64,000 bases of DNA from Elusimicrobiota bacterium. GTDB taxonomy: Bacteria > Elusimicrobiota > Elusimicrobia > F11. Of this stretch, positions 1 through 64,000 are shown piece after piece (position 1 is the first letter of the stretch; every line of letters begins with the position of its first letter). The position numbers were made by a program, and so were the translations under genes. The stretch lies in NCBI GenBank assembly GCA_044221725.1, contig JBGAON010000001.1:160001-224000 (forward strand). Direction: 5' to 3'. The notes under the pieces were generated by a model, which did not search any database, was not told the DNA's origin, and saw only the letters and a list, made by a program, of their open reading frames with translations.

Positions 1-1038
1 GTGATTATCGAAAAGCCCTTCGGGCATTCGATCGAATCGGCGCAGGCGCTCAATTCAGAAATCACCAAGATTCTGCACGAAGAACAGATTTACCGTATCG
101 ATCATTATTTGGCGAAAGAAACCGTGCAGAACATCCTGATGTTTCGGTTTGCAAATCTTATTTTCGAACCGGTATGGAACCGCAATTTCATTGATCACGT
201 ACAGATAACCGCCGCCGAACAGTTGGGCGTGGAACACCGCGCAGGTTATTATGAACAGGCCGGCGTTCTGCGCGACATGTTTCAAAATCACTTGCTGCAA
301 CTTTTAGCGCTCATCGCGATGGAGCCTCCGGTTGACCTGAGTGCCGAAGCCGTTCGCGGAAACCGAAACGACGTGTTGCACGCGATCCGGTGTTTTAAAG
401 AATCGGATATTCCGTCCTATTCCGTGGTGGGCCAATACGCGAAAGGCACGAGCGAAGAGGGGCCTGTGCCCGGATACCGCGAAGAAAAAGGAGTCAATCC
501 AGACTCGCGAATTGCCACGTACGCGGCCGTGCGGTTCGAAATCGACAATTGGCGTTGGCAAGGTGTGCCGTTTTTGGTGCGGTCGGGTAAGCGATTAGCG
601 GAACGGGAAGTTCACATTGCCGTGCACTTCAAATCGGTGCCCACGTCCATTTTTAAGCCCCTTACGGTGGACCAACTATCACCCAACATTCTCACGTTTC
701 GGATCCAACCCGACGAGGGAATTTCAATGGAATTTGAGGCCAAGAAGCCCGGGCCAAAGCTTTGCATCAGTACGGTGCGCATGAATTTTGGCTACCAAGA
801 GACGTTCAAAACAACCCCTCCGGAGTCTTACGCCCGATTGTTCCTCGATGCCATGCTCGGAGATCAAACTCTTTTTGCGCGCAGCGATAGTGTTGAGCAA
901 TCGTGGCGAGTTATCGATCCGATTGTTCGCTACTGGGAAACAAAAACCGATATTCCAATTCCACAATATCCCGCCGGCACCTGGGGCCCCGCTCAGAGCA
1001 ATAGCCTGTTGGCGCAATGCGGGCGGGCCTGGGACTAA
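1..1038 (+). CDS. zwf: Glucose-6-phosphate 1-dehydrogenase (5' end outside window)
   Basis: [25 protein letters not shown] and WRWQGVPF motifs of G6PDH. Confidence 0.97.
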
Positions 1039-1082
1039 GGCCTCATTTTTTCGCTGTAAATTCAATCTGATTTTGTCGTTTG

Positions 1083-1099
1083 TTGGTCTGCCCGTTGCA
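1083..1099 (+). promoter_or_regulatory. Candidate sigma54 (-24/-12) promoter of the pilin operon
   Basis: TTGGTCTGCCCGTTGCA: GG(1085-86)-N10-GC(1097-98) with a TTGCA -12 box, about 50 nt upstream of the pilin ATG. Confidence 0.5.
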
Positions 1100-1147
1100 T
1101 ATATCACCTATGCAGGGAACCTATTTTCTAACCAAATGGGGAACACG

Positions 1148-3712
1148 ATGAAAAACGCGAGATATATATATAGGAAGAACCTCAAAGGTATGTCGGTCGT
1201 CGAATTGGTCATGGCGATCTTCGTTTTGACGATTGTGCTCGCCGGATCAATCGCTGTTCTTCAAAAAATGTCCCTTGCCACCATTGTCCATTCGGACCGC
1301 AGCCGTGTAAATTCTTTGATTGAGCAAATGCACATTCAATTGCGAAAAAGCAATTTTTATACGTTGCCGGCCAATGTTCAGATTCCAGGTCCAACAGCAA
1401 TTAACAACCGGTTTGCGGTGTCGGCGACGGTTTCGCCGATTTTGCCGAACAACACCCGGCAGGCCATCATCACGGTTTTGTGGAAAGATCGCGGCCAGGT
1501 TCTAACCAAAGACACGGCTGTGACGCTCGCAGATGAAGGTGCGAGCAACCAACAGACCGGAAGCCTTTACGCGGAAGCAATCGAAGACAACGTGGCCAGC
1601 ACCCCTATCGAAGGCTATTTGTTTGTCGCGGTGCCGGTGGACGATCCTCAATACCGCTCGCAGTACCGCTCGTACGCGCTCACGGACGCAAACGGTCGCG
1701 CGACATTTAACCAGTTAAAAATCGGGAAATGGTTCATTTATCCGCTGGGTCGGCCCGGTGACATTCTGAAAAATTACACGGGGCCTCAACCCTATCGTGA
1801 CTTGACCGCTAATCCGTTGTCGGCATCGGAAGTTGCGTATCCGGCGTTGGTTCGACGCTTTGATTATGATTTTGCGGACGAGCCTTATGGCGATCAGTTT
1901 AAGACGAGCTGGTTTAAGCGATCCAATGCGGCGCAATCCACTGAGATTCCAAACTCTGGTACGTTCCCGTATACGGCAAATATTTTTGACGTCAAAAAGG
2001 ACGAAGTCACAAATAACTTTACGAGCGGCTGGAATCTGAATAACAACGGAGAAGGAACGTTGCGTTTCCGAGTAAAGCGCGCAGGAAATATTGTTGGTCA
2101 AGTGCGCATGACCGTTTCGTCTGCTGGCCCCAATTTCCTTGTGACGGGCGCAGGCCTTCCGAACGTTACGGTGAATGCTGACTTGATCCCGAATGATCTC
2201 ATTCGTGTGCCGCGCGTAAATGTTGGAGACAACTTTTTTTATCTTGGCGAAGTGACTTATTTAAGTAGGAATTATTACGGCAATATGTTCGGTGTCAACG
2301 GGCCGCAGCAATACACGATGCCGTTTGCAATGACCAACCTGAACAACGTCGGCGGCCCACTTCGAAAAATGCAAGCCGTGACGAATGGTGTCGGTCAGTT
2401 CTCACTGATTGCGGCGCAGGGAAATTTGGCTGTGGCCAGTGGCTATGGCACGAATCTGTATAAGCCGTCGGTGAATGGGCCGGTTAATCTTTCTCTCGAC
2501 AACACGCCCCCGGGAACCTATATCGACGGAATCGTCCTTGTTGAAGGCGCCGGTGGAGCGGACAATTACTTGAAACAAATCGGCGCAAACTTTTCCGATA
2601 CGCTCAGCTCAGCGCGTTCGGACACCACCGAGACGTTCGACTACAATTTGGTTCCCGTCTCAGCGCTCGGGAAAATCAAAGCTTTCAACGGAGATAATAT
2701 TCCGTTCGAAATGGCATACGTCGCGTACGATGGCACAACCGTGTTGAGCAAAACGCAGGACAGTGCGGAAGTTGGTGGAAACCACGTCGCGACGTCGACT
2801 CAGGACGCAATCCCAAGCGCATCGCAAACCGACTATAAGAAAGTGGCTTTCACTCCGTTAGCGAACGGAGGCCCTCACCAAGATTTTGATGTGCTGGGTC
2901 AAATAATTGAAGTGTTTCCGGACGGCACATCATCGGATACGTCTGGACAGGTAACATTTGAGGAGAACACTGCGCCCAACGGTCCATTGGTCGGGGGTGG
3001 CAGCTACACCGGAAGCTTCCTGACCGGTGTGAATGCTCAAGCCAAATTCGGTACCGTCTATAAAACGGATTGCATAATTAAGCCGTTTCAGGAAACCCCG
3101 ATTAATTTCGGCCCTTTTCCGCCGGGCGGCCCGAATGCGCGCGGCCTGTTCACGAAGGGCCCGAACTACGTCAAGTTTCCAGATGGCCCCGAATCGGTGG
3201 TTGCGAAGGGTCCGGACTGGGGATTCGCAAATATCGTCAAGTTTTATCGAAAGCTTGTGCCATCTCCATTTTCAGTGCAAGTTGTGGATATGAGTGTTAC
3301 GCCAAACGCACCCGTCCAAGGGGTTCAAGTCTCTTTTAGTCCGTTCGCATGGGGCAATAACCCCACTCTGACGACCGACGTGAACGGAATCGTTGATAAT
3401 TCGAGTGGGCAAATCTTTTTCATCGTGACGAGCCCGACGGCGGCCTATGACTTGATTGCACAGGTATCTGAAACTGGAGGGGCGTGCTACAAAGGCAGCA
3501 AAAGTATCAAGTTTGATCGGACGGATTTGATGTCCAACGTATTTAACCCCGACACGGTGGTGATGGGCGTTCAGCCGTCGAACTGTGGAACAGGAACAAA
3601 CACAAATACCAATACGAACACCAATACGAACACGAATACCAATACGAACACAAACACGAACACAAACACGAATACCAATACCAACACAAACAATAACGGA
3701 TTCCCGGGATGA
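1148..3712 (+). CDS. Very large (854 aa) type IV prepilin-like protein (PilV/GspI position) with beta-rich C-terminal domains and a (TN)16 tail
   Basis: Class III signal KG|MSVVELVMAIFVLTIVLAG (E5) near ATG 1148. The ORF-track start at 788 overlaps zwf and is not credible. Confidence 0.85.
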   Translation: MKNARYIYRKNLKGMSVVELVMAIFVLTIVLAGSIAVLQKMSLATIVHSDRSRVNSLIEQMHIQLRKSNFYTLPANVQIPGPTAINNRFAVSATVSPILPNNTRQAIITVLWKDRGQVLTKDTAVTLADEGASNQQTGSLYAEAIEDNVASTPIEGYLFVAVPVDDPQYRSQYRSYALTDANGRATFNQLKIGKWFIYPLGRPGDILKNYTGPQPYRDLTANPLSASEVAYPALVRRFDYDFADEPYGDQFKTSWFKRSNAAQSTEIPNSGTFPYTANIFDVKKDEVTNNFTSGWNLNNNGEGTLRFRVKRAGNIVGQVRMTVSSAGPNFLVTGAGLPNVTVNADLIPNDLIRVPRVNVGDNFFYLGEVTYLSRNYYGNMFGVNGPQQYTMPFAMTNLNNVGGPLRKMQAVTNGVGQFSLIAAQGNLAVASGYGTNLYKPSVNGPVNLSLDNTPPGTYIDGIVLVEGAGGADNYLKQIGANFSDTLSSARSDTTETFDYNLVPVSALGKIKAFNGDNIPFEMAYVAYDGTTVLSKTQDSAEVGGNHVATSTQDAIPSASQTDYKKVAFTPLANGGPHQDFDVLGQIIEVFPDGTSSDTSGQVTFEENTAPNGPLVGGGSYTGSFLTGVNAQAKFGTVYKTDCIIKPFQETPINFGPFPPGGPNARGLFTKGPNYVKFPDGPESVVAKGPDWGFANIVKFYRKLVPSPFSVQVVDMSVTPNAPVQGVQVSFSPFAWGNNPTLTTDVNGIVDNSSGQIFFIVTSPTAAYDLIAQVSETGGACYKGSKSIKFDRTDLMSNVFNPDTVVMGVQPSNCGTGTNTNTNTNTNTNTNTNTNTNTNTNTNTNTNTNNNGFPG
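3596..3691 (+). repeat. Coding hexamer repeat (ACN AAY)x16 = (Thr-Asn)16
   Basis: Read directly; third codon positions vary (ACA/ACC/ACG, AAC/AAT). Confidence 0.95.
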
Positions 3713-4323
3713 AAAACCGCCGAGGGATGACTCTCGTCGAGATTATCATCACCGTCGCGCTTTTCCTCGTAGTTTCACTGATGGTTTACAGGTCGCTTGG
3801 ATTCATGCGCAACGTCATGTTTCAGCAGTCCCGCTTAACTCAGCTCGTGGCCCTCAATGAATTCAATTACGACCTCGCTCGAACAATACGAAGCGCTCGC
3901 CGTATTCGACCCAATGGAGTGACTTACAAATCGCTTGATCTCGAGCTCTACGATTACAAAAACAATCCTCCGGTCGAGCTTTCCAATCCGCTTCCAATTG
4001 TGAAAGTCATTTCGAAAGGCGCGGTTCAGAACTTCATTCGTGTGGTTTATCGATACGATGACACACAAAATCCTCCGGTGTTTGTTCGGGAGACGTATAA
4101 CCCCCCGACGGCCGCGCTGCCCTCGCAAACCGAAATCCTATTGAAGAATGTTGATCTTTTCCCGCCGCAGGACACGGCCGACGGCTTTTATTTCAAATCA
4201 AATTATCAGGTGGGAAACCTGCCTTCGGACGTTCTGATCGCCATTCGACTTAAATCGCCATTTTTTAAGACGATGTGGACGCCGGTGAACATCGAGGCGG
4301 CGGTGTATGGCCAAGGCATTTAA
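3709..4323 (+). CDS. Type IV minor pilin / pseudopilin (PilW/GspJ-like)
   Basis: RRG|MTLVEIIITVALFLVV prepilin N-terminus; ATGA overlap with the upstream gene. Confidence 0.85.
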   Translation: MKNRRGMTLVEIIITVALFLVVSLMVYRSLGFMRNVMFQQSRLTQLVALNEFNYDLARTIRSARRIRPNGVTYKSLDLELYDYKNNPPVELSNPLPIVKVISKGAVQNFIRVVYRYDDTQNPPVFVRETYNPPTAALPSQTEILLKNVDLFPPQDTADGFYFKSNYQVGNLPSDVLIAIRLKSPFFKTMWTPVNIEAAVYGQGI

Positions 4324-5875
4324 GCGAGGCCACGAGCGGGGCAGTTATTTGGGGATGGTTTTTATTTTTGCAACCGCCCTTATCTTGTTTATCGCGATTA
4401 CGATGTCGATGCTCAATGTGAACGCGAGCCGCTCGAATGTCTTTGTTTGGCGGGATCGTTTGTACAAGATGGCCAACGAAGGTTACATCAAGTCGTTGGC
4501 GCAGATTGGCGTCGACCCGTCGCTGCAAGGTTTTGATAACGGCGTTCATGATTATCCTTCACCGGCTGACAAGTGGGGCCAGTATCAAACGTTTGCTGTC
4601 CGAGCCGAACAGATTCTCACGCAGTTTCCAAACCAATCTGCCGTATCAATTCCGCAGTTATCGAATTCTATTTATCTTGTCGTGAACTCATGGCTGACGG
4701 TCGCAAACGTGCCGGACCCGATCAATTGCCGGATTGCGATGTTTGTTAATGTCGCTGATGCGGCTCGCTATTTTGGCGCGTCTAAAATGACATGGATCAT
4801 TAGTCCCACCGCGAGCGCCGATAAGGTTGATTATTTTGGTCGGAACATAATCATTCGGTACGCCGATGGCCCACCGGCCTTTTTACCGAAAGCGCGTAAT
4901 ATTTTTTACACGCAATCGGCCATGATGATAAATGAAAACAATGCCATGACATCTTTGGCCTCGGGCGCGCTTACGAACAAATTTTCGACTACGGGGCCTT
5001 TCCCGCCGCTGAATTTACCGCCGCCGGCCGGTTTTGGGACGGTAACTCAGTTAACAGCCGATCCGGCATTCCCTCAGTTGGGACAGGCAAATCTCGGCCG
5101 TCTTCTTGGAATTGCAACAACCGGAGTACCGCTCGGTGGCGTTGATTCGTCTTTTTCTCCAGGCACTGGAGTCACGACCGTTTTCCCAGATGAAATTGTT
5201 GCGAAGGGATGGGGAAGTGGAGATCATATCTATCCGCCAGGATGTACCGACGCGGACTGCAGCAACCTCACCACAAACGATCAGTTCAGAAATCATGTTT
5301 ATTATGTGGACGGAGATTTACGCATTCGCGGGATCGTTCACGGCCAAGTCCTGTTTGTCGCAACGGGGAAAATTACGATTACCGGAGACTTGGTTTCTGA
5401 ATCTCTTGCGGGTGTTCCAACGGCATCTCCAGCAAGCGCCTATGACACTCCCGCCATAGCTTATCCCGGTTGTCCGTCGCCCTGTTACGCGGATCGTGCG
5501 CTCAATGTTGGCCGCGAGGAAGCGTCGGTCGCCCATCAGGCGGTTCTTATGACGCCCTCGGCCATGGGTGTGTCTATCGATAACCAAAATATTGATGCCG
5601 CGGCTCAAAGCATTTATCTGCCAAACGATGTTTTAAATCTTGAAGCTCTTATTGTTGCTCCGAACGGCGGTGTTTCTGTTGTGAATGGAACTCCTGCAGG
5701 CCCTTCTCTCAAATGGATGTTCAAAGGAGCATTAATCTTAGGAGCGGCCGCTGACACGAAAGGGAAAATCACGCCGTTCCAACCATCCGAGTATATGGCC
5801 TCGCTTGCCGTACGTCCTCCCCCCTATGTTCCTTGCTTCACACAGCTCGTCTTTTGGAAAGAAGAATACTACTGA
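4307..5875 (+). CDS. PilX/GspK-like minor pilin
   Basis: ERG|SYLGMVFIFATALILFIAITM lacks E5, as in PilX/GspK. C-terminal beta-rich YYVDGDLRIRGIVHGQVLFVATGKITITGDL segment; third gene of the cluster. Confidence 0.7.
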   Translation: MAKAFKRGHERGSYLGMVFIFATALILFIAITMSMLNVNASRSNVFVWRDRLYKMANEGYIKSLAQIGVDPSLQGFDNGVHDYPSPADKWGQYQTFAVRAEQILTQFPNQSAVSIPQLSNSIYLVVNSWLTVANVPDPINCRIAMFVNVADAARYFGASKMTWIISPTASADKVDYFGRNIIIRYADGPPAFLPKARNIFYTQSAMMINENNAMTSLASGALTNKFSTTGPFPPLNLPPPAGFGTVTQLTADPAFPQLGQANLGRLLGIATTGVPLGGVDSSFSPGTGVTTVFPDEIVAKGWGSGDHIYPPGCTDADCSNLTTNDQFRNHVYYVDGDLRIRGIVHGQVLFVATGKITITGDLVSESLAGVPTASPASAYDTPAIAYPGCPSPCYADRALNVGREEASVAHQAVLMTPSAMGVSIDNQNIDAAAQSIYLPNDVLNLEALIVAPNGGVSVVNGTPAGPSLKWMFKGALILGAAADTKGKITPFQPSEYMASLAVRPPPYVPCFTQLVFWKEEYY

Positions 5876-5906
5876 TATCTGCTCCTTTTCCTGCCACGCT
5901 TGAGGC

Positions 5907-7616
5907 ATGAAAAAGTGGTTGTGCCTCCTTCCGCTGGCGACGCTTGTTGCGCTCGTTTATAGCGTTGTAAATCCAAAATGGGCGGAATCGGCTTTCCTCT
6001 ACAGTGGCTACTATTTTATCTGCGCGCTCGTGATGCTGTTTTGCGTCACGTTGTATTCCTACGCGCGTTCCATTAACTTTTCCGCTCGGGATTGCCTGCG
6101 CTTCGATTACCCGGGCATTGTGATTGCTGGAGTGGCGACGGTCATCCTGTTTGGCTCGGTGCGTTGTTATTTCAAAACGCTTAGCGATGAAACGAACCTG
6201 TTGGCCGTTTCGCAATCAATGTATTTCGATCACACGGTATACCTGCGCACGCAGGCCAAGTATTACTACGATAATCTTTATCTCCTGTCGGGACTTGTGC
6301 CGATGCGACCGTTGCTTTTTCCATTTTTAACGAGCGTTCTTCACACCTTTTTTGGATATCACGCGGCGAATGCCTTTGTTTTGAATGGGTTGCTGTCGTT
6401 CATTTTTTTAACGTTTGTGGCCGTCATCGTTCGGCGCGTATCCGATACATACTCGGCCATCGCAGCGGTGCTGCTCGTCGTCTCACAGCCGGTTTATTCT
6501 TTATGTGCGACATCGGCCGGGTTCGACTTGCTGGCGGCCACCTTATTTTTCGCTGTGCTCGGCGGATTGTTCCTGTACCTAAAGAATTTGGACGGCCGTT
6601 CGTTTGGATTGCTATGGATTCTTCTCGTCGCGTTCGCGCACACGCGTTACGAGTCATCCGCCTTTGTTTTTTTTATCTTGCTCGGGCTCTTTGTTTGCCG
6701 ACGCCTGCGTTGGTCGATCATCAAAGAAACAGCGCCGATTGTTGCGTTAACAGCACCGCTGATATTGCCGCTTGTTTGGCAAAAATTGGTGGCGCCATCG
6801 GATTTCGGTAACGAACCAGGGACTGCTGTGTTTGGATTGGAATACGTTGTGAAAAACGGGAAAGAGCTCGTTTCTGGATTGTTCGATTTCAATCGCAAGC
6901 TTCCGTATGCAACGCCGTTGGCCTTAATATCCGCCGTTCTTCTTGCTTGGACTTTGCTCAAGCGAGATTCGAACACTTTGAATCCTTGGCCGAAATATTT
7001 TCGACCGATTGCATGCGCGACCTTTTCGTTTCAATTGATTTTCTATCTCTCGTATTACTTCGGTCGGTATGCGCATCCGTCGTCGGCGCGAATGTTTCTT
7101 ATCTTTTCAATAACAACAGCGCTGTTCCCAATCGTTGTCCATGTTTGTGAGCCAGGGAACACAAAACGGTCGCTGCCAATTCTTGCGAGCGCGCTGCTGT
7201 TGTTTCTCGTTTATCATCCGATTGCGGCGGACGGGCGATTCATCAATCAACTGACTTTAATTCGCGAGTCCGAATTTACATTGGATGTTCTTCGAAAATT
7301 CGGTGATAAGCGCGTGCTTGTGATCACCGATCGGCCCGGCCAGGTGATGACGGTGGGTTATGGTTCAGTCGGGTTTTCCTATGCAAACGGCGGGGTCGGT
7401 GAGCTGAAAACAAATTTCGATCGCCATCTGTTCAGCAAAATACTTGTGTTTCAGCGGATATCTTGCACGACCCACGAGCCGTTGCGATCCGATTCATTGG
7501 ATCCGAGATACCAACTCTCGTCACCGATTGCGGAGCTTCAAACGGATGCTGATGCCTTTGTCCGCGCGTCGCAAGTGGTCGGTGTGAATGATGCACTGGG
7601 CCACGGGTCTCCTTAG
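5907..7616 (+). CDS. Polytopic membrane protein, probable GT-C (ArnT/PMT-like) glycosyltransferase
   Basis: More than 10 hydrophobic segments, SDE motif in an early external loop, soluble C-terminal domain. Confidence 0.6.
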   Translation: MKKWLCLLPLATLVALVYSVVNPKWAESAFLYSGYYFICALVMLFCVTLYSYARSINFSARDCLRFDYPGIVIAGVATVILFGSVRCYFKTLSDETNLLAVSQSMYFDHTVYLRTQAKYYYDNLYLLSGLVPMRPLLFPFLTSVLHTFFGYHAANAFVLNGLLSFIFLTFVAVIVRRVSDTYSAIAAVLLVVSQPVYSLCATSAGFDLLAATLFFAVLGGLFLYLKNLDGRSFGLLWILLVAFAHTRYESSAFVFFILLGLFVCRRLRWSIIKETAPIVALTAPLILPLVWQKLVAPSDFGNEPGTAVFGLEYVVKNGKELVSGLFDFNRKLPYATPLALISAVLLAWTLLKRDSNTLNPWPKYFRPIACATFSFQLIFYLSYYFGRYAHPSSARMFLIFSITTALFPIVVHVCEPGNTKRSLPILASALLLFLVYHPIAADGRFINQLTLIRESEFTLDVLRKFGDKRVLVITDRPGQVMTVGYGSVGFSYANGGVGELKTNFDRHLFSKILVFQRISCTTHEPLRSDSLDPRYQLSSPIAELQTDADAFVRASQVVGVNDALGHGSP

Positions 7617-7650
7617 TCAAGGGCCCCAATGGATTGCCGGCGCTGAGGTC

Positions 7651-7680
7651 TTGCCGCGGGCGGCATACGTGTTCTACAAT
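7651..7680 (+). promoter_or_regulatory. Candidate sigma70 promoter of gltBD
   Basis: TTGCCG-18-TACAAT in the intergenic region. Confidence 0.45.
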
Positions 7681-7756
7681 CCGCGAACGTTTATGAATTG
7701 GATTAACTCGTCAAATTTGTTCCCCAACCGACGCGCTTCCTAAATAAACCCCGACT

Positions 7757-10700
7757 ATGAAAAACGCAGGATTGCCTCCGAAACAGGGCCTCTATGACCC
7801 CCAGCTGGAAAAAGACAGCTGCGGCGTCGGCTTTGTCGTCCATATAAAAGGAAAACAATCGCACCAGATTGTTGAAGATGGGCTCACTATTCTGCGCAAC
7901 CTCGCGCATCGCGGAGCTTGTGGTTGCGACCCGCTCACCGGTGATGGCGCCGGAATTCTCGTTCAAATCCCTCACGCATTCTTTAAGAAGGAAGCCGCCA
8001 ATTTAAAAATCACGTTGCCGGCGCCGGGCGAATACGGTGTCGGTTTTGTGTTTCTGCCCGTGGAAAAAGATGAGCAGGCGTTTTGCATTTCCACGCTCGA
8101 AGCCACCGTTAAAGAAGAAGGACAGCAACTTTTGGGGTGGCGCGACGTGCCGGTTGTGAGCAAATGTATCGGGCACGTGGCCCGCAGTCGCGAGCCGATC
8201 ATCAAACAAATTTTTATTGGAAAGAGTGCGACCATCAAGGATCCGCTTGCGCTCGAGAGAAAATTGCTCGTAATCCGCAAGGTCGCCGAGCGGAAAATCG
8301 CGGCATCCGAACTGCAACACAAAAACATGTTTTATTTGACGAGCTTGTCCTCGGCAACGATCGTCTATAAGGGCCAGTTGATGCCGGACCAGTTGCAATA
8401 TTTCCCGGATCTGTCTGACAAGTCGTTTGAAAGTGCCCTCGCAATGGTTCATTCGCGTTACAGCACGAACACGTTTCCCTCTTGGGACCGCGCGCATCCG
8501 TACCGTTACATTGCGCACAATGGTGAAATCAATACGTTGCGTGGCAACATTAATTGGATGCACGCGCGCGAGACGCTTTTGGCCAACCCCGCGTTCGGCG
8601 AGGACATCAAGAAACTCATGCCGGTCATTAATCCGAACGGATCAGACTCGGCGATGTTCGACAACGTGGTAGAAATGTTAGTGGCCGCTGGTCGCTCGTT
8701 GCCGCACGCGATGCTTATGATGGTGCCCGAAGCCTGGAGTGGCAACGAAGCCATGGACGCTGAGAAAAAAGCTTTTTATGAATACCACTCTTGTCTCATG
8801 GAGCCATGGGATGGCCCCGCTTCCATGGCGTTCACTGACGGAAAAATGATTGGTGCGCTGCTTGATCGAAACGGCTTGCGTCCATCCCGTTATTACGTCA
8901 CCAAAGATGACATGGTGATTATGGCCTCCGAGGTTGGCGTGTTGCCGGTGAATCCGAAAAATGTGGTCACCAAAGGTCGCCTTCAACCGGGCAAAATGTT
9001 TTTGGTCGACACGACGCAAGGACGCATCATTTCTGATGAGGAAATCAAAAAGTCGCTTGTTACCCGCAAGCCGTACGCCACGTGGCTCAAGGACAACATT
9101 GTTCGTTTCGATCGTTTGCCGGAACCACCAAATTACGCGGAGCCTGATCACGCTACCCTTTTAAAACGCCAGAAAGCTTTTGGTTACACGCTCGAAGATC
9201 TGAAGTATGTGCTTCACCCGATGGCCGCCAAGGGCGAAGAAGGCGTGGGATCGATGGGCGAAGACACGCCGCTTGCGGTTTTGTCGGAGCGTCCGAAACT
9301 TCTTTACAACTATTTCAAGCAACTGTTTGCTCAGGTAACGAACCCGGCTATTGATTCCATTCGCGAGGAAGCGGTGATGTCCACCGAAGGAACGCTCGGC
9401 CCCGAAATAAATTTGCTCGACGAAACGCCGGAGCAGTGTCATCAATTGAAATTGCCCCACGCGATTATCGGCAACAAAGACCTCGCGAAAATTCGCGCGA
9501 TCAACGAAGGAAAACTGAAAGCCACTACGATCCCGATCCTTTTCAAGAAAGCGAAAGGGGTGGACGGATTGGCGCCCGCTCTCCAGCAACTTTGTCAGGA
9601 AGCGTCCCGCGCGATCAAAAAGGGTTACACAATCCTCATTCTTTCCGATCGCGGTATTGATGCGGATAACGTGGCCATCCCGGCGCTCTTGGCGACGGCG
9701 GCCGTTCATCACCATTTGATTCGCGAAGGCACGCGCACGAAAGTGGGATTGGCCGTTGAAACCGGTGAGGCGCGCGAATTGCATCATTTTGCATTGCTGA
9801 TTGGATACGGTGCAGGGGCAATCAATCCGTACGGCGCGCTCGAAACGATCGCCGACATGCTCAAGCAGGGACTGCTGCCGAAAGACCTTACGTTCGAGCA
9901 AGCGTTTAAAAATTACATCAAAGCCACGAGAAAAGGTCTTTTGAAAATCATCGCGAAGATGGGAATTTCAACCATTCACAGCTATCGTGGCGCGCAAATT
10001 TTTGAAGCGGTGGGTTTGAATCCGTCCGTCATCGAGAAATACTTTACGTGGACCGCGTCGCGCGTGGCCGGTGTGGACATTGAAACGATTGCCGAAGAAT
10101 GTTTGATCCGTCATCGTCAGGCGTTCCCTGAAGTGGAAGGGGCTGTTGAGGATTACGACGTAGGTGGTTTCTACCAATGGCGCAAAGACGGCGAATATCA
10201 CATGGTGAACCCCACCACGGTCCACAAATTGCAATACGCCGCCCGCACGAACAACCGCGCCGCGTTCAAAGATTTCCAGAAATCGATTGATGAGCGCAAT
10301 CACAATTTGGCGACGCTGCGCGGGCTCATGAAAATAAAATTTGCGGACAAAGCGATCCCCGTAGAAGAAGTGGAGCCGGTGAGCGCTATTGTGAAACGTT
10401 TTTGCACGGGCGCTATGTCTTTCGGTTCCATCAGCCGCGAAGCGCACGAGTCGCTCGCGATTGCCATGAACCGGCTCGGCGGTCGCAGCAACACCGGTGA
10501 AGGCGGCGAAGACGCCGGGCGTTTTCGTCCCGATGCGAACGGTGATTTAAAACGCAGCAAGATCAAACAGGTGGCATCCGGCCGTTTCGGTGTGACGAGC
10601 CATTATCTTGTGAACGCCGATGAAATCCAAATCAAAATTTCCCAAGGCGCAAAACCTGGAGAAGGCGGCCAGTTGCACGGCGCGAAAGTGACCGATGAAA

Positions 10701-12313
10701 TTGCGGCCACGCGAAATTCGATTCCCGGTGTGACGCTTATTTCGCCGCCGCCTCATCACGATATTTATTCGATCGAAGATCTCGCGCAGCTTATTTTTGA
10801 TTTGAAGAATGCCAATCCGAAGGCCAATGTCAGTGTGAAATTGGTGTCGGAAGTGGGCGTGGGCACCATTGCAGCCGGTGTCGCGAAAGGAAAAGCGGAT
10901 CTGGTTCTCATTGCGGGTCACGAGGGGGGCACGGGTGCGTCGCCGCTGACCTCTTTGAAATACGCGGGTCTTCCGTGGGAGCTTGGATTGGCCGAGACAC
11001 AACAAGTGCTCGTTATGAACGAACTGCGCGGTCGCATCCGTGTGCAAACCGATGGCCAGATGAAAACAGCGCGCGATTGCGTGATTGCTTTCTTGCTGGG
11101 GGCCGATGAAATCGGATTTTCCACGGCACCGCTCATCACGCTTGGGTGCATCATGATGCGTGTGTGCCATCTGAACACGTGCCCCGTCGGTGTGGCAACA
11201 CAAGATCCCGAGCTGCGCAAAAAATTTACCGGTAAACCGGAATACGTCGTGAACTTCTTCACTCTGCTGGCTGAAGAAATTCGTGAATTGCTCGCAAAAC
11301 TGGGCGTACGCTCGATCGATGAAATAGTTGGCCATGTCGAACGCTTGGAGATGGAACCGGCCGTCGATCATTGGAAAGCGAAAGGCGTTGATCTTTCGGC
11401 GATCCTTTACAAACCGCAGGAAGCGAACAGCGTTGATATTCGCCATGTATCGAAACAAGATCATGGCTTGGAAACCGCGCTCGATTACAAGTTAATCGAA
11501 AAAGCGAAACCCGCGCTCGAACAAAAGAAAGCGGTCAAGATTGAAATGCCAATTCAAAATACCGATCGTGCCGTGGGAGCCATTCTCTCAAGCGAAGTGT
11601 CGCGCAAATACGAAGCCGAGGGTTTGCCGAACGAAACGATTCATTGCAAGTTGAATGGCTCGGCCGGACAGAGTTTCGGCGCGTTCCTCGCGCCGGGAAT
11701 TACGATGGAGCTTGAAGGTGACGCCAACGATTACGTAGGCAAAGGCCTGTCGGGCGGTCGTGTCATTGTGTATCCGCCAAAAGAAAGTTCTTTCGTTCCC
11801 GAAGAGAACATGATCGCTGGGAACGTGGTGCTTTACGGCGGTATCAAAGGCGAAGCTTTCTTCCGTGGCATGGCGGGCGAGCGCTTTGCGGTTCGCAACA
11901 GCGGCGTTCGCACGGTTGTGGAAAGCGTTGGGGACCACGGTTGCGAATACATGACGGGCGGCGTCGTCGTGATCATTGGCCCCACGGGACGAAATTTTGC
12001 GGCCGGCATGAGCGGCGGTATCGCGTACATTCTGAACGAAGACGGCCAATTTAAAAGCCGCTGCAACATGGCCATGGTGGATTTGGAACCGGTCGTCGAG
12101 AAAGACGATGTCATTATTTTGAAAGATCTTATTCAACGCCATTTTGATTTGACGGGCAGCACCGTCGCAAAGAAAATTTTGGACCAATGGGAAGCGACGT
12201 TGCCGAAATTCGTGAAAGTATTTCCGAAAGAATATCGCCGCGCGCTCACCGAAATGTCCGCGAAGCAAAGCGGCCGCGCCATCGAATCAAAGAAAGTGGA
12301 GAGTTGGAGCTAA
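7757..12313 (+). CDS. gltB: Glutamate synthase large subunit
   Basis: EKDSCGVGF Ntn start, [11 protein letters not shown]-domain [11 protein letters not shown], 3Fe-4S motif [13 protein letters not shown]; 1518 aa. Confidence 0.98.
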
Positions 12314-13749
12314 TGGGCGACATTCGCGGATTTATCACGATTCAAAGAGAAGATATGGGCTATCGCCCGGTCGAGGAACGGCTGAAAGACTATAAAGAAG
12401 TCATTATTCCTCTCACCGAAGAGAAAGTGAAAGCTCAGGGCGCGCGTTGCATGGATTGCGGCGTGCCCACCTGCCATTGGGGTTGCCCCGTCGATAATTT
12501 GATCCCGGATTGGAACGATCTTGTCTACCGTGGTCGCTGGCAAGACGCACTCGAACGCTTGCTTCGCACCAACAATCTGCCGGAAATGACCGGCCGGGTG
12601 TGCCCAGCGCCGTGCGAGGTTTCGTGCGTGTTGGGGCTCATCGCTCCTCCTGTGAGCATCAAACTGAACGAGTATTCGATTATTGAGAAAGGGTTTTCCG
12701 AAGGATGGATCAAACCCGAAGTGCCAAAGACGCGTACGGGAAAAAAAGTCGCTGTCGTTGGATCCGGCCCGGCTGGTTTGGCTGCTGCGCAGCAACTGAA
12801 CCGCGCGGGTCATTGGGTCACGGTTCTTGAAAAGAACGACCGTGTTGGCGGGCTTCTCCGCTACGGTATTCCAGATTTTAAACTTGAGAAACACATTGTT
12901 GATCGCCGTCAGAAGTTGCTCGAAGCCGAAGGCATCACATTCCGTACAAACGCGCACGTGGGCGTGAACGTATCGGTTGAAAAAATTCTCGAAGAATTTG
13001 ATGCGCTTCTTTTGGCCGGCGGTTCCGAAAAACCGCGCGACCTTCCCGTGCCGGGTCGCGAGTTCAAAGGTATTCATTTCGCGATGGAGTTCTTGCCACA
13101 ACAAAATAAGCGCGGCGCCGGAGACACGATTCCCTCCGAGAAGGAAATCACCGCCAAGGGAAAACATGTGATCGTGATTGGTGGCGGCGATACGGGTTCG
13201 GATTGTATTGGAACGAGCCATCGCCAAGGAGCAAAGAGCGTGACGTCGCTCGAGCTTTTGCCGAAACCTCCCGTGGAACGACCGGCGGACAATCCGTGGC
13301 CGGAATGGTCTCGCATTTTGCGTTACTCGTCTTCGCACAAAGAGGGCGGAAAAATTGAGTACAGCGTTTCAACGAAAAAATTTAGCGGTGAAAACGGCCA
13401 AGTGAAAAAATTGCATGGCGTGAAAATTGAATGGCAGCGCGATGAAAAAGGCCAAATGAAAATGATCGAAGTGCCCGGTTCCGAATTTGAATTGGAAGCG
13501 GATCTCGTTTTGTTGGCGATGGGGTTTGTGCATCCGGTGCACGACGGAATGATTCAACAACTCGGCGTGAACTTGGATCCACGCGGTAACGTGATGGTGG
13601 ACGCGAATCACATGACCAGCAAAGAAGGCGTTTTCGCAGCGGGCGATATGGCCATTGGCCAGTCGCTCGTTGTGCGTGCGATCAAACAAGGCCGCAACGC
13701 TGCGCGCGGTATCGACAAATATCTAATGGGGGAAACACAACTGCCATGA
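12313..13749 (+). CDS. gltD: Glutamate synthase small subunit
   Basis: [30 protein letters not shown] and GGGDTGSDC motifs; ATG overlaps the gltB TAA. Confidence 0.97.
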
Positions 13750-14088
13750 TTCCATCGTTAACCAGCATTCAGTCAAATTATCCGGTGTTTTCGTTTGTTG
13801 CATTGTTTCTTGTTTACGCGTTTTTCGCTGTGTGTTTGGCTGCCGTTGCAAAGAAGGGCGGCGAGAGTGAAAAGTCGTGGTGGGCGTGGGTTCCCGTTCT
13901 TCAGGTTCTTTTAATTTTGCGCGTCGCAAAGATTGATTGGTGGTGGATTTTCTTCTTTTTGATTCCGTTCGTTAATATTGCGATTGCGATTTATATTTGG
14001 GTTCGCGTCGCGAAGACTCTCGGCAAACACCCGGTTTGGGGCGTGCTCATGGTGGTGCCGGGTCTTGATTTGTTCGTATTGGCTTACC

Positions 14089-14105
<17 letters not shown>
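13746..14105 (+). CDS. Small membrane protein (DUF5684-like)
   Basis: W.AWVP...[13 protein letters not shown]...AKTLGK...YLAFS pattern, 3-4 TM segments. Confidence 0.65.
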
Positions 14106-16164
<2,059 letters not shown>

Positions 16165-16171
16165 AAAAACC

Positions 16172-16201
16172 TTGCCATTTATCGTCGATATCAAGCATAA
16201 T
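16172..16201 (+). promoter_or_regulatory. Candidate sigma70 promoter of csp, giving a ~180-nt 5' leader
   Basis: TTGCCA-18-CATAAT; long leaders are typical of cold-shock genes. Confidence 0.55.
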
Positions 16202-16387
16202 AGGCGCAGCTTCATGTTAAGTTTTGTTTTTCATCGTATCCCCAGCTTTACCTTCCTAATGCTTGGAAACCCCCTTTGAGAATAAACCCTAACCAAATTT
16301 TGTTGTCTGTCCGTTGTTGGCAGCCGCTCTGCGTGGCGACCCGACGGACCTTCGGCAAATCATCAAAATAGTAGAGGTAAGAAAAAA

Positions 16388-16594
16388 ATGAGTCAACGTG
16401 GTACAGTAAAGTGGTTCAATAACGCGAAAGGTTTCGGCTTTATCGCAAAAGCAGATGGTTCCGGTGATGTATTCGTACATTACTCCGCGATTACGGGTGA
16501 AGGCTTCAAAAGCCTTGCCGAAGGACAAGAAGTGACCTTTGACGAAGTCCCAGGAGAACGGGGACCAAAGGCCGCAAACGTCGCCCGCGTCTAG
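16388..16594 (+). CDS. cspA: Cold-shock protein (CspA family)
   Basis: [15 protein letters not shown] and DVFVHYSAI motifs; SD GAGG upstream. Confidence 0.96.
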
Positions 16595-16627
16595 TTTTAA
16601 TTAGTTAAAACGATTCACGGTAGCACG

Positions 16628-16665
16628 AAAGCCCGCCGTCCCCTCAAAGGGCGGCGGGCTTTTTT
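16628..16665 (+). terminator. Rho-independent terminator after csp
   Basis: AAAGCCCGCCGTCCC-CTCAAA-GGGCGGCGGGCTTTTTT. Confidence 0.9.
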
Positions 16666-16713
16666 ATCGTAGGATGCCTTGAAATGATTTCCAAAAAAGG
16701 ACAATTTATAAAC

Positions 16714-17133
16714 ATGAAATCGCAACGCGGCATAGCCATTCTTGAAGTGTTGATGATTCTCGTCGTTCTCGGCGTGATCGCGTTTATCACGGTTCCCAAA
16801 TTTCAGACGATGCTTTATCAGTCACGGGAGTCTCACACTAAATCGCACCTCGGTGATCTGCGCGGCGCCCTCGCAATTTATTATTCCGACAATTTTGGCC
16901 GTTACCCTTCCGATGAAGGGACGCCGGAAACGCGACTCTCCGCAGCCATCGTGCCGCAATATTTAAAGCGCGTTCCGAGCGTGGAGCTCCGTCACCTTTA
17001 TGGTCATGACAAGAACACCGTGCAAGACCGATTCAACGATGAGGGCGATTGGATGTATTCGATGGTGAATGGGTTCGTGGCTGTGAATTCCAGCAAAGCC
17101 GATACAAAAGGCGAGCCCATTTCGAGTTGGTGA
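16714..17133 (+). CDS. Type IV pilin / GspG-like pseudopilin
   Basis: QRG|IAILEVLMILVVLGVIAFITVPKF...LRGALAIYYSDN.G.YP. Confidence 0.85.
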   Translation: MKSQRGIAILEVLMILVVLGVIAFITVPKFQTMLYQSRESHTKSHLGDLRGALAIYYSDNFGRYPSDEGTPETRLSAAIVPQYLKRVPSVELRHLYGHDKNTVQDRFNDEGDWMYSMVNGFVAVNSSKADTKGEPISSW

Positions 17134-17561
17134 CGGAACAGCTGCCCATCATCGACATCGGTTACGAACCAGAAGTTAAGCCGCTCATTTTGGTTGTGGA
17201 CGATGAAATCGCTATTCACGGCGTGATTTTTGATTCGTTGGAAAGCCATTACCGTTTGGTGAGCGCCCACAACGGCCGCGAAGGTGTTCTGCGGGCGTCG
17301 AAAATCAAGCCGGCTCTGATCTTAATGGATGTTATGATGCCGGATATTGGTGGATACGAAGCGGTGCGAATGCTGCACGCGGATGCATCAACAAGAAATA
17401 TCCCAGTAGTTATCATGACCGCCCAAAATTTTGACGACTCAACCGTAAAACTTTTGAAATTGGAGCCCAACGTTTACAATTTTCTTCCGAAGCCATTCCG
17501 CGCAAAAGATTTGCGTGATGTCGTTCAAAAAGCAATTAAGCGATCAAAAAATCCCTCCTAA
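17130..17561 (+). CDS. Single-domain response regulator
   Basis: ILVVDD, ILMDVMMP and FLPKPF motifs; GTGA overlap with the pilin stop. Confidence 0.9.
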   Translation: MTEQLPIIDIGYEPEVKPLILVVDDEIAIHGVIFDSLESHYRLVSAHNGREGVLRASKIKPALILMDVMMPDIGGYEAVRMLHADASTRNIPVVIMTAQNFDDSTVKLLKLEPNVYNFLPKPFRAKDLRDVVQKAIKRSKNPS

Positions 17562-17567
17562 ATTTTT

Positions 17568-18185
17568 ATGAAACAGTTGGTCTTGGATACGAGTCTTTTT
17601 GTGAACCCAGCGTCCGCCGAAGCGTGGGGGAATTCTCCGACGGCAGCGTTCACCCATTTTTTACAGGCCGCTAAACAGACCCACGATATTGCGTTGTTCA
17701 TGCCGCCAGCAATTTATCGTGAACTGATGTTTTTCGCGGAGGAAAGAAATATTCCATCGGCGCTTTTGACGCAGGTGCAGCAACGCGCTCCGAAGAAACA
17801 CGAACTGCAAGTGCCGGGATTTTTTATTTACAGTTTGGTGGAAAGTTATCGTGACCGCGTGGATCGTGGTCTCCGCCTCGCCGAGCGGCATGTGCGAGAA
17901 GCCTTGCAGTCGTCCTCATCGATGTCGCAGCCCGAAAAAGCCGCTCCGCGAGATGCGGTGCGCCCCGATGCAAAATTGGTTTCCAGCTTGCGCGAACAAT
18001 TTCGTCGCATGATGCGAGAAGGGATGCTCGATTCGAAAGCCGATGTTGATTTGTTGCTTCTCGCGTACGAGATTAAAGGCACGTTGGTTTCGGCTGATGA
18101 AGGCGTGCTCGCGTGGGCCGAAAATTTGGGAATTGAAATTTTGCCGTACTCCCAGTTGCAACCCCTCCTTAAAGAAACAAAATAA
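17568..18185 (+). CDS. Protein-only RNase P, HARP family (Aq_880/MJ0950-like PIN domain)
   Basis: VLDTS, MPPAIY.E, RVDRGLRLAE, LREQFR...REGMLDSKADVDLLLLAYE and LVSADEG motifs. Confidence 0.88.
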   Translation: MKQLVLDTSLFVNPASAEAWGNSPTAAFTHFLQAAKQTHDIALFMPPAIYRELMFFAEERNIPSALLTQVQQRAPKKHELQVPGFFIYSLVESYRDRVDRGLRLAERHVREALQSSSSMSQPEKAAPRDAVRPDAKLVSSLREQFRRMMREGMLDSKADVDLLLLAYEIKGTLVSADEGVLAWAENLGIEILPYSQLQPLLKETK

Positions 18186-18235
18186 CCGTCCTATTGGACG
18201 GAGTCGATCCCTCGTTTCCTCTCCATTGGAGTCGT

Positions 18236-18715
18236 ATGTTTAACCGATTCGTTTGGTTGTTGTTGCTGTTTCTCGCCAGCCCCCTCTTGGCCGAAAGCAG
18301 TTTGTCTTGGCGTGACAAGTTCGTCCGCGAACGTCGAGCGGCGTTTGGAGATGTGAGCGATCGCTCATCAGAAGAAGTGAAGAATTACTATTGGTTGGCG
18401 GGAGAAAATCGCTGCGCTGTTGCACAAAAAGTGGATTCGGCGTTGCTCGTCGATGCGCCGGCGCAAGCCTCCGACATTTCTCTTCGAGCGCACGCGTCGC
18501 TTAGTTCCTCCGTTCCCACCCCCGGATCGCGGCAACGCCCAGTTCGACGCCGCTCGGAATCATCGTTAAAGGAATTGCAATCAAAAGCCCGCCGCGCTTA
18601 TGAGAATGGACGGCTGGAGGAGGCGCGGCGTTTTTATTCGTTACTGAATCAAGCCCAACCCGATTCTGTCGAAGCCGCGGAACGACTCGCGATCATTGAC
18701 AAAGAACTGCAGTAA
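18236..18715 (+). CDS. Secreted hypothetical protein with a C-terminal TPR-like helix pair
   Basis: Signal peptide ...ASPLLA; ARRAYENGRLEEARRFY...QPDSVEA. Confidence 0.6.
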   Translation: MFNRFVWLLLLFLASPLLAESSLSWRDKFVRERRAAFGDVSDRSSEEVKNYYWLAGENRCAVAQKVDSALLVDAPAQASDISLRAHASLSSSVPTPGSRQRPVRRRSESSLKELQSKARRAYENGRLEEARRFYSLLNQAQPDSVEAAERLAIIDKELQ

Positions 18716-20320
18716 TTAAGGGACGTAGCGGTTTGTAATTGGCATCCGGTGATCGCGACCAAACGAACGCGGGGTGATCTTTATGCCAGGCGGGTTTTGC
18801 CGGCGTTTGTATTCGCTGCGATCGATCAACAAGCTAATTCTTTTTTCGTAATCGCCGCGCGTATAAATCGCCATGTTTTTCTCCACGTAATCAACGATCA
18901 GCGGATCCAGCGTTGCGTACGGGCCGAGCGAATCTTCATCCTTTTGATTCTCACGGAGTTCGGCGGTGGGGGCGCGCGCGATGGTGGAGTTCGGAATAAT
19001 GTCTTTGCCCGCACGCTTATTGATGTGCTTCGAAAGTTCGTAAACAGTCGTCTTCAAAACATCTTTGATGACGGCAAAGCCTCCGGCCGTATCGCCGTAG
19101 AGCGTGCTGTAGCCGGTTGACATTTCGGATTTGTTGCCCGTGGTCAAAACCAACCAACCAAATTTGTTCGAAAGTGCCATGAGCAGATTGCCGCGGATGC
19201 GCGCTTGCAAGTTTTCTTCCGCGATGTTTGGTTTTGCGTTTTTAAACAGCGGCTCAAGTGTATGAAGAAATTCGTTAAAAATATTTTGAATGGGAATCTC
19301 ATGGAATTCGATCCCGAGATTTTTCGCAACGAGTGCCGCGTCGCTCTTCGTTTCGGCCAAATTAAACCGCGTCGGCATCGTAACACCGACGACATTTTGA
19401 GGCCCAAGCGCTTCCGCAGCCAATGTCGCGACGAGCGCGGAATCGATTCCGCCCGATAAACCAATCGCGACCTTCTTAAATCCATTTTTTTCGACGTAAT
19501 CGTGCAGCCCGAGAACAAGCGCGGCGTGAATTTCTTCGATGCGTTCGAGCGGTTCCTTGGTACCGCTGTTGCAGGATAAATCGATATTCCGACCGCGGGA
19601 TTCAATATCTATCACGTGAAGGCCGGACCTGAACTGTGGAAATTGCGCCGCCACCTTCCCTTGGCATGTCATGATGAAACTGCCTCCGTCAAAAACCAAT
19701 TCGTCTTGTCCGCCTGTCATGTTGCAATACAGCATGGGCGATTGGACAAAGCGCACGGATTTTTTGAACGCATCGTAACGTTGCGTGAGTTTGCCAACGT
19801 GATAGGGACTCGCGGAAATATTCACGAGCAGTTGAACCTTTTGTTTTTTGAGATCAAGCAGGTGAGGGCCAAGAATCCAAATGTCTTCGCAAATTGTGAG
19901 GCCAATTTTCGTGCCATTTAATGTTCGGACGACCGGTTTCTCCCCGGGGGAAAAATAGCGCTTTTCGTCGAACACGCCGTAGTTGGGCAGACAGCGTTTA
20001 TGATAGGTGGCGGCCACGCGCCCGTTCTCTATCCAGGCTGCGGCGTTGAACCGTTTGTTGCGGGCTTCGTCAACAAAACCAATGACGGCTGCAATGCCAC
20101 GCACACTTTTTGCAATTTCTTTTACCGCTTTTAGGTTTTCGGCAACGAACGCTGGCTTGAGGAGCAAGTCTTCCGGCGGGTAGCCGGTCAAACACATTTC
20201 CGGCGTGAGAACAAGCGCGCATCCATCGGCCTTCGCTTCGTTGATGGCCTCAAGAATTAGCCGCGCGTTGCCGCGAATGTCACCGACGGTTGGGTTTAAT
20301 TGAGCCAGCCCCACGCGCAT
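18716..20320 (-). CDS. nadE: Glutamine-dependent NAD+ synthetase
   Basis: Nitrilase domain (PE, K.LPNY, ICEDIW) plus GLSGGIDSA, TGNKSE and TLYGD motifs. Confidence 0.96.
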   Translation of the reverse strand: MRVGLAQLNPTVGDIRGNARLILEAINEAKADGCALVLTPEMCLTGYPPEDLLLKPAFVAENLKAVKEIAKSVRGIAAVIGFVDEARNKRFNAAAWIENGRVAATYHKRCLPNYGVFDEKRYFSPGEKPVVRTLNGTKIGLTICEDIWILGPHLLDLKKQKVQLLVNISASPYHVGKLTQRYDAFKKSVRFVQSPMLYCNMTGGQDELVFDGGSFIMTCQGKVAAQFPQFRSGLHVIDIESRGRNIDLSCNSGTKEPLERIEEIHAALVLGLHDYVEKNGFKKVAIGLSGGIDSALVATLAAEALGPQNVVGVTMPTRFNLAETKSDAALVAKNLGIEFHEIPIQNIFNEFLHTLEPLFKNAKPNIAEENLQARIRGNLLMALSNKFGWLVLTTGNKSEMSTGYSTLYGDTAGGFAVIKDVLKTTVYELSKHINKRAGKDIIPNSTIARAPTAELRENQKDEDSLGPYATLDPLIVDYVEKNMAIYTRGDYEKRISLLIDRSEYKRRQNPPGIKITPRSFGRDHRMPITNRYVP

Positions 20321-20326
20321 GGAGCG

Positions 20327-21544
20327 TTATTGCACCATTTCGTGAGCGAGGATAATCGCTTCGGAAATTTCCTTCATCGATTTTCGTCGGTCCATGCTTT
20401 GGCGTTGAATTTCCCGGAAGGCTTCTTGCTCGGAAACCTTCTTTTGGTTCATGAGAATGCCTTTCGCGCGCTCGATCAGTTTGCGCGACTCCAAGGCTTC
20501 TTGCGCAGCCAATTTTTCGGAAAGAAGCCGGGTATTTTCTATCGCGGCCGCGCATTGGTTCGCCACCGACTGCGCAAAAGCGATCTCGTCCTCATTGAAC
20601 ACATGTTCGACAGGTTTATAGATATTGATGAGACCGAGTGCTTTGTCTTTATAAAGCATCGGCACTGACAAAAGAGAGACAAGTCCTTGTTTGATGGCCA
20701 AATCACGATATTGGTAGGCGCTGTCTTTCCGCACATCGCGGACCTGCAGCGGCTTTTTGTTCAGGATCGTTTTGCCCGAGGAGCTGCCATGGATTTTCAC
20801 CGGGCCTTTGTCGCGGTAGCCGGGGTCAAGCGATTGCGAGGCAACCATTCGGAGCTCTTGCGTCTTCTCATCCACCAGCATGATCGAGCAAATATTTGAA
20901 CCGAGCATCTGCGCCGTCATGTTCACGATGAGCTGCATGATGTCTTCGGGATAGCGGTCTTGGGTGATCGTGTTTGAAACAGCGTTCAGCGCTTCGAGCC
21001 TGCGTGCCCGAAGGCGCGTTTCTTTGTACAGGCGAGCTGTTTCGATGGCGGCTCCGACCTGACGGCCAATCGTTGACAGCAGATTAATAAGACGCAACGA
21101 ATGAACACGCGATTTTCTGTGCTGAATATTAATGACACCAATGACGTCGTTTTTGATCATGACGGGGACGGAAAGAAACGCTTCGTAACGATCTTCCGGT
21201 AGCACATTGATGAAACGCGGATCCGCGTGAGCGCCTTTCGAGATTGCGACCGGCTTGTGATGTTTGGCTACCCAGCCGGTAATTCCTTCGCCCATTTTGA
21301 TACGGAGGCTTCCGATGTCATTGGGATGCGGTGTTTTCGATGCCGATAAGACAAGGTCGTGTGTGGCCGTGTCGTGCAAGAACAGAAAGCAGGCATCGGC
21401 CTTTGTGAGGCCATTCACGAGATGAATGGTCTCGTTCAACGTTTGCTGCAGTTCTAGTGTCGATGCAAAAAGTGTGGAAAGATCGGAAAAGACCTTTAAT
21501 TCATCGATTTTTTCAGTTTTCTCTTTCGTCTGAGTTTTCTTCAT
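20327..21544 (-). CDS. GAF-GAF-ANTAR RNA-binding regulator
   Basis: Two GAF domains (GEGITGWVA; LLSVPM) and C-terminal RKLIERAKGILM...EAFREIQRQSMDRRKSM; stop is 6 nt before the nadE start. Confidence 0.92.
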   Translation of the reverse strand: MKKTQTKEKTEKIDELKVFSDLSTLFASTLELQQTLNETIHLVNGLTKADACFLFLHDTATHDLVLSASKTPHPNDIGSLRIKMGEGITGWVAKHHKPVAISKGAHADPRFINVLPEDRYEAFLSVPVMIKNDVIGVINIQHRKSRVHSLRLINLLSTIGRQVGAAIETARLYKETRLRARRLEALNAVSNTITQDRYPEDIMQLIVNMTAQMLGSNICSIMLVDEKTQELRMVASQSLDPGYRDKGPVKIHGSSSGKTILNKKPLQVRDVRKDSAYQYRDLAIKQGLVSLLSVPMLYKDKALGLINIYKPVEHVFNEDEIAFAQSVANQCAAAIENTRLLSEKLAAQEALESRKLIERAKGILMNQKKVSEQEAFREIQRQSMDRRKSMKEISEAIILAHEMVQ

Positions 21545-21615
21545 TCTGGAACCTCGAGGTTGGTGTAAGGCCCCGCATTGTAGCAATTCAAATGTTAAAC
21601 TCGCCGCTCTTCAAC

Positions 21616-22254
21616 ATGGTCAACTTAAACTGGTTTTTACGTCTCAAATCCGTTTTTACAAACGCCGAAACCGAAACGGAATCTGTTCTTCGAACCCTTG
21701 CCGACAAACTAGAAGCGAAGGACCCTTACACGCTCGGTCACGCCGATCGCGTTTCCCAATACGCGGTTGAACTCGGGAAAATTCTTGGTGTCAACGGTCG
21801 GGAGCTGGCCATGCTCCGAAAAGGGGGACTTTTGCATGATATCGGCAAAATTGCAGTGCCGGACGCCATTTTGCTTAAGCCTGGCAAATACACCGACGAA
21901 GAGTTCGATGTAATGAAACGCCACCCGACGCTGGGCTGTGAAATTTGCCAAAACATCGCTTCGGTCCAAGATGCATTGCCGATGATTCGGCATCACCACG
22001 AACGGCTTGATGGCAGCGGATATCCGGACGGCCTGAAAGCCGATCAAATTTCGCCGTTGGTGCGCATAGTAACCATTGTCGACATTTACGATGCGTTGCG
22101 CTCCCGTCGCACCTATAAAGAACCATTTTCTCTCGATAAGTCGTTTGAAATCATGTGGAGTGAGGTCAACAAAGGTTGGTGGGATAAACATGTATTGTTG
22201 CCATGGGAGAATTATATCCGCTCAAACAAAGCCAACCACTATCCGCGGGCTTAA
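21616..22254 (+). CDS. Stand-alone HD-GYP phosphodiesterase (start 21616 or 21592)
   Basis: KDPYTLGHADRV, LHDIGK and HHERLDGSGYPDGL motifs. Confidence 0.9.
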   Translation: MVNLNWFLRLKSVFTNAETETESVLRTLADKLEAKDPYTLGHADRVSQYAVELGKILGVNGRELAMLRKGGLLHDIGKIAVPDAILLKPGKYTDEEFDVMKRHPTLGCEICQNIASVQDALPMIRHHHERLDGSGYPDGLKADQISPLVRIVTIVDIYDALRSRRTYKEPFSLDKSFEIMWSEVNKGWWDKHVLLPWENYIRSNKANHYPRA

Positions 22255-22268
22255 ACCGCGTTTGATTC

Positions 22269-23654
22269 ATGAAAGATTTTTTGTTGATTCTTCAATACTT
22301 TTTTAATTGGCGGTTTCTAGTTCTGCTGTCGGCCGTTACATCGTTCGGCCTGTTGCTTCCCGAGAAGAACATTAAGCTTTTTCGCTCCGTCCGATTTAAT
22401 ATCTATCTGTTCCTTGTCATTGCGGTGGCTTCTGCTGCAGGAACATTTCTGCCACAGGAAAAAGCATCCGAGGTTGTTTATCATTCGTGGTGGTTTGCGG
22501 CCTTATTGGCGCTGATGGCGTTTGATGTCATCGTGTGCAAGTTGCGGCGGTTGCCTTTAAAGATTTTTGGATCGTCAAAGCCGCGCGCATCGGAAACCAT
22601 CGAACAATTCTTTTCCAAGTCCAAGCTGCGCGCCAATATTGCGTCGCCAGATGCACCGGCTGCAACGGTTGCTAAAGTGCGCCATTGGCTCGAAAAGAAA
22701 AATCTCTCTTTTGAACAAAACGATCGCGAGTTCGGCCCCGTATTTTTTGCATGGCGCCACGGCGTTCAGCGATGGGGCGATTTCATTCTGCACGTAAGTA
22801 TCGTGGCGGTTCTCGCGGGGAATTTGATCGGTGCAATGTTCGGCTTTGAAGAAATTCTGCCGATTGAAGAAGGTCGATCGGTCATTATGAAAAATCGGCC
22901 GTTCGAAGTGACGTTGAACGATTTTGAGATCGACTATTACAAGAACAGTGGCGCGCCCAGCGTTTACGCGAGCGACCTAACGGTTCGCCAGGACGGAAAA
23001 GAAATCGCCCATAAACGAATCCTCGTTAATTATCCGCTTGATATTGACCGCGTTCGTTTTTATCAGGCATCGTGGGGAATGACAAACAGTTATCACACCG
23101 CGAAATTGCTTTTGGCCGGTCGTGAAATTGAAGTGAGGCAAGGCGAAATAACACCGATTCCTGGAACGCCGCTATCGGTTCGAGCGAACGAGTTTTTGCC
23201 CTCGTTTGATATAGATGCCGATCATCATGCAACCACAAAAGACTTTGAAGGAAAAAATCCGGCGCTGCAGATCGACTTCCTTGAAAACGGTAAGGTTCAG
23301 GCGAAGGTGTGGTTGCTAAAAAATATGCCCCACGTGGCATTCCAAATAGTGGGAGACCGCGTGACACCGGCGGCGCCACCGCCGTTCCATTTGTTGGATG
23401 TGGATCCGATTCTTTTTTCGGGCATTCAAGTGCGTTACGACCCGGGCGCGCCACTTTTTTGGGCCTCCGCGATCGTTCTTCTGGTAGGGCTCTGTATGCA
23501 CTTTTATTTGCATCAACGGCGATTACGAATTGTTGTGCATGGCCGATCGGGCGGAAGCGAGGTTATTGTCGGTGGCTGGAATTCTCGCACGCCCGAAGAG
23601 TTTAAAGACGAATTCGCTGGTTGGATCAGCGCACTAAGAGAGACTATTTCCTAA
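22269..23654 (+). CDS. resB: Cytochrome c biogenesis protein ResB/CcsB (system II)
   Basis: AGTFLPQ, YHSWWF, LHVSI, VNYPL...FYQASW and YDPG motifs. Confidence 0.9.
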   Translation: MKDFLLILQYFFNWRFLVLLSAVTSFGLLLPEKNIKLFRSVRFNIYLFLVIAVASAAGTFLPQEKASEVVYHSWWFAALLALMAFDVIVCKLRRLPLKIFGSSKPRASETIEQFFSKSKLRANIASPDAPAATVAKVRHWLEKKNLSFEQNDREFGPVFFAWRHGVQRWGDFILHVSIVAVLAGNLIGAMFGFEEILPIEEGRSVIMKNRPFEVTLNDFEIDYYKNSGAPSVYASDLTVRQDGKEIAHKRILVNYPLDIDRVRFYQASWGMTNSYHTAKLLLAGREIEVRQGEITPIPGTPLSVRANEFLPSFDIDADHHATTKDFEGKNPALQIDFLENGKVQAKVWLLKNMPHVAFQIVGDRVTPAAPPPFHLLDVDPILFSGIQVRYDPGAPLFWASAIVLLVGLCMHFYLHQRRLRIVVHGRSGGSEVIVGGWNSRTPEEFKDEFAGWISALRETIS

Positions 23655-23665
23655 AAGGAGCGTTT

Positions 23666-24520
23666 ATGGAGCGAATATTTTTTGGTGTCGCGTTTACTGC
23701 GTACACGGTAGCGATGACACTTTTTATTGGATACGCGATCACCCGTCGCGAAGCGTTGGCTGCAATGGCCAAATACGCGTTGATCGGAGCGGTCCTCTGC
23801 CATGTCGTTAGCCTTGTTATCCGGACGACGATCGCGCGCCAAATGCCGCAGCACGGCTGGTACGTGCCGTGGAGCAACTGGTTTGAGAGCTTTTCATTTT
23901 TCTCGGTTGTGATCGCGGTCGAGTATTTGCTGATTCAACGCAATCGCCACATTCCCATTCTTGGAGCGTTCGTGACACCGCTCATTTTTTTGACCGCGGT
24001 GATGGCAATCAATTCACCGTTCGGGACGCAGATTCCGAACTTGCCACCGGCGCTCCAGTCGTTTTGGATGGCCATTCACGTTCCGGTGATGTTTATCTCT
24101 TACGGCGCGTTCGCAAACGCGTTCGCGATTGGAATCGCCTACCTTTTACAAGAGCATCAGTTGAAATCCCGCAAACCGACCAATCTTACGTTTCGGCTTC
24201 CGCCGCTCGATGAGTTGGACAACATGATTTACCGCGTTATCTGGTACGCCTTCCCGTTGCTCACTCTGGGTGTGTTGCTGGGCGCGCGCTGGGCATACGA
24301 TGCGTGGGGCCGCTACTGGGGTTGGGATCCGAAGGAGACGTGGGCGTTTGTGACTTGGCTCACGTACCTTATCTATTTGCACATGCGGCTTGTGATGGGA
24401 TGGCGCGGACGCAAAACGGCGTATCTTTCGCTAATCGGTTTTGTCGTCGTCATTGGAACCTACATTGGCGTCAATTATCTTTCGCCGCTCCACGGATTTC
24501 TTTCGAATGCGGGGAAATAA
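23666..24520 (+). CDS. ccsA: Cytochrome c biogenesis protein CcsA/ResC
   Basis: WWD motif WGRYWGWDPKETW and LQSFWMAIHV; SD AGGAG. Confidence 0.95.
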   Translation: MERIFFGVAFTAYTVAMTLFIGYAITRREALAAMAKYALIGAVLCHVVSLVIRTTIARQMPQHGWYVPWSNWFESFSFFSVVIAVEYLLIQRNRHIPILGAFVTPLIFLTAVMAINSPFGTQIPNLPPALQSFWMAIHVPVMFISYGAFANAFAIGIAYLLQEHQLKSRKPTNLTFRLPPLDELDNMIYRVIWYAFPLLTLGVLLGARWAYDAWGRYWGWDPKETWAFVTWLTYLIYLHMRLVMGWRGRKTAYLSLIGFVVVIGTYIGVNYLSPLHGFLSNAGK

Positions 24521-24524
24521 GAAT

Positions 24525-24597
24525 CCGTCGCCCTGGGATGTTTTAATTCAGGGCCCACTTGCATTGGATCCTGGATTAAGACATTCCAGGATGACGG
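24525..24597 (-). repeat. REP-like palindromic element, copy 1 (ccsA-hemA gap)
   Basis: Imperfect inverted repeat; minus strand CCGTCATCCTGGAATGTCTTAATCCAGGATCCA...TGGGCCCTGAATTAAAACATCCCAGGGCGACGG is homologous to 39336-39425. Confidence 0.8.
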
Positions 24598-24603
24598 CTT
24601 AAT

Positions 24604-25665
24604 ATGGGCCTCGTCACCGTCGGTTTATCTCACAAAACGGCACCGGTGGAGCTGCGCGAACGGTTAACGATACCTTCCGCGCAGTTGGGCGGGGCGCTCG
24701 ATCGCCTGTTCAACTCCAAGGAGTTGCAAGAGGCGGTTATTGTTTCCACGTGCAACCGACTTGAAATTTACGCGCGCCCACAGAGTGATCGCCAGCGCGC
24801 AATTCTGTCGCTTCGTCAGTTTTTCATTTCGATGTACGAACACCCGGGGCTTGATGATTCGTTGTACCATTACGAAGCGGATGCGGCGGTCAAACATTTG
24901 TTTCGTGTCGCCGCGGGGTTGGATTCGATGGTGGTTGGAGAAACCGAAATTCTCGGCCAAGTGAAATCCGCTTATCAGTTTTCTCAAGCGCATGGAACGA
25001 CCGGAAAAATTACAAATGTCTTGTTTCAACGCGCGCTGTTTGTGGGAAAACAAGTGCGTACAAAAACATTGATTTCGGAGGGGTCGAGTTCGGTAGGAAG
25101 TATTGCCGTGCAGCTGGCCGAAAAGATTTTTGGACCGCTCAACAAACACCGAATCCTTCTTTTGGGGGCGGGCGAAATGGCGGAAATCACCGCGCGGCAT
25201 TTGCTGAGCCAAAAGGCCGGCGAAATCGTGATTCTCAACCGCACGCTCGATCGTGCCGAATTGTTGGCCCATCAACTAAATGGCGTGGCCGGTTCCATGG
25301 ATGCTCTTCAGTCCGAACTATTGAAGGCCGACATCGTGGTGTGTTCGACGTCCGCCGAGAAACCGTTGCTAACGACGGACATGGTCGAAACAATTATGAA
25401 GGAACGTCGCGGTCGATCGCTGTACTTCATTGATATTGCGGTGCCTCGCAATGTGGCGCCTGGCGTGAACGAAATCGACAACGTCTATTTGTACAACATC
25501 GACCATCTTAAAAATCTCGTTGAAGAAAATATGAGTCGGCGCCAATCGCAGGTGGAGCGCGCCGAAGAACTCGTGACAAACCTTGCTGCAGAATTTTATG
25601 CATGGATTCTCGCGACGATCGAGGGAAAAACCAAAACGCTCAAGCACGGTCAGACGGTGTTATGA
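24604..25665 (+). CDS. hemA: Glutamyl-tRNA reductase (short form, 353 aa)
   Basis: GLSHKTAP, STCNRLE, GLDSMVVGETEILGQ, GAGEMA and DIAVPRN motifs. Confidence 0.95.
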   Translation: MGLVTVGLSHKTAPVELRERLTIPSAQLGGALDRLFNSKELQEAVIVSTCNRLEIYARPQSDRQRAILSLRQFFISMYEHPGLDDSLYHYEADAAVKHLFRVAAGLDSMVVGETEILGQVKSAYQFSQAHGTTGKITNVLFQRALFVGKQVRTKTLISEGSSSVGSIAVQLAEKIFGPLNKHRILLLGAGEMAEITARHLLSQKAGEIVILNRTLDRAELLAHQLNGVAGSMDALQSELLKADIVVCSTSAEKPLLTTDMVETIMKERRGRSLYFIDIAVPRNVAPGVNEIDNVYLYNIDHLKNLVEENMSRRQSQVERAEELVTNLAAEFYAWILATIEGKTKTLKHGQTVL

Positions 25666-26555
25666 AGCTACGCATTGGTTCGCGTGGCTCGCCGTTGGCC
25701 ATCACACAAACGCAATGGGTGAGCGCCCGATTAAAAGAAAAAAATCCAGCGCTCGAGATTGAATTTAAAGAAATAACCACCGCGGGCGACCGCGGGCAAA
25801 CAAACGGCAAAGGCGTGTTTGTGAAAGAGATTGAAGACGCGTTGCTCACGAAACAGATTGATCTCGCTGTTCATTCGCTAAAGGATATGCCGTCCAATCT
25901 GCCGTTGGGTCTCCTGCTTGGCCCATTCCCGAAAAGAGAGGATTTTCGAGATGCCGTGGTTTCTCGATTTGGCGAATTGCTCGGTGAGTTGCCGCGGCAT
26001 TCAACGATTGGAACGAGTTCGCCGCGCCGTCATGCGCAGATCGCACATTTGTTTCGTAAGCGCGAATACAACATTCAACCGATTCGTGGAAACGTCGACA
26101 CGCGCTTAAAGAAACTGCAACAAGGCGACTTTGATTCCATAGTTTTGGCTGCCGCGGGTCTCAAGCGATTGGGCTTGGAAGCGGACGTCACACACATTTT
26201 GGATCCGTCGGTCTTTTTGCCGTCGCCAGCACAGGGGTGCCTAGGGCTCGAAGTTCGAGACGATTCGGCGGATGTGCTGGCGCTTCTTGAATCCATTAAA
26301 GACAGCGACGCGACGATAACAGCGAGCGCGGAACGCGCATTTTTGCAAGGACTGGGAGGCGATTGCAATGTTCCGGTCGGAGCCTATTCGAGCATTCAAG
26401 GCGACACGCTTGTGATGAAAGCGGCCATTTTCGATTTGAAGGGGGAACGCGCCGTGCGCGTTGAGCAAGTCGGTCCTGTGTCTGAGCCGTTGTTCGTCGG
26501 TTACCAATTGGCGGGACGCTTGTTGCAAGAGGGTGGTGCGGAGCTAATGCCATGA
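25662..26555 (+). CDS. hemC: Hydroxymethylbilane synthase
   Basis: IGSRGSPLA, GKGVFVKEIE, VHSLKDMP, RGNVDTRL and GGDCNVP motifs. Confidence 0.96.
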   Translation: MKLRIGSRGSPLAITQTQWVSARLKEKNPALEIEFKEITTAGDRGQTNGKGVFVKEIEDALLTKQIDLAVHSLKDMPSNLPLGLLLGPFPKREDFRDAVVSRFGELLGELPRHSTIGTSSPRRHAQIAHLFRKREYNIQPIRGNVDTRLKKLQQGDFDSIVLAAAGLKRLGLEADVTHILDPSVFLPSPAQGCLGLEVRDDSADVLALLESIKDSDATITASAERAFLQGLGGDCNVPVGAYSSIQGDTLVMKAAIFDLKGERAVRVEQVGPVSEPLFVGYQLAGRLLQEGGAELMP

Positions 26556-28045
26556 AGCCTCGCGTGGGCAAGGTTTTTCTTGTGGGCGCCGGTCCGGGCG
26601 ATCCCGATCTCATTACGATCCGAGGCAAGAGGCTTTTGCGCGAAGCCGATGTGGTGGTAATGGATGCTCTCGTCAGCGCTGCGCTTGTGAAAAATATCCG
26701 AGCCAAAATCATTCACGCCGGCAAACGAGGGAGCATCGAAGCGAGTCACGGCAAAGAAAATATTTCTCAGGACGCAATTAATGTGCTGCTCGTAAAACTG
26801 GGGCGCGCAGGCAAACGCGTTGTTCGGCTTAAAGGCGGAGACCCGTTTGTTTTTGGACGTGGCAGCGAAGAAGTCGAAGCGCTCGCTTCGGCGAAAATCC
26901 CTTATGAAATTGTCCCCGGCGTTACCTCCGCGATCGCAGCGCCGGCGGCCGCCGGGATTCCCATCACGGACCGCCGATTTGCATCCCAAGTGACCTTTGT
27001 GACGGGGCATGGCCAAGCCCAGACGCGCGGTGTCGATACAAAGTCACCGCCGGTACAATGGAGAAAATTGCCAAAGGACGGAACGCTCGTAGTTCTGATG
27101 GGCGTCGCAAGCTGGTCCCGCATCCAACGCAAATTGCTTGAGGCGGGATGGTTGGCAAAGAGGCCCGTCGCGGCGATTGAATCCGCTACCAATGTGGATC
27201 AGCGTGTCATTCGAACGACGCTCGGAGCCTCTGCAAACGAATTCGCAAAACAAGTTTTGAGATCGCCCGCAGTTATCGTTGTTGGTGAAGTTGCTCGCTT
27301 GGGCGAACAGCCGAAAAAAATTGTGGTAACGCGACCCAAAGAACAAGGTGAAGAGCTCGTTCGCTTGTTGCGACAAAAAGAAATGCAGGTTATATCGGCC
27401 CCAGGCATTCGTGTTGCGCCGCTTGGGAAAAAGTTGAAACTGAAACGTCGATACTACGATTGGGTTTTGTTTTTAAGTAGCAACGCCGTCCGTACGTTTA
27501 CCCCTCACGCTGACCCGCTTCCCTCGCTTCGCGAGAGGAGAGGGGAGCGGGTCAGCGTGAGGGGTGTTCTGGCGATCGGAACCGAAACCAAAAAAGTGGC
27601 TGAGTCTTATGGATGGAAGGTAAACATCATTCCAAAAGTATTCACATCCGCCGGTGTGCTCCGAGCGTTGGGGCCCGTGCAGGGAAAGAATATTTTAATC
27701 CCGCGCGTTCAGAACGCGCCGCGCGATTTGCCCAACGCGCTGCGGAAGCGGGGTGCGATCGTTGAAGAAGTGGTGACCTACGAGACCAAACCGGAACGAT
27801 TTTCGCAATCCATGCGGCGTGAAATACTGACTGGCGTGGACGCTGTGACATTCACATCGGCGTCCACCGTGGGCGGATTCATGAACAATTTTTCTGCAGC
27901 AGAAAGGAAACGGATTTTTCGGGCCGCGCGTGCTGTGTCAATGGGACCTCAAACGACCGCGGCTCTTCGTCTTTTTGGTGTTCGCAGCATCGCTCAGGCA
28001 AAACATGCCACAATTCCAGCTTTGGTGGAGGCTCTTTGTTCATGA
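26552..28045 (+). CDS. cobA: Uroporphyrinogen-III C-methyltransferase / uroporphyrinogen-III synthase fusion (CobA-HemD)
   Basis: VGAGPGDPDLIT and RLKGGDPFVFGRG, followed by HemD motifs VVTRP, YDWVLFLSSNAV and FTSASTV. Confidence 0.92.
   Translation: MKPRVGKVFLVGAGPGDPDLITIRGKRLLREADVVVMDALVSAALVKNIRAKIIHAGKRGSIEASHGKENISQDAINVLLVKLGRAGKRVVRLKGGDPFVFGRGSEEVEALASAKIPYEIVPGVTSAIAAPAAAGIPITDRRFASQVTFVTGHGQAQTRGVDTKSPPVQWRKLPKDGTLVVLMGVASWSRIQRKLLEAGWLAKRPVAAIESATNVDQRVIRTTLGASANEFAKQVLRSPAVIVVGEVARLGEQPKKIVVTRPKEQGEELVRLLRQKEMQVISAPGIRVAPLGKKLKLKRRYYDWVLFLSSNAVRTFTPHADPLPSLRERRGERVSVRGVLAIGTETKKVAESYGWKVNIIPKVFTSAGVLRALGPVQGKNILIPRVQNAPRDLPNALRKRGAIVEEVVTYETKPERFSQSMRREILTGVDAVTFTSASTVGGFMNNFSAAERKRIFRAARAVSMGPQTTAALRLFGVRSIAQAKHATIPALVEALCS
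27500..27565. repeat. 66-nt palindrome in frame within the hemD domain
   Basis: 26-bp stem with one G-U pair (27500-27525 / 27540-27565); spans exactly 22 codons. Confidence 0.9.
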
Positions 28046-28866
28046 AGAAAGAATCACTTGGTCAGCTTTTGATTACTGTTAAAAAAGCTCTCACGGCGGG
28101 CGGTGCCGTGGTGCGCAGAGGATTTCACAAGCCCACGCAGGTGCGGTACAAAGGAGTTGCTGATCCCTTCACGCAAATCGATTTGGCATCAGAAAAAGCG
28201 GTGTTCGGAGTAATCTCAAAAGCTTTTCCGTCTCATGCTTTTTTGGCGGAGGAGTCGGCGTTTCAAAAGGGCCAAGCCCTCAGCAAGAGCCGTCCGGATC
28301 AATACCGCTGGATCGTCGATCCGCTCGACGGAACGGTGAACTTTATTCACCGTATTCCCCAATCGTGCGTGTCGGTGGCCGTGGAGTGCGGCGGGGTATT
28401 GCTGGCGGGCGGGGTTTTTGACCCCTTTCGAGACGAGATGTTTCTTGCCGCCAAAGGGCAAGGCGCCACGCTCAATGGGCGGAAAATCAGGGTGTCTCTG
28501 GAACGGAAGCCTCTAAGATCACTGGTCGTCACTGGGTTTCCTTATCAACATCAAAAAGAACCCCGAAAACACGCATTGTTTATTGCGCCTTTCCTTGAAA
28601 AGTTTGCGGATTTGCGTCGCCTGGGCGCGGCGGCGTTGGACCTTTCTTGGATAGCCTGCGGCCGTGTGGACGCCTATTTCGAGTTCGGGCTTAAGCCGTG
28701 GGATGTGGCGGCCGGCGCTTTGTTGGTTTCTGAAGCGGGAGGGAAAGTTACGAATTTCCGAGGGAAACCCATGAATATCGACGATTCTGCGCAGACGGCT
28801 GCCACGAACGGGTTGCTGCATTCCCAGGTGGTCCGAATTCTTAATGGAAACTTAACCGAATCTTAA
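28042..28866 (+). CDS. suhB: Inositol monophosphatase family protein
   Basis: WIVDPLDGTVNF, RRLGAAALDL and LKPWDVAAG motifs. Confidence 0.92.
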   Translation: MKKESLGQLLITVKKALTAGGAVVRRGFHKPTQVRYKGVADPFTQIDLASEKAVFGVISKAFPSHAFLAEESAFQKGQALSKSRPDQYRWIVDPLDGTVNFIHRIPQSCVSVAVECGGVLLAGGVFDPFRDEMFLAAKGQGATLNGRKIRVSLERKPLRSLVVTGFPYQHQKEPRKHALFIAPFLEKFADLRRLGAAALDLSWIACGRVDAYFEFGLKPWDVAAGALLVSEAGGKVTNFRGKPMNIDDSAQTAATNGLLHSQVVRILNGNLTES

Positions 28867-28895
28867 GGAGATCTTAATCCACGTTTTTGCATAAT
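28840..28895 (+). promoter_or_regulatory. Four CTTAA boxes at exact 11-bp spacing plus a CATAAT -10; candidate OmpR/PhoB-family-controlled promoter
   Basis: CTTAA at 28840, 28851, 28862 and 28873; CATAAT at 28890-28895. Confidence 0.6.
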
Positions 28896-28900
28896 AAACG

Positions 28901-28980
28901 TATCAAAAGCAGCAAGACATGAAGCACTCACCCAATTTTCGGGGGTCGGATTTGGTTAGGGGTCCGACCCCCATTTTTTT
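28901..28980 (+). ncRNA. Candidate ~80-nt small RNA
   Basis: Promoter-like element followed directly by an intrinsic terminator, with no credible ORF between them. Confidence 0.4.
28941..28980 (+). terminator. Rho-independent terminator
   Basis: GGGGGTCGGA-(12 nt)-TCCGACCCCC-ATTTTTTT. Confidence 0.9.
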
Positions 28981-28998
28981 GCCCCGACGAAATTGAAT

Positions 28999-29451
28999 TT
29001 ACTTCAATTTATCAGCTGGTTTAAACCAAAGGTTGACTTCTTTTTCTGCTTCTAGTGGGTTCGCCGATGCGTGCACAACGTTTTCGAAAACCCCTGCTGT
29101 TGTGATCCGACCAAACATTCCGCGAATGGTATCCGGCTTCGCCTTTTCCGGGTTCGTTTCTCCGGCCAATGCGCGGATTTTCTGAATTGCGTCTTCCCCA
29201 CGGTAAACCAATGCCATCACAGGAACGCCGCCACCGTGCAATTTACCGGTAATATATTCAATCAACTGAGGAAAGAACGGTTTGCCAACATGATCGGAGT
29301 AATGGTCGTTGGCCAATTTTTCGGGGACCAGCATGAGTCGGGCGGCCACCAGGGATAATTTTGCTTCTTCGAGTTTTGCAAGAACCGGGCCGATGAGATT
29401 TCGTTTTACCGCGTCCGGTTTGATCAAGACGAGTGTTTCTTGAACTGACAT
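28999..29451 (-). CDS. ndk: Nucleoside-diphosphate kinase
   Basis: TLVLIKPDAV, HY.DHVGKPFF and NVVHAS motifs; SD GGAGG before ATG 29451. Confidence 0.95.
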   Translation of the reverse strand: MSVQETLVLIKPDAVKRNLIGPVLAKLEEAKLSLVAARLMLVPEKLANDHYSDHVGKPFFPQLIEYITGKLHGGGVPVMALVYRGEDAIQKIRALAGETNPEKAKPDTIRGMFGRITTAGVFENVVHASANPLEAEKEVNLWFKPADKLK

Positions 29452-29537
29452 AACTGCCTCCACCTTTTAAAGTATTTTGGCGGGTTTTCCGCCGATGCAC
29501 CACGACCCTGTAACAGGACGAGTACGAGGGCGGGACT

Positions 29538-30863
29538 TTAGCAGTTTGCGCAGGCTTGCAGGTCCGGCCCATCATCTTCGCGAAAAATGAGGGCCGGTGG
29601 AATTTTTCCTTCCAACAGCGAGGGAACAGGGCCTTGGTAATACTTGTGAAAACGGCGTAACAGGTCAAATGCTTCATGCGATGGGCACGGCTCTTCGCAT
29701 ATTCGCAGCAATTGGCCGAGCGTTACTGGCTGTAGCGCGACCAGGTCGGCCGGTTCCAGGTAGCGCAAGTGTTCGACAAGATGGATTTTCATGAAGTTTC
29801 CAGCGCTCATCGCCAGCAACGCTTCAACGCACCGCGGGTCGAAATGTCCGCTCGCTTCTCGGTTTACAATTGCTAAGGCATTTTGGATCGACATCGCGCT
29901 GCGGTAATGCCGTTTCGACGTGATGGCGTCGAGCACATCAGCAACGGCAAGAATTCGAGCGCCGAGCGGGATGTCATTTCCGCGCAGGCCTTGCGGGTAG
30001 CCATTGCCGTCGTAGCGTTCGTGATGCCCCGCCGCGATGGAAGGAACATCGGCCAGTTCACTTTTGAACTTAAACTTGGAAAGTAACGTGAACGTACCTC
30101 GCGCGTGGGTTTGAATTTCCTGATATTCCTCGCTTGTTAGCGAACCTTCTTTTCTGAGAATTTCTTCTTTGATTTCTATCTTACCGAGATCGTGCATCAG
30201 TCCGGCGTAGCGTAGTTTTTCGATCTCGATGCCTTGCAATCCCATTTGTTTTCCGATTTCGATCGCGTATTCGGTAACGCGAAACGAGTGGCTCGCCGTC
30301 AACGGATCTCGCTGGTCGATCGCGATGGACAGAACCTCGAGAGTCGATTCAAAGTTTTTCTTCAGTTCTTCATAAAAGCTAATCGTAAGTCCGTGAGCGT
30401 CTTCCAGTTGTTTCGTGCGTTCTTTTACCTTCATTTCGAGATTTGCGTTCCATTCCTGCAAAGCGGCGCTCATGGCTTGGTTTTCTTCGAGCAATCTTTT
30501 GTGTTCGATCGCTTGCTTAAGTAAATGTTTGATCTGTTCAATGTTTGCCGGCTTGAGCAGATACGCTGTTGCCCCGCTGTTAAGGGCATCGATCGCATAG
30601 TCGGTTTCGGCGTAGCCGGTCATCATGATGACGACCATCTCAGGTTTGTTGCCTTTCAATACCTTCAGTACGTCTATGCCGGTCAAATCCGGCATTTTTA
30701 TGTCGAGCAACGCCACAGCGAAGTCCTCATTTTCGGCCGCTGCCAGCGCGGCGCGCCCACAATCGGCGCTCGTTACAAGGAAGCCGGAGCTTTTCAAAAT
30801 ACTCTCCAGTGTCAAGCGCTGTCCTTTGTTGTCGTCCACGAGAAGAATTTTATCGTTGCTCAT
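29538..30863 (-). CDS. Response regulator with REC and HD-GYP domains (RpfG-like)
   Basis: LLVDD/LLDIKMP/LLKP; MHDLGK and HHERYDGNGYP. Confidence 0.92.
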   Translation of the reverse strand: MSNDKILLVDDNKGQRLTLESILKSSGFLVTSADCGRAALAAAENEDFAVALLDIKMPDLTGIDVLKVLKGNKPEMVVIMMTGYAETDYAIDALNSGATAYLLKPANIEQIKHLLKQAIEHKRLLEENQAMSAALQEWNANLEMKVKERTKQLEDAHGLTISFYEELKKNFESTLEVLSIAIDQRDPLTASHSFRVTEYAIEIGKQMGLQGIEIEKLRYAGLMHDLGKIEIKEEILRKEGSLTSEEYQEIQTHARGTFTLLSKFKFKSELADVPSIAAGHHERYDGNGYPQGLRGNDIPLGARILAVADVLDAITSKRHYRSAMSIQNALAIVNREASGHFDPRCVEALLAMSAGNFMKIHLVEHLRYLEPADLVALQPVTLGQLLRICEEPCPSHEAFDLLRRFHKYYQGPVPSLLEGKIPPALIFREDDGPDLQACANC

Positions 30864-32566
30864 AACTTTATCTCCTTATCCTGAGCGATTGTGTTCGGTT
30901 CTTTTTCTGATGGGGCAACGAGTGGCAGTTTAATCGTGAAGCTGGTGCCTTTCCCCACGTGGCTAGTGACAAGAATCTGGCCTCCGTGTTTTTCGACAAT
31001 GTTGCGGCTAATCGCGAGTCCCAGTCCCGTTCCACGCGCTTTTGTGGTGAACAGTGGTTCAAAAATCTTGGACAAGTGAACCGGTTCAATGCCGCATCCG
31101 GTATCTTCAAACGTGATCAAAATAAATTCTTGATTAATGCCTTCTTCACCGGCGGTTTCAACAACGAATCCGGATTTGATCGTGAGCTTTCCACCCTGCG
31201 CCATGGCCTGCACCGCGTTACCGATCATGTTGCAGAAGACCTGATTCAAGCGATCCGGGTCCACCATTGCCGACGGCAATGTCACATCAAGGTCCCAGGC
31301 GAGTTGGATGTTTTCGGGGATGAGCACGATATTGGGCAGTTTTTCGAGCACCTCGTTTAATTGGGTGTGGCGTGGAACGAGCGCAACGACGCGTGAAAAA
31401 TCCAGGAGTTCTCCGATAATCACAACCGAAGCATCGACTTCGCTCTCGACCAGCTTCAAAATCATTTTCATATGCGGATCCGTTTCAAGAATGGGGTTGT
31501 TGGCGAGCGCATTTTTCACGTAATAAATTGCGTTTCGAATGGCGCCGAGAGGATTCTTTAGTTCATGCGCCACACCCGCCGCCAGCCGTCCGATGCTCGA
31601 GAGTCTTTCGCTGCGCAAAAGTTGGTTGTGTAAGTCTTTTTCCTTTTGTGCCGAAAGTTTTAGATCGGTCACATCGCGCATCACGGATTGAACCACGCGT
31701 TGCCCGCCGTACGTCAGCATTTTGCTCGTGTGCGCGATAATGCGAATAAGTCCGTCGCTACGCACAATGGAAATCTCGTTATCGGCGGGCCGTCCACCGC
31801 TAACGAGCGTTTTTACCTCGTTCATGAGTCGGTTGTGCTCTTGCGGATGACAGAGATCGAACACGGTCATGCTGAGCAATTCTTCTTTCGAGTATCCGCT
31901 CAACTCAGCGGCCACTTGATTCACGTTCAGGTGCTTCCCGGATGTCGGGTCGATAATAAATATCGCGAGACTCGATTGTTCGAACAGGTTTTGATAGCGG
32001 TCCTTTGTCAGATGAAGTTGCTGTTGGGTGTTTTGAAGTTCGAGCGCCATGTTGTCTTCATCGTAATAGCTGAGATCGGCCGTTCCTTCGCTGGCCCAGG
32101 CACGCCGTGATTGTCCGACCAAGTGACAAACGGAATCGCCCCTGGCCACGCAGCTCGTTTCGAGAAAATAGATTGGTTCGCCGTTTCGCTGGCTGATCAA
32201 GCCCGTGAGAAAGCCGGCCAAAAACCAACACTGGCAAGACGACGTCTTCTCGGAAAAAAATAGTAAGTGGTCAGCCGCTTCTCGGGAACTTGCTGCCTCG
32301 TACACGGTAAGGTTGAGACGTTCGTTGGCCACGGGGCGTGCGTTTCCTATTTCGAGAAAAAGTTTGTCGGCGTCGACATTTTTCAGATCAAGGTTTTGCC
32401 CATACGATAAGCCCACTCGCGCTAGAACGCCGTGTGCACGAGTTTCGCCAAGAGTCCAAAAAAGTTCGCGCCGAAAGCGGCCAATCACGTCCGGTTGAAA
32501 CATCATGGCCACATCGCCGTTTGTCTTTTCAGATTTGTGCGCGGTGATCGCTAACCGCGATTTCAT
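30860..32566 (-). CDS. Cytoplasmic sensor histidine kinase, XylR_N/V4R-PAS-HisKA-HATPase
   Basis: V4R-like CWFLAGFLTG...ETSCVARGDSVC; PAS YQNLFEQS; AHELKNPL, DTGCGI and GTGLGL. ATG 32566 overlaps the FIST stop. Confidence 0.88.
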   Translation of the reverse strand: MKSRLAITAHKSEKTNGDVAMMFQPDVIGRFRRELFWTLGETRAHGVLARVGLSYGQNLDLKNVDADKLFLEIGNARPVANERLNLTVYEAASSREAADHLLFFSEKTSSCQCWFLAGFLTGLISQRNGEPIYFLETSCVARGDSVCHLVGQSRRAWASEGTADLSYYDEDNMALELQNTQQQLHLTKDRYQNLFEQSSLAIFIIDPTSGKHLNVNQVAAELSGYSKEELLSMTVFDLCHPQEHNRLMNEVKTLVSGGRPADNEISIVRSDGLIRIIAHTSKMLTYGGQRVVQSVMRDVTDLKLSAQKEKDLHNQLLRSERLSSIGRLAAGVAHELKNPLGAIRNAIYYVKNALANNPILETDPHMKMILKLVESEVDASVVIIGELLDFSRVVALVPRHTQLNEVLEKLPNIVLIPENIQLAWDLDVTLPSAMVDPDRLNQVFCNMIGNAVQAMAQGGKLTIKSGFVVETAGEEGINQEFILITFEDTGCGIEPVHLSKIFEPLFTTKARGTGLGLAISRNIVEKHGGQILVTSHVGKGTSFTIKLPLVAPSEKEPNTIAQDKEIKL

Positions 32567-33480
32567 GACGGCACAACCATCACGAGAATCGAATCGCCGT
32601 CGTTCGGAATGGAACGGTTGGGTCGCCGTACGAATTGGTTTTCCGTCGAAACCGCGATGAGCGGCAGTCCCGACATTTGCGTGGAAATCTCTTTTAGTGT
32701 TTCGAAACGCACGGGAACGGTGTGGTTGTGATGAGAAAGAAAGAAGATAAAGCCAAAACATGGAACATTGTTTTGAAGTTGGGCCGTTGCTTCTCGCAGC
32801 GCCGTTTTTATGGCCTCGCGCGTGACATCGGATTGCGTTTTAAATGCCTCCATGGCAACGGAGCCGACGCCCCACGGGCGGCGCGAGAGAATTTCAAGTC
32901 CAATAAGTCCCCTGATCGTTGTGCTATTTCCGCAATAAATAGGAACGGTTTGATCCGCTTGGCTGGCAACACCGATGATCCAATTGTCGAGTCCGAAGTC
33001 GGCCGAAAGAGTTTTTGCAATCCGTTGCCGCGCATCTGAAAGGTGATGGGAAAAAACAATGGAGCCATGGTGGGGAAACTCACGAAGCATATTGCCTCGG
33101 AGCTTGCGATACTGCGTAATGAGCGATGTGCTGCCCCGAAGAATTTCCTGTGAGTTGATATTTGTTGAGGCAATTGAAATTCGGGTTTCGGGAAGTTGAA
33201 AGGCGAGCACAATCCACGTGTTCGCAATTTTGCTTTCTGAGCTTAGAACGGCGTCCGATGGAACGGCGATGAGCACGTCTTCGCCAATGACAAGACGCAC
33301 ACCCTCTACAAAGTCTTTGAAGTGAATTTTTCCGGGGCCGAAAATAAGCACGAGATCAATGGCGCCGGCGGGCAGTTGATTTTTAGCGGCCTGCGCGGCC
33401 TCGCGGCCACATTGAAAGGCGTCCGGATGCGTTGCAAAACCCAGACCGAGCTGCGTTTTTCTGTCGACGAGCGTATCCAT
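32563..33480 (-). CDS. FIST-domain signal transduction protein
   Basis: GLGFATHPDAFQCGREAAQAAKNQL...DLVLIFG FIST-N pattern; first gene of the kinase operon. Confidence 0.65.
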   Translation of the reverse strand: MDTLVDRKTQLGLGFATHPDAFQCGREAAQAAKNQLPAGAIDLVLIFGPGKIHFKDFVEGVRLVIGEDVLIAVPSDAVLSSESKIANTWIVLAFQLPETRISIASTNINSQEILRGSTSLITQYRKLRGNMLREFPHHGSIVFSHHLSDARQRIAKTLSADFGLDNWIIGVASQADQTVPIYCGNSTTIRGLIGLEILSRRPWGVGSVAMEAFKTQSDVTREAIKTALREATAQLQNNVPCFGFIFFLSHHNHTVPVRFETLKEISTQMSGLPLIAVSTENQFVRRPNRSIPNDGDSILVMVVPS

Positions 33481-33544
33481 GCCTAATTATGAGGATGTTT
33501 CCGAAATCAGGACCTTTCAAGTCTTTTGAGCTTTGGAAATAGTC

Positions 33545-33573
33545 TTGAAATTGGTGCATTTTGCCTCTAGATT
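33545..33573 (+). promoter_or_regulatory. Candidate sigma70 promoter
   Basis: TTGAAA-17-TAGATT, 12 nt before ATG 33586. Confidence 0.55.
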
Positions 33574-33585
33574 TAGAGCTAATTT

Positions 33586-34785
33586 ATGTTCCCGACACTG
33601 GCCGTCATATTTTTCCTGGTTCTTATTATGTTGATGACGCTCATTTTCTGGGTTGGTGCTCAAAATGCGCACAAACGGGACATGGTCTATAAGTCCGCGC
33701 TCGAAAACAATCAGAAAAAATTGGACCTTCAAACATCGCGCATTAATATTCTTTCACGGGCGCTCCCGAATCTTCAGGCTGTTGTCGGCGATGTAAACGC
33801 GGTTGAAGGTTGGCAAACCATGGCGCTCGACGAAGCTCGTGCGTTGTTATGGGCAGACGGCGCAAGCTATTGGCGCGTGAACGAAACTCAAAAAGAGTTG
33901 GAGCTTTCCGTTTCGCGGGGGCTTGAAACCACGATTAAAGAAACCCGAGTTCATATCGATAAAAGTCCCGACGACGCCTTATCGCAAGCGGCCAAAACGC
34001 GCGTGCCGGTGTTGATGACCAACAACGAAATTGTGTCCGAACCGCAAAGCACATTGGCTGTTCCTCTGGTTATCTCGGGAAATTTGTGGGGCGTTTTTCG
34101 ATTTCTCCGAAAAGGCGAGGACAAACTGGGGTCGAGAGAATTGGATCTTTTGTCAATGTTTGTGCGCCAGTTATCGGTTGTAATTGAAAACCGCGAAATG
34201 ACCACGCATCGAGAAAGATTTTATTTGGAGCTCGTACAAACATTGGCAGAAATCCTGGACTCGCGCGATTCCGCAACGATCGGGCAGACGAAGAAAGCGC
34301 GTGCGTTGGCGCGGCGTGTGGCGCACGAATTGGATATGCCGGAGCAATTCACGTATTACTTGGAATTTGCAGCACTGCTGCACGATATTGGAAAAATTGC
34401 GATCGATGAAAGTGTTCTGCGCAAGCCCGGCAAGCTAACGCCGGAAGAATTCGACATGATCAAGAAGCATCCGGAGATCGGATACAAAATCCTCGCACCC
34501 GTCACGATGTTGGCGCCCGTCGCACCCATGGTGCTTTACCACCAAGAATGGTTCAACGGTAAGGGTTATCCGGAAGGGCTTAGCGGAGAAGAAATTCCTT
34601 TGGGTGCGCGCATTGTCGCCATTTTGGATGCGTGGAGCGCGATGACGTCCGATCGCCCTTGGCGGACGGCTCTTCCAAAAGACGAAGCGCTGAAAGAAAT
34701 ACGAAAAGGGTCCGGTTCGCAATTTGATCCGCGCGTTGTCGAAGCGTTTGTCGCGGCCGTTGAAAAGCACGGGGCCGACGTTTAA
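33586..34785 (+). CDS. Membrane-anchored GAF plus HD-GYP protein (variant motifs)
   Basis: N-terminal TM, GAF (TLAVPLVISGNLWGVF), LHDIGK, YHQEWFNGKGYP and GSQFDP. Confidence 0.88.
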   Translation: MFPTLAVIFFLVLIMLMTLIFWVGAQNAHKRDMVYKSALENNQKKLDLQTSRINILSRALPNLQAVVGDVNAVEGWQTMALDEARALLWADGASYWRVNETQKELELSVSRGLETTIKETRVHIDKSPDDALSQAAKTRVPVLMTNNEIVSEPQSTLAVPLVISGNLWGVFRFLRKGEDKLGSRELDLLSMFVRQLSVVIENREMTTHRERFYLELVQTLAEILDSRDSATIGQTKKARALARRVAHELDMPEQFTYYLEFAALLHDIGKIAIDESVLRKPGKLTPEEFDMIKKHPEIGYKILAPVTMLAPVAPMVLYHQEWFNGKGYPEGLSGEEIPLGARIVAILDAWSAMTSDRPWRTALPKDEALKEIRKGSGSQFDPRVVEAFVAAVEKHGADV

Positions 34786-34792
34786 TCCGCAT

Positions 34793-34821
34793 TTGTAGTT
34801 CTCTCCAACGTCTCCTACACT
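34793..34821 (+). promoter_or_regulatory. Candidate sigma70 promoter
   Basis: TTGTAG-17-TACACT, 14 nt before ATG 34836. Confidence 0.5.
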
Positions 34822-34835
34822 AGGCCTTCGCTGGT

Positions 34836-35975
34836 ATGAAAAAACTCTGTGCATTTCTCTTTTTGTTGGGAGTGTCGGCTGGTCATGTTCGCGTGTTTGC
34901 AGAAGTGCCGCTTCGCGATGATCAAGTGCTCATTTATGAAATGAAGGAAGACCCCTCTCTTCCTCAGTTCGTGGCCAATTATTCTGCGAAAGGGTTCTTC
35001 GCTCTTGAGATTGACGAGTTTAAAGGATTGGGTTCCGTCACGTACCGTGTGGACAATTTGGTTGTGACCGCGGACGCCGACCTTACCGTTAAGAAGAATC
35101 AATTGATCCTCACCTACGGCAAACGCAAGAAAATTTGGATTCGATCGCAACAGACCGACGCCTCCGGGAAAACGCACGACGTGATTCTTCCTTCCGGGTG
35201 CGACGGCGATCAAGTTGGTTGGCGTTACGGCGGTAGTTTCGCCCGGCACGTGGTGCGCCGCTCAGACGATACGCAAAAGCGAATCATCGCTAGCAACGCA
35301 AGCCTGGAATTCGAACTGGCGCAAGAACGGTGTGGAGGGCCCAATGGCGAGTGCGGTCCCGTTGGTTGCGGATTATCGAATGCGGTGTCATCGGGCACCG
35401 TTGCTCCGTTGGCGGCGGCGACGCCGGTGCCCGTTTCGACGCTCACGTTTCATGCCGCACTCCTCGAGGCAAAGTTAAGCAGTAGCGATATGCTGCGCAG
35501 CTATCAAGCCGATATCGACACTGTGCTACCAGCGCCACTTCTGCAACTCTCCGTCGTGTCAACGGACTACGTTACAACGCCGTATCCTTTTCTTGGCAAT
35601 ACTGATCCGTTCATCGAGAAACGTCAACTAAAGGTCGGCGTCATCTCAAAACGCTATTTGCTTGAAGACAAAATCACATCGATGACCGTTTCCATTGAAC
35701 CACTGCTCGAAGAGTTTCGCGATGGTTCTTCGAAGTGCGGCGCATGGGATAGCAATTTGAACCGAAGCATGTTTGACTTCCGGGGCCGATCCGCCATGTA
35801 CGAACACGTGCCCTCTTCTCCGACGGATCTTGAGAGCAGCGCGTTCTACGTCTGCGGTCAGACGGTGTCGATATCGATGAAAGTGCAAGGAAGCCGCGCT
35901 CGGGAATTGTTCACGCAATTTGCCGATCAATTGCCTTTTGATCTCATTGAGAAAATAATCGGAGGTTCCAAATAA
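34836..35975 (+). CDS. Secreted hypothetical protein
   Basis: Signal peptide MKKLCAFLFLLGVSAGHVRVFA; several Cys; no family recognised. Confidence 0.7.
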   Translation: MKKLCAFLFLLGVSAGHVRVFAEVPLRDDQVLIYEMKEDPSLPQFVANYSAKGFFALEIDEFKGLGSVTYRVDNLVVTADADLTVKKNQLILTYGKRKKIWIRSQQTDASGKTHDVILPSGCDGDQVGWRYGGSFARHVVRRSDDTQKRIIASNASLEFELAQERCGGPNGECGPVGCGLSNAVSSGTVAPLAAATPVPVSTLTFHAALLEAKLSSSDMLRSYQADIDTVLPAPLLQLSVVSTDYVTTPYPFLGNTDPFIEKRQLKVGVISKRYLLEDKITSMTVSIEPLLEEFRDGSSKCGAWDSNLNRSMFDFRGRSAMYEHVPSSPTDLESSAFYVCGQTVSISMKVQGSRARELFTQFADQLPFDLIEKIIGGSK

Positions 35976-36640
35976 TGCCGCTCTATGTTGTGGCCACGCC
36001 GATCGGGAATTTGAGCGATATTACGCTGCGTGCGATCGAGACGCTCAAATCTGTCGACGTGGTTGCGTGCGAAGACACGCGACGAACCGAGAAGTTGTTA
36101 AGTCATTTGGGTTTCCGCAAGCCGTTGCATCGGTACGACGAACACACCCACGAAGCATCGTCGCGTAAAATTCTAGAGATGCTGCGAAACGGACAATCGG
36201 TCGCGCTGGTTACGGATGCCGGCACGCCTGCCGTCTCGGACCCTGGTGCCCGGTTGGTTGAACTTGTGGTCCAGCAGAACATTCGCGTAATTCCAATTCC
36301 TGGTCCATCATCGGTTGTGGCCGCCCTGTCGGCGTCTGGATTTTCGGGCGACGGCTTCGTGTTTTTGGGATTCCTTCCCCGACGGACAGGCAAGGCCCGG
36401 CGCGTGTTGCAGGACACCCTCGGATTAGGTAGAAACCTCGTGCTGTTTGAATCCCCGTTTCGAGTCCGCAAAACACTGGCTTTAATAGCCGAAGAAGCAC
36501 CCGATGCCCAGGTTATTGTCGCCCGAGAGCTCACCAAACTCCATGAAGAGTTTTTGCGAGGAAATATCGTTCAAGTTCAAAATCAACTGCTTGAGCGCCC
36601 AGAAAAAGGGGAGGTTGTTGTTTTAATTAGGAGAGATTAA
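35975..36640 (+). CDS. rsmI: 16S rRNA C1402 2'-O-methyltransferase
   Basis: LYVVATPIGNLSDIT, CEDTR, DAGTPAVSDPG and ARELTKLHEE motifs. Confidence 0.96.
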   Translation: MPLYVVATPIGNLSDITLRAIETLKSVDVVACEDTRRTEKLLSHLGFRKPLHRYDEHTHEASSRKILEMLRNGQSVALVTDAGTPAVSDPGARLVELVVQQNIRVIPIPGPSSVVAALSASGFSGDGFVFLGFLPRRTGKARRVLQDTLGLGRNLVLFESPFRVRKTLALIAEEAPDAQVIVARELTKLHEEFLRGNIVQVQNQLLERPEKGEVVVLIRRD

Positions 36641-36641
36641 C

Positions 36642-37664
36642 TTGATTCGCGTATCGATTCTCGGCGCCACCGGCTACTCGGGCGGCGAGCTTTTAAAAAT
36701 TCTTCTGAAACACCCTGCCGTGTCCTTGCAGCACCTCACGTCCGAATCTTCCGCCGGTCAGCCGATTCACGCCGTTCATGGCGACCTGCGCGGGCGGCTC
36801 TCCAAGAAATTCAGCAAACCTGACATTGCCCAAATCGCGCGCGATTCCGATGTTGTTTTCTCTTGTTATCCTGCAGCGGCGGGCATTAAGCCGAACGCGC
36901 AGTTCGTAAAGTCCAAAGTGAAAGTCATCGACCTTTCGGCGGATTTTCGATTGCCGAACGCCGCGATGTACAAAAGCTGGTACAAAGAAACGCACAGCGC
37001 TCCGGCGTTACTGAAGTCGGCGGTTTATGGTCTCCCTGAGCTGTTTCGTGACCAAATTCGTCGCACCACGCTCGTGGCGAACCCGGGATGTTACGCAACG
37101 GCCGCGATTTTGTCCGCGGCACCGCTCGTGAAGCCGCTGGTCATTGATCCGTCGAGCATCATTGTTGATGCAAAGTCGGGCGTTTCTGGCGCCGGTAAGA
37201 AGATCGCATCGGAGTACATGTATTGCGAGGTTGAGGGAAATTTCAAAGCCTACAACGTCGCACGTCACCGTCATCAACCGGAAATCGAGAGCGTGTTGCA
37301 TCGCCTCGCTCGTGTTTCCATCACGCTGACATTTTCGCCGCATCTCGTCCCTATGACGCGCGGCATTCTGTCGGCGTTTTATGCAACGCTGAAAAAACCG
37401 ATGAAAACCGCAGAGCTCAGGTCGCTCTTCGCTCGGTTCTATGAAAGGGAGCCCTTTGTTCGTGTGTTGCCGGAAGGCGAACTCCCCCAAACGAAAAACG
37501 TCGTTCAAACTAATTATTGCGATATTGGAATCACGCAAGACTCAAGGACCAACCGTGTTATTGTGTTCGCCGCCATCGACAACTTGGTGAAAGGCGCCGC
37601 CGGACAGGCTGTTCAGAATATGAATATTCTTTTCAAACGCCCGGAAACGGAAGGTCTTCTGTGA
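36642..37664 (+). CDS. argC: N-acetyl-gamma-glutamyl-phosphate reductase
   Basis: GATGYSG, DLSADFRL, ANPGCY and DNLVKGAAGQAVQN motifs. Confidence 0.96.
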   Translation: MIRVSILGATGYSGGELLKILLKHPAVSLQHLTSESSAGQPIHAVHGDLRGRLSKKFSKPDIAQIARDSDVVFSCYPAAAGIKPNAQFVKSKVKVIDLSADFRLPNAAMYKSWYKETHSAPALLKSAVYGLPELFRDQIRRTTLVANPGCYATAAILSAAPLVKPLVIDPSSIIVDAKSGVSGAGKKIASEYMYCEVEGNFKAYNVARHRHQPEIESVLHRLARVSITLTFSPHLVPMTRGILSAFYATLKKPMKTAELRSLFARFYEREPFVRVLPEGELPQTKNVVQTNYCDIGITQDSRTNRVIVFAAIDNLVKGAAGQAVQNMNILFKRPETEGLL

Positions 37665-37688
37665 TTCTGTCGCGCACAGGAGATTCAA

Positions 37689-38081
37689 ATGGGTTTTTTA
37701 GATGCACTCAAGAAGTTGTTCGGAGGTTCCTCCGAAACGCCGACGTTGCAACCCGGCGACCGTATGCTGGTTTGCGAGGATTGCAACTCTCAATTTGTAT
37801 TTGATGTAGGAGAGCAGCGGTTCTTCCGCGAAAAAGGGTTTACCGAGCCCAAGCGTTGCCCGAAATGCCGAAAAAAAGTTCGCTTCCGTATGCGCCGTCG
37901 CGGACGTGGGCATGGTCAAAGTCACGGACAGAATCAAGGTGGCGGCAACCGCAATCCGAACCAAAATGGCCAGCGCCATCCGCAGAATAACAACAATCAT
38001 TCACAGCAGCGAAAGAATCGGCATCACGGTCGACGCCATTCGGTTATCGACGGAGATTCCCCGTACGCCGACGAGAGATAA
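37689..38081 (+). CDS. Zinc-ribbon (zf-trcl-like) protein with a disordered Q/N/H/R-rich tail
   Basis: LVCEDC..FVF..GEQ.FF.EKGF.EPKRCPKCR. Confidence 0.8.
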   Translation: MGFLDALKKLFGGSSETPTLQPGDRMLVCEDCNSQFVFDVGEQRFFREKGFTEPKRCPKCRKKVRFRMRRRGRGHGQSHGQNQGGGNRNPNQNGQRHPQNNNNHSQQRKNRHHGRRHSVIDGDSPYADER

Positions 38082-38085
38082 AAAC

Positions 38086-39330
38086 ATGAAAAGTTCACAC
38101 TGGCCTTTGGGCTTCTCGGCAACCGGTTTAAGTGCCGGATTGTCGAAGAAAAAAAATAAGAAAGATATGGCGTTGTTTGTCGCGCACGTGCCCGCGAACG
38201 GCGGTGCTGTGTTCACGAACAATCAAGTCAAAGCCGCGCCTGTATTGCTGACCCAGGAGCGTCTTTTAAAAACGCGCGGACATGTTCGCGCGGTGGTTGT
38301 AAATTCTGGTTCAGCGAATGCCGCGACCGGAAAACCGGGTTTGAAAGATGCGACGCAATGCACGGCGTGGGTCGCCGAAGGATTGGGTGTGCCGAAGGAC
38401 CACGTGTGGGTGGCTTCCACCGGTGTGATTGGAACACGCCTAAATATGCCGAAGTATAAGAAGGGTCTCGAGCGCATGATTGAACAAGTTCGCTCGGGCG
38501 CCGCCAACAATGTGAACGAAGGGCATTTGGCCGCTGAAGCGATCATGACAACCGATACGCAAGTGAAGATTGCCGAAACGTCCTTTAAAATTGGCGAGAC
38601 AACCGTTCGCATGTGGGGCTGTGCGAAAGGATCGGGCATGATTCATCCGGATCTGCGCGGTCCGCGCGGACAACTGCACGCCACAATGCTCGTTTTCATT
38701 CTGACCGACGCGAACATTAAGTCTCCGTTGATTCAGCGCGCTCTCGAGTGGGTGGCGGACAAAACATTTAATTGCGTGAGCGTTGACGGGGACACATCAA
38801 CAAACGATTTTGTATCGGTGCTCGCCAACGGTGCGTCGGGCGCCCACGAGATCAAGTCGTTGAACGAGCCGTCGTACAAAGTCTTTCGATCCGCCTTGCA
38901 CGAGGTGTGCGAGAAACTCACCACGTATATTGCGATGGACGGGGAAGGCGCATCGCGCCTTGTTCAGATTTTTGTCGAAAACGCGCGCACCGAAAAAGGC
39001 GCGCGACAGATGGCCTCCGTTGTCGCATCATCGCCGCTTGTAAAAACCGCCTGCCATGGCGCCGATCCAAACTGGGGTCGCATTTTGGCGGCCATGGGGC
39101 GTTCGGGCGTGAAGTTTGATCAATCGAAAGTAAAAATTTGGCTGGGCGGAATGCTTGTGTGCAAAGGCGGCGTTGAGTTGCCATTCAACGAAGCGCAGGC
39201 GATTCGCTATTTGCAGAACAAACGCATCGTTATTCGTATTGATCTAGGGCTCGGCAGCCAGTGGTCCCATTACAAGACATGCGACTTCACTGGCCAATAC
39301 GTTGGTATCAATGCGGGTTACCGCACATGA
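38086..39330 (+). CDS. argJ: Ornithine acetyltransferase / N-acetylglutamate synthase
   Basis: STGVIG, IMTTDT, KGSGMIHP..ATML, VDGDTSTND and DGEGA motifs. Confidence 0.95.
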   Translation: MKSSHWPLGFSATGLSAGLSKKKNKKDMALFVAHVPANGGAVFTNNQVKAAPVLLTQERLLKTRGHVRAVVVNSGSANAATGKPGLKDATQCTAWVAEGLGVPKDHVWVASTGVIGTRLNMPKYKKGLERMIEQVRSGAANNVNEGHLAAEAIMTTDTQVKIAETSFKIGETTVRMWGCAKGSGMIHPDLRGPRGQLHATMLVFILTDANIKSPLIQRALEWVADKTFNCVSVDGDTSTNDFVSVLANGASGAHEIKSLNEPSYKVFRSALHEVCEKLTTYIAMDGEGASRLVQIFVENARTEKGARQMASVVASSPLVKTACHGADPNWGRILAAMGRSGVKFDQSKVKIWLGGMLVCKGGVELPFNEAQAIRYLQNKRIVIRIDLGLGSQWSHYKTCDFTGQYVGINAGYRT

Positions 39331-39335
39331 CGGGT

Positions 39336-39425
39336 GTCATAATCCTGGCATGCCTTTAGCCAGGATCCATTGTATCTTCGATAGAAAAATGGGCCCTGGA
39401 TAGCGACATTCCAGGGCGACGGATT
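39336..39425 (+). repeat. REP-like palindromic element, copy 2 (argJ-tsaC gap)
   Basis: GTCATAATCCTGGCATGCCTTTAGCCAGGATCCA...TGGGCCCTGGATAGCGACATTCCAGGGCGACGGATT. Confidence 0.8.
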
Positions 39426-39429
39426 ACGA

Positions 39430-40071
39430 TTGAAGACGAAGGTTTTAAAAGTTCGTGGTAACAAACTCGATGCAAAGCAGCTCGCATTTTGCACCGAAAC
39501 CATTCGCGCGGGCGGCGTTGTCATTTTCCCGACGGACACCGTCTATGGTGTTGGTTGCAACGCGTTCAATCCGCACGCGATTGAGCGGATCTACAAACTA
39601 AAAGGTCGCAGTTACACCAAACCACTTCCCATCCTGCTCGCAAGCGCCGATCAGCTTCGGTTTGTTGCGAAAGAAGTCCATCGGGAAGCCACCGTTCTTA
39701 TTGAAACTTATTGGCCCGGTCCGCTGACGCTCGTATTCAAAACCTCGCCGCTCGCGTTGCACGCGGCCCGTGGCAAAGACACCATCGCGGTGCGCGTACC
39801 AAAATCCGACGTTGCGAGTATGTTGCTCGCCGCCGTTCAGGTCCCGCTCGCGACCACAAGCGCAAATCCCTCGGGAAAACCAGCTTTTCATAAAGGCACG
39901 GACGTCCACAAACATTTTTTTGGAAAGGTGGATGTGATTGTTGATGGCGGTGTCTGTCCGGTCGGCGAAGCCTCCTCGGTCGTCGATGTGACGCACGTGC
40001 CGTTCACGATTCTTCGGGAAGAGGCTGTGTCACGCAAAGAGCTTGCTCGCAAGCTGCGGTTGGAATCATGA
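39430..40071 (+). CDS. tsaC: Threonylcarbamoyl-AMP synthase (YrdC/Sua5 family)
   Basis: FPTDTVYG, KLKGR..KPL, YWPGPLT and TTSANPSG motifs. Confidence 0.93.
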   Translation: MKTKVLKVRGNKLDAKQLAFCTETIRAGGVVIFPTDTVYGVGCNAFNPHAIERIYKLKGRSYTKPLPILLASADQLRFVAKEVHREATVLIETYWPGPLTLVFKTSPLALHAARGKDTIAVRVPKSDVASMLLAAVQVPLATTSANPSGKPAFHKGTDVHKHFFGKVDVIVDGGVCPVGEASSVVDVTHVPFTILREEAVSRKELARKLRLES

Positions 40072-40517
40072 ATATTTTGTTTGTGTGCACCGGTAACACC
40101 TGCCGCAGTCCTATGGCCGAACACCTGTTTCGAAAAATGTTGAAAGACGCCGGCAAGCCGAACGTCACGGTGGCGTCGGCCGGCACACACGCGGCCCCGT
40201 GGGTGAATTTTCCGCCGGAGGCGCAAGAGGCGTTGGCCTCTCACGGTGTCACCCCCGTACGGCACACGGCGCAGGATTTAACAGGACTTCTTATTCAGCA
40301 AGCGGATTTGATATTAACGATGGAAGAACATCATCGGCGCATTGTTAATGACCGGTTTCCCGAGGCGCGGGAAAAAACGTACGTGCTGAAATCCTATGTC
40401 CAAAGTTCTGACCCACAAAAGGATATTCGTGACCCGATAGGATTTCCGGTGGCTGTGTACAACGATGTTTTGTCGGATATCGAACGCGCGCTCATTCCAC
40501 TTTTAAAGAAAATTTAA
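40068..40517 (+). CDS. Low-molecular-weight protein phosphatase, YwlE-type (arginine phosphatase)
   Basis: CTGNTCRSPMAE P-loop with Thr, DIRDP; sits between tsaC and glyA like ywlE. Confidence 0.85.
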   Translation: MNILFVCTGNTCRSPMAEHLFRKMLKDAGKPNVTVASAGTHAAPWVNFPPEAQEALASHGVTPVRHTAQDLTGLLIQQADLILTMEEHHRRIVNDRFPEAREKTYVLKSYVQSSDPQKDIRDPIGFPVAVYNDVLSDIERALIPLLKKI

Positions 40518-40529
40518 CAGGAGAAGATC

Positions 40530-41780
40530 GTGTACAACAAAATTAAAAAACAAGACCCCGCTGTTTTTAAAGCGATTCATGACGAAGTTGAACGTCAACA
40601 AGAAGGTTTGGAGCTGATCGCCTCGGAAAATTTCACTTCCGAAGCGGTAATGGAAGCGCAGGGATCCGTGATGACGAACAAATACGCCGAGGGTTATCCG
40701 GGAAAGCGGTACTACGGTGGTTGCGAAAATGTGGACGTTGTCGAAACGCTGGCCATCGAACGTGCGAAAAAACTTTTCGGAGCCGAGCACGCGAATGTTC
40801 AGCCGCATTCGGGCACGCAGGCCAACATCGCCGTGCTCATGACATTTTTGCAGCCGGGCGACACGATCATGGGACTTCAGCTCGCGCATGGCGGACATCT
40901 CTCGCACGGACATCCGCTGAATTTTTCAGGCAAGTATTTCAACGTGGTGGGGTTCGGTGTATCGGAGAAAACCGAGCTTCTGGATTACGATCAAGCCGAG
41001 AAACTGGCGCGCGAACGGAAACCGAAGCTTTTGTGTATCGGCGCATCGGCGTATTCGCGGGAGTTTGATTGGCAGCGTTTTCGAAAGATCGCGGATAGTA
41101 TTGGCGCCATTCTTATGACCGATGTTGCGCATTACGCCGGTCTTATTGTTGCCGGTCTTTATCCGAACCCAGTTCCCTATGCCGACGTGGTAACAACGAC
41201 AACCCATAAAACGTTGCGTGGACCGCGCGGCGGCCTCGTCCTTTGTAAGCAAAAATACGCGGCCGATATCGACCGCAGTCTTTTTCCTGGGGATCAAGGT
41301 GGCCCGCTGATGCACGTGATTGCGGCGAAAGCGGTGGCGTTTGGCGAAGCGCTTAAGCCGGCTTTCAAAATTTATCAGAAGCAAGTAAAAGAAAACGCAA
41401 AGATGCTCGCTGAAGTTTTGACGAAAAATGGTTTGCGCATTGTAACCGGTGGCACCGATTCGCATATGTTTCTCGTCGACCTGCGTCCCAAAAATATTAC
41501 GGGCAAAGAGGCCGAGGCGGTTCTCGGGGCGGCCGGCATTACCACGAACAAAAATGCCATTCCATTTGACCCGCAAAAACCGTTCATCGCCTCCGGAATT
41601 CGTCTTGGAACACCGGCCGTCACGACCCGAGGCATGAAGAAAAAAGAAATGGTCCAGATCGGCAATTGGATTTCGCAAGCGCTCGACGCAAAAGAAAACC
41701 CGAAAGCGCTTGCAAAAATTCGTTCCGATGTGAAAAAGTTTTGCGCAAAATTCCCGTTGTATCGGGATCATGCGCGCTGA
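40530..41780 (+). CDS. glyA: Serine hydroxymethyltransferase
   Basis: [21 protein letters not shown] and [14 protein letters not shown] motifs. Confidence 0.98.
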
Positions 41781-42843
41781 TAGCGGCTCGCACGTTCATT
41801 TTTACCTGATAGCCTTTTTTTCGGCGCTGTTTGTTTCGCTGGTAGCGACGCCGTTCAGTATTTGGCTCGCAAAGCGATTTGGAGCGATGGACGCCGTGGA
41901 TCCACGGAAAATTCATCACGAGCCACGACCGCGCTGGGGCGGAATCGGCATTGTGGTGGGTTTTTTTTCGGGACTGGCGATTTTGTGGTTTCGGTATCCG
42001 GGTTTTCAGAAATTGTTGGGATTCAGTCAGGGAATTCTTCGCGATAAAAAAGTTCTTTTCACGCTCAACCTTGGCGAGCAACTGGCGGGAATCCTCTTCG
42101 GTACGCTGCTTCTTTTTGTGGTTGGGCTTTTCGACGACCGCTCCTCCGTTAAGCCCGGCATGAAACTCCTTTTCCAGATTATTGCCGCCTATGTGGCGAT
42201 GACGTACGGCGTTCGAATTTACGGCTTGTCGCTGCCCGGGATGGAAGCCTATTCCTATTTTCCGCTGTGGTTCATGCAAATCATCACGGTGTTTTGGCTC
42301 GTAGGCCTGTGCAACGCCGTGAATCTTATTGATGGGTTGGATGGTTTGGCCGGCGGTGTGGTCGCGATTGTTGCGGGAGCGTTCGTAGCGGTCACGCTCG
42401 TTCAGCAAGGACTGCATTCATCGTTATCAATGCAACAAATGAAACTGGCCGGTGTCATTGCGGCGGCGCTCTTTGGCGGTGTGCTTGGGTTTTTGGTCTA
42501 CAATTTTTATCCAGCGAAAGTTTTTATGGGCGATAGTGGTTCGTTGAGTCTCGGCTTCCTCGTCGGGTGCATTGCCGTGATCGGCGCGTTTAAGACGACG
42601 ATATTGGCGGTGCTCGTTGTGCCGTTTTTGTTGGTAGCCCTGCCAATCACGGATATGGCGTTCGCGTTTGCGCGTCGGCTTGTCGGGCGCCAAAATCCGT
42701 TTGTGGCGGACCGTGGTCATTTTCATCATCGGCTTATCGACGCCGGTTGGACGCAACGGGAAGTCGTATTGCTTGTGTATGTAATTACCCTCGTGCTGGC
42801 ATGCACGAGTATTATTTCAGTAGCGTTAAGAAGAGGAACATGA
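41770..42843 (+). CDS. Undecaprenyl-phosphate GlcNAc-1-phosphate transferase (WecA/TagO, MraY family)
   Basis: [32 protein letters not shown] and DRGHFHHRL motifs. Confidence 0.92.
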
Positions 42844-44009
42844 AACGTAAAACAATCCTTTGTTTTTTTGGAACACGACCCGAAGCGATTAAGATGGCTC
42901 CGGTCGTGAAACAGCTGATGCGGGAATCTTGTTTTCGGGTGGTGGTGGCGGTGAGCGCGCAACATCGCGGCATGCTCGACCAGGTGTTGGCAGCGTTTAA
43001 AATCAAATCCCACGTGGATCTCGACCTTATGAAACCCGGACAAAGCTTGTCCGATATCACCGTGCGCGTCCTCGACCGATTCGGTCCCGTTCTTGACCGC
43101 ATCAAGCCCGATATGGTGCTCGTGCACGGCGACACCACCACGACGCTCGCGGGAACCCTCGCCTGCTATTACAAGCAAATTCCGGTCGGACACGTTGAAG
43201 CGGGACTGCGCACAAATGATTTATATCGTCCTTTCCCCGAAGAGGCCAATCGGCAACTTACCGATGCTCTGGCCGCGCTTTATTTTTGCCCCACCAACGA
43301 ATCCGCCAAGAATTTGCATCTCGAGCACCGTAACAGAGATCGCATTTTTGTCACTGGCAATACCGTGATCGACGCGTTGTTGGACACGGTTGAAACACGG
43401 AAGGTCGTGAAAGATGAGCGGCTAAACAAACTTCTCGCGCGCATGCGCGCTAGCCGAACTCGCATGGTGCTCATGACAGCGCATCGCCGCGAAAATTTTG
43501 GGAAACCATTTGAAAATGTTTTGAGTGCCGTCAAACAATTGAGCGCGAAATTTCCGGACGTGGAATGGATTTATCCGGTGCATCCGAATCCCAACGTGCA
43601 CGGACCTGCGCATCGCGTGTTGGGGAAATTGTCCAACGTCCATTTGTTTGCGCCGCTCGATTACACCGACCTCGTGCAGGCGATGGACGCGAGCACGATT
43701 GTCGTAACAGATTCGGGTGGGCTTCAAGAAGAGGCTCCATCGTTGGGCAAACCGGTGTTGGTGTTGCGCGATGTGACGGAGCGTCCCGAGGCGGTCCATG
43801 CGGGCACGGTACTTTTGGTTGGTACCGACGAAAAGAAGATTGTCCGGGAAACCACGAAACTTCTCACGGATCGACGTTATTACGGAAAAATAGCAAACGC
43901 CGTGAATCCGTACGGCGATGGTAAAGCGTCGAAGCGCACATCCGATGCAATCCGTTGGTATTTCGGTTTTTCAAAATCGAAACCCGCTCCTTTCCGTCCG
44001 CGGGCATGA
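42840..44009 (+). CDS. wecB: UDP-N-acetylglucosamine 2-epimerase
   Basis: FGTRPEAIKMAP, HGDT, HVEAGLR and DSGGLQEEAP motifs. Confidence 0.96.
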   Translation: MKRKTILCFFGTRPEAIKMAPVVKQLMRESCFRVVVAVSAQHRGMLDQVLAAFKIKSHVDLDLMKPGQSLSDITVRVLDRFGPVLDRIKPDMVLVHGDTTTTLAGTLACYYKQIPVGHVEAGLRTNDLYRPFPEEANRQLTDALAALYFCPTNESAKNLHLEHRNRDRIFVTGNTVIDALLDTVETRKVVKDERLNKLLARMRASRTRMVLMTAHRRENFGKPFENVLSAVKQLSAKFPDVEWIYPVHPNPNVHGPAHRVLGKLSNVHLFAPLDYTDLVQAMDASTIVVTDSGGLQEEAPSLGKPVLVLRDVTERPEAVHAGTVLLVGTDEKKIVRETTKLLTDRRYYGKIANAVNPYGDGKASKRTSDAIRWYFGFSKSKPAPFRPRA

Positions 44010-44332
44010 CCGAGCCCAGACAATTTAAGCGCGGGCGCCGCACGTACACGAAGATGGGAAGTTTTCGTGAAGTGCGCGTTGAGACGGGGAAAGCAAAGCC
44101 GCTCGCCCCGCTGGAAACGCCAATTCCTTTGGAAGTCGATCCGAAAACGGAAGAAGGTATTTACAGCAACGAAGCGACGGTCTATCGCTCCGCCGATGAA
44201 GTGGTTGTTGATTTTGCGTTTGTGTCGGCAAGCCCGCCTCGCCGTCGGGTACGATCGCGCGTCGTTGTTTCGCACCAACATGCGCGGCAGTTGTCGAATT
44301 TGTTGAAGAAGGCCGTTGAGGAGAAAGAATAG
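44006..44332 (+). CDS. DUF3467-like small protein
   Basis: EGIYSNEA......EVVVDF...RVRSRVVVS..HAR pattern. Confidence 0.65.
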   Translation: MTEPRQFKRGRRTYTKMGSFREVRVETGKAKPLAPLETPIPLEVDPKTEEGIYSNEATVYRSADEVVVDFAFVSASPPRRRVRSRVVVSHQHARQLSNLLKKAVEEKE

Positions 44333-44748
44333 TGTCGGGAAAATTGATTGTGACTTATACGGACGGTGCGTCGCGGGGAAATCCGGGCCCGGCGGGTATC
44401 GGAGCGCTTTTGTTGAGCGAGTCCGGCGAGACGTTGGCCGAGGTTTCGCAGTTCGTGGGTGTCACCACCAACAACGAAGCCGAATACCGGGCGCTGCTTC
44501 TGGCGCTCACGCGGGCGCGCGAAATGAAAGCGACTCATGTAAAATGTTTTCTCGATAGCGAGCTGGTTGTTCGCCAACTGAACGGGCAGTACAAAGTGAA
44601 GTCAGAAAAAATGGCGCAATTTTTCTCCGATGTAAAAAATCTGATTGGCAATTTCGAGTCGGTGACGTTCACTCACGTGCCACGCGAACATCCGAACCAG
44701 AGGATTGCCGACAAACTCGCGAACAAAGGAATAGACAATGGCCGATGA
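44332..44748 (+). CDS. rnhA: Ribonuclease HI
   Basis: YTDGASRGNPG, TNNEAEYRAL, DSELVVRQ and N.IADKLAN motifs. Confidence 0.92.
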   Translation: MSGKLIVTYTDGASRGNPGPAGIGALLLSESGETLAEVSQFVGVTTNNEAEYRALLLALTRAREMKATHVKCFLDSELVVRQLNGQYKVKSEKMAQFFSDVKNLIGNFESVTFTHVPREHPNQRIADKLANKGIDNGR

Positions 44749-45238
44749 ATCATCTTTTGATGTGGTCTCCAAGGTCGACATGCAGATCGTCGACGATGCC
44801 GTGAACGCAGCGAACAAAGAAATCACCGTCCGGTTCGATTTTCGGGGTAGCATTTCGAAATTTGAGTTGGACAAAAAAGCCGGACAAATCACGATCGTTT
44901 CGGATGACGAAGGAAAATTGAAAAGCACCGTCGAAATATTGCGTTCTCGAATTGCAAAGCGGGGGATTGAACAGAAAGCGTTGGATTTTCAAAAAGTGGA
45001 AACGGCTGCGCTGGGTGGGACCGTGCGCCAACTCGTAAAGATAGCTCAAGGCATTCCTTCCGAAAAAGCGAAACAAATGGTCGCCGACATCAAATCCGCG
45101 AAGTTAAAAGTCACGCCTTCCATTCAATCCGATCAGGTTCGCGTCACTTCGAAATCTCGTGATTCGTTGCAGGAGGCGATCGCGCTTTTGAAATCAAAGG
45201 ATTACGGCATTCCGCTTCAATTCACGAATTATCGATGA
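44738..45238 (+). CDS. yajQ: YajQ family nucleotide/c-di-GMP-binding protein
   Basis: SFDVVSKVD, RFDFRG, IQSDQVRVT and LQFTNYR motifs. Confidence 0.94.
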   Translation: MADESSFDVVSKVDMQIVDDAVNAANKEITVRFDFRGSISKFELDKKAGQITIVSDDEGKLKSTVEILRSRIAKRGIEQKALDFQKVETAALGGTVRQLVKIAQGIPSEKAKQMVADIKSAKLKVTPSIQSDQVRVTSKSRDSLQEAIALLKSKDYGIPLQFTNYR

Positions 45239-46227
45239 CGAAGTTCGGCGTTTCTTATTTCGGCAATCGGTTTCTTTCGCACGCGCGCGAAGATTTCAAA
45301 CGCATCTCGGCGAGTTGCGACTATATTGTTCACACCGTCAATGAGACGGATTTGGTTTATCACAAAGCGGTCCTTGCTCGACTGTTTCACGAGTCGCGCA
45401 AGGTTGGCCTCGAAGTGTGGGTGGATCCCTGGGGGTTGGGCGGCGTTTTTGGAGGCGAAGCTTCGTCTCAATTTCTGTTGGAGCACCGAAAATCCTGGCA
45501 AGTGATGTCGGACGGTCGGCACGTGGCAGCCGCTTGCTTGAATCGCCCTGAATGGCGGTCCTATATGAAGGAATGGATATTGAGCGTGCGCGACATGGGC
45601 GGTCAGGTCATTTTTTGGGACGAACCGCACGTGGCTTTCGATTTCGAGTCAGAGTGGGAAGGAATTTATTCGTGCTTTTGTGAGGAATGCCAACAATTGT
45701 TTAAGCGCAAATACGGTACATTGCCGTTGAACAAATTGAACGATCAGATTCGCGAGTTCCGGCGCGACACGATGCGTTCTTTTTTGCAAGAAGGGATGGC
45801 GTTCGCGCGCAGCAAGGGAATGAAAAACGCGATATGTTTGTATGCGTACCGGGGGCATGCCGAGTACGATTTGGTTTGGAAAGGGGCGGCCGAGCTGCCC
45901 GATCTCGATATTTTTGGATGCGACCCGTATTGGCACTGGCGTTTCAAACGGGACGTGACGCCGCACGTAACAGAATTTTCCGAGTATGTCGTCGAAACGG
46001 CGAAAGCAAACAAAAAGTCTTCGCAAGTGTGGATTCAGGCCATGCGTTTGCCGACGGGAACCGAACATCAAATTGGCGATGCGGTGGAAGCCGCCGTGAA
46101 AGCCGGGATTACGCACGTGGCCGCATGGAGTTTTGATGGCGGCGAATTGCTCGATACCGTATTGTCGGAACGCCCCGATGTTGTTTGGAGCGAAGTGGAA
46201 AAAGCATTTCAAAAGTTTCGCCGCTAA
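45235..46227 (+). CDS. Cytoplasmic glycoside-hydrolase-like TIM-barrel protein
   Basis: ACLNRPEWR, IFWDEPH and SCFCEEC..LFK..YG resemble GH42/GHL-type barrels with a Cys cluster. Confidence 0.55.
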   Translation: MTKFGVSYFGNRFLSHAREDFKRISASCDYIVHTVNETDLVYHKAVLARLFHESRKVGLEVWVDPWGLGGVFGGEASSQFLLEHRKSWQVMSDGRHVAAACLNRPEWRSYMKEWILSVRDMGGQVIFWDEPHVAFDFESEWEGIYSCFCEECQQLFKRKYGTLPLNKLNDQIREFRRDTMRSFLQEGMAFARSKGMKNAICLYAYRGHAEYDLVWKGAAELPDLDIFGCDPYWHWRFKRDVTPHVTEFSEYVVETAKANKKSSQVWIQAMRLPTGTEHQIGDAVEAAVKAGITHVAAWSFDGGELLDTVLSERPDVVWSEVEKAFQKFRR

Positions 46228-46233
46228 AAAGTT

Positions 46234-47109
46234 GTGTTGAAGGATTTCGTTCACATCATAAATCCGAACAGCAAAAAGAAAGCGGCGGTCGCGCAATTTT
46301 TTAAAGAGAATCCCGCCTTCAATACGGTTTGGGTGGAACGCACGAGCCATCCTGCTCACTTGGAGACCGTTGTGCAATGGGCCGTTAACGAGGGCTACTC
46401 GAGGATCGCGGTTTGGGGTGGGGATGGAACACTGAGTCGCGCGGTAAATGAAATTTATCGACGGAGCGCATTCGACAAAATGATCGTCGCGCTTGTGCCC
46501 GTTGGAACCTGCAATGATTTTGCGAAAAGAATGGAAATTCCAGTCTGGGAAACATGTGTTGCGCATGCGTTGGCGTCAAAAGGACGAGAAGAATTAATTG
46601 ACGTTGGTTTGGTTTCGACGTCGGTCGGAGAGAGAACGTTTATCAACAACGCAGGATTTGGTCGAACGCGCGACCGCTTTCGCGCACGATCAAACCCGGT
46701 CAAGGACATTCTCGCCTTTTCGCCAAAGAAAATTGATGTCGAGTGGCAATCCGATGCCATTAAACATTCCGAGACGCGAACCGCTTTGCTGGGTGTGGTG
46801 TGCAACGCGCCTTACTTCAATGGTGCGATGTATTTTGATAAGTCGATTTCGCCCACCGATGGAAGTCTCAGCGGATTCTTTGAGATGCCGCAGTCCACTC
46901 CAGCACTGTTATGGAAGCTCCTTCGGGCGAGAATGGGCCGTTCTCTTTTCGATGAGCGGACATTTCGAATTGACGCGCAAAAGATTCTTGTTTCATCGGA
47001 CAACGATTTGTTTCCGCAAGTGGACGGTGAGCCGGCGGTGGACTTGCCGGTCCGTTCAATCTCTTTTTCGATTCTAGATTCAAAATTGCGGTTTTTTACT
47101 TGGAGCTGA
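46234..47109 (+). CDS. Diacylglycerol/lipid kinase family protein
   Basis: IINPNS, GGDGTL, PVGTCNDFA and QVDGE motifs. Confidence 0.9.
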   Translation: MLKDFVHIINPNSKKKAAVAQFFKENPAFNTVWVERTSHPAHLETVVQWAVNEGYSRIAVWGGDGTLSRAVNEIYRRSAFDKMIVALVPVGTCNDFAKRMEIPVWETCVAHALASKGREELIDVGLVSTSVGERTFINNAGFGRTRDRFRARSNPVKDILAFSPKKIDVEWQSDAIKHSETRTALLGVVCNAPYFNGAMYFDKSISPTDGSLSGFFEMPQSTPALLWKLLRARMGRSLFDERTFRIDAQKILVSSDNDLFPQVDGEPAVDLPVRSISFSILDSKLRFFTWS

Positions 47110-47111
47110 AA

Positions 47112-47981
47112 ATGGCAACGGCACAGATTCTTGACGGAAAAAAAATTTCGGCCGAAGTTTTCGCTGAGATTCGGGAGCGATGCAAGAAGTTGGCGATGAA
47201 AGGAATGAAGCCGGGGCTTGCAACGGTTCTCGTGGGCGACGATCCTGCCTCGCATGTGTACGTAGGTCAGAAAATAAAGAAGTGTCAGGAGAATGGATTG
47301 GAATCAATTCATTGTCCACTTCCAGGCAACATCTCTCAGAGCGATTTGGAGAAAAAAGTAGGAGAGCTGAACGCGGATTCGAAGGTTCATGGAATCATTG
47401 TTCAGCTTCCATTGCCGAAACACCTTGATCCCGAGCCAATAATCCAACTGATATCACCGCAAAAGGATGCGGACGGTTTGCATCCCCTTAATCAGGGCCT
47501 GTTGGGCCGCCTCAAAAGCTGGGAGGAAATTAAGAATTCAGGTATCCCGTTGTCATGCACGCCTTATGGCGTGATCCACATGATCCTCCGGGAACGCATT
47601 CCGGTTTCGGGGAAGAATGTGGTCATCATTGGTCGCTCGACGCTGGTAGGAAAACCTGTGGCTCAGTTATTTTTAAGCCTGGACGCGACTGTCACTATTG
47701 CACATTCCCGTACCGCCGACCTTCCGAAAGTCTGCCAGAACGCGGACATTTTGGTTGCTGCTCTCGGAAAGCCGGAATTTGTAAAGGGGGACTGGGTGAA
47801 ACCGGGAGCGACCGTGATTGACGTGGGAATTTCTCGTACTTCCATCGGTCTGAAAGGTGACGTGGACTTCGCAGCCGCGGCGCAGGCTGCCTCTTGGATT
47901 ACGCCGGTTCCGGGCGGGGTTGGTGCCATGACGGTCGCAATGTTGCTGTTAAACACAGTTTTGTTATCTGAAAATCATTAG
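47112..47981 (+). CDS. folD: Methylenetetrahydrofolate dehydrogenase/cyclohydrolase
   Basis: LDGK, GIIVQLPLP, KDADGLHP, CTPYG and ITPVPGGVG motifs. Confidence 0.97.
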   Translation: MATAQILDGKKISAEVFAEIRERCKKLAMKGMKPGLATVLVGDDPASHVYVGQKIKKCQENGLESIHCPLPGNISQSDLEKKVGELNADSKVHGIIVQLPLPKHLDPEPIIQLISPQKDADGLHPLNQGLLGRLKSWEEIKNSGIPLSCTPYGVIHMILRERIPVSGKNVVIIGRSTLVGKPVAQLFLSLDATVTIAHSRTADLPKVCQNADILVAALGKPEFVKGDWVKPGATVIDVGISRTSIGLKGDVDFAAAAQAASWITPVPGGVGAMTVAMLLLNTVLLSENH

Positions 47982-48037
47982 AATTTCATTTGACTTTCGG
48001 GCTATGGCGGTTACATTTGATGTGATTCCAAACCGCT

Positions 48038-48550
48038 ATGAGAAAAGTCGCGACAGCCATCGCATTTTTTTGTCTGCTCACATTAACTCGAGGCCATGGA
48101 TTTTCGGCCTCGATAGCCGCATCAAATCTCCCGCTTAAAATCTCGATATCTCTTCCACAAGAAGTTCTTGTAACCGATGATCTCGATGCGCGCGATGAAT
48201 TCAATCGCCCTATCCGCAGCGTTTCTGCTCGCAGGGAATTTTCCTCCTTCTGGACAAAAAGTCTAAACGCGAAAATTCTGGATTCGCTAACGCCGCTAAA
48301 GTTGCGATTCATTTCACTGCTGGCAGCCTCATGGGATGTGTTCGCTGGCCGATTGCAGAATGCAAAGCAAAAAGCGGAGCAAGTTTTGGAAATCGCTCTA
48401 ATCGGTGCCTCGAAAATTGTTCATAAAACGTTTTTTCCGTCGAAATCGATCAAAGCCGCCGACATCAATGTGAAATCTGTTCGCACAGAGAATAGTCCGC
48501 TTCGCCTTTATATTTCCCTCGTCATTTCGTCGACCCGCCTTCTTCGCTAA
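48038..48550 (+). CDS. Hypothetical exported protein; possible leader/monitor ORF
   Basis: Signal-peptide-like N-terminus; ends LYISLVISSTRLLR; candidate promoter TTGACT-16-TACATT at 47990-48017. Confidence 0.55.
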   Translation: MRKVATAIAFFCLLTLTRGHGFSASIAASNLPLKISISLPQEVLVTDDLDARDEFNRPIRSVSARREFSSFWTKSLNAKILDSLTPLKLRFISLLAASWDVFAGRLQNAKQKAEQVLEIALIGASKIVHKTFFPSKSIKAADINVKSVRTENSPLRLYISLVISSTRLLR

Positions 48551-48681
48551 TCCTCACTCCACCCGCCCTCTCTTTTTTTGTTTTTGGGGGTTCTGTCGTT
48601 TGCTCTGTTCATTTGGACGTTTGATTAACGCTTGCTCGGTCGTTGATGGAAACTGGTTGGATACGCTGGATTAGGGGATTC

Positions 48682-49239
48682 GTGGAAAATTTGGTTGCGC
48701 CATATAAAAAGTTTTCTTTTATCGCGCGCGCGCGCAGGCGGGCGGTGATTTTAATTTTGGTCTCAGTTTGTTCAACCGCTTTAACGCACGCCGAAAATAA
48801 ATCGATCTCTCCTGAGGAACAGTGGCGGAACAATCGGGAAGCGGCTCGAAAGCACACACGCGATGTCGACGTCCAACTTATCCGCGATCTCGAATCAAAC
48901 TCAGCTGAGATGGTCCGACAAGGCGCGGCCCAACAGCTCGGGAATTACGTTCAGAATCCTGCCGTGGTTCGTGCATTGGCAACAGCGCTCGAAACCGATT
49001 CCGCGAAATCCGTTCGGTGTGCTTGCGCGCTTTCCTTGGCGATTGCGCCTACGTTCCGGTCGATCACGGCATACGAACGTGTTTTGAGCGATCCGGATCC
49101 GGATTTGCGCCGACAAGTGGCGTTTGGATTGCAACGTCACCTTGCGGGGCCCAACAAATTCAAAGCCGCGGCGCTTTTGAAGAAGCTTGAGAACGATCAG
49201 GATGAATCCGTTCGGAGAATGGCGGGAGTGGCGAAGTGA
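48682..49239 (+). CDS. Exported HEAT-repeat protein
   Basis: SD AGGGG plus GTG 48682; signal peptide ...ALTHA; repeats VRQGAAQQLG, VRCACALSLA, DPDPDLRRQVAFGL and DQDESVRRMA. Confidence 0.8.
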   Translation: MENLVAPYKKFSFIARARRRAVILILVSVCSTALTHAENKSISPEEQWRNNREAARKHTRDVDVQLIRDLESNSAEMVRQGAAQQLGNYVQNPAVVRALATALETDSAKSVRCACALSLAIAPTFRSITAYERVLSDPDPDLRRQVAFGLQRHLAGPNKFKAAALLKKLENDQDESVRRMAGVAK

Positions 49240-52200
49240 AGCGAAATCACTTCAGTCCAAAAAAACTTGGAGCATTCGCGATTTTTCTTTCGCTATTTGC
49301 GGGAATCTCGAAATCGTTGTTCGCCATAACCGAAGGCCACGTTGTATACGGCGGTGCGGATCAACGAACCGTGGTGTCATCGTTTACGTCCACGGGCTGG
49401 GGAACTGCTCAGTTCTCGTTGCCGGCGAAAGACGATGGAGCGGGCGGTACCGTCGATTGGGATAAAGGGCCTGTGACTTACGCGATAATCAAATCGGCGC
49501 CATCCTGGTCGTCAAACGCTGGGCAAAAAGTTCTTGTTACGTTGGATACGCAATGTCGAATCATCGCCCAGGTTTACGATCCCAACAATCAAACATGGGG
49601 AGAACCAGAATGGATTAACAGCGACCTCATTGAAACCGACAAAGCCACATTTAACTACGGCACCTATCGCTTTTTTGACGTAGCTTATTCGTCGGAAACC
49701 CCCGTTATTTTTTATGCCAACCGGACGAATGCTCTTGCGACAAACAACCTAGGCTATAAAACATGGACCGGTTCCGATTGGGACAACACTATCAACGCGC
49801 CAGGAAATGGTGATCCGGGGCAGGTTGTTTGGGTAAAAGCGGTGACCAATCCCGTGGTAAGCAAATCGACCGAAGTTGCGGTTGTAACCATGGATAATGC
49901 TTACGATGTACAAGCAATTATTTATAACGGTTTTGGTTTTGTGCAAACAAGTACGCGTATGTTCACCGCGGATACGATCAACAGCGCGAATTACACATCA
50001 TGGGATATTGCCTATGAACAAAACAGTGGCCAACTTCGTGTATGGTACGCGGTAAATGGTAACACGATTCTCCAGGGAGCATCGTATGATGCGCCGAACT
50101 GGAATACGAATAGCGGCGACGGTTCCGATGCACTTGCCGCTATTCGGGAAGTAAAAGCTTATCCTCGTCCCAATTCGAATGATATTGCGGTTCTCTTAAA
50201 GACCAATGGTAACAATCTTAGCGGCGCGCTTTGGAATGACAACACGTTCAATGCGAGTTGGACCAATTCGCTGAACGGCGGTACCACCCTTTCAACTCTT
50301 CAATTTCCAAATGGTGGTTTTGATGGCGCTTGGACCACCGGCTTAAGTTCATTTACGGCGGTATACCTCCGGACGGCTTCCGTAAATGCTTTCCGTGCCC
50401 GTACCATTAGTAGCGCCACATGGACGGCAGAAATGGCAACAGCTCTCCCGAATTTGGATGCTACGCTAACTTCCTACGACACCGTGGTTGCTGTTGCTAC
50501 CGCAGCAGCAGGGTGCAACACCATCCAGGCCATGTTAACGGGTCGAGATTCTTTTTCGCAAGCAACGGCAGGTTACCGCGGAACGTCACGCATGATAGGA
50601 ATTAGCGTGGATGTCGCCGCACAGTCTTATGGGTCTGTCACTGATTTCGATAGAAACATTACTTTCGATGGATATCAGCCTTATGCCTTTTTGAACAATG
50701 AACTGTATTACCATCGGTATACAGCCCGTCCCAACTTGCGCCAGTTGGACACGGGAGGTGCTTGGACTCCCGAAACAAATTTGACGTCATCCACGAGTAC
50801 AATCAGATTTACACAAATCGCGTCGTCTCCAAAGCGCGATGAAAAAATTGTTGCAACATTGGATTCAAACGGCATTTTAAATGCCTTCGTGTTGCGCAGC
50901 GGAATTCTTTTTAGCTCAAAGACAATAGCCACAAACCTGTTGAACGCCGGTCCGAATGATTTTATCTGGACACCTTCTTTTGATGTGGCCTATGAAAATA
51001 CCAGCGGCAAGGCGATGATTGCCTATCCAAATCCCGGGAACGTTCGTTTTGATTATCGTCTGTGGGATCCGACGAATGCAACGTGGGGAGCCGCCGGAAC
51101 GGCTCCGTTCACGACGCAGTCCGGGCGTCCCTGGTGGATCAAACTTCGAACGAATCCGAAAACCAATTCCAATGAAATCCTTGCTGTGACGTTGGATTCA
51201 GCAGCCGATATATATGGATATGTATGGGACGCCGCGAATGCCACATTTAATACCTATTCGGCTCAAAATATTTCCGCGAACGCTGAGCATGCCACGGGCA
51301 CCAACGTGCCTCGTTACGAAACCTACGACGTCGCTTACGAACAGGGAACGGGGCGCGGAATGGTCGTATGGGATGAAGATGCGAACGATACTTTTCGATA
51401 TTGCTTCTGGGTTTCCACGGCTGCCACTCCAACATGGGATTGTCCGGGAACTCCGCCAACAGCGGGGTACAGTGGTCGCGATACCACCCAAAACGGGGCT
51501 GCCCTCCCGCGGGCATTCAAGTTAAAAGCAGATCCGAATAGCAATCAGCTCGCCTTGGCAGTGGCAGTAAGTACCGCCAATATGTATGTGAATATTTGGT
51601 CGGGTTCCGCATGGGGAACGGCCGCGGGGAGCGGTGAATCTCAAGGGCTGATTGCCGGAATCGAAGATGTGAACTCTTATAAGGGAAGTTTCGATTTGGC
51701 CTGGGAAGGAATTGGTGGATCGGAAGTTGTGTTGGCCGTGGCCCGGGCCGGTACGGCAAACTTGCAGTTTGCCTACACCAGTACCGGGACTTGGACTGTT
51801 CCGGCGGGCCTTATCGGTACGTTTGGTGACGCGGAGTATGTGCGAGCCTATGGAGATCCGTATTCAGATCGCATAGCGTTTATTGCTGACAACGAAAAAG
51901 GGCGGTTACAGAGCGTAATTTGGCAAGGGAGCGCCTTGGCTTCTGGAAATTCCAACCCGTTTGGCTCCAGCACCCCATGGGGCCGCCAAATCGATTTGCA
52001 AACACAATTCGGACCATGGGCGTTTTCTTGGACCCGAGACTACACAGCTCCCACCACAGTTGTACAGTTGCCTCAGCCGGGGACGTATTACTTCAGTTTG
52101 CCAACCATTACCGGCACGCTTTCTGATCCAACCCCGAATAACAGCGGAGCTTCGGCGGAGAGTGTTCGGCTTCAACGACAGAGTGATTTTAAATATTGGA

Positions 52201-55200
52201 ACGGTTTGGACTGGCAAGCGAGCAGCGTCTTTGTCTCAACCACGCTGACTTCCAGCACACAGTGGGCCTTCAATGTTCCGCTATCGTCATGGACGCATGG
52301 TGTAGCCTACAAGTTAAATTATTACGCCTCTGACTACGAGCAGAATTTCGAAGCCTGGGTTTCCACAATCAATTTTGTTTATGACGTTAATCAGCCAACC
52401 GTGACGTTGGTAACGCCCACCAACATGCAGTTTTTTAAGACGCCACCGGTCATCACCGGTACCGCAAACGATTCCGACGCCGACGTTAAGATGGTCGAAA
52501 TCAGTATTCAGAAAAATGGCGCATCCACGAAGTGGTTTGACGGAGGCGATTTCATTGCCGGATTCAACCCTTCCGGCAACCATACAAATTGGTTGGTCAC
52601 TTCCACTTCCAACGCAGGCTCTTACACAACATTCTCCTATGATATGCAGGCGATCTACAATCTTGGCAAACTCACCGATGCCACTTATTACGCGCAAGTC
52701 GTTGTGAAAGACAATGCGAATGACGGTGCCGGTAATTATCAGTATGGTATCTCAACGCAATCGGTTTCGTTCGTATACGATGGCACACCACCCACGTCAG
52801 GAGTTATTCAGCCCCAAAACGGGGCAAAGATAAACAACCCGGCGTCGATCTCAGGAACAGCAGCGGATCCGGCACCCATTGCGGCCAACCGAGCCGTTTT
52901 TGTCGCGATCTTAAAAAACAATGGATCCTCCACATGGTGGAACCAAAACCAAGCGATACCCGGTTGGAGCAGTTCCGTCCCTCCAATTTGGAATCTCGTC
53001 ACAAGCACAGTTGGAATACTTTCGGCGTCTGCGACGTCATGGATCTATTCTCCGGGCACGTTGGGCAGCCAAATGAGTTCCGGGCTCGATTACGTAATTC
53101 TTAGTTCCGCTGTTGATCAGGCGGGCAATGCGCAGTCGAGCTTGACGGTGGGAGTGTCATCGATCACAATTCGCGTTGATAAATCAGGTCCGATCTCCAC
53201 AATTACGTTGCCGGCCGACAGTGGCGCAGCGGGACAGGGTCGATACACTCCGGGCAACATCGGGTACGACAACAGTGGTTCGGGTGGCGCGAACACTCGG
53301 TTTGTTGGTGCTGTATCCGATACGGGTGGTGCCGGCGTGAAAACGAACTATATCCGCCTTTCCTATTTAAATGGGTCAACCACGCAGTATTGGAACGGCA
53401 CAGACTTCAGCGAACTATACTCAACGAACGGATGGCAAAACACTTCGAATACACTTTGGAGATACGACACGGATGTGCCGGCGGCCGCATTTGTTGCAGT
53501 TCTAAACGGATCCGGACATCGGCAATTTACACTTGAATCTCGCGCCGAAGATAATACGACGAACTGGGATGGTACGGGTTCCGGAAATTTCCAAACGACC
53601 TATGCGACAACGACCTTTATTATCGACAATTCGCCACCGGTCCTAGGAATATCAACTCCTACCGTCACGCAAATGACGACGTTATCGCTGATTTCCGGAA
53701 CAGCAGACGCGACGTTGGCCGATTTAAACTATGTAGAAATAAAAATTTCGACGAACGGGACCGGTCAGCTTTATTATTGGACCGGTTCCAGTTGGACAAC
53801 CACGGTGACATGGTTGTCAACCACGAAAGATAGTTCGGCGGCTTGGCATTACACGGTACCGTCGACGTTAATTGGTGATTCCAGTTACACCGTTGCGGCG
53901 CGTGCGCTTGACTATGCCGGGCAATACTCGACCGTGTATTCCACTCGGATATTTACCATTGATACGTCAAGTCCGACCGTGACGATCACGGCGCCTGCCG
54001 ACGGTGCGACATATTCGCAGGTTCAAACGTCGACACCCATGGCTGGAACCGTCATTGATCCCGGGGCGTTTGCGACAGGTGCTTCGACGGCTTCAATATC
54101 CCTTGTCGATTTGGATGGAGGCGGGAATAACTATTTTAATGGTTCGAGTTTTACAACGGGTGGTCCTTATTATGTTCCGGTGACGGGCGCGGGACTTAAC
54201 CCCTGGTCGTTTAATTTGTCGACGTTGACATTTATTAACGATCACCATTACACGGTGAACGCAAGCGGAAGAGACGCCATCGGAAACACCACTGTTTCTC
54301 CGACCAGCACATTCTTTTATGACACTGAAATCCCGACATCAACGATTCGGGCGCCTTCCCCTGGATATGTCTCCAGTCTTACCCAAATAACCGGCACGGC
54401 AATCGATGAGCGATTTGGCGTACGCAATTATGAAGCAAAATTAGGAACATATACGGTCGGTGTAGCCGTCTATGATGTGCAGGCGAACAAGTGGTTTGAT
54501 AACACAAACGATTTCAACTCTGCGAACCCGACGTATTTTCAAGTTTCAAACGATACGACGACGAGTCCAAACGTGTGGAGCTATACCGTTCCGGGGACGA
54601 TTATTTCCAAATTGGTGGACGGAAAATCGTATCGAATCGTTTCGCGCGCCGTGGATTTGGCAGGCAATGCCGAATTTGCCTCGAGCACCGCACCTGTGGG
54701 TGTGGGCATCACAATCATCTACGATCCAAATCCGCCCACCACAACAATAACCAATCCGTACGATTCAACGCCGTCGGCTGATACCACGCCGCGCATTTCT
54801 ACCGTTACAGCGTGGGGAAGTTTGCCGTCCACAATAATCGGCGAAGCTGCGGACGGTTCGGGCGCCGGAAACGGCGTGAATTTGGTTCAGCTCCGAATAT
54901 GGAAATCGGATCCGTCGATGTATTGGCAGAATGGGTCCGACTATTCGGCAAGCGCCTATTCCATTGATCCGACGGCGGCAAGTACAGCCTGGTTCAATGC
55001 GCAAACGACCAATAGCTGGGTGAATTGGTACAGCACATTCACGTATCTGTCCGATTACAAATATCACATAGAAGTTCGTGCTCGCGATCTAAGTGGACAA
55101 TTTTCAACCGCGTATGCCACGTCGAGCTTCATCATGGATCAAAATGTGCCGCAGTCGGGAATACTCGTTCCCGCGGACCAGTCCTACATGAAAAGTCTTG

Positions 55201-58200
55201 CCGAAATTACCGGTACGATGGCGGAAACCGGCAGTCGATATCAGGGCACCGTCTCGCCGGTGAAGATCGCCATTCGGCAGTTGGGCCCTCCGTCCGCGGG
55301 TACCAATAAGTGGTGGGATAATGGAAACAAGACATTCACATTAAACAACCCGCCCACAACTGACAACGCAACGCTGTATGTTTCGTCATGGAGCTTCAAC
55401 GGAATTACAAGCGGCGATCTAACTTCTGGAACTTCCTATTACATTACATCGAAAGCCATGGATGATTCTTCTCCGGTCAACGACGAAGGTTTCGGAAACG
55501 TTCGATCGTCAACTTTCACGTGGGATATTGTGGTTCCGACAGCAACAATATTCGTCCCGAATGCGGGCGGTTTCCCGCCATCGTCTGTTCTCGGTGCAAG
55601 TCCGGTCTTCTATGGCGGTTATTGGGACACTCATACGGGAATCGCCACCAATCCGTTGTGTGCGAACCGCAATGACACCACGAGCGGCACGAGCCGAATT
55701 GAGTATCTGTTGTCGAATCGTTCCGAAAATCCCGTTATCTATTGGAGACCGGATTACGACGTAGGTCAAAATCTACTTTTGACGGGTTCTTGGGTTTCAA
55801 CGGAACCTACCGATTGGCCTGACGCATGCGTGTTTGGAAGTTCGTGGACGATCACCAGCCCCGATCTCAGTGGATATGCAGGCGAAAATTTTGGATTGGT
55901 TGTGCGCGCCCAGGATCGCGCCGGGAATGTGCAGACCGTATTTACTGTGGGTGTCGCTTCAAATTCGTTTACCGTTGACACGCAAGTCCCCGACGTGAGA
56001 GTGACGGCACCCGTTGAAACTTATCGGAATACGCTGGCCGCCATATCCGCTACCGCTTCGGACAATTTGGCGACAGTTACCTCCGTGGACGTTCGAATCT
56101 CAAGCAAATCGGCGGGCGTTTGCCCGGGCGATGCGAGCTGCCGTTTTTGGGATGGATCGTATTGGGTTTCAAGCTCGTCGTGGATGGCAGTTTCATTTGT
56201 CAGCGGAAACGATTGGGCCTATACGGTTCCTGGCGGTATCGGTTTCATTGACGGTTTGAGTTACACCGTAGAAGTTCGCGGTACCGATTCCTCCGGAAAT
56301 CAAGGGAATATTGCGGGAGCTTCGGACAAATCCAAAACGTTCAAGTGGGATGTCACACCCCCATCGACATCGTTGGACAAAATTAATGGCGGAGCGGCTG
56401 GAACGCTGGTAAACGATCAAGCGTACAATTCGATGACAAGCTTCGGAGGATCTGCCTCCGATACATCCCCCGGGCTCGTCCAGTCCGTGGATATGTATAT
56501 AAAGGAAGGTGGCGGATCCGGCTCGGGCAGTGGTGTGTATTGGAATGGCGTTTCATTCAGTCCGGTGGCGAGCGCGGTTTGGCCGTTCCATTTTGTAACC
56601 ACCAATTTCTCTACAGCGACCAGTGCGATTCCGTGGGTTAACGGTCAGACATATTGGCTTCGTGCGAAAGCTCTCGACTATGCCGATAACGAAGAAGGGG
56701 GCATTGGCGTCGGCGGCACAATCGTAAAGGTTCATTACGATACGGAAAAACCTGTGAGCAAGATCACAAACGTCACAAACAATTCCTATGTGAGATCTTT
56801 GAGCACATTAAGTGGTACGGCGTCCGATATCGGCACGGGTGCAAATCCGGGATCAACGAGCAATGTTTATCTGCATCTTTACCGGAATGCTCCGTCCAAC
56901 TTAACCTGGAATTGGGACACCGCAGCATGGGATTCCGACGACGATGAGTCGAATATTGCCGATCCAGCAAGTTCCGTTTACTGGAGCACAACGAGTTACA
57001 CCGCCGGCGCGGGCGTGGGTATCGCAAGCGGCACGTGGACGCGAGCGCTTCCAAGTTTTACGGGTCTGTCTGGCAATACGTTTCGTTTGCTTGTTCGCGC
57101 AAAAGATTGGGCCGGGAATGTTGAGATTAACCCTTCCACTGCAACATTCACTTTGGACCAGTATCAGGTTGGTCCCCCCGAGCGCCCCAAAGCGATTGTT
57201 TCTTACCCGACGAGCGGAATGCACACGCCGACAAAATTAACAACGATCTCGGGAACCGGGCAGGATAACACGGGCGGGCAGCTCGCATCCGTTGGGGTAC
57301 TTTTACGCCGTTTCAATTCCAACGGCACAACCGATTATTGGGGAGGGTTCGCCTGGGGCGCTGAGCCGGGCGTATGGCCCACCGCTGTCGCTGTGGACGG
57401 GTCATTTAATTCCAGCAGCGAGGAATTCACTTTTGCAATGCCCGGGCCTGCCGAATGGACCGACGACATTCAATACGAAATCCGCGCCCGAGCGATTGAC
57501 GCGGCCGGCAATCAATCTCAGATTGAACTTTCGACGACGGTTTTCACGTACGATCCCACGGCCCCGGATACGGCCATCACATTCCCTGTGAACTCCGGGT
57601 ATATCTCTCAAACCGGAAATATCTCGGGAACCGCATCCGACACGGGCGCTGGCCAGGCGAATCTCGTGCAGGTCCGCGTTCGTCGCTATTCGGATAACAA
57701 ATTCCTCGATATCTCGGGCGGCCTTCCGGGTTCGTGGGTGGTGGACTCTTCGTCGAATACATGGAACGACACGGTGCCGTCGGGTAGCGGGCCGTGGACG
57801 TGGACGTTGTCGACCGCGGCGTGGGTGACCGGTGAAACATACGAAGCCAATGCGCGGGCGCGCGACCGTGCGTTAAACTACGATCTTTCTTTTTCCACGG
57901 TCACATTCGCAGCGGACTTTTTGGCTCCCACCTCTGTTGTCACTGGCCCCAGTAACGGTAGTTCAATATCGAGCCTAACGAGTTTGACCGGAACCGCGAT
58001 CGACAATGGTCCTTCGGGAGTCTCGAGGGTTTATGTGGCTGTCTATGGCGTGTCGCAAAACGCCTGGTGGAACAAAACCACGACCGGAACATTCAATTTG
58101 GCGGACGCCGGCGGATTGCCAGTAGATGCTCCGTCCGCGCTGTCGAACTATTGGGTTTTGGCAACAACGTCGGCCGGTGGTCCAATCAATTGGCTTGCCA

Positions 58201-61200
58201 CGGGGTCGTCCACGCCCACATTCCCGATCACGGGCGATTACCAGGTGCTGTCGGTGGCCGTTGATATTGCATCCAATATTGAATCGTTGCCCACGAGTGC
58301 CGCGCCGAATTCAAATCGCATCTCTTTCAGTTGGGTTCCGCCGGTACCCCAGTCCGTCATTCAAAAACCCGATGGATCGAATCCTCACTACAAGTCGAGC
58401 TTGGTCACCATCTCCGGTACGGCGAACAGTCCAACGGCAACAGGAGAGGAAATTCGGATAAAAGACATTACCAACGCGGGTTCCCACCTCGTCTGGAACG
58501 GACTGATTTGGGTGAGCAGTTCAAGTACATCGGGATGGGTGGCGGCCAGTTTTGGGTCGGCTCCGACGTGGAGTTATTCGGTTCCGAGCAGTTCCTGGAC
58601 CACTATTCATAGGTATCAGATCGAAGCGCGCGCCACCGGAGTTCCCACGGAAAGCCCTGTGCAGGGACCGATTTCATTTTATGTCGACGATGGAAATCCA
58701 ACCGCGACAATTGTGATGCCGGATGTTGCTTACAAAAACTCGCTGCCGATCATTTCCGGTTCGGCTTCAGATGATGGCGATTCCTTGCCCAGTGCCAACA
58801 AGACGGTTTATTTCCGTATAAAACGAACTTTGCCCTCGACGCAATACTGGGTAAGTGTTTCTTCTTCATTTGTTAACGATACGTCAATAAATTGCATAAG
58901 CGCAGTTGATAACTCATGTTTGCCGGCCACAAATCTCGGTGGGGGCATTTACAGCGTTACGCATTCAAGTTTTGTGAGTGGCGCTATTTTCGATCCCGGG
59001 GCCAGTTACACAGTGTACGAGGTGGTTAAAGACCGAGCGGGAAATGGTTACAGCACAAGTTTTGATTTCACGTGGGATGTGCTTGCGGCGACAGCGGGAA
59101 TTACTCGCCCCACGGCGTCGCAGCCAATCAATTCCCTGACGACAATTTCTGGAACAGCTGCCGACGATTTTTCTGTGTACGCGACGAGCATTTCGCTTCA
59201 GTCATTGAAAAATAACCAATGCTACGATCCGAATACAAACTTTTTCACTCAGGCATGTCCGTACTGGATCGCTACGAGCTCGGATGTTTCTGCTAACTGG
59301 CAATATGTAGATTCGAACATCAATGTGCGGCTGGGAGAAAGCAACACCTTTTACGTCTTGTTGGCGCGCGCCAATGACGTTGCCGGCAATCCGCAAGTTA
59401 ATTTCGTAGCAGGTGTTTCCTCGCGAACGTTTTTAGCAGACACAGTGGCTCCGCAGGTGGCCGTTACGTTTCCTGTTCATAATTCGATTTATAAAGGAAG
59501 TCTGATTAGTGGCGGCGGTTTTCCATTTGTTGGAACAGCAACCGATCCAGGTTCGCCATTTAATGCCGGCATTCGAAAAGTTCAGAATCGGCTTTCCTAT
59601 CTATTAAATGGCGATACCTGGTATTGGCAACCGGGACAAACGGCGTTCTCGTCCGGAACAGCGGTGGCCAGCAGTGGATGGTTCAATACATCGAACAATG
59701 CGTGGGCGTATTTTGGCGCGGTGACATGGGGGGGAACCGATCGGCAATACATACTGGAAGCCCGTGCGGAGGACGCGTCCTATTTTCCAGACGGAACGGC
59801 CACCGGAAATACGAGCGTCCCGGCAACGCTTGGCACCGACATAATCAACTTCATCGTTGATGATACGCCGCCCTCCGAAGCGATCACCGTGCCGTCGCCA
59901 ACAAACGTGCCGGGTCTAACTCTTATCTCGGGCACGGCCAATGCAACACTCTCCGGTTTAAGCCGCGTTGAGGTAAAAATTTCAACGGGCGTAGGAACAC
60001 TTTATTATTGGACGTCCTCTTCGTGGACCACCGTGGAAACTTGGCTCAACTCAGCAGCGGACAGTCAAACGGCGTGGCATTACACGGTGTCGGGCTCAAT
60101 GGTGAACGATGCCACTTATACTGTCGTAGCTCGTGCGCTTGATAATGCGGGTAATTACGCGACCACTTACTCGACGAAATCGTTCACAGTGGATTTGACA
60201 ACGCCCACCGCCTCGATAACATTTCCCACCAGCAATTCGACGTTTGCACGCTATTCGCAAATTGTCGTTTCAACTCCGGTGGCGGGAACGGCGTCGGATT
60301 CCGGTTCTTACTCGACGCAGCTTTCAACCGTGCAAATTTCGATCCATGACAATACGTCAAACAACGATTTCAACGGCGCAACTTTTGCCGGAGGAGGCCC
60401 GTACTTTTTGGGTGCTAACGGCGGATCGCTAGCCGCTTGGACCTTTAATAGCGGACTTCTCTCGCTGACGAACGATCATCAATATCAAGTGACCGCTCGC
60501 ACCAGCGACAATGCGGGAAATTATTCGGATTCGACGACGGTAACGTTTGAGTACGATATCGAAATTCCCACGTCCGCAATTACGTCTCCGGCAACAGGAA
60601 TTCGGTCGAATGTAAGCACGGTCAATGGAACCGCGAGCGACGAGCGCTTCGGCGCGCGCAGCTACGAAGCGAAAATGGGAACCTATACCGTCGGCGTCGC
60701 CATTCTTAGTGTGTCCGACGGGAAGTGGTGGGATGAGAGTCAGGTTGATTTTCAGGCCACCAATCCCATTTATTACGAGGCCGTTAATTCGACAACCGTG
60801 GCTCCCAACACGTGGTCCTATGCGGTTCCAGCGCCCCTCATCGGAATGTTAATCGACGGGAATGTTTATCGATTCGTATCTCGTTCTGTTGATTTGGCTG
60901 GCAATGTTGAATTTGGGGCGAGTACGGCGCCCGCGGGAATTGGCGTGAATGTTACGTACGATGCCACGCCGCCTTCCGTATCGATTGGTTCTCCGGTGGA
61001 CGCGACGCCCGCAGACGACACGCAGCCGCGTCTGTCCAGCTTGGGAACAATTTCCGGAGCCACAAACGACGGAACGGGCACCGGTGCCAATCTTGTGCAA
61101 GTTCGCATTTACAAATCAGATCCAGCACGATATTGGTCGTTCGGATCTGATTATTCGGCATCCGCGTTTACGATTAATACGTCGGCAGCGGATACGGCAT

Positions 61201-64000
61201 GGTTTTCAGCGGCCACCTCCGACGGATATGCGACATGGTCCACCACGTTTTCGTTCCTTTCGGATTACAAATACCACATAGAGGTCCGAGCACGAGACAA
61301 CGCAGGGAATTATTCGACCGCCTACGCAACAGCGACCTTTATTTTTGATCAAGATGTTCCGCAATCAGGAATCGTAACGCCGGCAGACAGTTCCACGGTT
61401 CGAACGTTTTCCGGAATTGTAGGAACAATGGCCGAAACGGGAACTCGTTACAATGGAACTGTTTCTCCGGTAAAAATTGCGATTAAGAACCTACAAATTG
61501 GAAAGTGGTGGAACAGCGCCAGCTCGACGTTTTCAATTTCGAGTCCGGTGCCCACAACGGACGATGCAACGCTGTATGTTTCGTCTTGGGTTTACACCGA
61601 TATTAATTCTACGAACCTCAACTCCGGATCCTCCTATTACATAACGTCACGGGCTTTTGACAATGCGAGCCCCACGAACGACGAAAATTATTTCTCGGTA
61701 AGATCCGCAACATTCACGTTTGACAATACGGCTCCTTCCATTGTTGTGCAAACTCCGAACGACAATTCTTACTTCACCGATTCAAGCGCTTTAACGATTA
61801 GTGGTACAGCAGCGGATTCAACTTCTGGAGTCGCATTGGTTCAGGTGCGAATTAAATCCGGATCGAATTATTGGACAGGGACCGAGAACGTTGCGGGCGG
61901 AAACTTTACGGCGGTTCAGGCGACCGTCACAGCTTCGTATTCGAACCCAACCTGGCAATTTCGAATTGTTCAAGCGGACCTGAGCGCGTTCACACATGCG
62001 CAATCCTACACGATCGAAGCGCGGGCATCCGATGTCGCCGGATCGACATCTTCTTTCACAGCGGTTCGTACAATCACATACGATATTGGTGTTCCCACCG
62101 CCGTCGTGACGGCGCCTCTGAACTATATCAACGCAACGCAGACCACAATTACCGGAACAGCTCAGGACAGTCCCGCGGGAATCGCCCTTGTCGAAATTGC
62201 GATATCTTCGAGCGCATCGGGTGCGGCCGGTACGTGGTACGATGGATCGGGTTTTACGGCGAATTTCTTGGATTCCGGCACACTGCGCAGCACGTCTTCT
62301 TATACGGCCAACGGCGCCGGTGCTGGAATTGATGTTTGGGGATTTACGCGCCCCGCATTTCAACAAGGAAAAACATATCTCGTGCGTTTGCGAATTACGG
62401 ATCGCGCCGGAAACGTTCGCACGCAAACGATCGGTGAAAGCGCTGCGTTGGTTTATGATGCGGTTGACCCCACAGCAGCAATTTTGGATCCCGATGCGGC
62501 CTACGAACGTTCGCTTGGGAGGATCACCGGGACAGCGGTGGATGCCGACACCGCTATTGCTCTGATCGACATCGCTATTTCAACGGGTTCATCGGCGCCG
62601 TATACCGACCAGTATTGGAATGGAAGTGCCTGGCAGCCTGGGATCTACTGGTTAAGCGCGTCGCCCACCGATGGTTCGTTTAACACCTCGAGCGAAGGTT
62701 GGTACTTTACTGGATCGACTCCCACATGGATCAATAATCGTATTTACAAAATCCAAGTAAAACCAAAAGATTCTTCGCTGAACAACAACACGATTGTTAA
62801 TTCGACGTTCACGTTTGATAACACGCCAGCGTTGGCGGCCGTTGTTGTTCCGGCGAGTTTGGCGGCATCGCAAAGTTTGACCTTGGTTTCGGGCACAATG
62901 TCGGATGCTCCAAACCCAAGCCCGACAATTGTTCAGATTGCGCTTCGTCATCCGGCCGACACATTTTGGGATGGCGCCGCATTTAATGCCTACAACGCGA
63001 ACACGTCCTGGTTAAACGCCACCTCGATTTTTGGCTCATCGTGGACGTTCACCAATTTGCCGACCTCGTGGAACGATCGCACACTTTATAAATTGTTTGT
63101 GCGCGCCATTGATGCGGCAGGCAACCCTGTGGCCGATCCTGATTTTGCGAACACGGGTCTTGAATTTTTAATCGACTACTCGTCTCCCACGTCCAGTGTT
63201 ACCTCTTTGTCCGTGGCCGTAACCAATTATGTCCGCGGTCCGTTTAATACCGTGACAGGTTCAGCGGACGACGACGCGGGTGGTTCGGGTATCGGTACCG
63301 TGAAGATTCGTGTCATTCGATCGGATGGGAATTATTTGAATGCTTCACAAAACGGGTTTGACACGAACGGGACATCGATCGATTTTCCTCTGACGACCAC
63401 GAACGGTACAAGTTGGTCGAAAACATTCATGAGCCCGGCGGCCACGTTCCAGGATGGTTATCGATACCAAATTCAATCGCGTGCGACCGATAACTCAAAT
63501 CCCGCCCTCGTTCAACAAATCTATACGACGGCGACTGTTATCGTAGATATGTCCACTCCGACGGCCGCGATCTCGAATCTTTCGACAGGATTTTTTAACA
63601 GCTCCTTTACCGTGCTGCTCGGAACGATGACGGACGTTTTAACGGGTGGAAATATTCCGTCCGGCGTGCGCTACGTAAACGTGAAAATTTTCGACGGCAC
63701 GGATGGTTCCACATGGTGGGATGGCGGAGGATGGAATAGCCAGACGTCGTTATCGGCGACTGTTTATCCAAGTTCGTGGTCCTTGAGTGGTCTTCCAACG
63801 GATTGGAGTCACGCCACAAATCTCGATGAGCGCTGGTTCCAGTTTTATGTTCAAGCGGTTGACTACGCGGGAAACACGCAATCTTTCGCGGTTCTCACAG
63901 CAACATACGACGTGCGACCTGGAACGGCGGCGATCGTCGTTCCAAACTCTGGGGTTGTTTCGTCTCTGCCCTCCATCAGCGGGACGGCGACAGACACAAC
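49236..64000 (+). CDS. Giant secreted multi-Ig-like-domain surface protein, >4,900 aa, 3' end outside window
   Basis: GTG overlaps the HEAT-gene stop (GTGA), SD GGGAG at 49224; signal peptide MKRNHFSPKKLGAFAIFLSLFAGISKSLFA. No stop was met in the segments translated by hand; the last codons read SSLPSISGTATDT. The ORF track lists no + ORF in this frame, consistent with an unterminated ORF. Confidence 0.93.
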   Translation, partial: MKRNHFSPKKLGAFAIFLSLFAGISKSLFAITEGHVVYGGADQRTVVSSFTSTGWGTAQFSLPAKDDGAGGTVDWDKGPVTYAIIKSAPSWSSNAGQKVLVTLDTQCRIIAQVYDPNNQTWGEPEWINSDLIETDKATFNYGTYRFFDVAYSSETPVIFYANRTNALATNNLGYKTWTGSDWDNTINAPGNGDPGQVVWVKAVTNPVVSKSTEVAVVTMDNAYDVQAIIYNGFGFVQTSTRMFTADTINSANYTSWDIAYEQNSGQLRVWYAVNGNTILQGASYDAPNWNTNSGDGSDALAAIREVKAYPRPNSNDIAVLLKTNGNNLSGALWNDNTFNASWTNSLNGGTTLSTLQFPNGGFDGAWTTGLSSFTAVYLRTASVNAFRARTISSATWTAEMATALPNLDATLTSYDTVVAVATAAAGCNTIQAMLTGRDSFSQATAGYRGTSRMIGISVDVAAQSYGSVTDFDRNITFDGYQPYAFLNNELYYHRYTARPNLRQLDTGGAWTPETNLTSSTSTIRFTQIASSPKRDEKIVATLDSNGILNAFVLRSGILFSSKTIATNLLNAGPNDFIWTPSFDVAYENTSGKAMIAYPNPGNVRFDYRLWDPTNATWGAAGTAPFTTQSGRPWWIKLRTNPKTNSNEILAVTLDSAADIYGYVWDAANATFNTYSAQNISANAEHATGTNVPRYETYDVAYEQGTGRGMVVWDEDANDTFRYCFWVSTAATPTWDCPGTPPTAGYSGRDTTQNGAALPRAFKLKADPNSNQLALAVAVSTANMYVNIWSGSAWGTAAGSGESQGLIAGIEDVNSYKGSFDLAWEGIGGSEVVLAVARAGTANLQFAYTSTGTWTVPAGLIGTFGDAEYVRAYGDPYSDRIAFIADNEKGRLQSVIWQGSALASGNSNPFGSSTPWGRQIDLQTQFGPWAFSWTRDYTAPTTVVQLPQPGTYYFSLPTITGTLSDPTPNNSGASAESVRLQRQSDFKYWNGLDWQASSVFVSTTLTSSTQWAFNVPLSSWTHGVAYKLNYYASDYEQNFEAWVSTINFVYDVNQPTVTLVTPTNMQFFKTPPVITGTANDSDADVKMVEISIQKNGASTKWFDGGDFIAGFNPSGNHTNWLVTSTSNAGSYTTFSYDMQAIYNLGKLTDATYYAQVVVKDNANDGAGNYQYGISTQSVSFVYDGTPPTSGVIQPQNGAKINNPASISGTAADPAPIAANRAVFVAILKNNGSSTWWNQNQAIPGWSSSVPPIWNLVTSTVGILSASATSWIYSPGTLGSQMSSGLDYVILSSAVDQAGNAQSSLTVGVSSITIRVDKSGPISTITLPADSGAAGQGRYTPGNIGYDNSGSGGANTRFVGAVSDTGGAGVKTNYIRLSYLNGSTTQYWNGTDFSELYSTNGWQNTSNTLWRYDTDVPAAAFVAVLNGSGHRQFTLESRAEDNTTNWDGTGSGNFQTTYATTTFIIDNSPPVLGISTPTVTQMTTLSLISGTADATLADLNYVEIKISTNGTGQLYYWTGSSWTTTVTWLSTTKDSSAAWHYTVPSTLIGDSSYTVAARALDYAGQYSTVYSTRIFTIDTSSPTVTITAPADGATYSQVQTSTPMAGTVIDPGAFATGASTASISLVDLDGGGNNYFNGSSFTTGGPYYVPVTGAGLNPWSFNLSTLTFINDHHYTVNASGRDAIGNTTVSPTSTFFYDTEIPTSTIRAPSPGYVSSLTQITGTAIDERFGVRNYEAKLGTYTVGVAVYDVQANKWFDNTNDFNSANPTYFQVSNDTTTSPNVWSYTVPGTIISKLVDGKSYRIVSRAVDLAGNAEFASSTAPVGVGITIIYDPNPPTTTITNPYDSTPSADTTPRISTVTAWGSLPSTIIGEAADGSGAGNGVNLVQLRIWKSDPSMYWQNGSDYSASAYSIDPTAASTAWFNAQTTNSWVNWYSTFTYLSDYKYHIEVRARDLSGQFSTAYATSSFIMDQNVPQSGILVPADQSYMKSLAEITGTMAETGSRYQGTVSPVKIAIRQLGPPSAGTNKWWDNGNKTFTLNNPPTTDNATLYVSSWSFNGITSGDLTSGTSYYITSKAMDDSSPVNDEGFGNVRSSTFTWDIVVPTATIFVPNAGGFPPSSVLGASPVFYGGYWDTHTGIATNPLCANRNDTTSGTSRIEYLLSNRSENPVIYWRPDYDVGQNLLLTGSWVSTEPTDWPDACVFGSSWTITSPDLSGYAGENFGLVVRAQDRAGNVQTVFTVGVASNSFTVDTQVPDVRVTAPVETYRNTLAAISATASDNLATVTSVDVRISSKSAGVCPGDASCRFWDGSYWVSSSSWMAVSFVSGNDWAYTVPGGIGFIDGLSYTVEVRGTDSSGNQGNIAGASDKSKTFKWDVTPPSTSLDKINGGAAGTLVNDQAYNSMTSFGGSASDTSPGLVQSVDMYIKEGGGSGSGSGVYWNGVSFSPVASAVWPFHFVTTNFSTATSAIPWVNGQTYWLRAKALDYADNEEGGIGVGGTIVKVHYDTEKPVSKITNVTNNSYVRSLSTLSGTASDIGTGANPGSTSNVYLHLYRNAPSNLTWNWDTAAWDSDDDESNIADPASSVYWSTTSYTAGAGVGIASGTWTRALPSFTGLSGNTFRLLVRAKDWAGNVEINPSTATFTLDQYQVGPPERPKAIVSYPTSGMHTPTKLTTISGTGQDNTGGQLASVGVLLRRFNSNGTTDYWGGFAWGAEPGVWPTAVAVDGSFNSSSEEFTFAMPGPAEWTDDIQYEIRARAIDAAGNQSQIELSTTVFTYDPTAPDTAITFPVNSGYISQTGNISGTASDTGAGQANLVQVRVRRYSDNKFLDISGGLPGSWVVDSSSNTWNDTVPSGSGPWTWTLSTAAWVTGETYEANARARDRALNYDLSFSTVTFAADFLAPTSVVTGPSNGSSISSLTSLTGTAIDNGPSGVSRVYVAVYGVSQNAWWNKTTTGTFNLADAGGLPVDAPSALSNYWVLATTSAGGPINWLATGSSTPTFPITGDYQVLSVAVDIASNIESLPTSAAPNSNRISFSWVPPVPQSVIQKPDGSNPHYKSSLVTISGTANSPTATGEEIRIKDITNAGSHLVWNGLIWVSSSSTSGWVAASFGSAPTWSYSVPSSSWTTIHRYQIEARATGVPTESPVQGPISFYVDDGNPTATIVMPDVAYKNSLPIISGSASDDGDSLPSANKTVYFRIKRTLPSTQYWVSVSSSFVNDTSINCISAVDNSCLPATNLGGGIYSVTHSSFVSGAIFDPGASYTVYEVVKDRAGNGYSTSFDFTWDVLAATAGITRPTASQPINSLTTISGTAADDFSVYATSISLQSLKNNQCYDPNTNFFTQACPYWIATSSDVSANWQYVDSNINVRLGESNTFYVLLARANDVAGNPQVNFVAGVSSRTFLADTVAPQVAVTFPVHNSIYKGSLISGGGFPFVGTATDPGSPFNAGIRKVQNRLSYLLNGDTWYWQPGQTAFSSGTAVASSGWFNTSNNAWAYFGAVTWGGTDRQYILEARAEDASYFPDGTATGNTSVPATLGTDIINFIVDDTPPSEAITVPSPTNVPGLTLISGTANATLSGLSRVEVKISTGVGTLYYWTSSSWTTVETWLNSAADSQTAWHYTVSGSMVNDATYTVVARALDNAGNYATTYSTKSFTVDLTTPTASITFPTSNSTFARYSQIVVSTPVAGTASDSGSYSTQLSTVQISIHDNTSNNDFNGATFAGGGPYFLGANGGSLAAWTFNSGLLSLTNDHQYQVTARTSDNAGNYSDSTTVTFEYDIEIPTSAITSPATGIRSNVSTVNGTASDERFGARSYEAKMGTYTVGVAILSVSDGKWWDESQVDFQATNPIYYEAVNSTTVAPNTWSYAVPAPLIGMLIDGNVYRFVSRSVDLAGNVEFGASTAPAGIGVNVTYDATPPSVSIGSPVDATPADDTQPRLSSLGTISGATNDGTGTGANLVQVRIYKSDPARYWSFGSDYSASAFTINTSAADTAWFSAATSDGYATWSTTFSFLSDYKYHIEVRARDNAGNYSTAYATATFIFDQDVPQSGIVTPADSSTVRTFSGIVGTMAETGTRYNGTVSPVKIAIKNLQIGKWWNSASSTFSISSPVPTTDDATLYVSSWVYTDINSTNLNSGSSYYITSRAFDNASPTNDENYFSVRSATFTFDNTAPSIVVQTPNDNSYFTDSSALTISGTAADSTSGVALVQVRIKSGSNYWTGTENVAGGNFTAVQATVTASYSNPTWQFRIVQADLSAFTHAQSYTIEARASDVAGSTSSFTAVRTITYDIGVPTAVVTAPLNYINATQTTITGTAQDSPAGIALVEIAISSSASGAAGTWYDGSGFTANFLDSGTLRSTSSYTANGAGAGIDVWGFTRPAFQQGKTYLVRLRITDRAGNVRTQTIGESAALVYDAVDPTAAILDPDAAYERSLGRITGTAVDADTAIALIDIAISTGSSAPYTDQYWNGSAWQPGIYWLSASPTDGSFNTSSEGWYFTGSTPTWINNRIYKIQVKPKDSSLNNNTIVNSTFTFDNTPALAAVVVPASLAASQSLTLVSGTMSDAPNPSPTIVQIALRHPADTFWDGAAFNAYNANTSWLNATSIFGSSWTFTNLPTSWNDRTLYKLFVRAIDAAGNPVADPDFANTGLEFLIDYSSPTSSVTSLSVAVTNYVRGPFNTVTGSADDDAGGSGIGTVKIRVIRSDGNYLNASQNGFDTNGTSIDFPLTTTNGTSWSKTFMSPAATFQDGYRYQIQSRATDNSNPALVQQIYTTATVIVDMSTPTAAISNLSTGFFNSSFTVLLGTMTDVLTGGNIPSGVRYVNVKIFDGTDGSTWWDGGGWNSQTSLSATVYPSSWSLSGLPTDWSHATNLDERWFQFYVQAVDYAGNTQSFAVLTATYDVRPGTAAIVVPNSGVVSSLPSISGTATDT
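53178..55523 (+). repeat. Six-module block, copy A, of the internal duplication in the giant gene
   Basis: Shares module order and unique peptides (DERFG.R.YEAK.GTYTVGVA, SDYKYHIEVRARD, GTVSPVKIAI) with 59439-61721. Confidence 0.9.
59439..61721 (+). repeat. Six-module block, copy B, of the internal duplication in the giant gene
   Basis: Collinear peptide match to 53178-55523 with heavy synonymous divergence. Confidence 0.9.

Follow-up and report, generated by a model that had tools for sequence, protein, structure and literature searches.

The Giant Gene and Its Surroundings

The window analyzed here is a stretch of 64,000 nucleotides, C3:160001-224000, of a 2.82-Mb Elusimicrobiota genome (G000) that consists of five contigs and is 94% complete; the window end is C3:224000. 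A reading frame opens at GTG 49236 on the + strand and was found on translation to run for 4,921 codons to the window end with no in-frame stop, as the original prediction had stated. This part represents the first 30% or so of the giant gene, which extends for a further 33.8 kb beyond the window and ends at C3:257815. The features of the locus are given below, in window positions for the upstream genes and the N-terminal part of the giant and in contig positions for the genes behind it.

48038..48550, + strand: leader gene, 170 aa with a signal-like N-terminus, upstream of the giant in 11/11 loci
48643..49239, + strand: HEAT-repeat protein, 198 aa (Pfam HEAT_2, E 1e-16)
48712..48735, + strand: T-run and (CG)n tract, in frame as F..ARAR in the first gene after the leader, conserved in the loci
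49236..49325, + strand: Sec signal peptide of the giant, residues 1-30 (sequence, hydropathy, cleavage site aligned in relatives)
49326..50705, + strand: head propeller 1, residues 31-490 (homology to propeller 2)
50706..52037, + strand: head propeller 2, residues 491-934 (AlphaFold2 model and structural matches)
52038..64000, + strand: type-A Ig-like stalk, 31 complete modules and 1 partial module in the window (module profile, Big_13, 2yn3, model)
C3:257835-259676: PorV/PorQ-family barrel with a TPR tail, first gene after the giant (NF033709 above cut-off)
C3:259739-261631: FliF-FliG-TPR fusion, after the PorV-TPR barrel (Atlas clusters, domain matches)
C3:261634-266087: two coiled-coil proteins, after the fusion
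C3:266065-266268: FlbD, after the coiled coils
C3:266259-267047: MotA, after FlbD
C3:267047-267724: MotB, after MotA

The genes upstream of the giant were compared among related loci. The leader carries a conserved LDvRD..NRP motif and conserved last residues at its stop (LLR, LLC, LLL, LRC or IRC), and showed no match in Pfam, NCBIfam or PHROGs. Its layout, with a signal-like start, about 170 aa, conserved residues at the stop and C-rich bases after it, resembles what we take to be the layout of secretion-monitor arrest peptides such as SecM, and as a guess the leader might act in this way. The T-run and (CG)n tract lies 108-215 nt past the leader stop in 11/11 loci, and about 49 loose matches to it were counted in the 2.8-Mb genome. 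Although the loci range from 41 to 63% GC, they all use the same codons here, and a role at the DNA or RNA level may be hinted at by this. The start codon of the giant and the stop codon of the HEAT gene share bases (GTGA), with a GGGAG motif 7 nt before the GTG. A HEAT or HEAT-like gene was present in 7 of 10 related loci, four of them by tblastn and three by eye; that its product is a chaperone is a guess. The original prediction had asked whether the order of leader, HEAT gene and giant is conserved, and had named the HEAT gene as the coupled partner. The leader part of this order stood, but the HEAT gene proved not to be constant, being missing from G008, G031 and G037. The main conserved partners of the giant are the downstream genes for PorV-TPR, FliF-FliG, FlbD and MotAB rather than the HEAT gene. 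In a check for a riboswitch, neither the window nor the 20 kb that start at the end of the giant had an Rfam match reaching the gathering score, and in a search for an RfaH-like antiterminator only one NusG was found in the genome. A sigma-70-like site at 47990-48017 was rejected because such sites occurred at chance level (2 found vs 1.0 expected).

Elsewhere in the window, no Pfam match at E 1e-5 was obtained for three long ORFs at 788-7616 (974, 522 and 569 aa), for a secreted-looking 379-aa ORF at 34836-35975, or for a 330-aa ORF at 45235-46227 that is kept in family relatives. A GcpE/IspG match in two stretches was found in an unusually long 728-aa frame at 13978-16164.

Architecture of the Giant Protein

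The N-terminus of the giant has basic residues followed by the sole clear hydrophobic segment of the protein, and the cleavage site at 30/31 is aligned in the three closest relatives. These results, together with the presence of two propeller domains, bear out the predicted Sec signal and head of about 900 aa. The head consists of two homologous domains of about 440 residues each (hhalign probability 99.9, E 6.7e-33). Propeller 2 was modeled together with two modules by AlphaFold2 with a 68-row alignment (pLDDT 86.2, pTM 0.79), and its strand pattern, read by eye, suggests eight blades. The top matches in a fold search of propeller 2 were propellers, with Z up to 24.2, rmsd 3.6, 321 aligned residues and 8% identity. 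The matches range from 6 to 13% identity and include WD40 proteins and lectins alike, so that the propeller fold points to no ligand. Single-sequence folding of the whole head gave a pLDDT of only 32. The head profile matched 1,894 representative proteins, no Pfam family matched the head, and an Atlas search yielded nothing but unnamed clusters and, as a lead of low recognition, BNR_4.

The stalk begins at residue 935 (base 52038). The module profile found the same 31 complete and 1 partial modules as had been predicted, each of 104-149 aa, with the partial module at residue 4892, and in the whole gene it found 68 type-A modules at residues 935-9522 (67 at a stricter score). The Ig-like nature claimed for them agrees with a Pfam Big_13 match (E 3.6e-21) and with the best PDB match of the type-A profile, 2yn3 (E 2.2e-7), which we take to be a fragment of SiiE. 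The two type-A modules that were modeled are all-beta domains with pLDDT mostly >80, in line with the expected beta folds. Because the propeller dominated the fold searches, no structural match was obtained for the Ig modules themselves, and their assignment draws on the strands of the model and on the profiles. The three Cys pairs quoted in the original prediction are all present (C2296/C2302, C3220/C3228 and C3329/C3341). An older block duplication lies within the stalk, at window positions 54933-55274 and 61143-61484, with 67% DNA identity and about 2,070 codons between the blocks.

Behind the A stalk, 27 B modules lead into a C region of 940 residues and then into 7-9 D modules; four loops of a DxDxDG-like kind and a weak match to fn3 come before the tail. 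The non-A modules number about 45, and there are about 110 stacked beta-modules in all. No solved relatives were found with the B and D profiles (best E 0.3 for one, no match for the other). Of the 16,199 residues, 14,278 fall under one of the module profiles. Pfam, NCBIfam and PHROGs yielded no enzyme or toxin family for any part of the giant, and PHROGs gave no match for the head or the base. Beyond the signal no clear membrane helix or anchor was found in the giant, with one borderline hydropathy window inside a module, and Ser-Thr dipeptides, a glycosylation signal, showed no excess (0.95-1.10 of expectation). The results support a secreted rod with a propeller head, an Ig-like stalk and a T9SS-like tail. 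The earlier description as a rod-like adhesin of >4,900 aa was right about the rod but incomplete, as the protein reaches about 16,200 aa and ends in this tail.

Continuity of the Giant Gene

The assembled frame comes to a stop at C3:233301, 8,021 codons from its start, and a second ORF of 8,005 residues occupies C3:233798-257815. The second ORF starts mid-module and has no signal peptide. The frame break sits in copy 2 of a 1.82-kb tandem duplication (C3:230785-232630 and 232600-234425). In the flanks of the duplication, most differences between the copies fall on third codon positions, a pattern expected of real divergence, and the middle of copy 2 contains 48 indel columns. The duplication was checked against the contigs of four public runs, and runs with small word shares were left out. 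Run X1 is possibly the source sample; in it the core was recovered as one 1,295-bp contig with a depth of 69.8, compared with 31.8 in the flanks and 27.7 at the junction (2.2 times the flank), indicating that two identical cores are present. The assembled letters at L001:11139-11806 were covered by none of the four runs. Run X18 contained a gap-free 1,837-bp contig that opens on three letters found only in the flank of copy 2 before it crosses the core.

The giant is a single frame in six relatives, with 13,791, 14,374, 14,811, 14,935, 15,062 and 15,660 residues from stop to stop. The orthologues of G002, G007 and G008 reach contig ends, two of them within the same repeated block, and that of G032 consists of 13,707 plus 1,113 residues with a break near its end. 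A genuine split, giving two proteins or a decaying gene, would account for the stop in the assembly and would have a parallel in G032; it would also fit with the fact that no single contig among the four runs spans both copies. Such a split is extremely improbable in view of the doubled depth, the indel-bearing letters that none of the four runs supports, the gap-free contig through copy 2, the six single-frame orthologues and the mid-module start of the second ORF. Since both copies never lie on one contig, the status as one gene is a strong inference and not a direct read: the split most probably reflects indel errors in the 1.8-kb tandem repeat of one gene. With the repeat core restored, this gene has about 16,199 codons, encodes a product of 1.71 MDa and takes up 1.7% of the genome. 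Giant genes of this kind get lost when short reads leave them in pieces or when long-read assemblies introduce frameshifts at their internal repeats. Eight frames >5,000 aa were counted in this genome when both halves of the giant are included, among them frames of 18,016 and 8,881 aa on C2, 13,703 aa on C3, and 8,776 and 8,370 aa on C5.

Sorting-Like Tail, Carrier Barrel and Candidate Translocon

The original prediction had pointed past the window for a C-terminal anchor or sorting domain. A sorting-like tail was found there, but hydropathy revealed no membrane anchor. The last 114 residues matched FlgD_ig with 25.2 bits, just below the cut-off of 27 (E 1.6e-5), and scored E 2.1e-11 with a profile built from 12 Por_Secre_tail matches of the same genome. 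The giant tail is absent from the 13 direct matches of the genome to TIGR04183, the C-terminal type A sorting domain, and its comparison with the PorU tail gave only E 0.42. An NCBIfam scan of the last 2,938 aa for a type B sorting tail gave only two FlgD matches, with E up to 0.01. The 13,703- and 8,776-aa frames of the same genome likewise end in a T9SS-like tail.

The NF033709 match of the carrier barrel begins 365 bp past the stop of the giant. The genome has 25 PorV-family matches, of which 20 are above cut-off, and most of these 20 barrels are encoded far from both motor loci. A PorV-family match lies within 1.5 kb downstream of 17/27 tail-bearing ORFs, compared with 5/1,372 other ORFs. 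The periplasmic TPR tails of the barrels contain 0 or 1 Cys in 15/15 cases and thus show no twin-Cys motif. According to PMC9143113 and 10.1101/2025.03.12.642685, type B substrates of the T9SS have a layout of one cargo and one carrier. This layout is also seen at the giant, here with a type-A-like tail.

A candidate translocon was found as a SprA-like ORF of 1,806 aa at L058:10397-15814 (contig C4), with three collinear TIGR04189 matches (best E 2.9e-16). Its best score was 57.6 bits against a cut-off of 200, in a search that had no positive control. It had no match to any Pfam family; a search for SprA_N found nothing, and the control was silent too. Relatives of this ORF occur in 39/41 genomes of the comparison set, whose members are kin to each other, including small genomes that have no giant. 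GldN and GldL each matched in 0/21 genomes, with silent controls, so this is no proof of absence, and GldM gave one noise-level match in a search that had no working positive control.

Motor Genes Behind the Giant

The fusion protein comprises a signal, a periplasmic FliF-C-like domain, one membrane helix, the FliG middle and C domains, and TPRs. For the FliF-like domain, the nearest Atlas clusters carry YscJ_FliF_C (score 0.90), and a Pfam match was obtained for the paralogue only (E 0.0044). The putative FliF identity of this domain derives from its language-model likeness and the weak Pfam match of the paralogue. In MotB the Asp, the plug and the peptidoglycan-binding (OmpA) domain are intact, and 12/12 sequences retain both this Asp and the basic residue of MotA. 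Torque residues were mapped to the numbering that we assume for E. coli (R90, E98, R281 and D288-D289). The Arg of the FliG torque helix is replaced by Gly or Asn in 16/16, the first acidic residue is kept in 16/16 and the second in 9/16, and the matching MotA Glu is replaced by Gln in 9/12. With the FliG Arg lost, and most of the MotA Glu residues as well, one half of the classical charge contact no longer exists; the torque charge pairs are R90/D288-D289 and E98/R281 according to PMC12505986. FlbD stands beside MotA in 11/11 MotA loci. Neither flagellin nor FlhA nor FliM/N was found in the 94% complete genome, with positive controls.

A complex of the barrel TPR tail with the FliF-like domain was predicted with a score of 0.55, compared with 0.00 for the best of three controls, and was graded weak. 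The mark for such predictions was reached by 116/157 solved complexes and 2/215 mismatches, and scores up to 0.60 account for 18/157 of the former and both mismatches; the score of 0.55 thus falls where the tool rates contacts more often wrong than right unless they are likely beforehand. The prediction runs share at least 43% of contacts, and the pLDDT of the partners is at least 59. No track or ring protein that could carry the fiber along the cell was identified. A DsbA gene after motB has no counterpart in the related loci that were read.

A second flagellum-free motor set is present at L059:10530-15335 (contig C5), with a TPR protein, a FliF-FliG paralogue, MotA and two MotB-like ORFs. 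It is followed by a response-regulator-like ORF (read by eye), and no giant lies within the 20 kb read.

Distribution and Variation Among Relatives

The FliF-FliG fusion was found in 32/41 genomes and flagellin in 4/41, with both in 2. The giant tail region matched strongly (E <1e-40) in 19/41 genomes and the giant head in 7/41. All 19 genomes with the tail have the fusion, which is adjacent to the giant in 11/19; the two are apart in 5/19 (G015, G025, G031, G032 and G037) and on separate contigs in 3/19. Among the nine genomes that lack the fusion, none had a strong tail match and all had the SprA-like gene, indicating that the translocon is generally independent of this motor. As the genomes are kin, these co-occurrence counts overstate independence.

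In G001, which belongs to the same genus, the head at the same locus is unrelated, whereas the A stalk shows 46% and the base 70-71% identity. The number of A modules ranges from 53 to 63 and that of B modules from 13 to 32 in four long relatives, of which three are complete and one is represented by the main frame of G032. Heads are exchanged between relatives and lineages on a base that stays conserved, and adhesins usually vary at the tip in this way and conserve the base. Two loci deviate in gene content: G023 has an extra FliG-like/MotA/MotB set between the giant and its PorV gene (L051, G023:C26:22784-32651), and G031 has a stand-alone tail protein of about 135 aa in place of the giant before PorV and the fusion (L050, G031:C1:89303-93300).

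Discussion

The machine proposed here would start from the protein described above, the product of a single gene that is about 16,199 codons long, with its signal peptide, pair of propellers, stack of about 110 beta-modules and sorting-like tail at the C-terminus. By analogy with the T9SS, this protein would be exported by Sec and then pass through the distantly related SprA-like translocon of the genome, and its tail would dock on the PorV-family barrel encoded right behind it, so that the fiber is kept on the surface. The head would lie at the far tip, about 0.4 μm out if the rise per module that we assume is right, and would bind a surface or a glycan. Structure and display together, as far as this point, are highly probable. 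In the least certain step, the periplasmic TPR tail of the barrel would contact the periplasmic FliF-like domain of the fusion, MotA5B2 stators with FlbD would drive the fusion by ion flow, and the anchored fiber would be moved, resulting in gliding on a surface or in hauling in. That the whole chain holds, with a 1.7-MDa fiber working like the gliding adhesin SprB and driven by flagellar-type parts, is a tentative proposal with odds a little short of even. Precedents for such coupling are that SprB requires the adjacent carrier SprF, according to PMC9143113, and that the periplasmic tail of SprF couples to the moving track, according to 10.1101/2025.03.12.642685.

Instead of moving the fiber, the motor could aid export or sense load. 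If it aids export, the giant would be a static adhesin, and MotAB with the FliF-FliG ring would replace GldLM/GldKN and pull the complex of barrel and cargo from the SprA-like translocon, leaving the fiber immobile. The lack of matches to GldN and GldL and the noise-level GldM match agree with this, within searches that had no working positive control, and so does the power chain of Bacteroidota, which ejects carrier-cargo complexes according to 10.1101/2025.03.12.642685; in G031, moreover, the genes for PorV and the fusion follow the stand-alone 135-aa tail protein and not a giant. However, every fusion-less genome keeps the SprA-like gene, and most of the above-cut-off barrels are encoded far from either motor locus, which makes an export motor unlikely. 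A static adhesin with a force sensor is less probable still. Here the stator and rotor would report load or contact through the barrel to the cytoplasm, or would serve another envelope job in a merely shared operon; this would suit the loss of one of the two torque charge pairs, the missing FliM/N flagellar switch, the five of 19 genomes with the giant apart from the motor genes, and the response-regulator-like ORF behind the second motor set. It fits poorly with a MotB whose Asp, plug and peptidoglycan-binding domain are intact and with the constant company of MotA and FlbD/SwrD, the latter listed as a torque enhancer in a table of PMC13277936.

The original prediction had linked the giant to attachment to a host or prey, as in Omnitrophota. 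The giants of that related phylum group share with ours a length of >10,000 residues and a surface-directed nature; several membrane helices and carbohydrate-degrading domains are reported for them in 10.1101/2023.11.21.568195. The giant shows no membrane-helix run or degradative domains and has a regular build of head, stalk and base with a sorting tail, and prey attachment therefore finds no support here. A contact weapon or prey-capture device of the kind proposed for Omnitrophota would make use of exchangeable heads and great length for target recognition, and Elusimicrobiota are rich in huge proteins, with a host-associated life suggested in PMC11573180. Nevertheless, the module profiles leave little of the protein uncovered, no enzyme or toxin family was matched and no membrane helices follow the signal, making such a device very unlikely.

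The fiber that a motor is proposed to move is best compared with SprB and SprF of Flavobacterium johnsoniae. The two systems would share a huge protein of repeats that leaves by Sec and carries a sorting tail, or in the giant a sorting-like one, at its C-terminus, an adjacent FadL-type barrel with a periplasmic C-terminal extension, an ion-driven motor and a translocon of the SprA kind, a candidate for which is encoded in the genome. In contrast to SprB (669 kDa), the giant is 2.5 times larger and belongs to Elusimicrobiota, and its tail resembles type A/FlgD-Ig instead of type B. SprF has a twin-Cys tail, whereas the barrel here is of the PorV/PorQ family with a TPR tail of 0-1 Cys, and in place of the Gld motor there are MotAB, FlbD and FliF-FliG, GldL, M and N not being found (controls silent). 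The giant is very probably a SprB-like adhesin that leaves by Sec and a SprA-like channel, is held through its tail by a barrel of its own and bears the propellers at its tip. With SiiE-type BIg adhesins (Pfam Big_13, Big_3_2) it has in common a long Ig-like stack, the D..P...D.AGN pattern, length change by block duplication and a binding end far from the cell. SiiE-type adhesins are type I secreted and have no Sec signal, whereas the giant starts with a signal peptide and propellers, contains three module types besides the Ig-like one, and has a T9SS-like tail and a PorV neighbor. The motor genes share with the flagellar core (FliF MS ring, FliG, MotA5B2, FlbD/SwrD) MotA, MotB with plug and OmpA domain, the FliG middle and C domains, and FlbD. 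They differ from it in that the FliF-C-like domain and FliG form one chain with TPRs, the torque-helix Arg is lost, the genes follow a giant and a barrel, and flagellin, FlhA and FliM/N are not found in the genome.

According to 10.1101/2022.07.08.499144, most free-living Elusimicrobiota carry motAB, flbD and fliG without flagella, and the role of MotAB is called unclear there. Very large uncharacterized proteins have been noted in the phylum in 10.1101/2023.11.21.568195, PMC11573180 and PMC12057145, and SwrD is listed as a torque enhancer in PMC13277936. Our literature search found no paper joining giant, barrel and motor, and the supplements of the two preprints may list family members. The locus ties the orphan motAB/fliG and the huge proteins of the phylum to one operon and names the parts: cargo tail, carrier barrel, contact of TPR to rotor, and stator. 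The giant itself would be a further version of the T9SS surface-adhesin theme, and it is the motor link that would make a new machine. Our main reading, to which we give a probability of roughly 0.4, is that free-living Elusimicrobiota may possess an undescribed machine for surface motility or reeling, in which an adhesin of 14,000-16,000 residues with exchangeable heads would be displayed in a T9SS-like manner on its own PorV-TPR barrel and moved by a flagellum-free minimal motor of FliF-FliG ring, FlbD and MotAB. If the fiber moves, flagellar stators would drive a non-flagellar load, which bears on the origin of the flagellar motor and on the reach of T9SS-like secretion beyond Bacteroidota. 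If the machine is real, it would do the work of Bacteroidota gliding with a motor of another kind, and the orphan motAB/fliG genes of the phylum would be explained.
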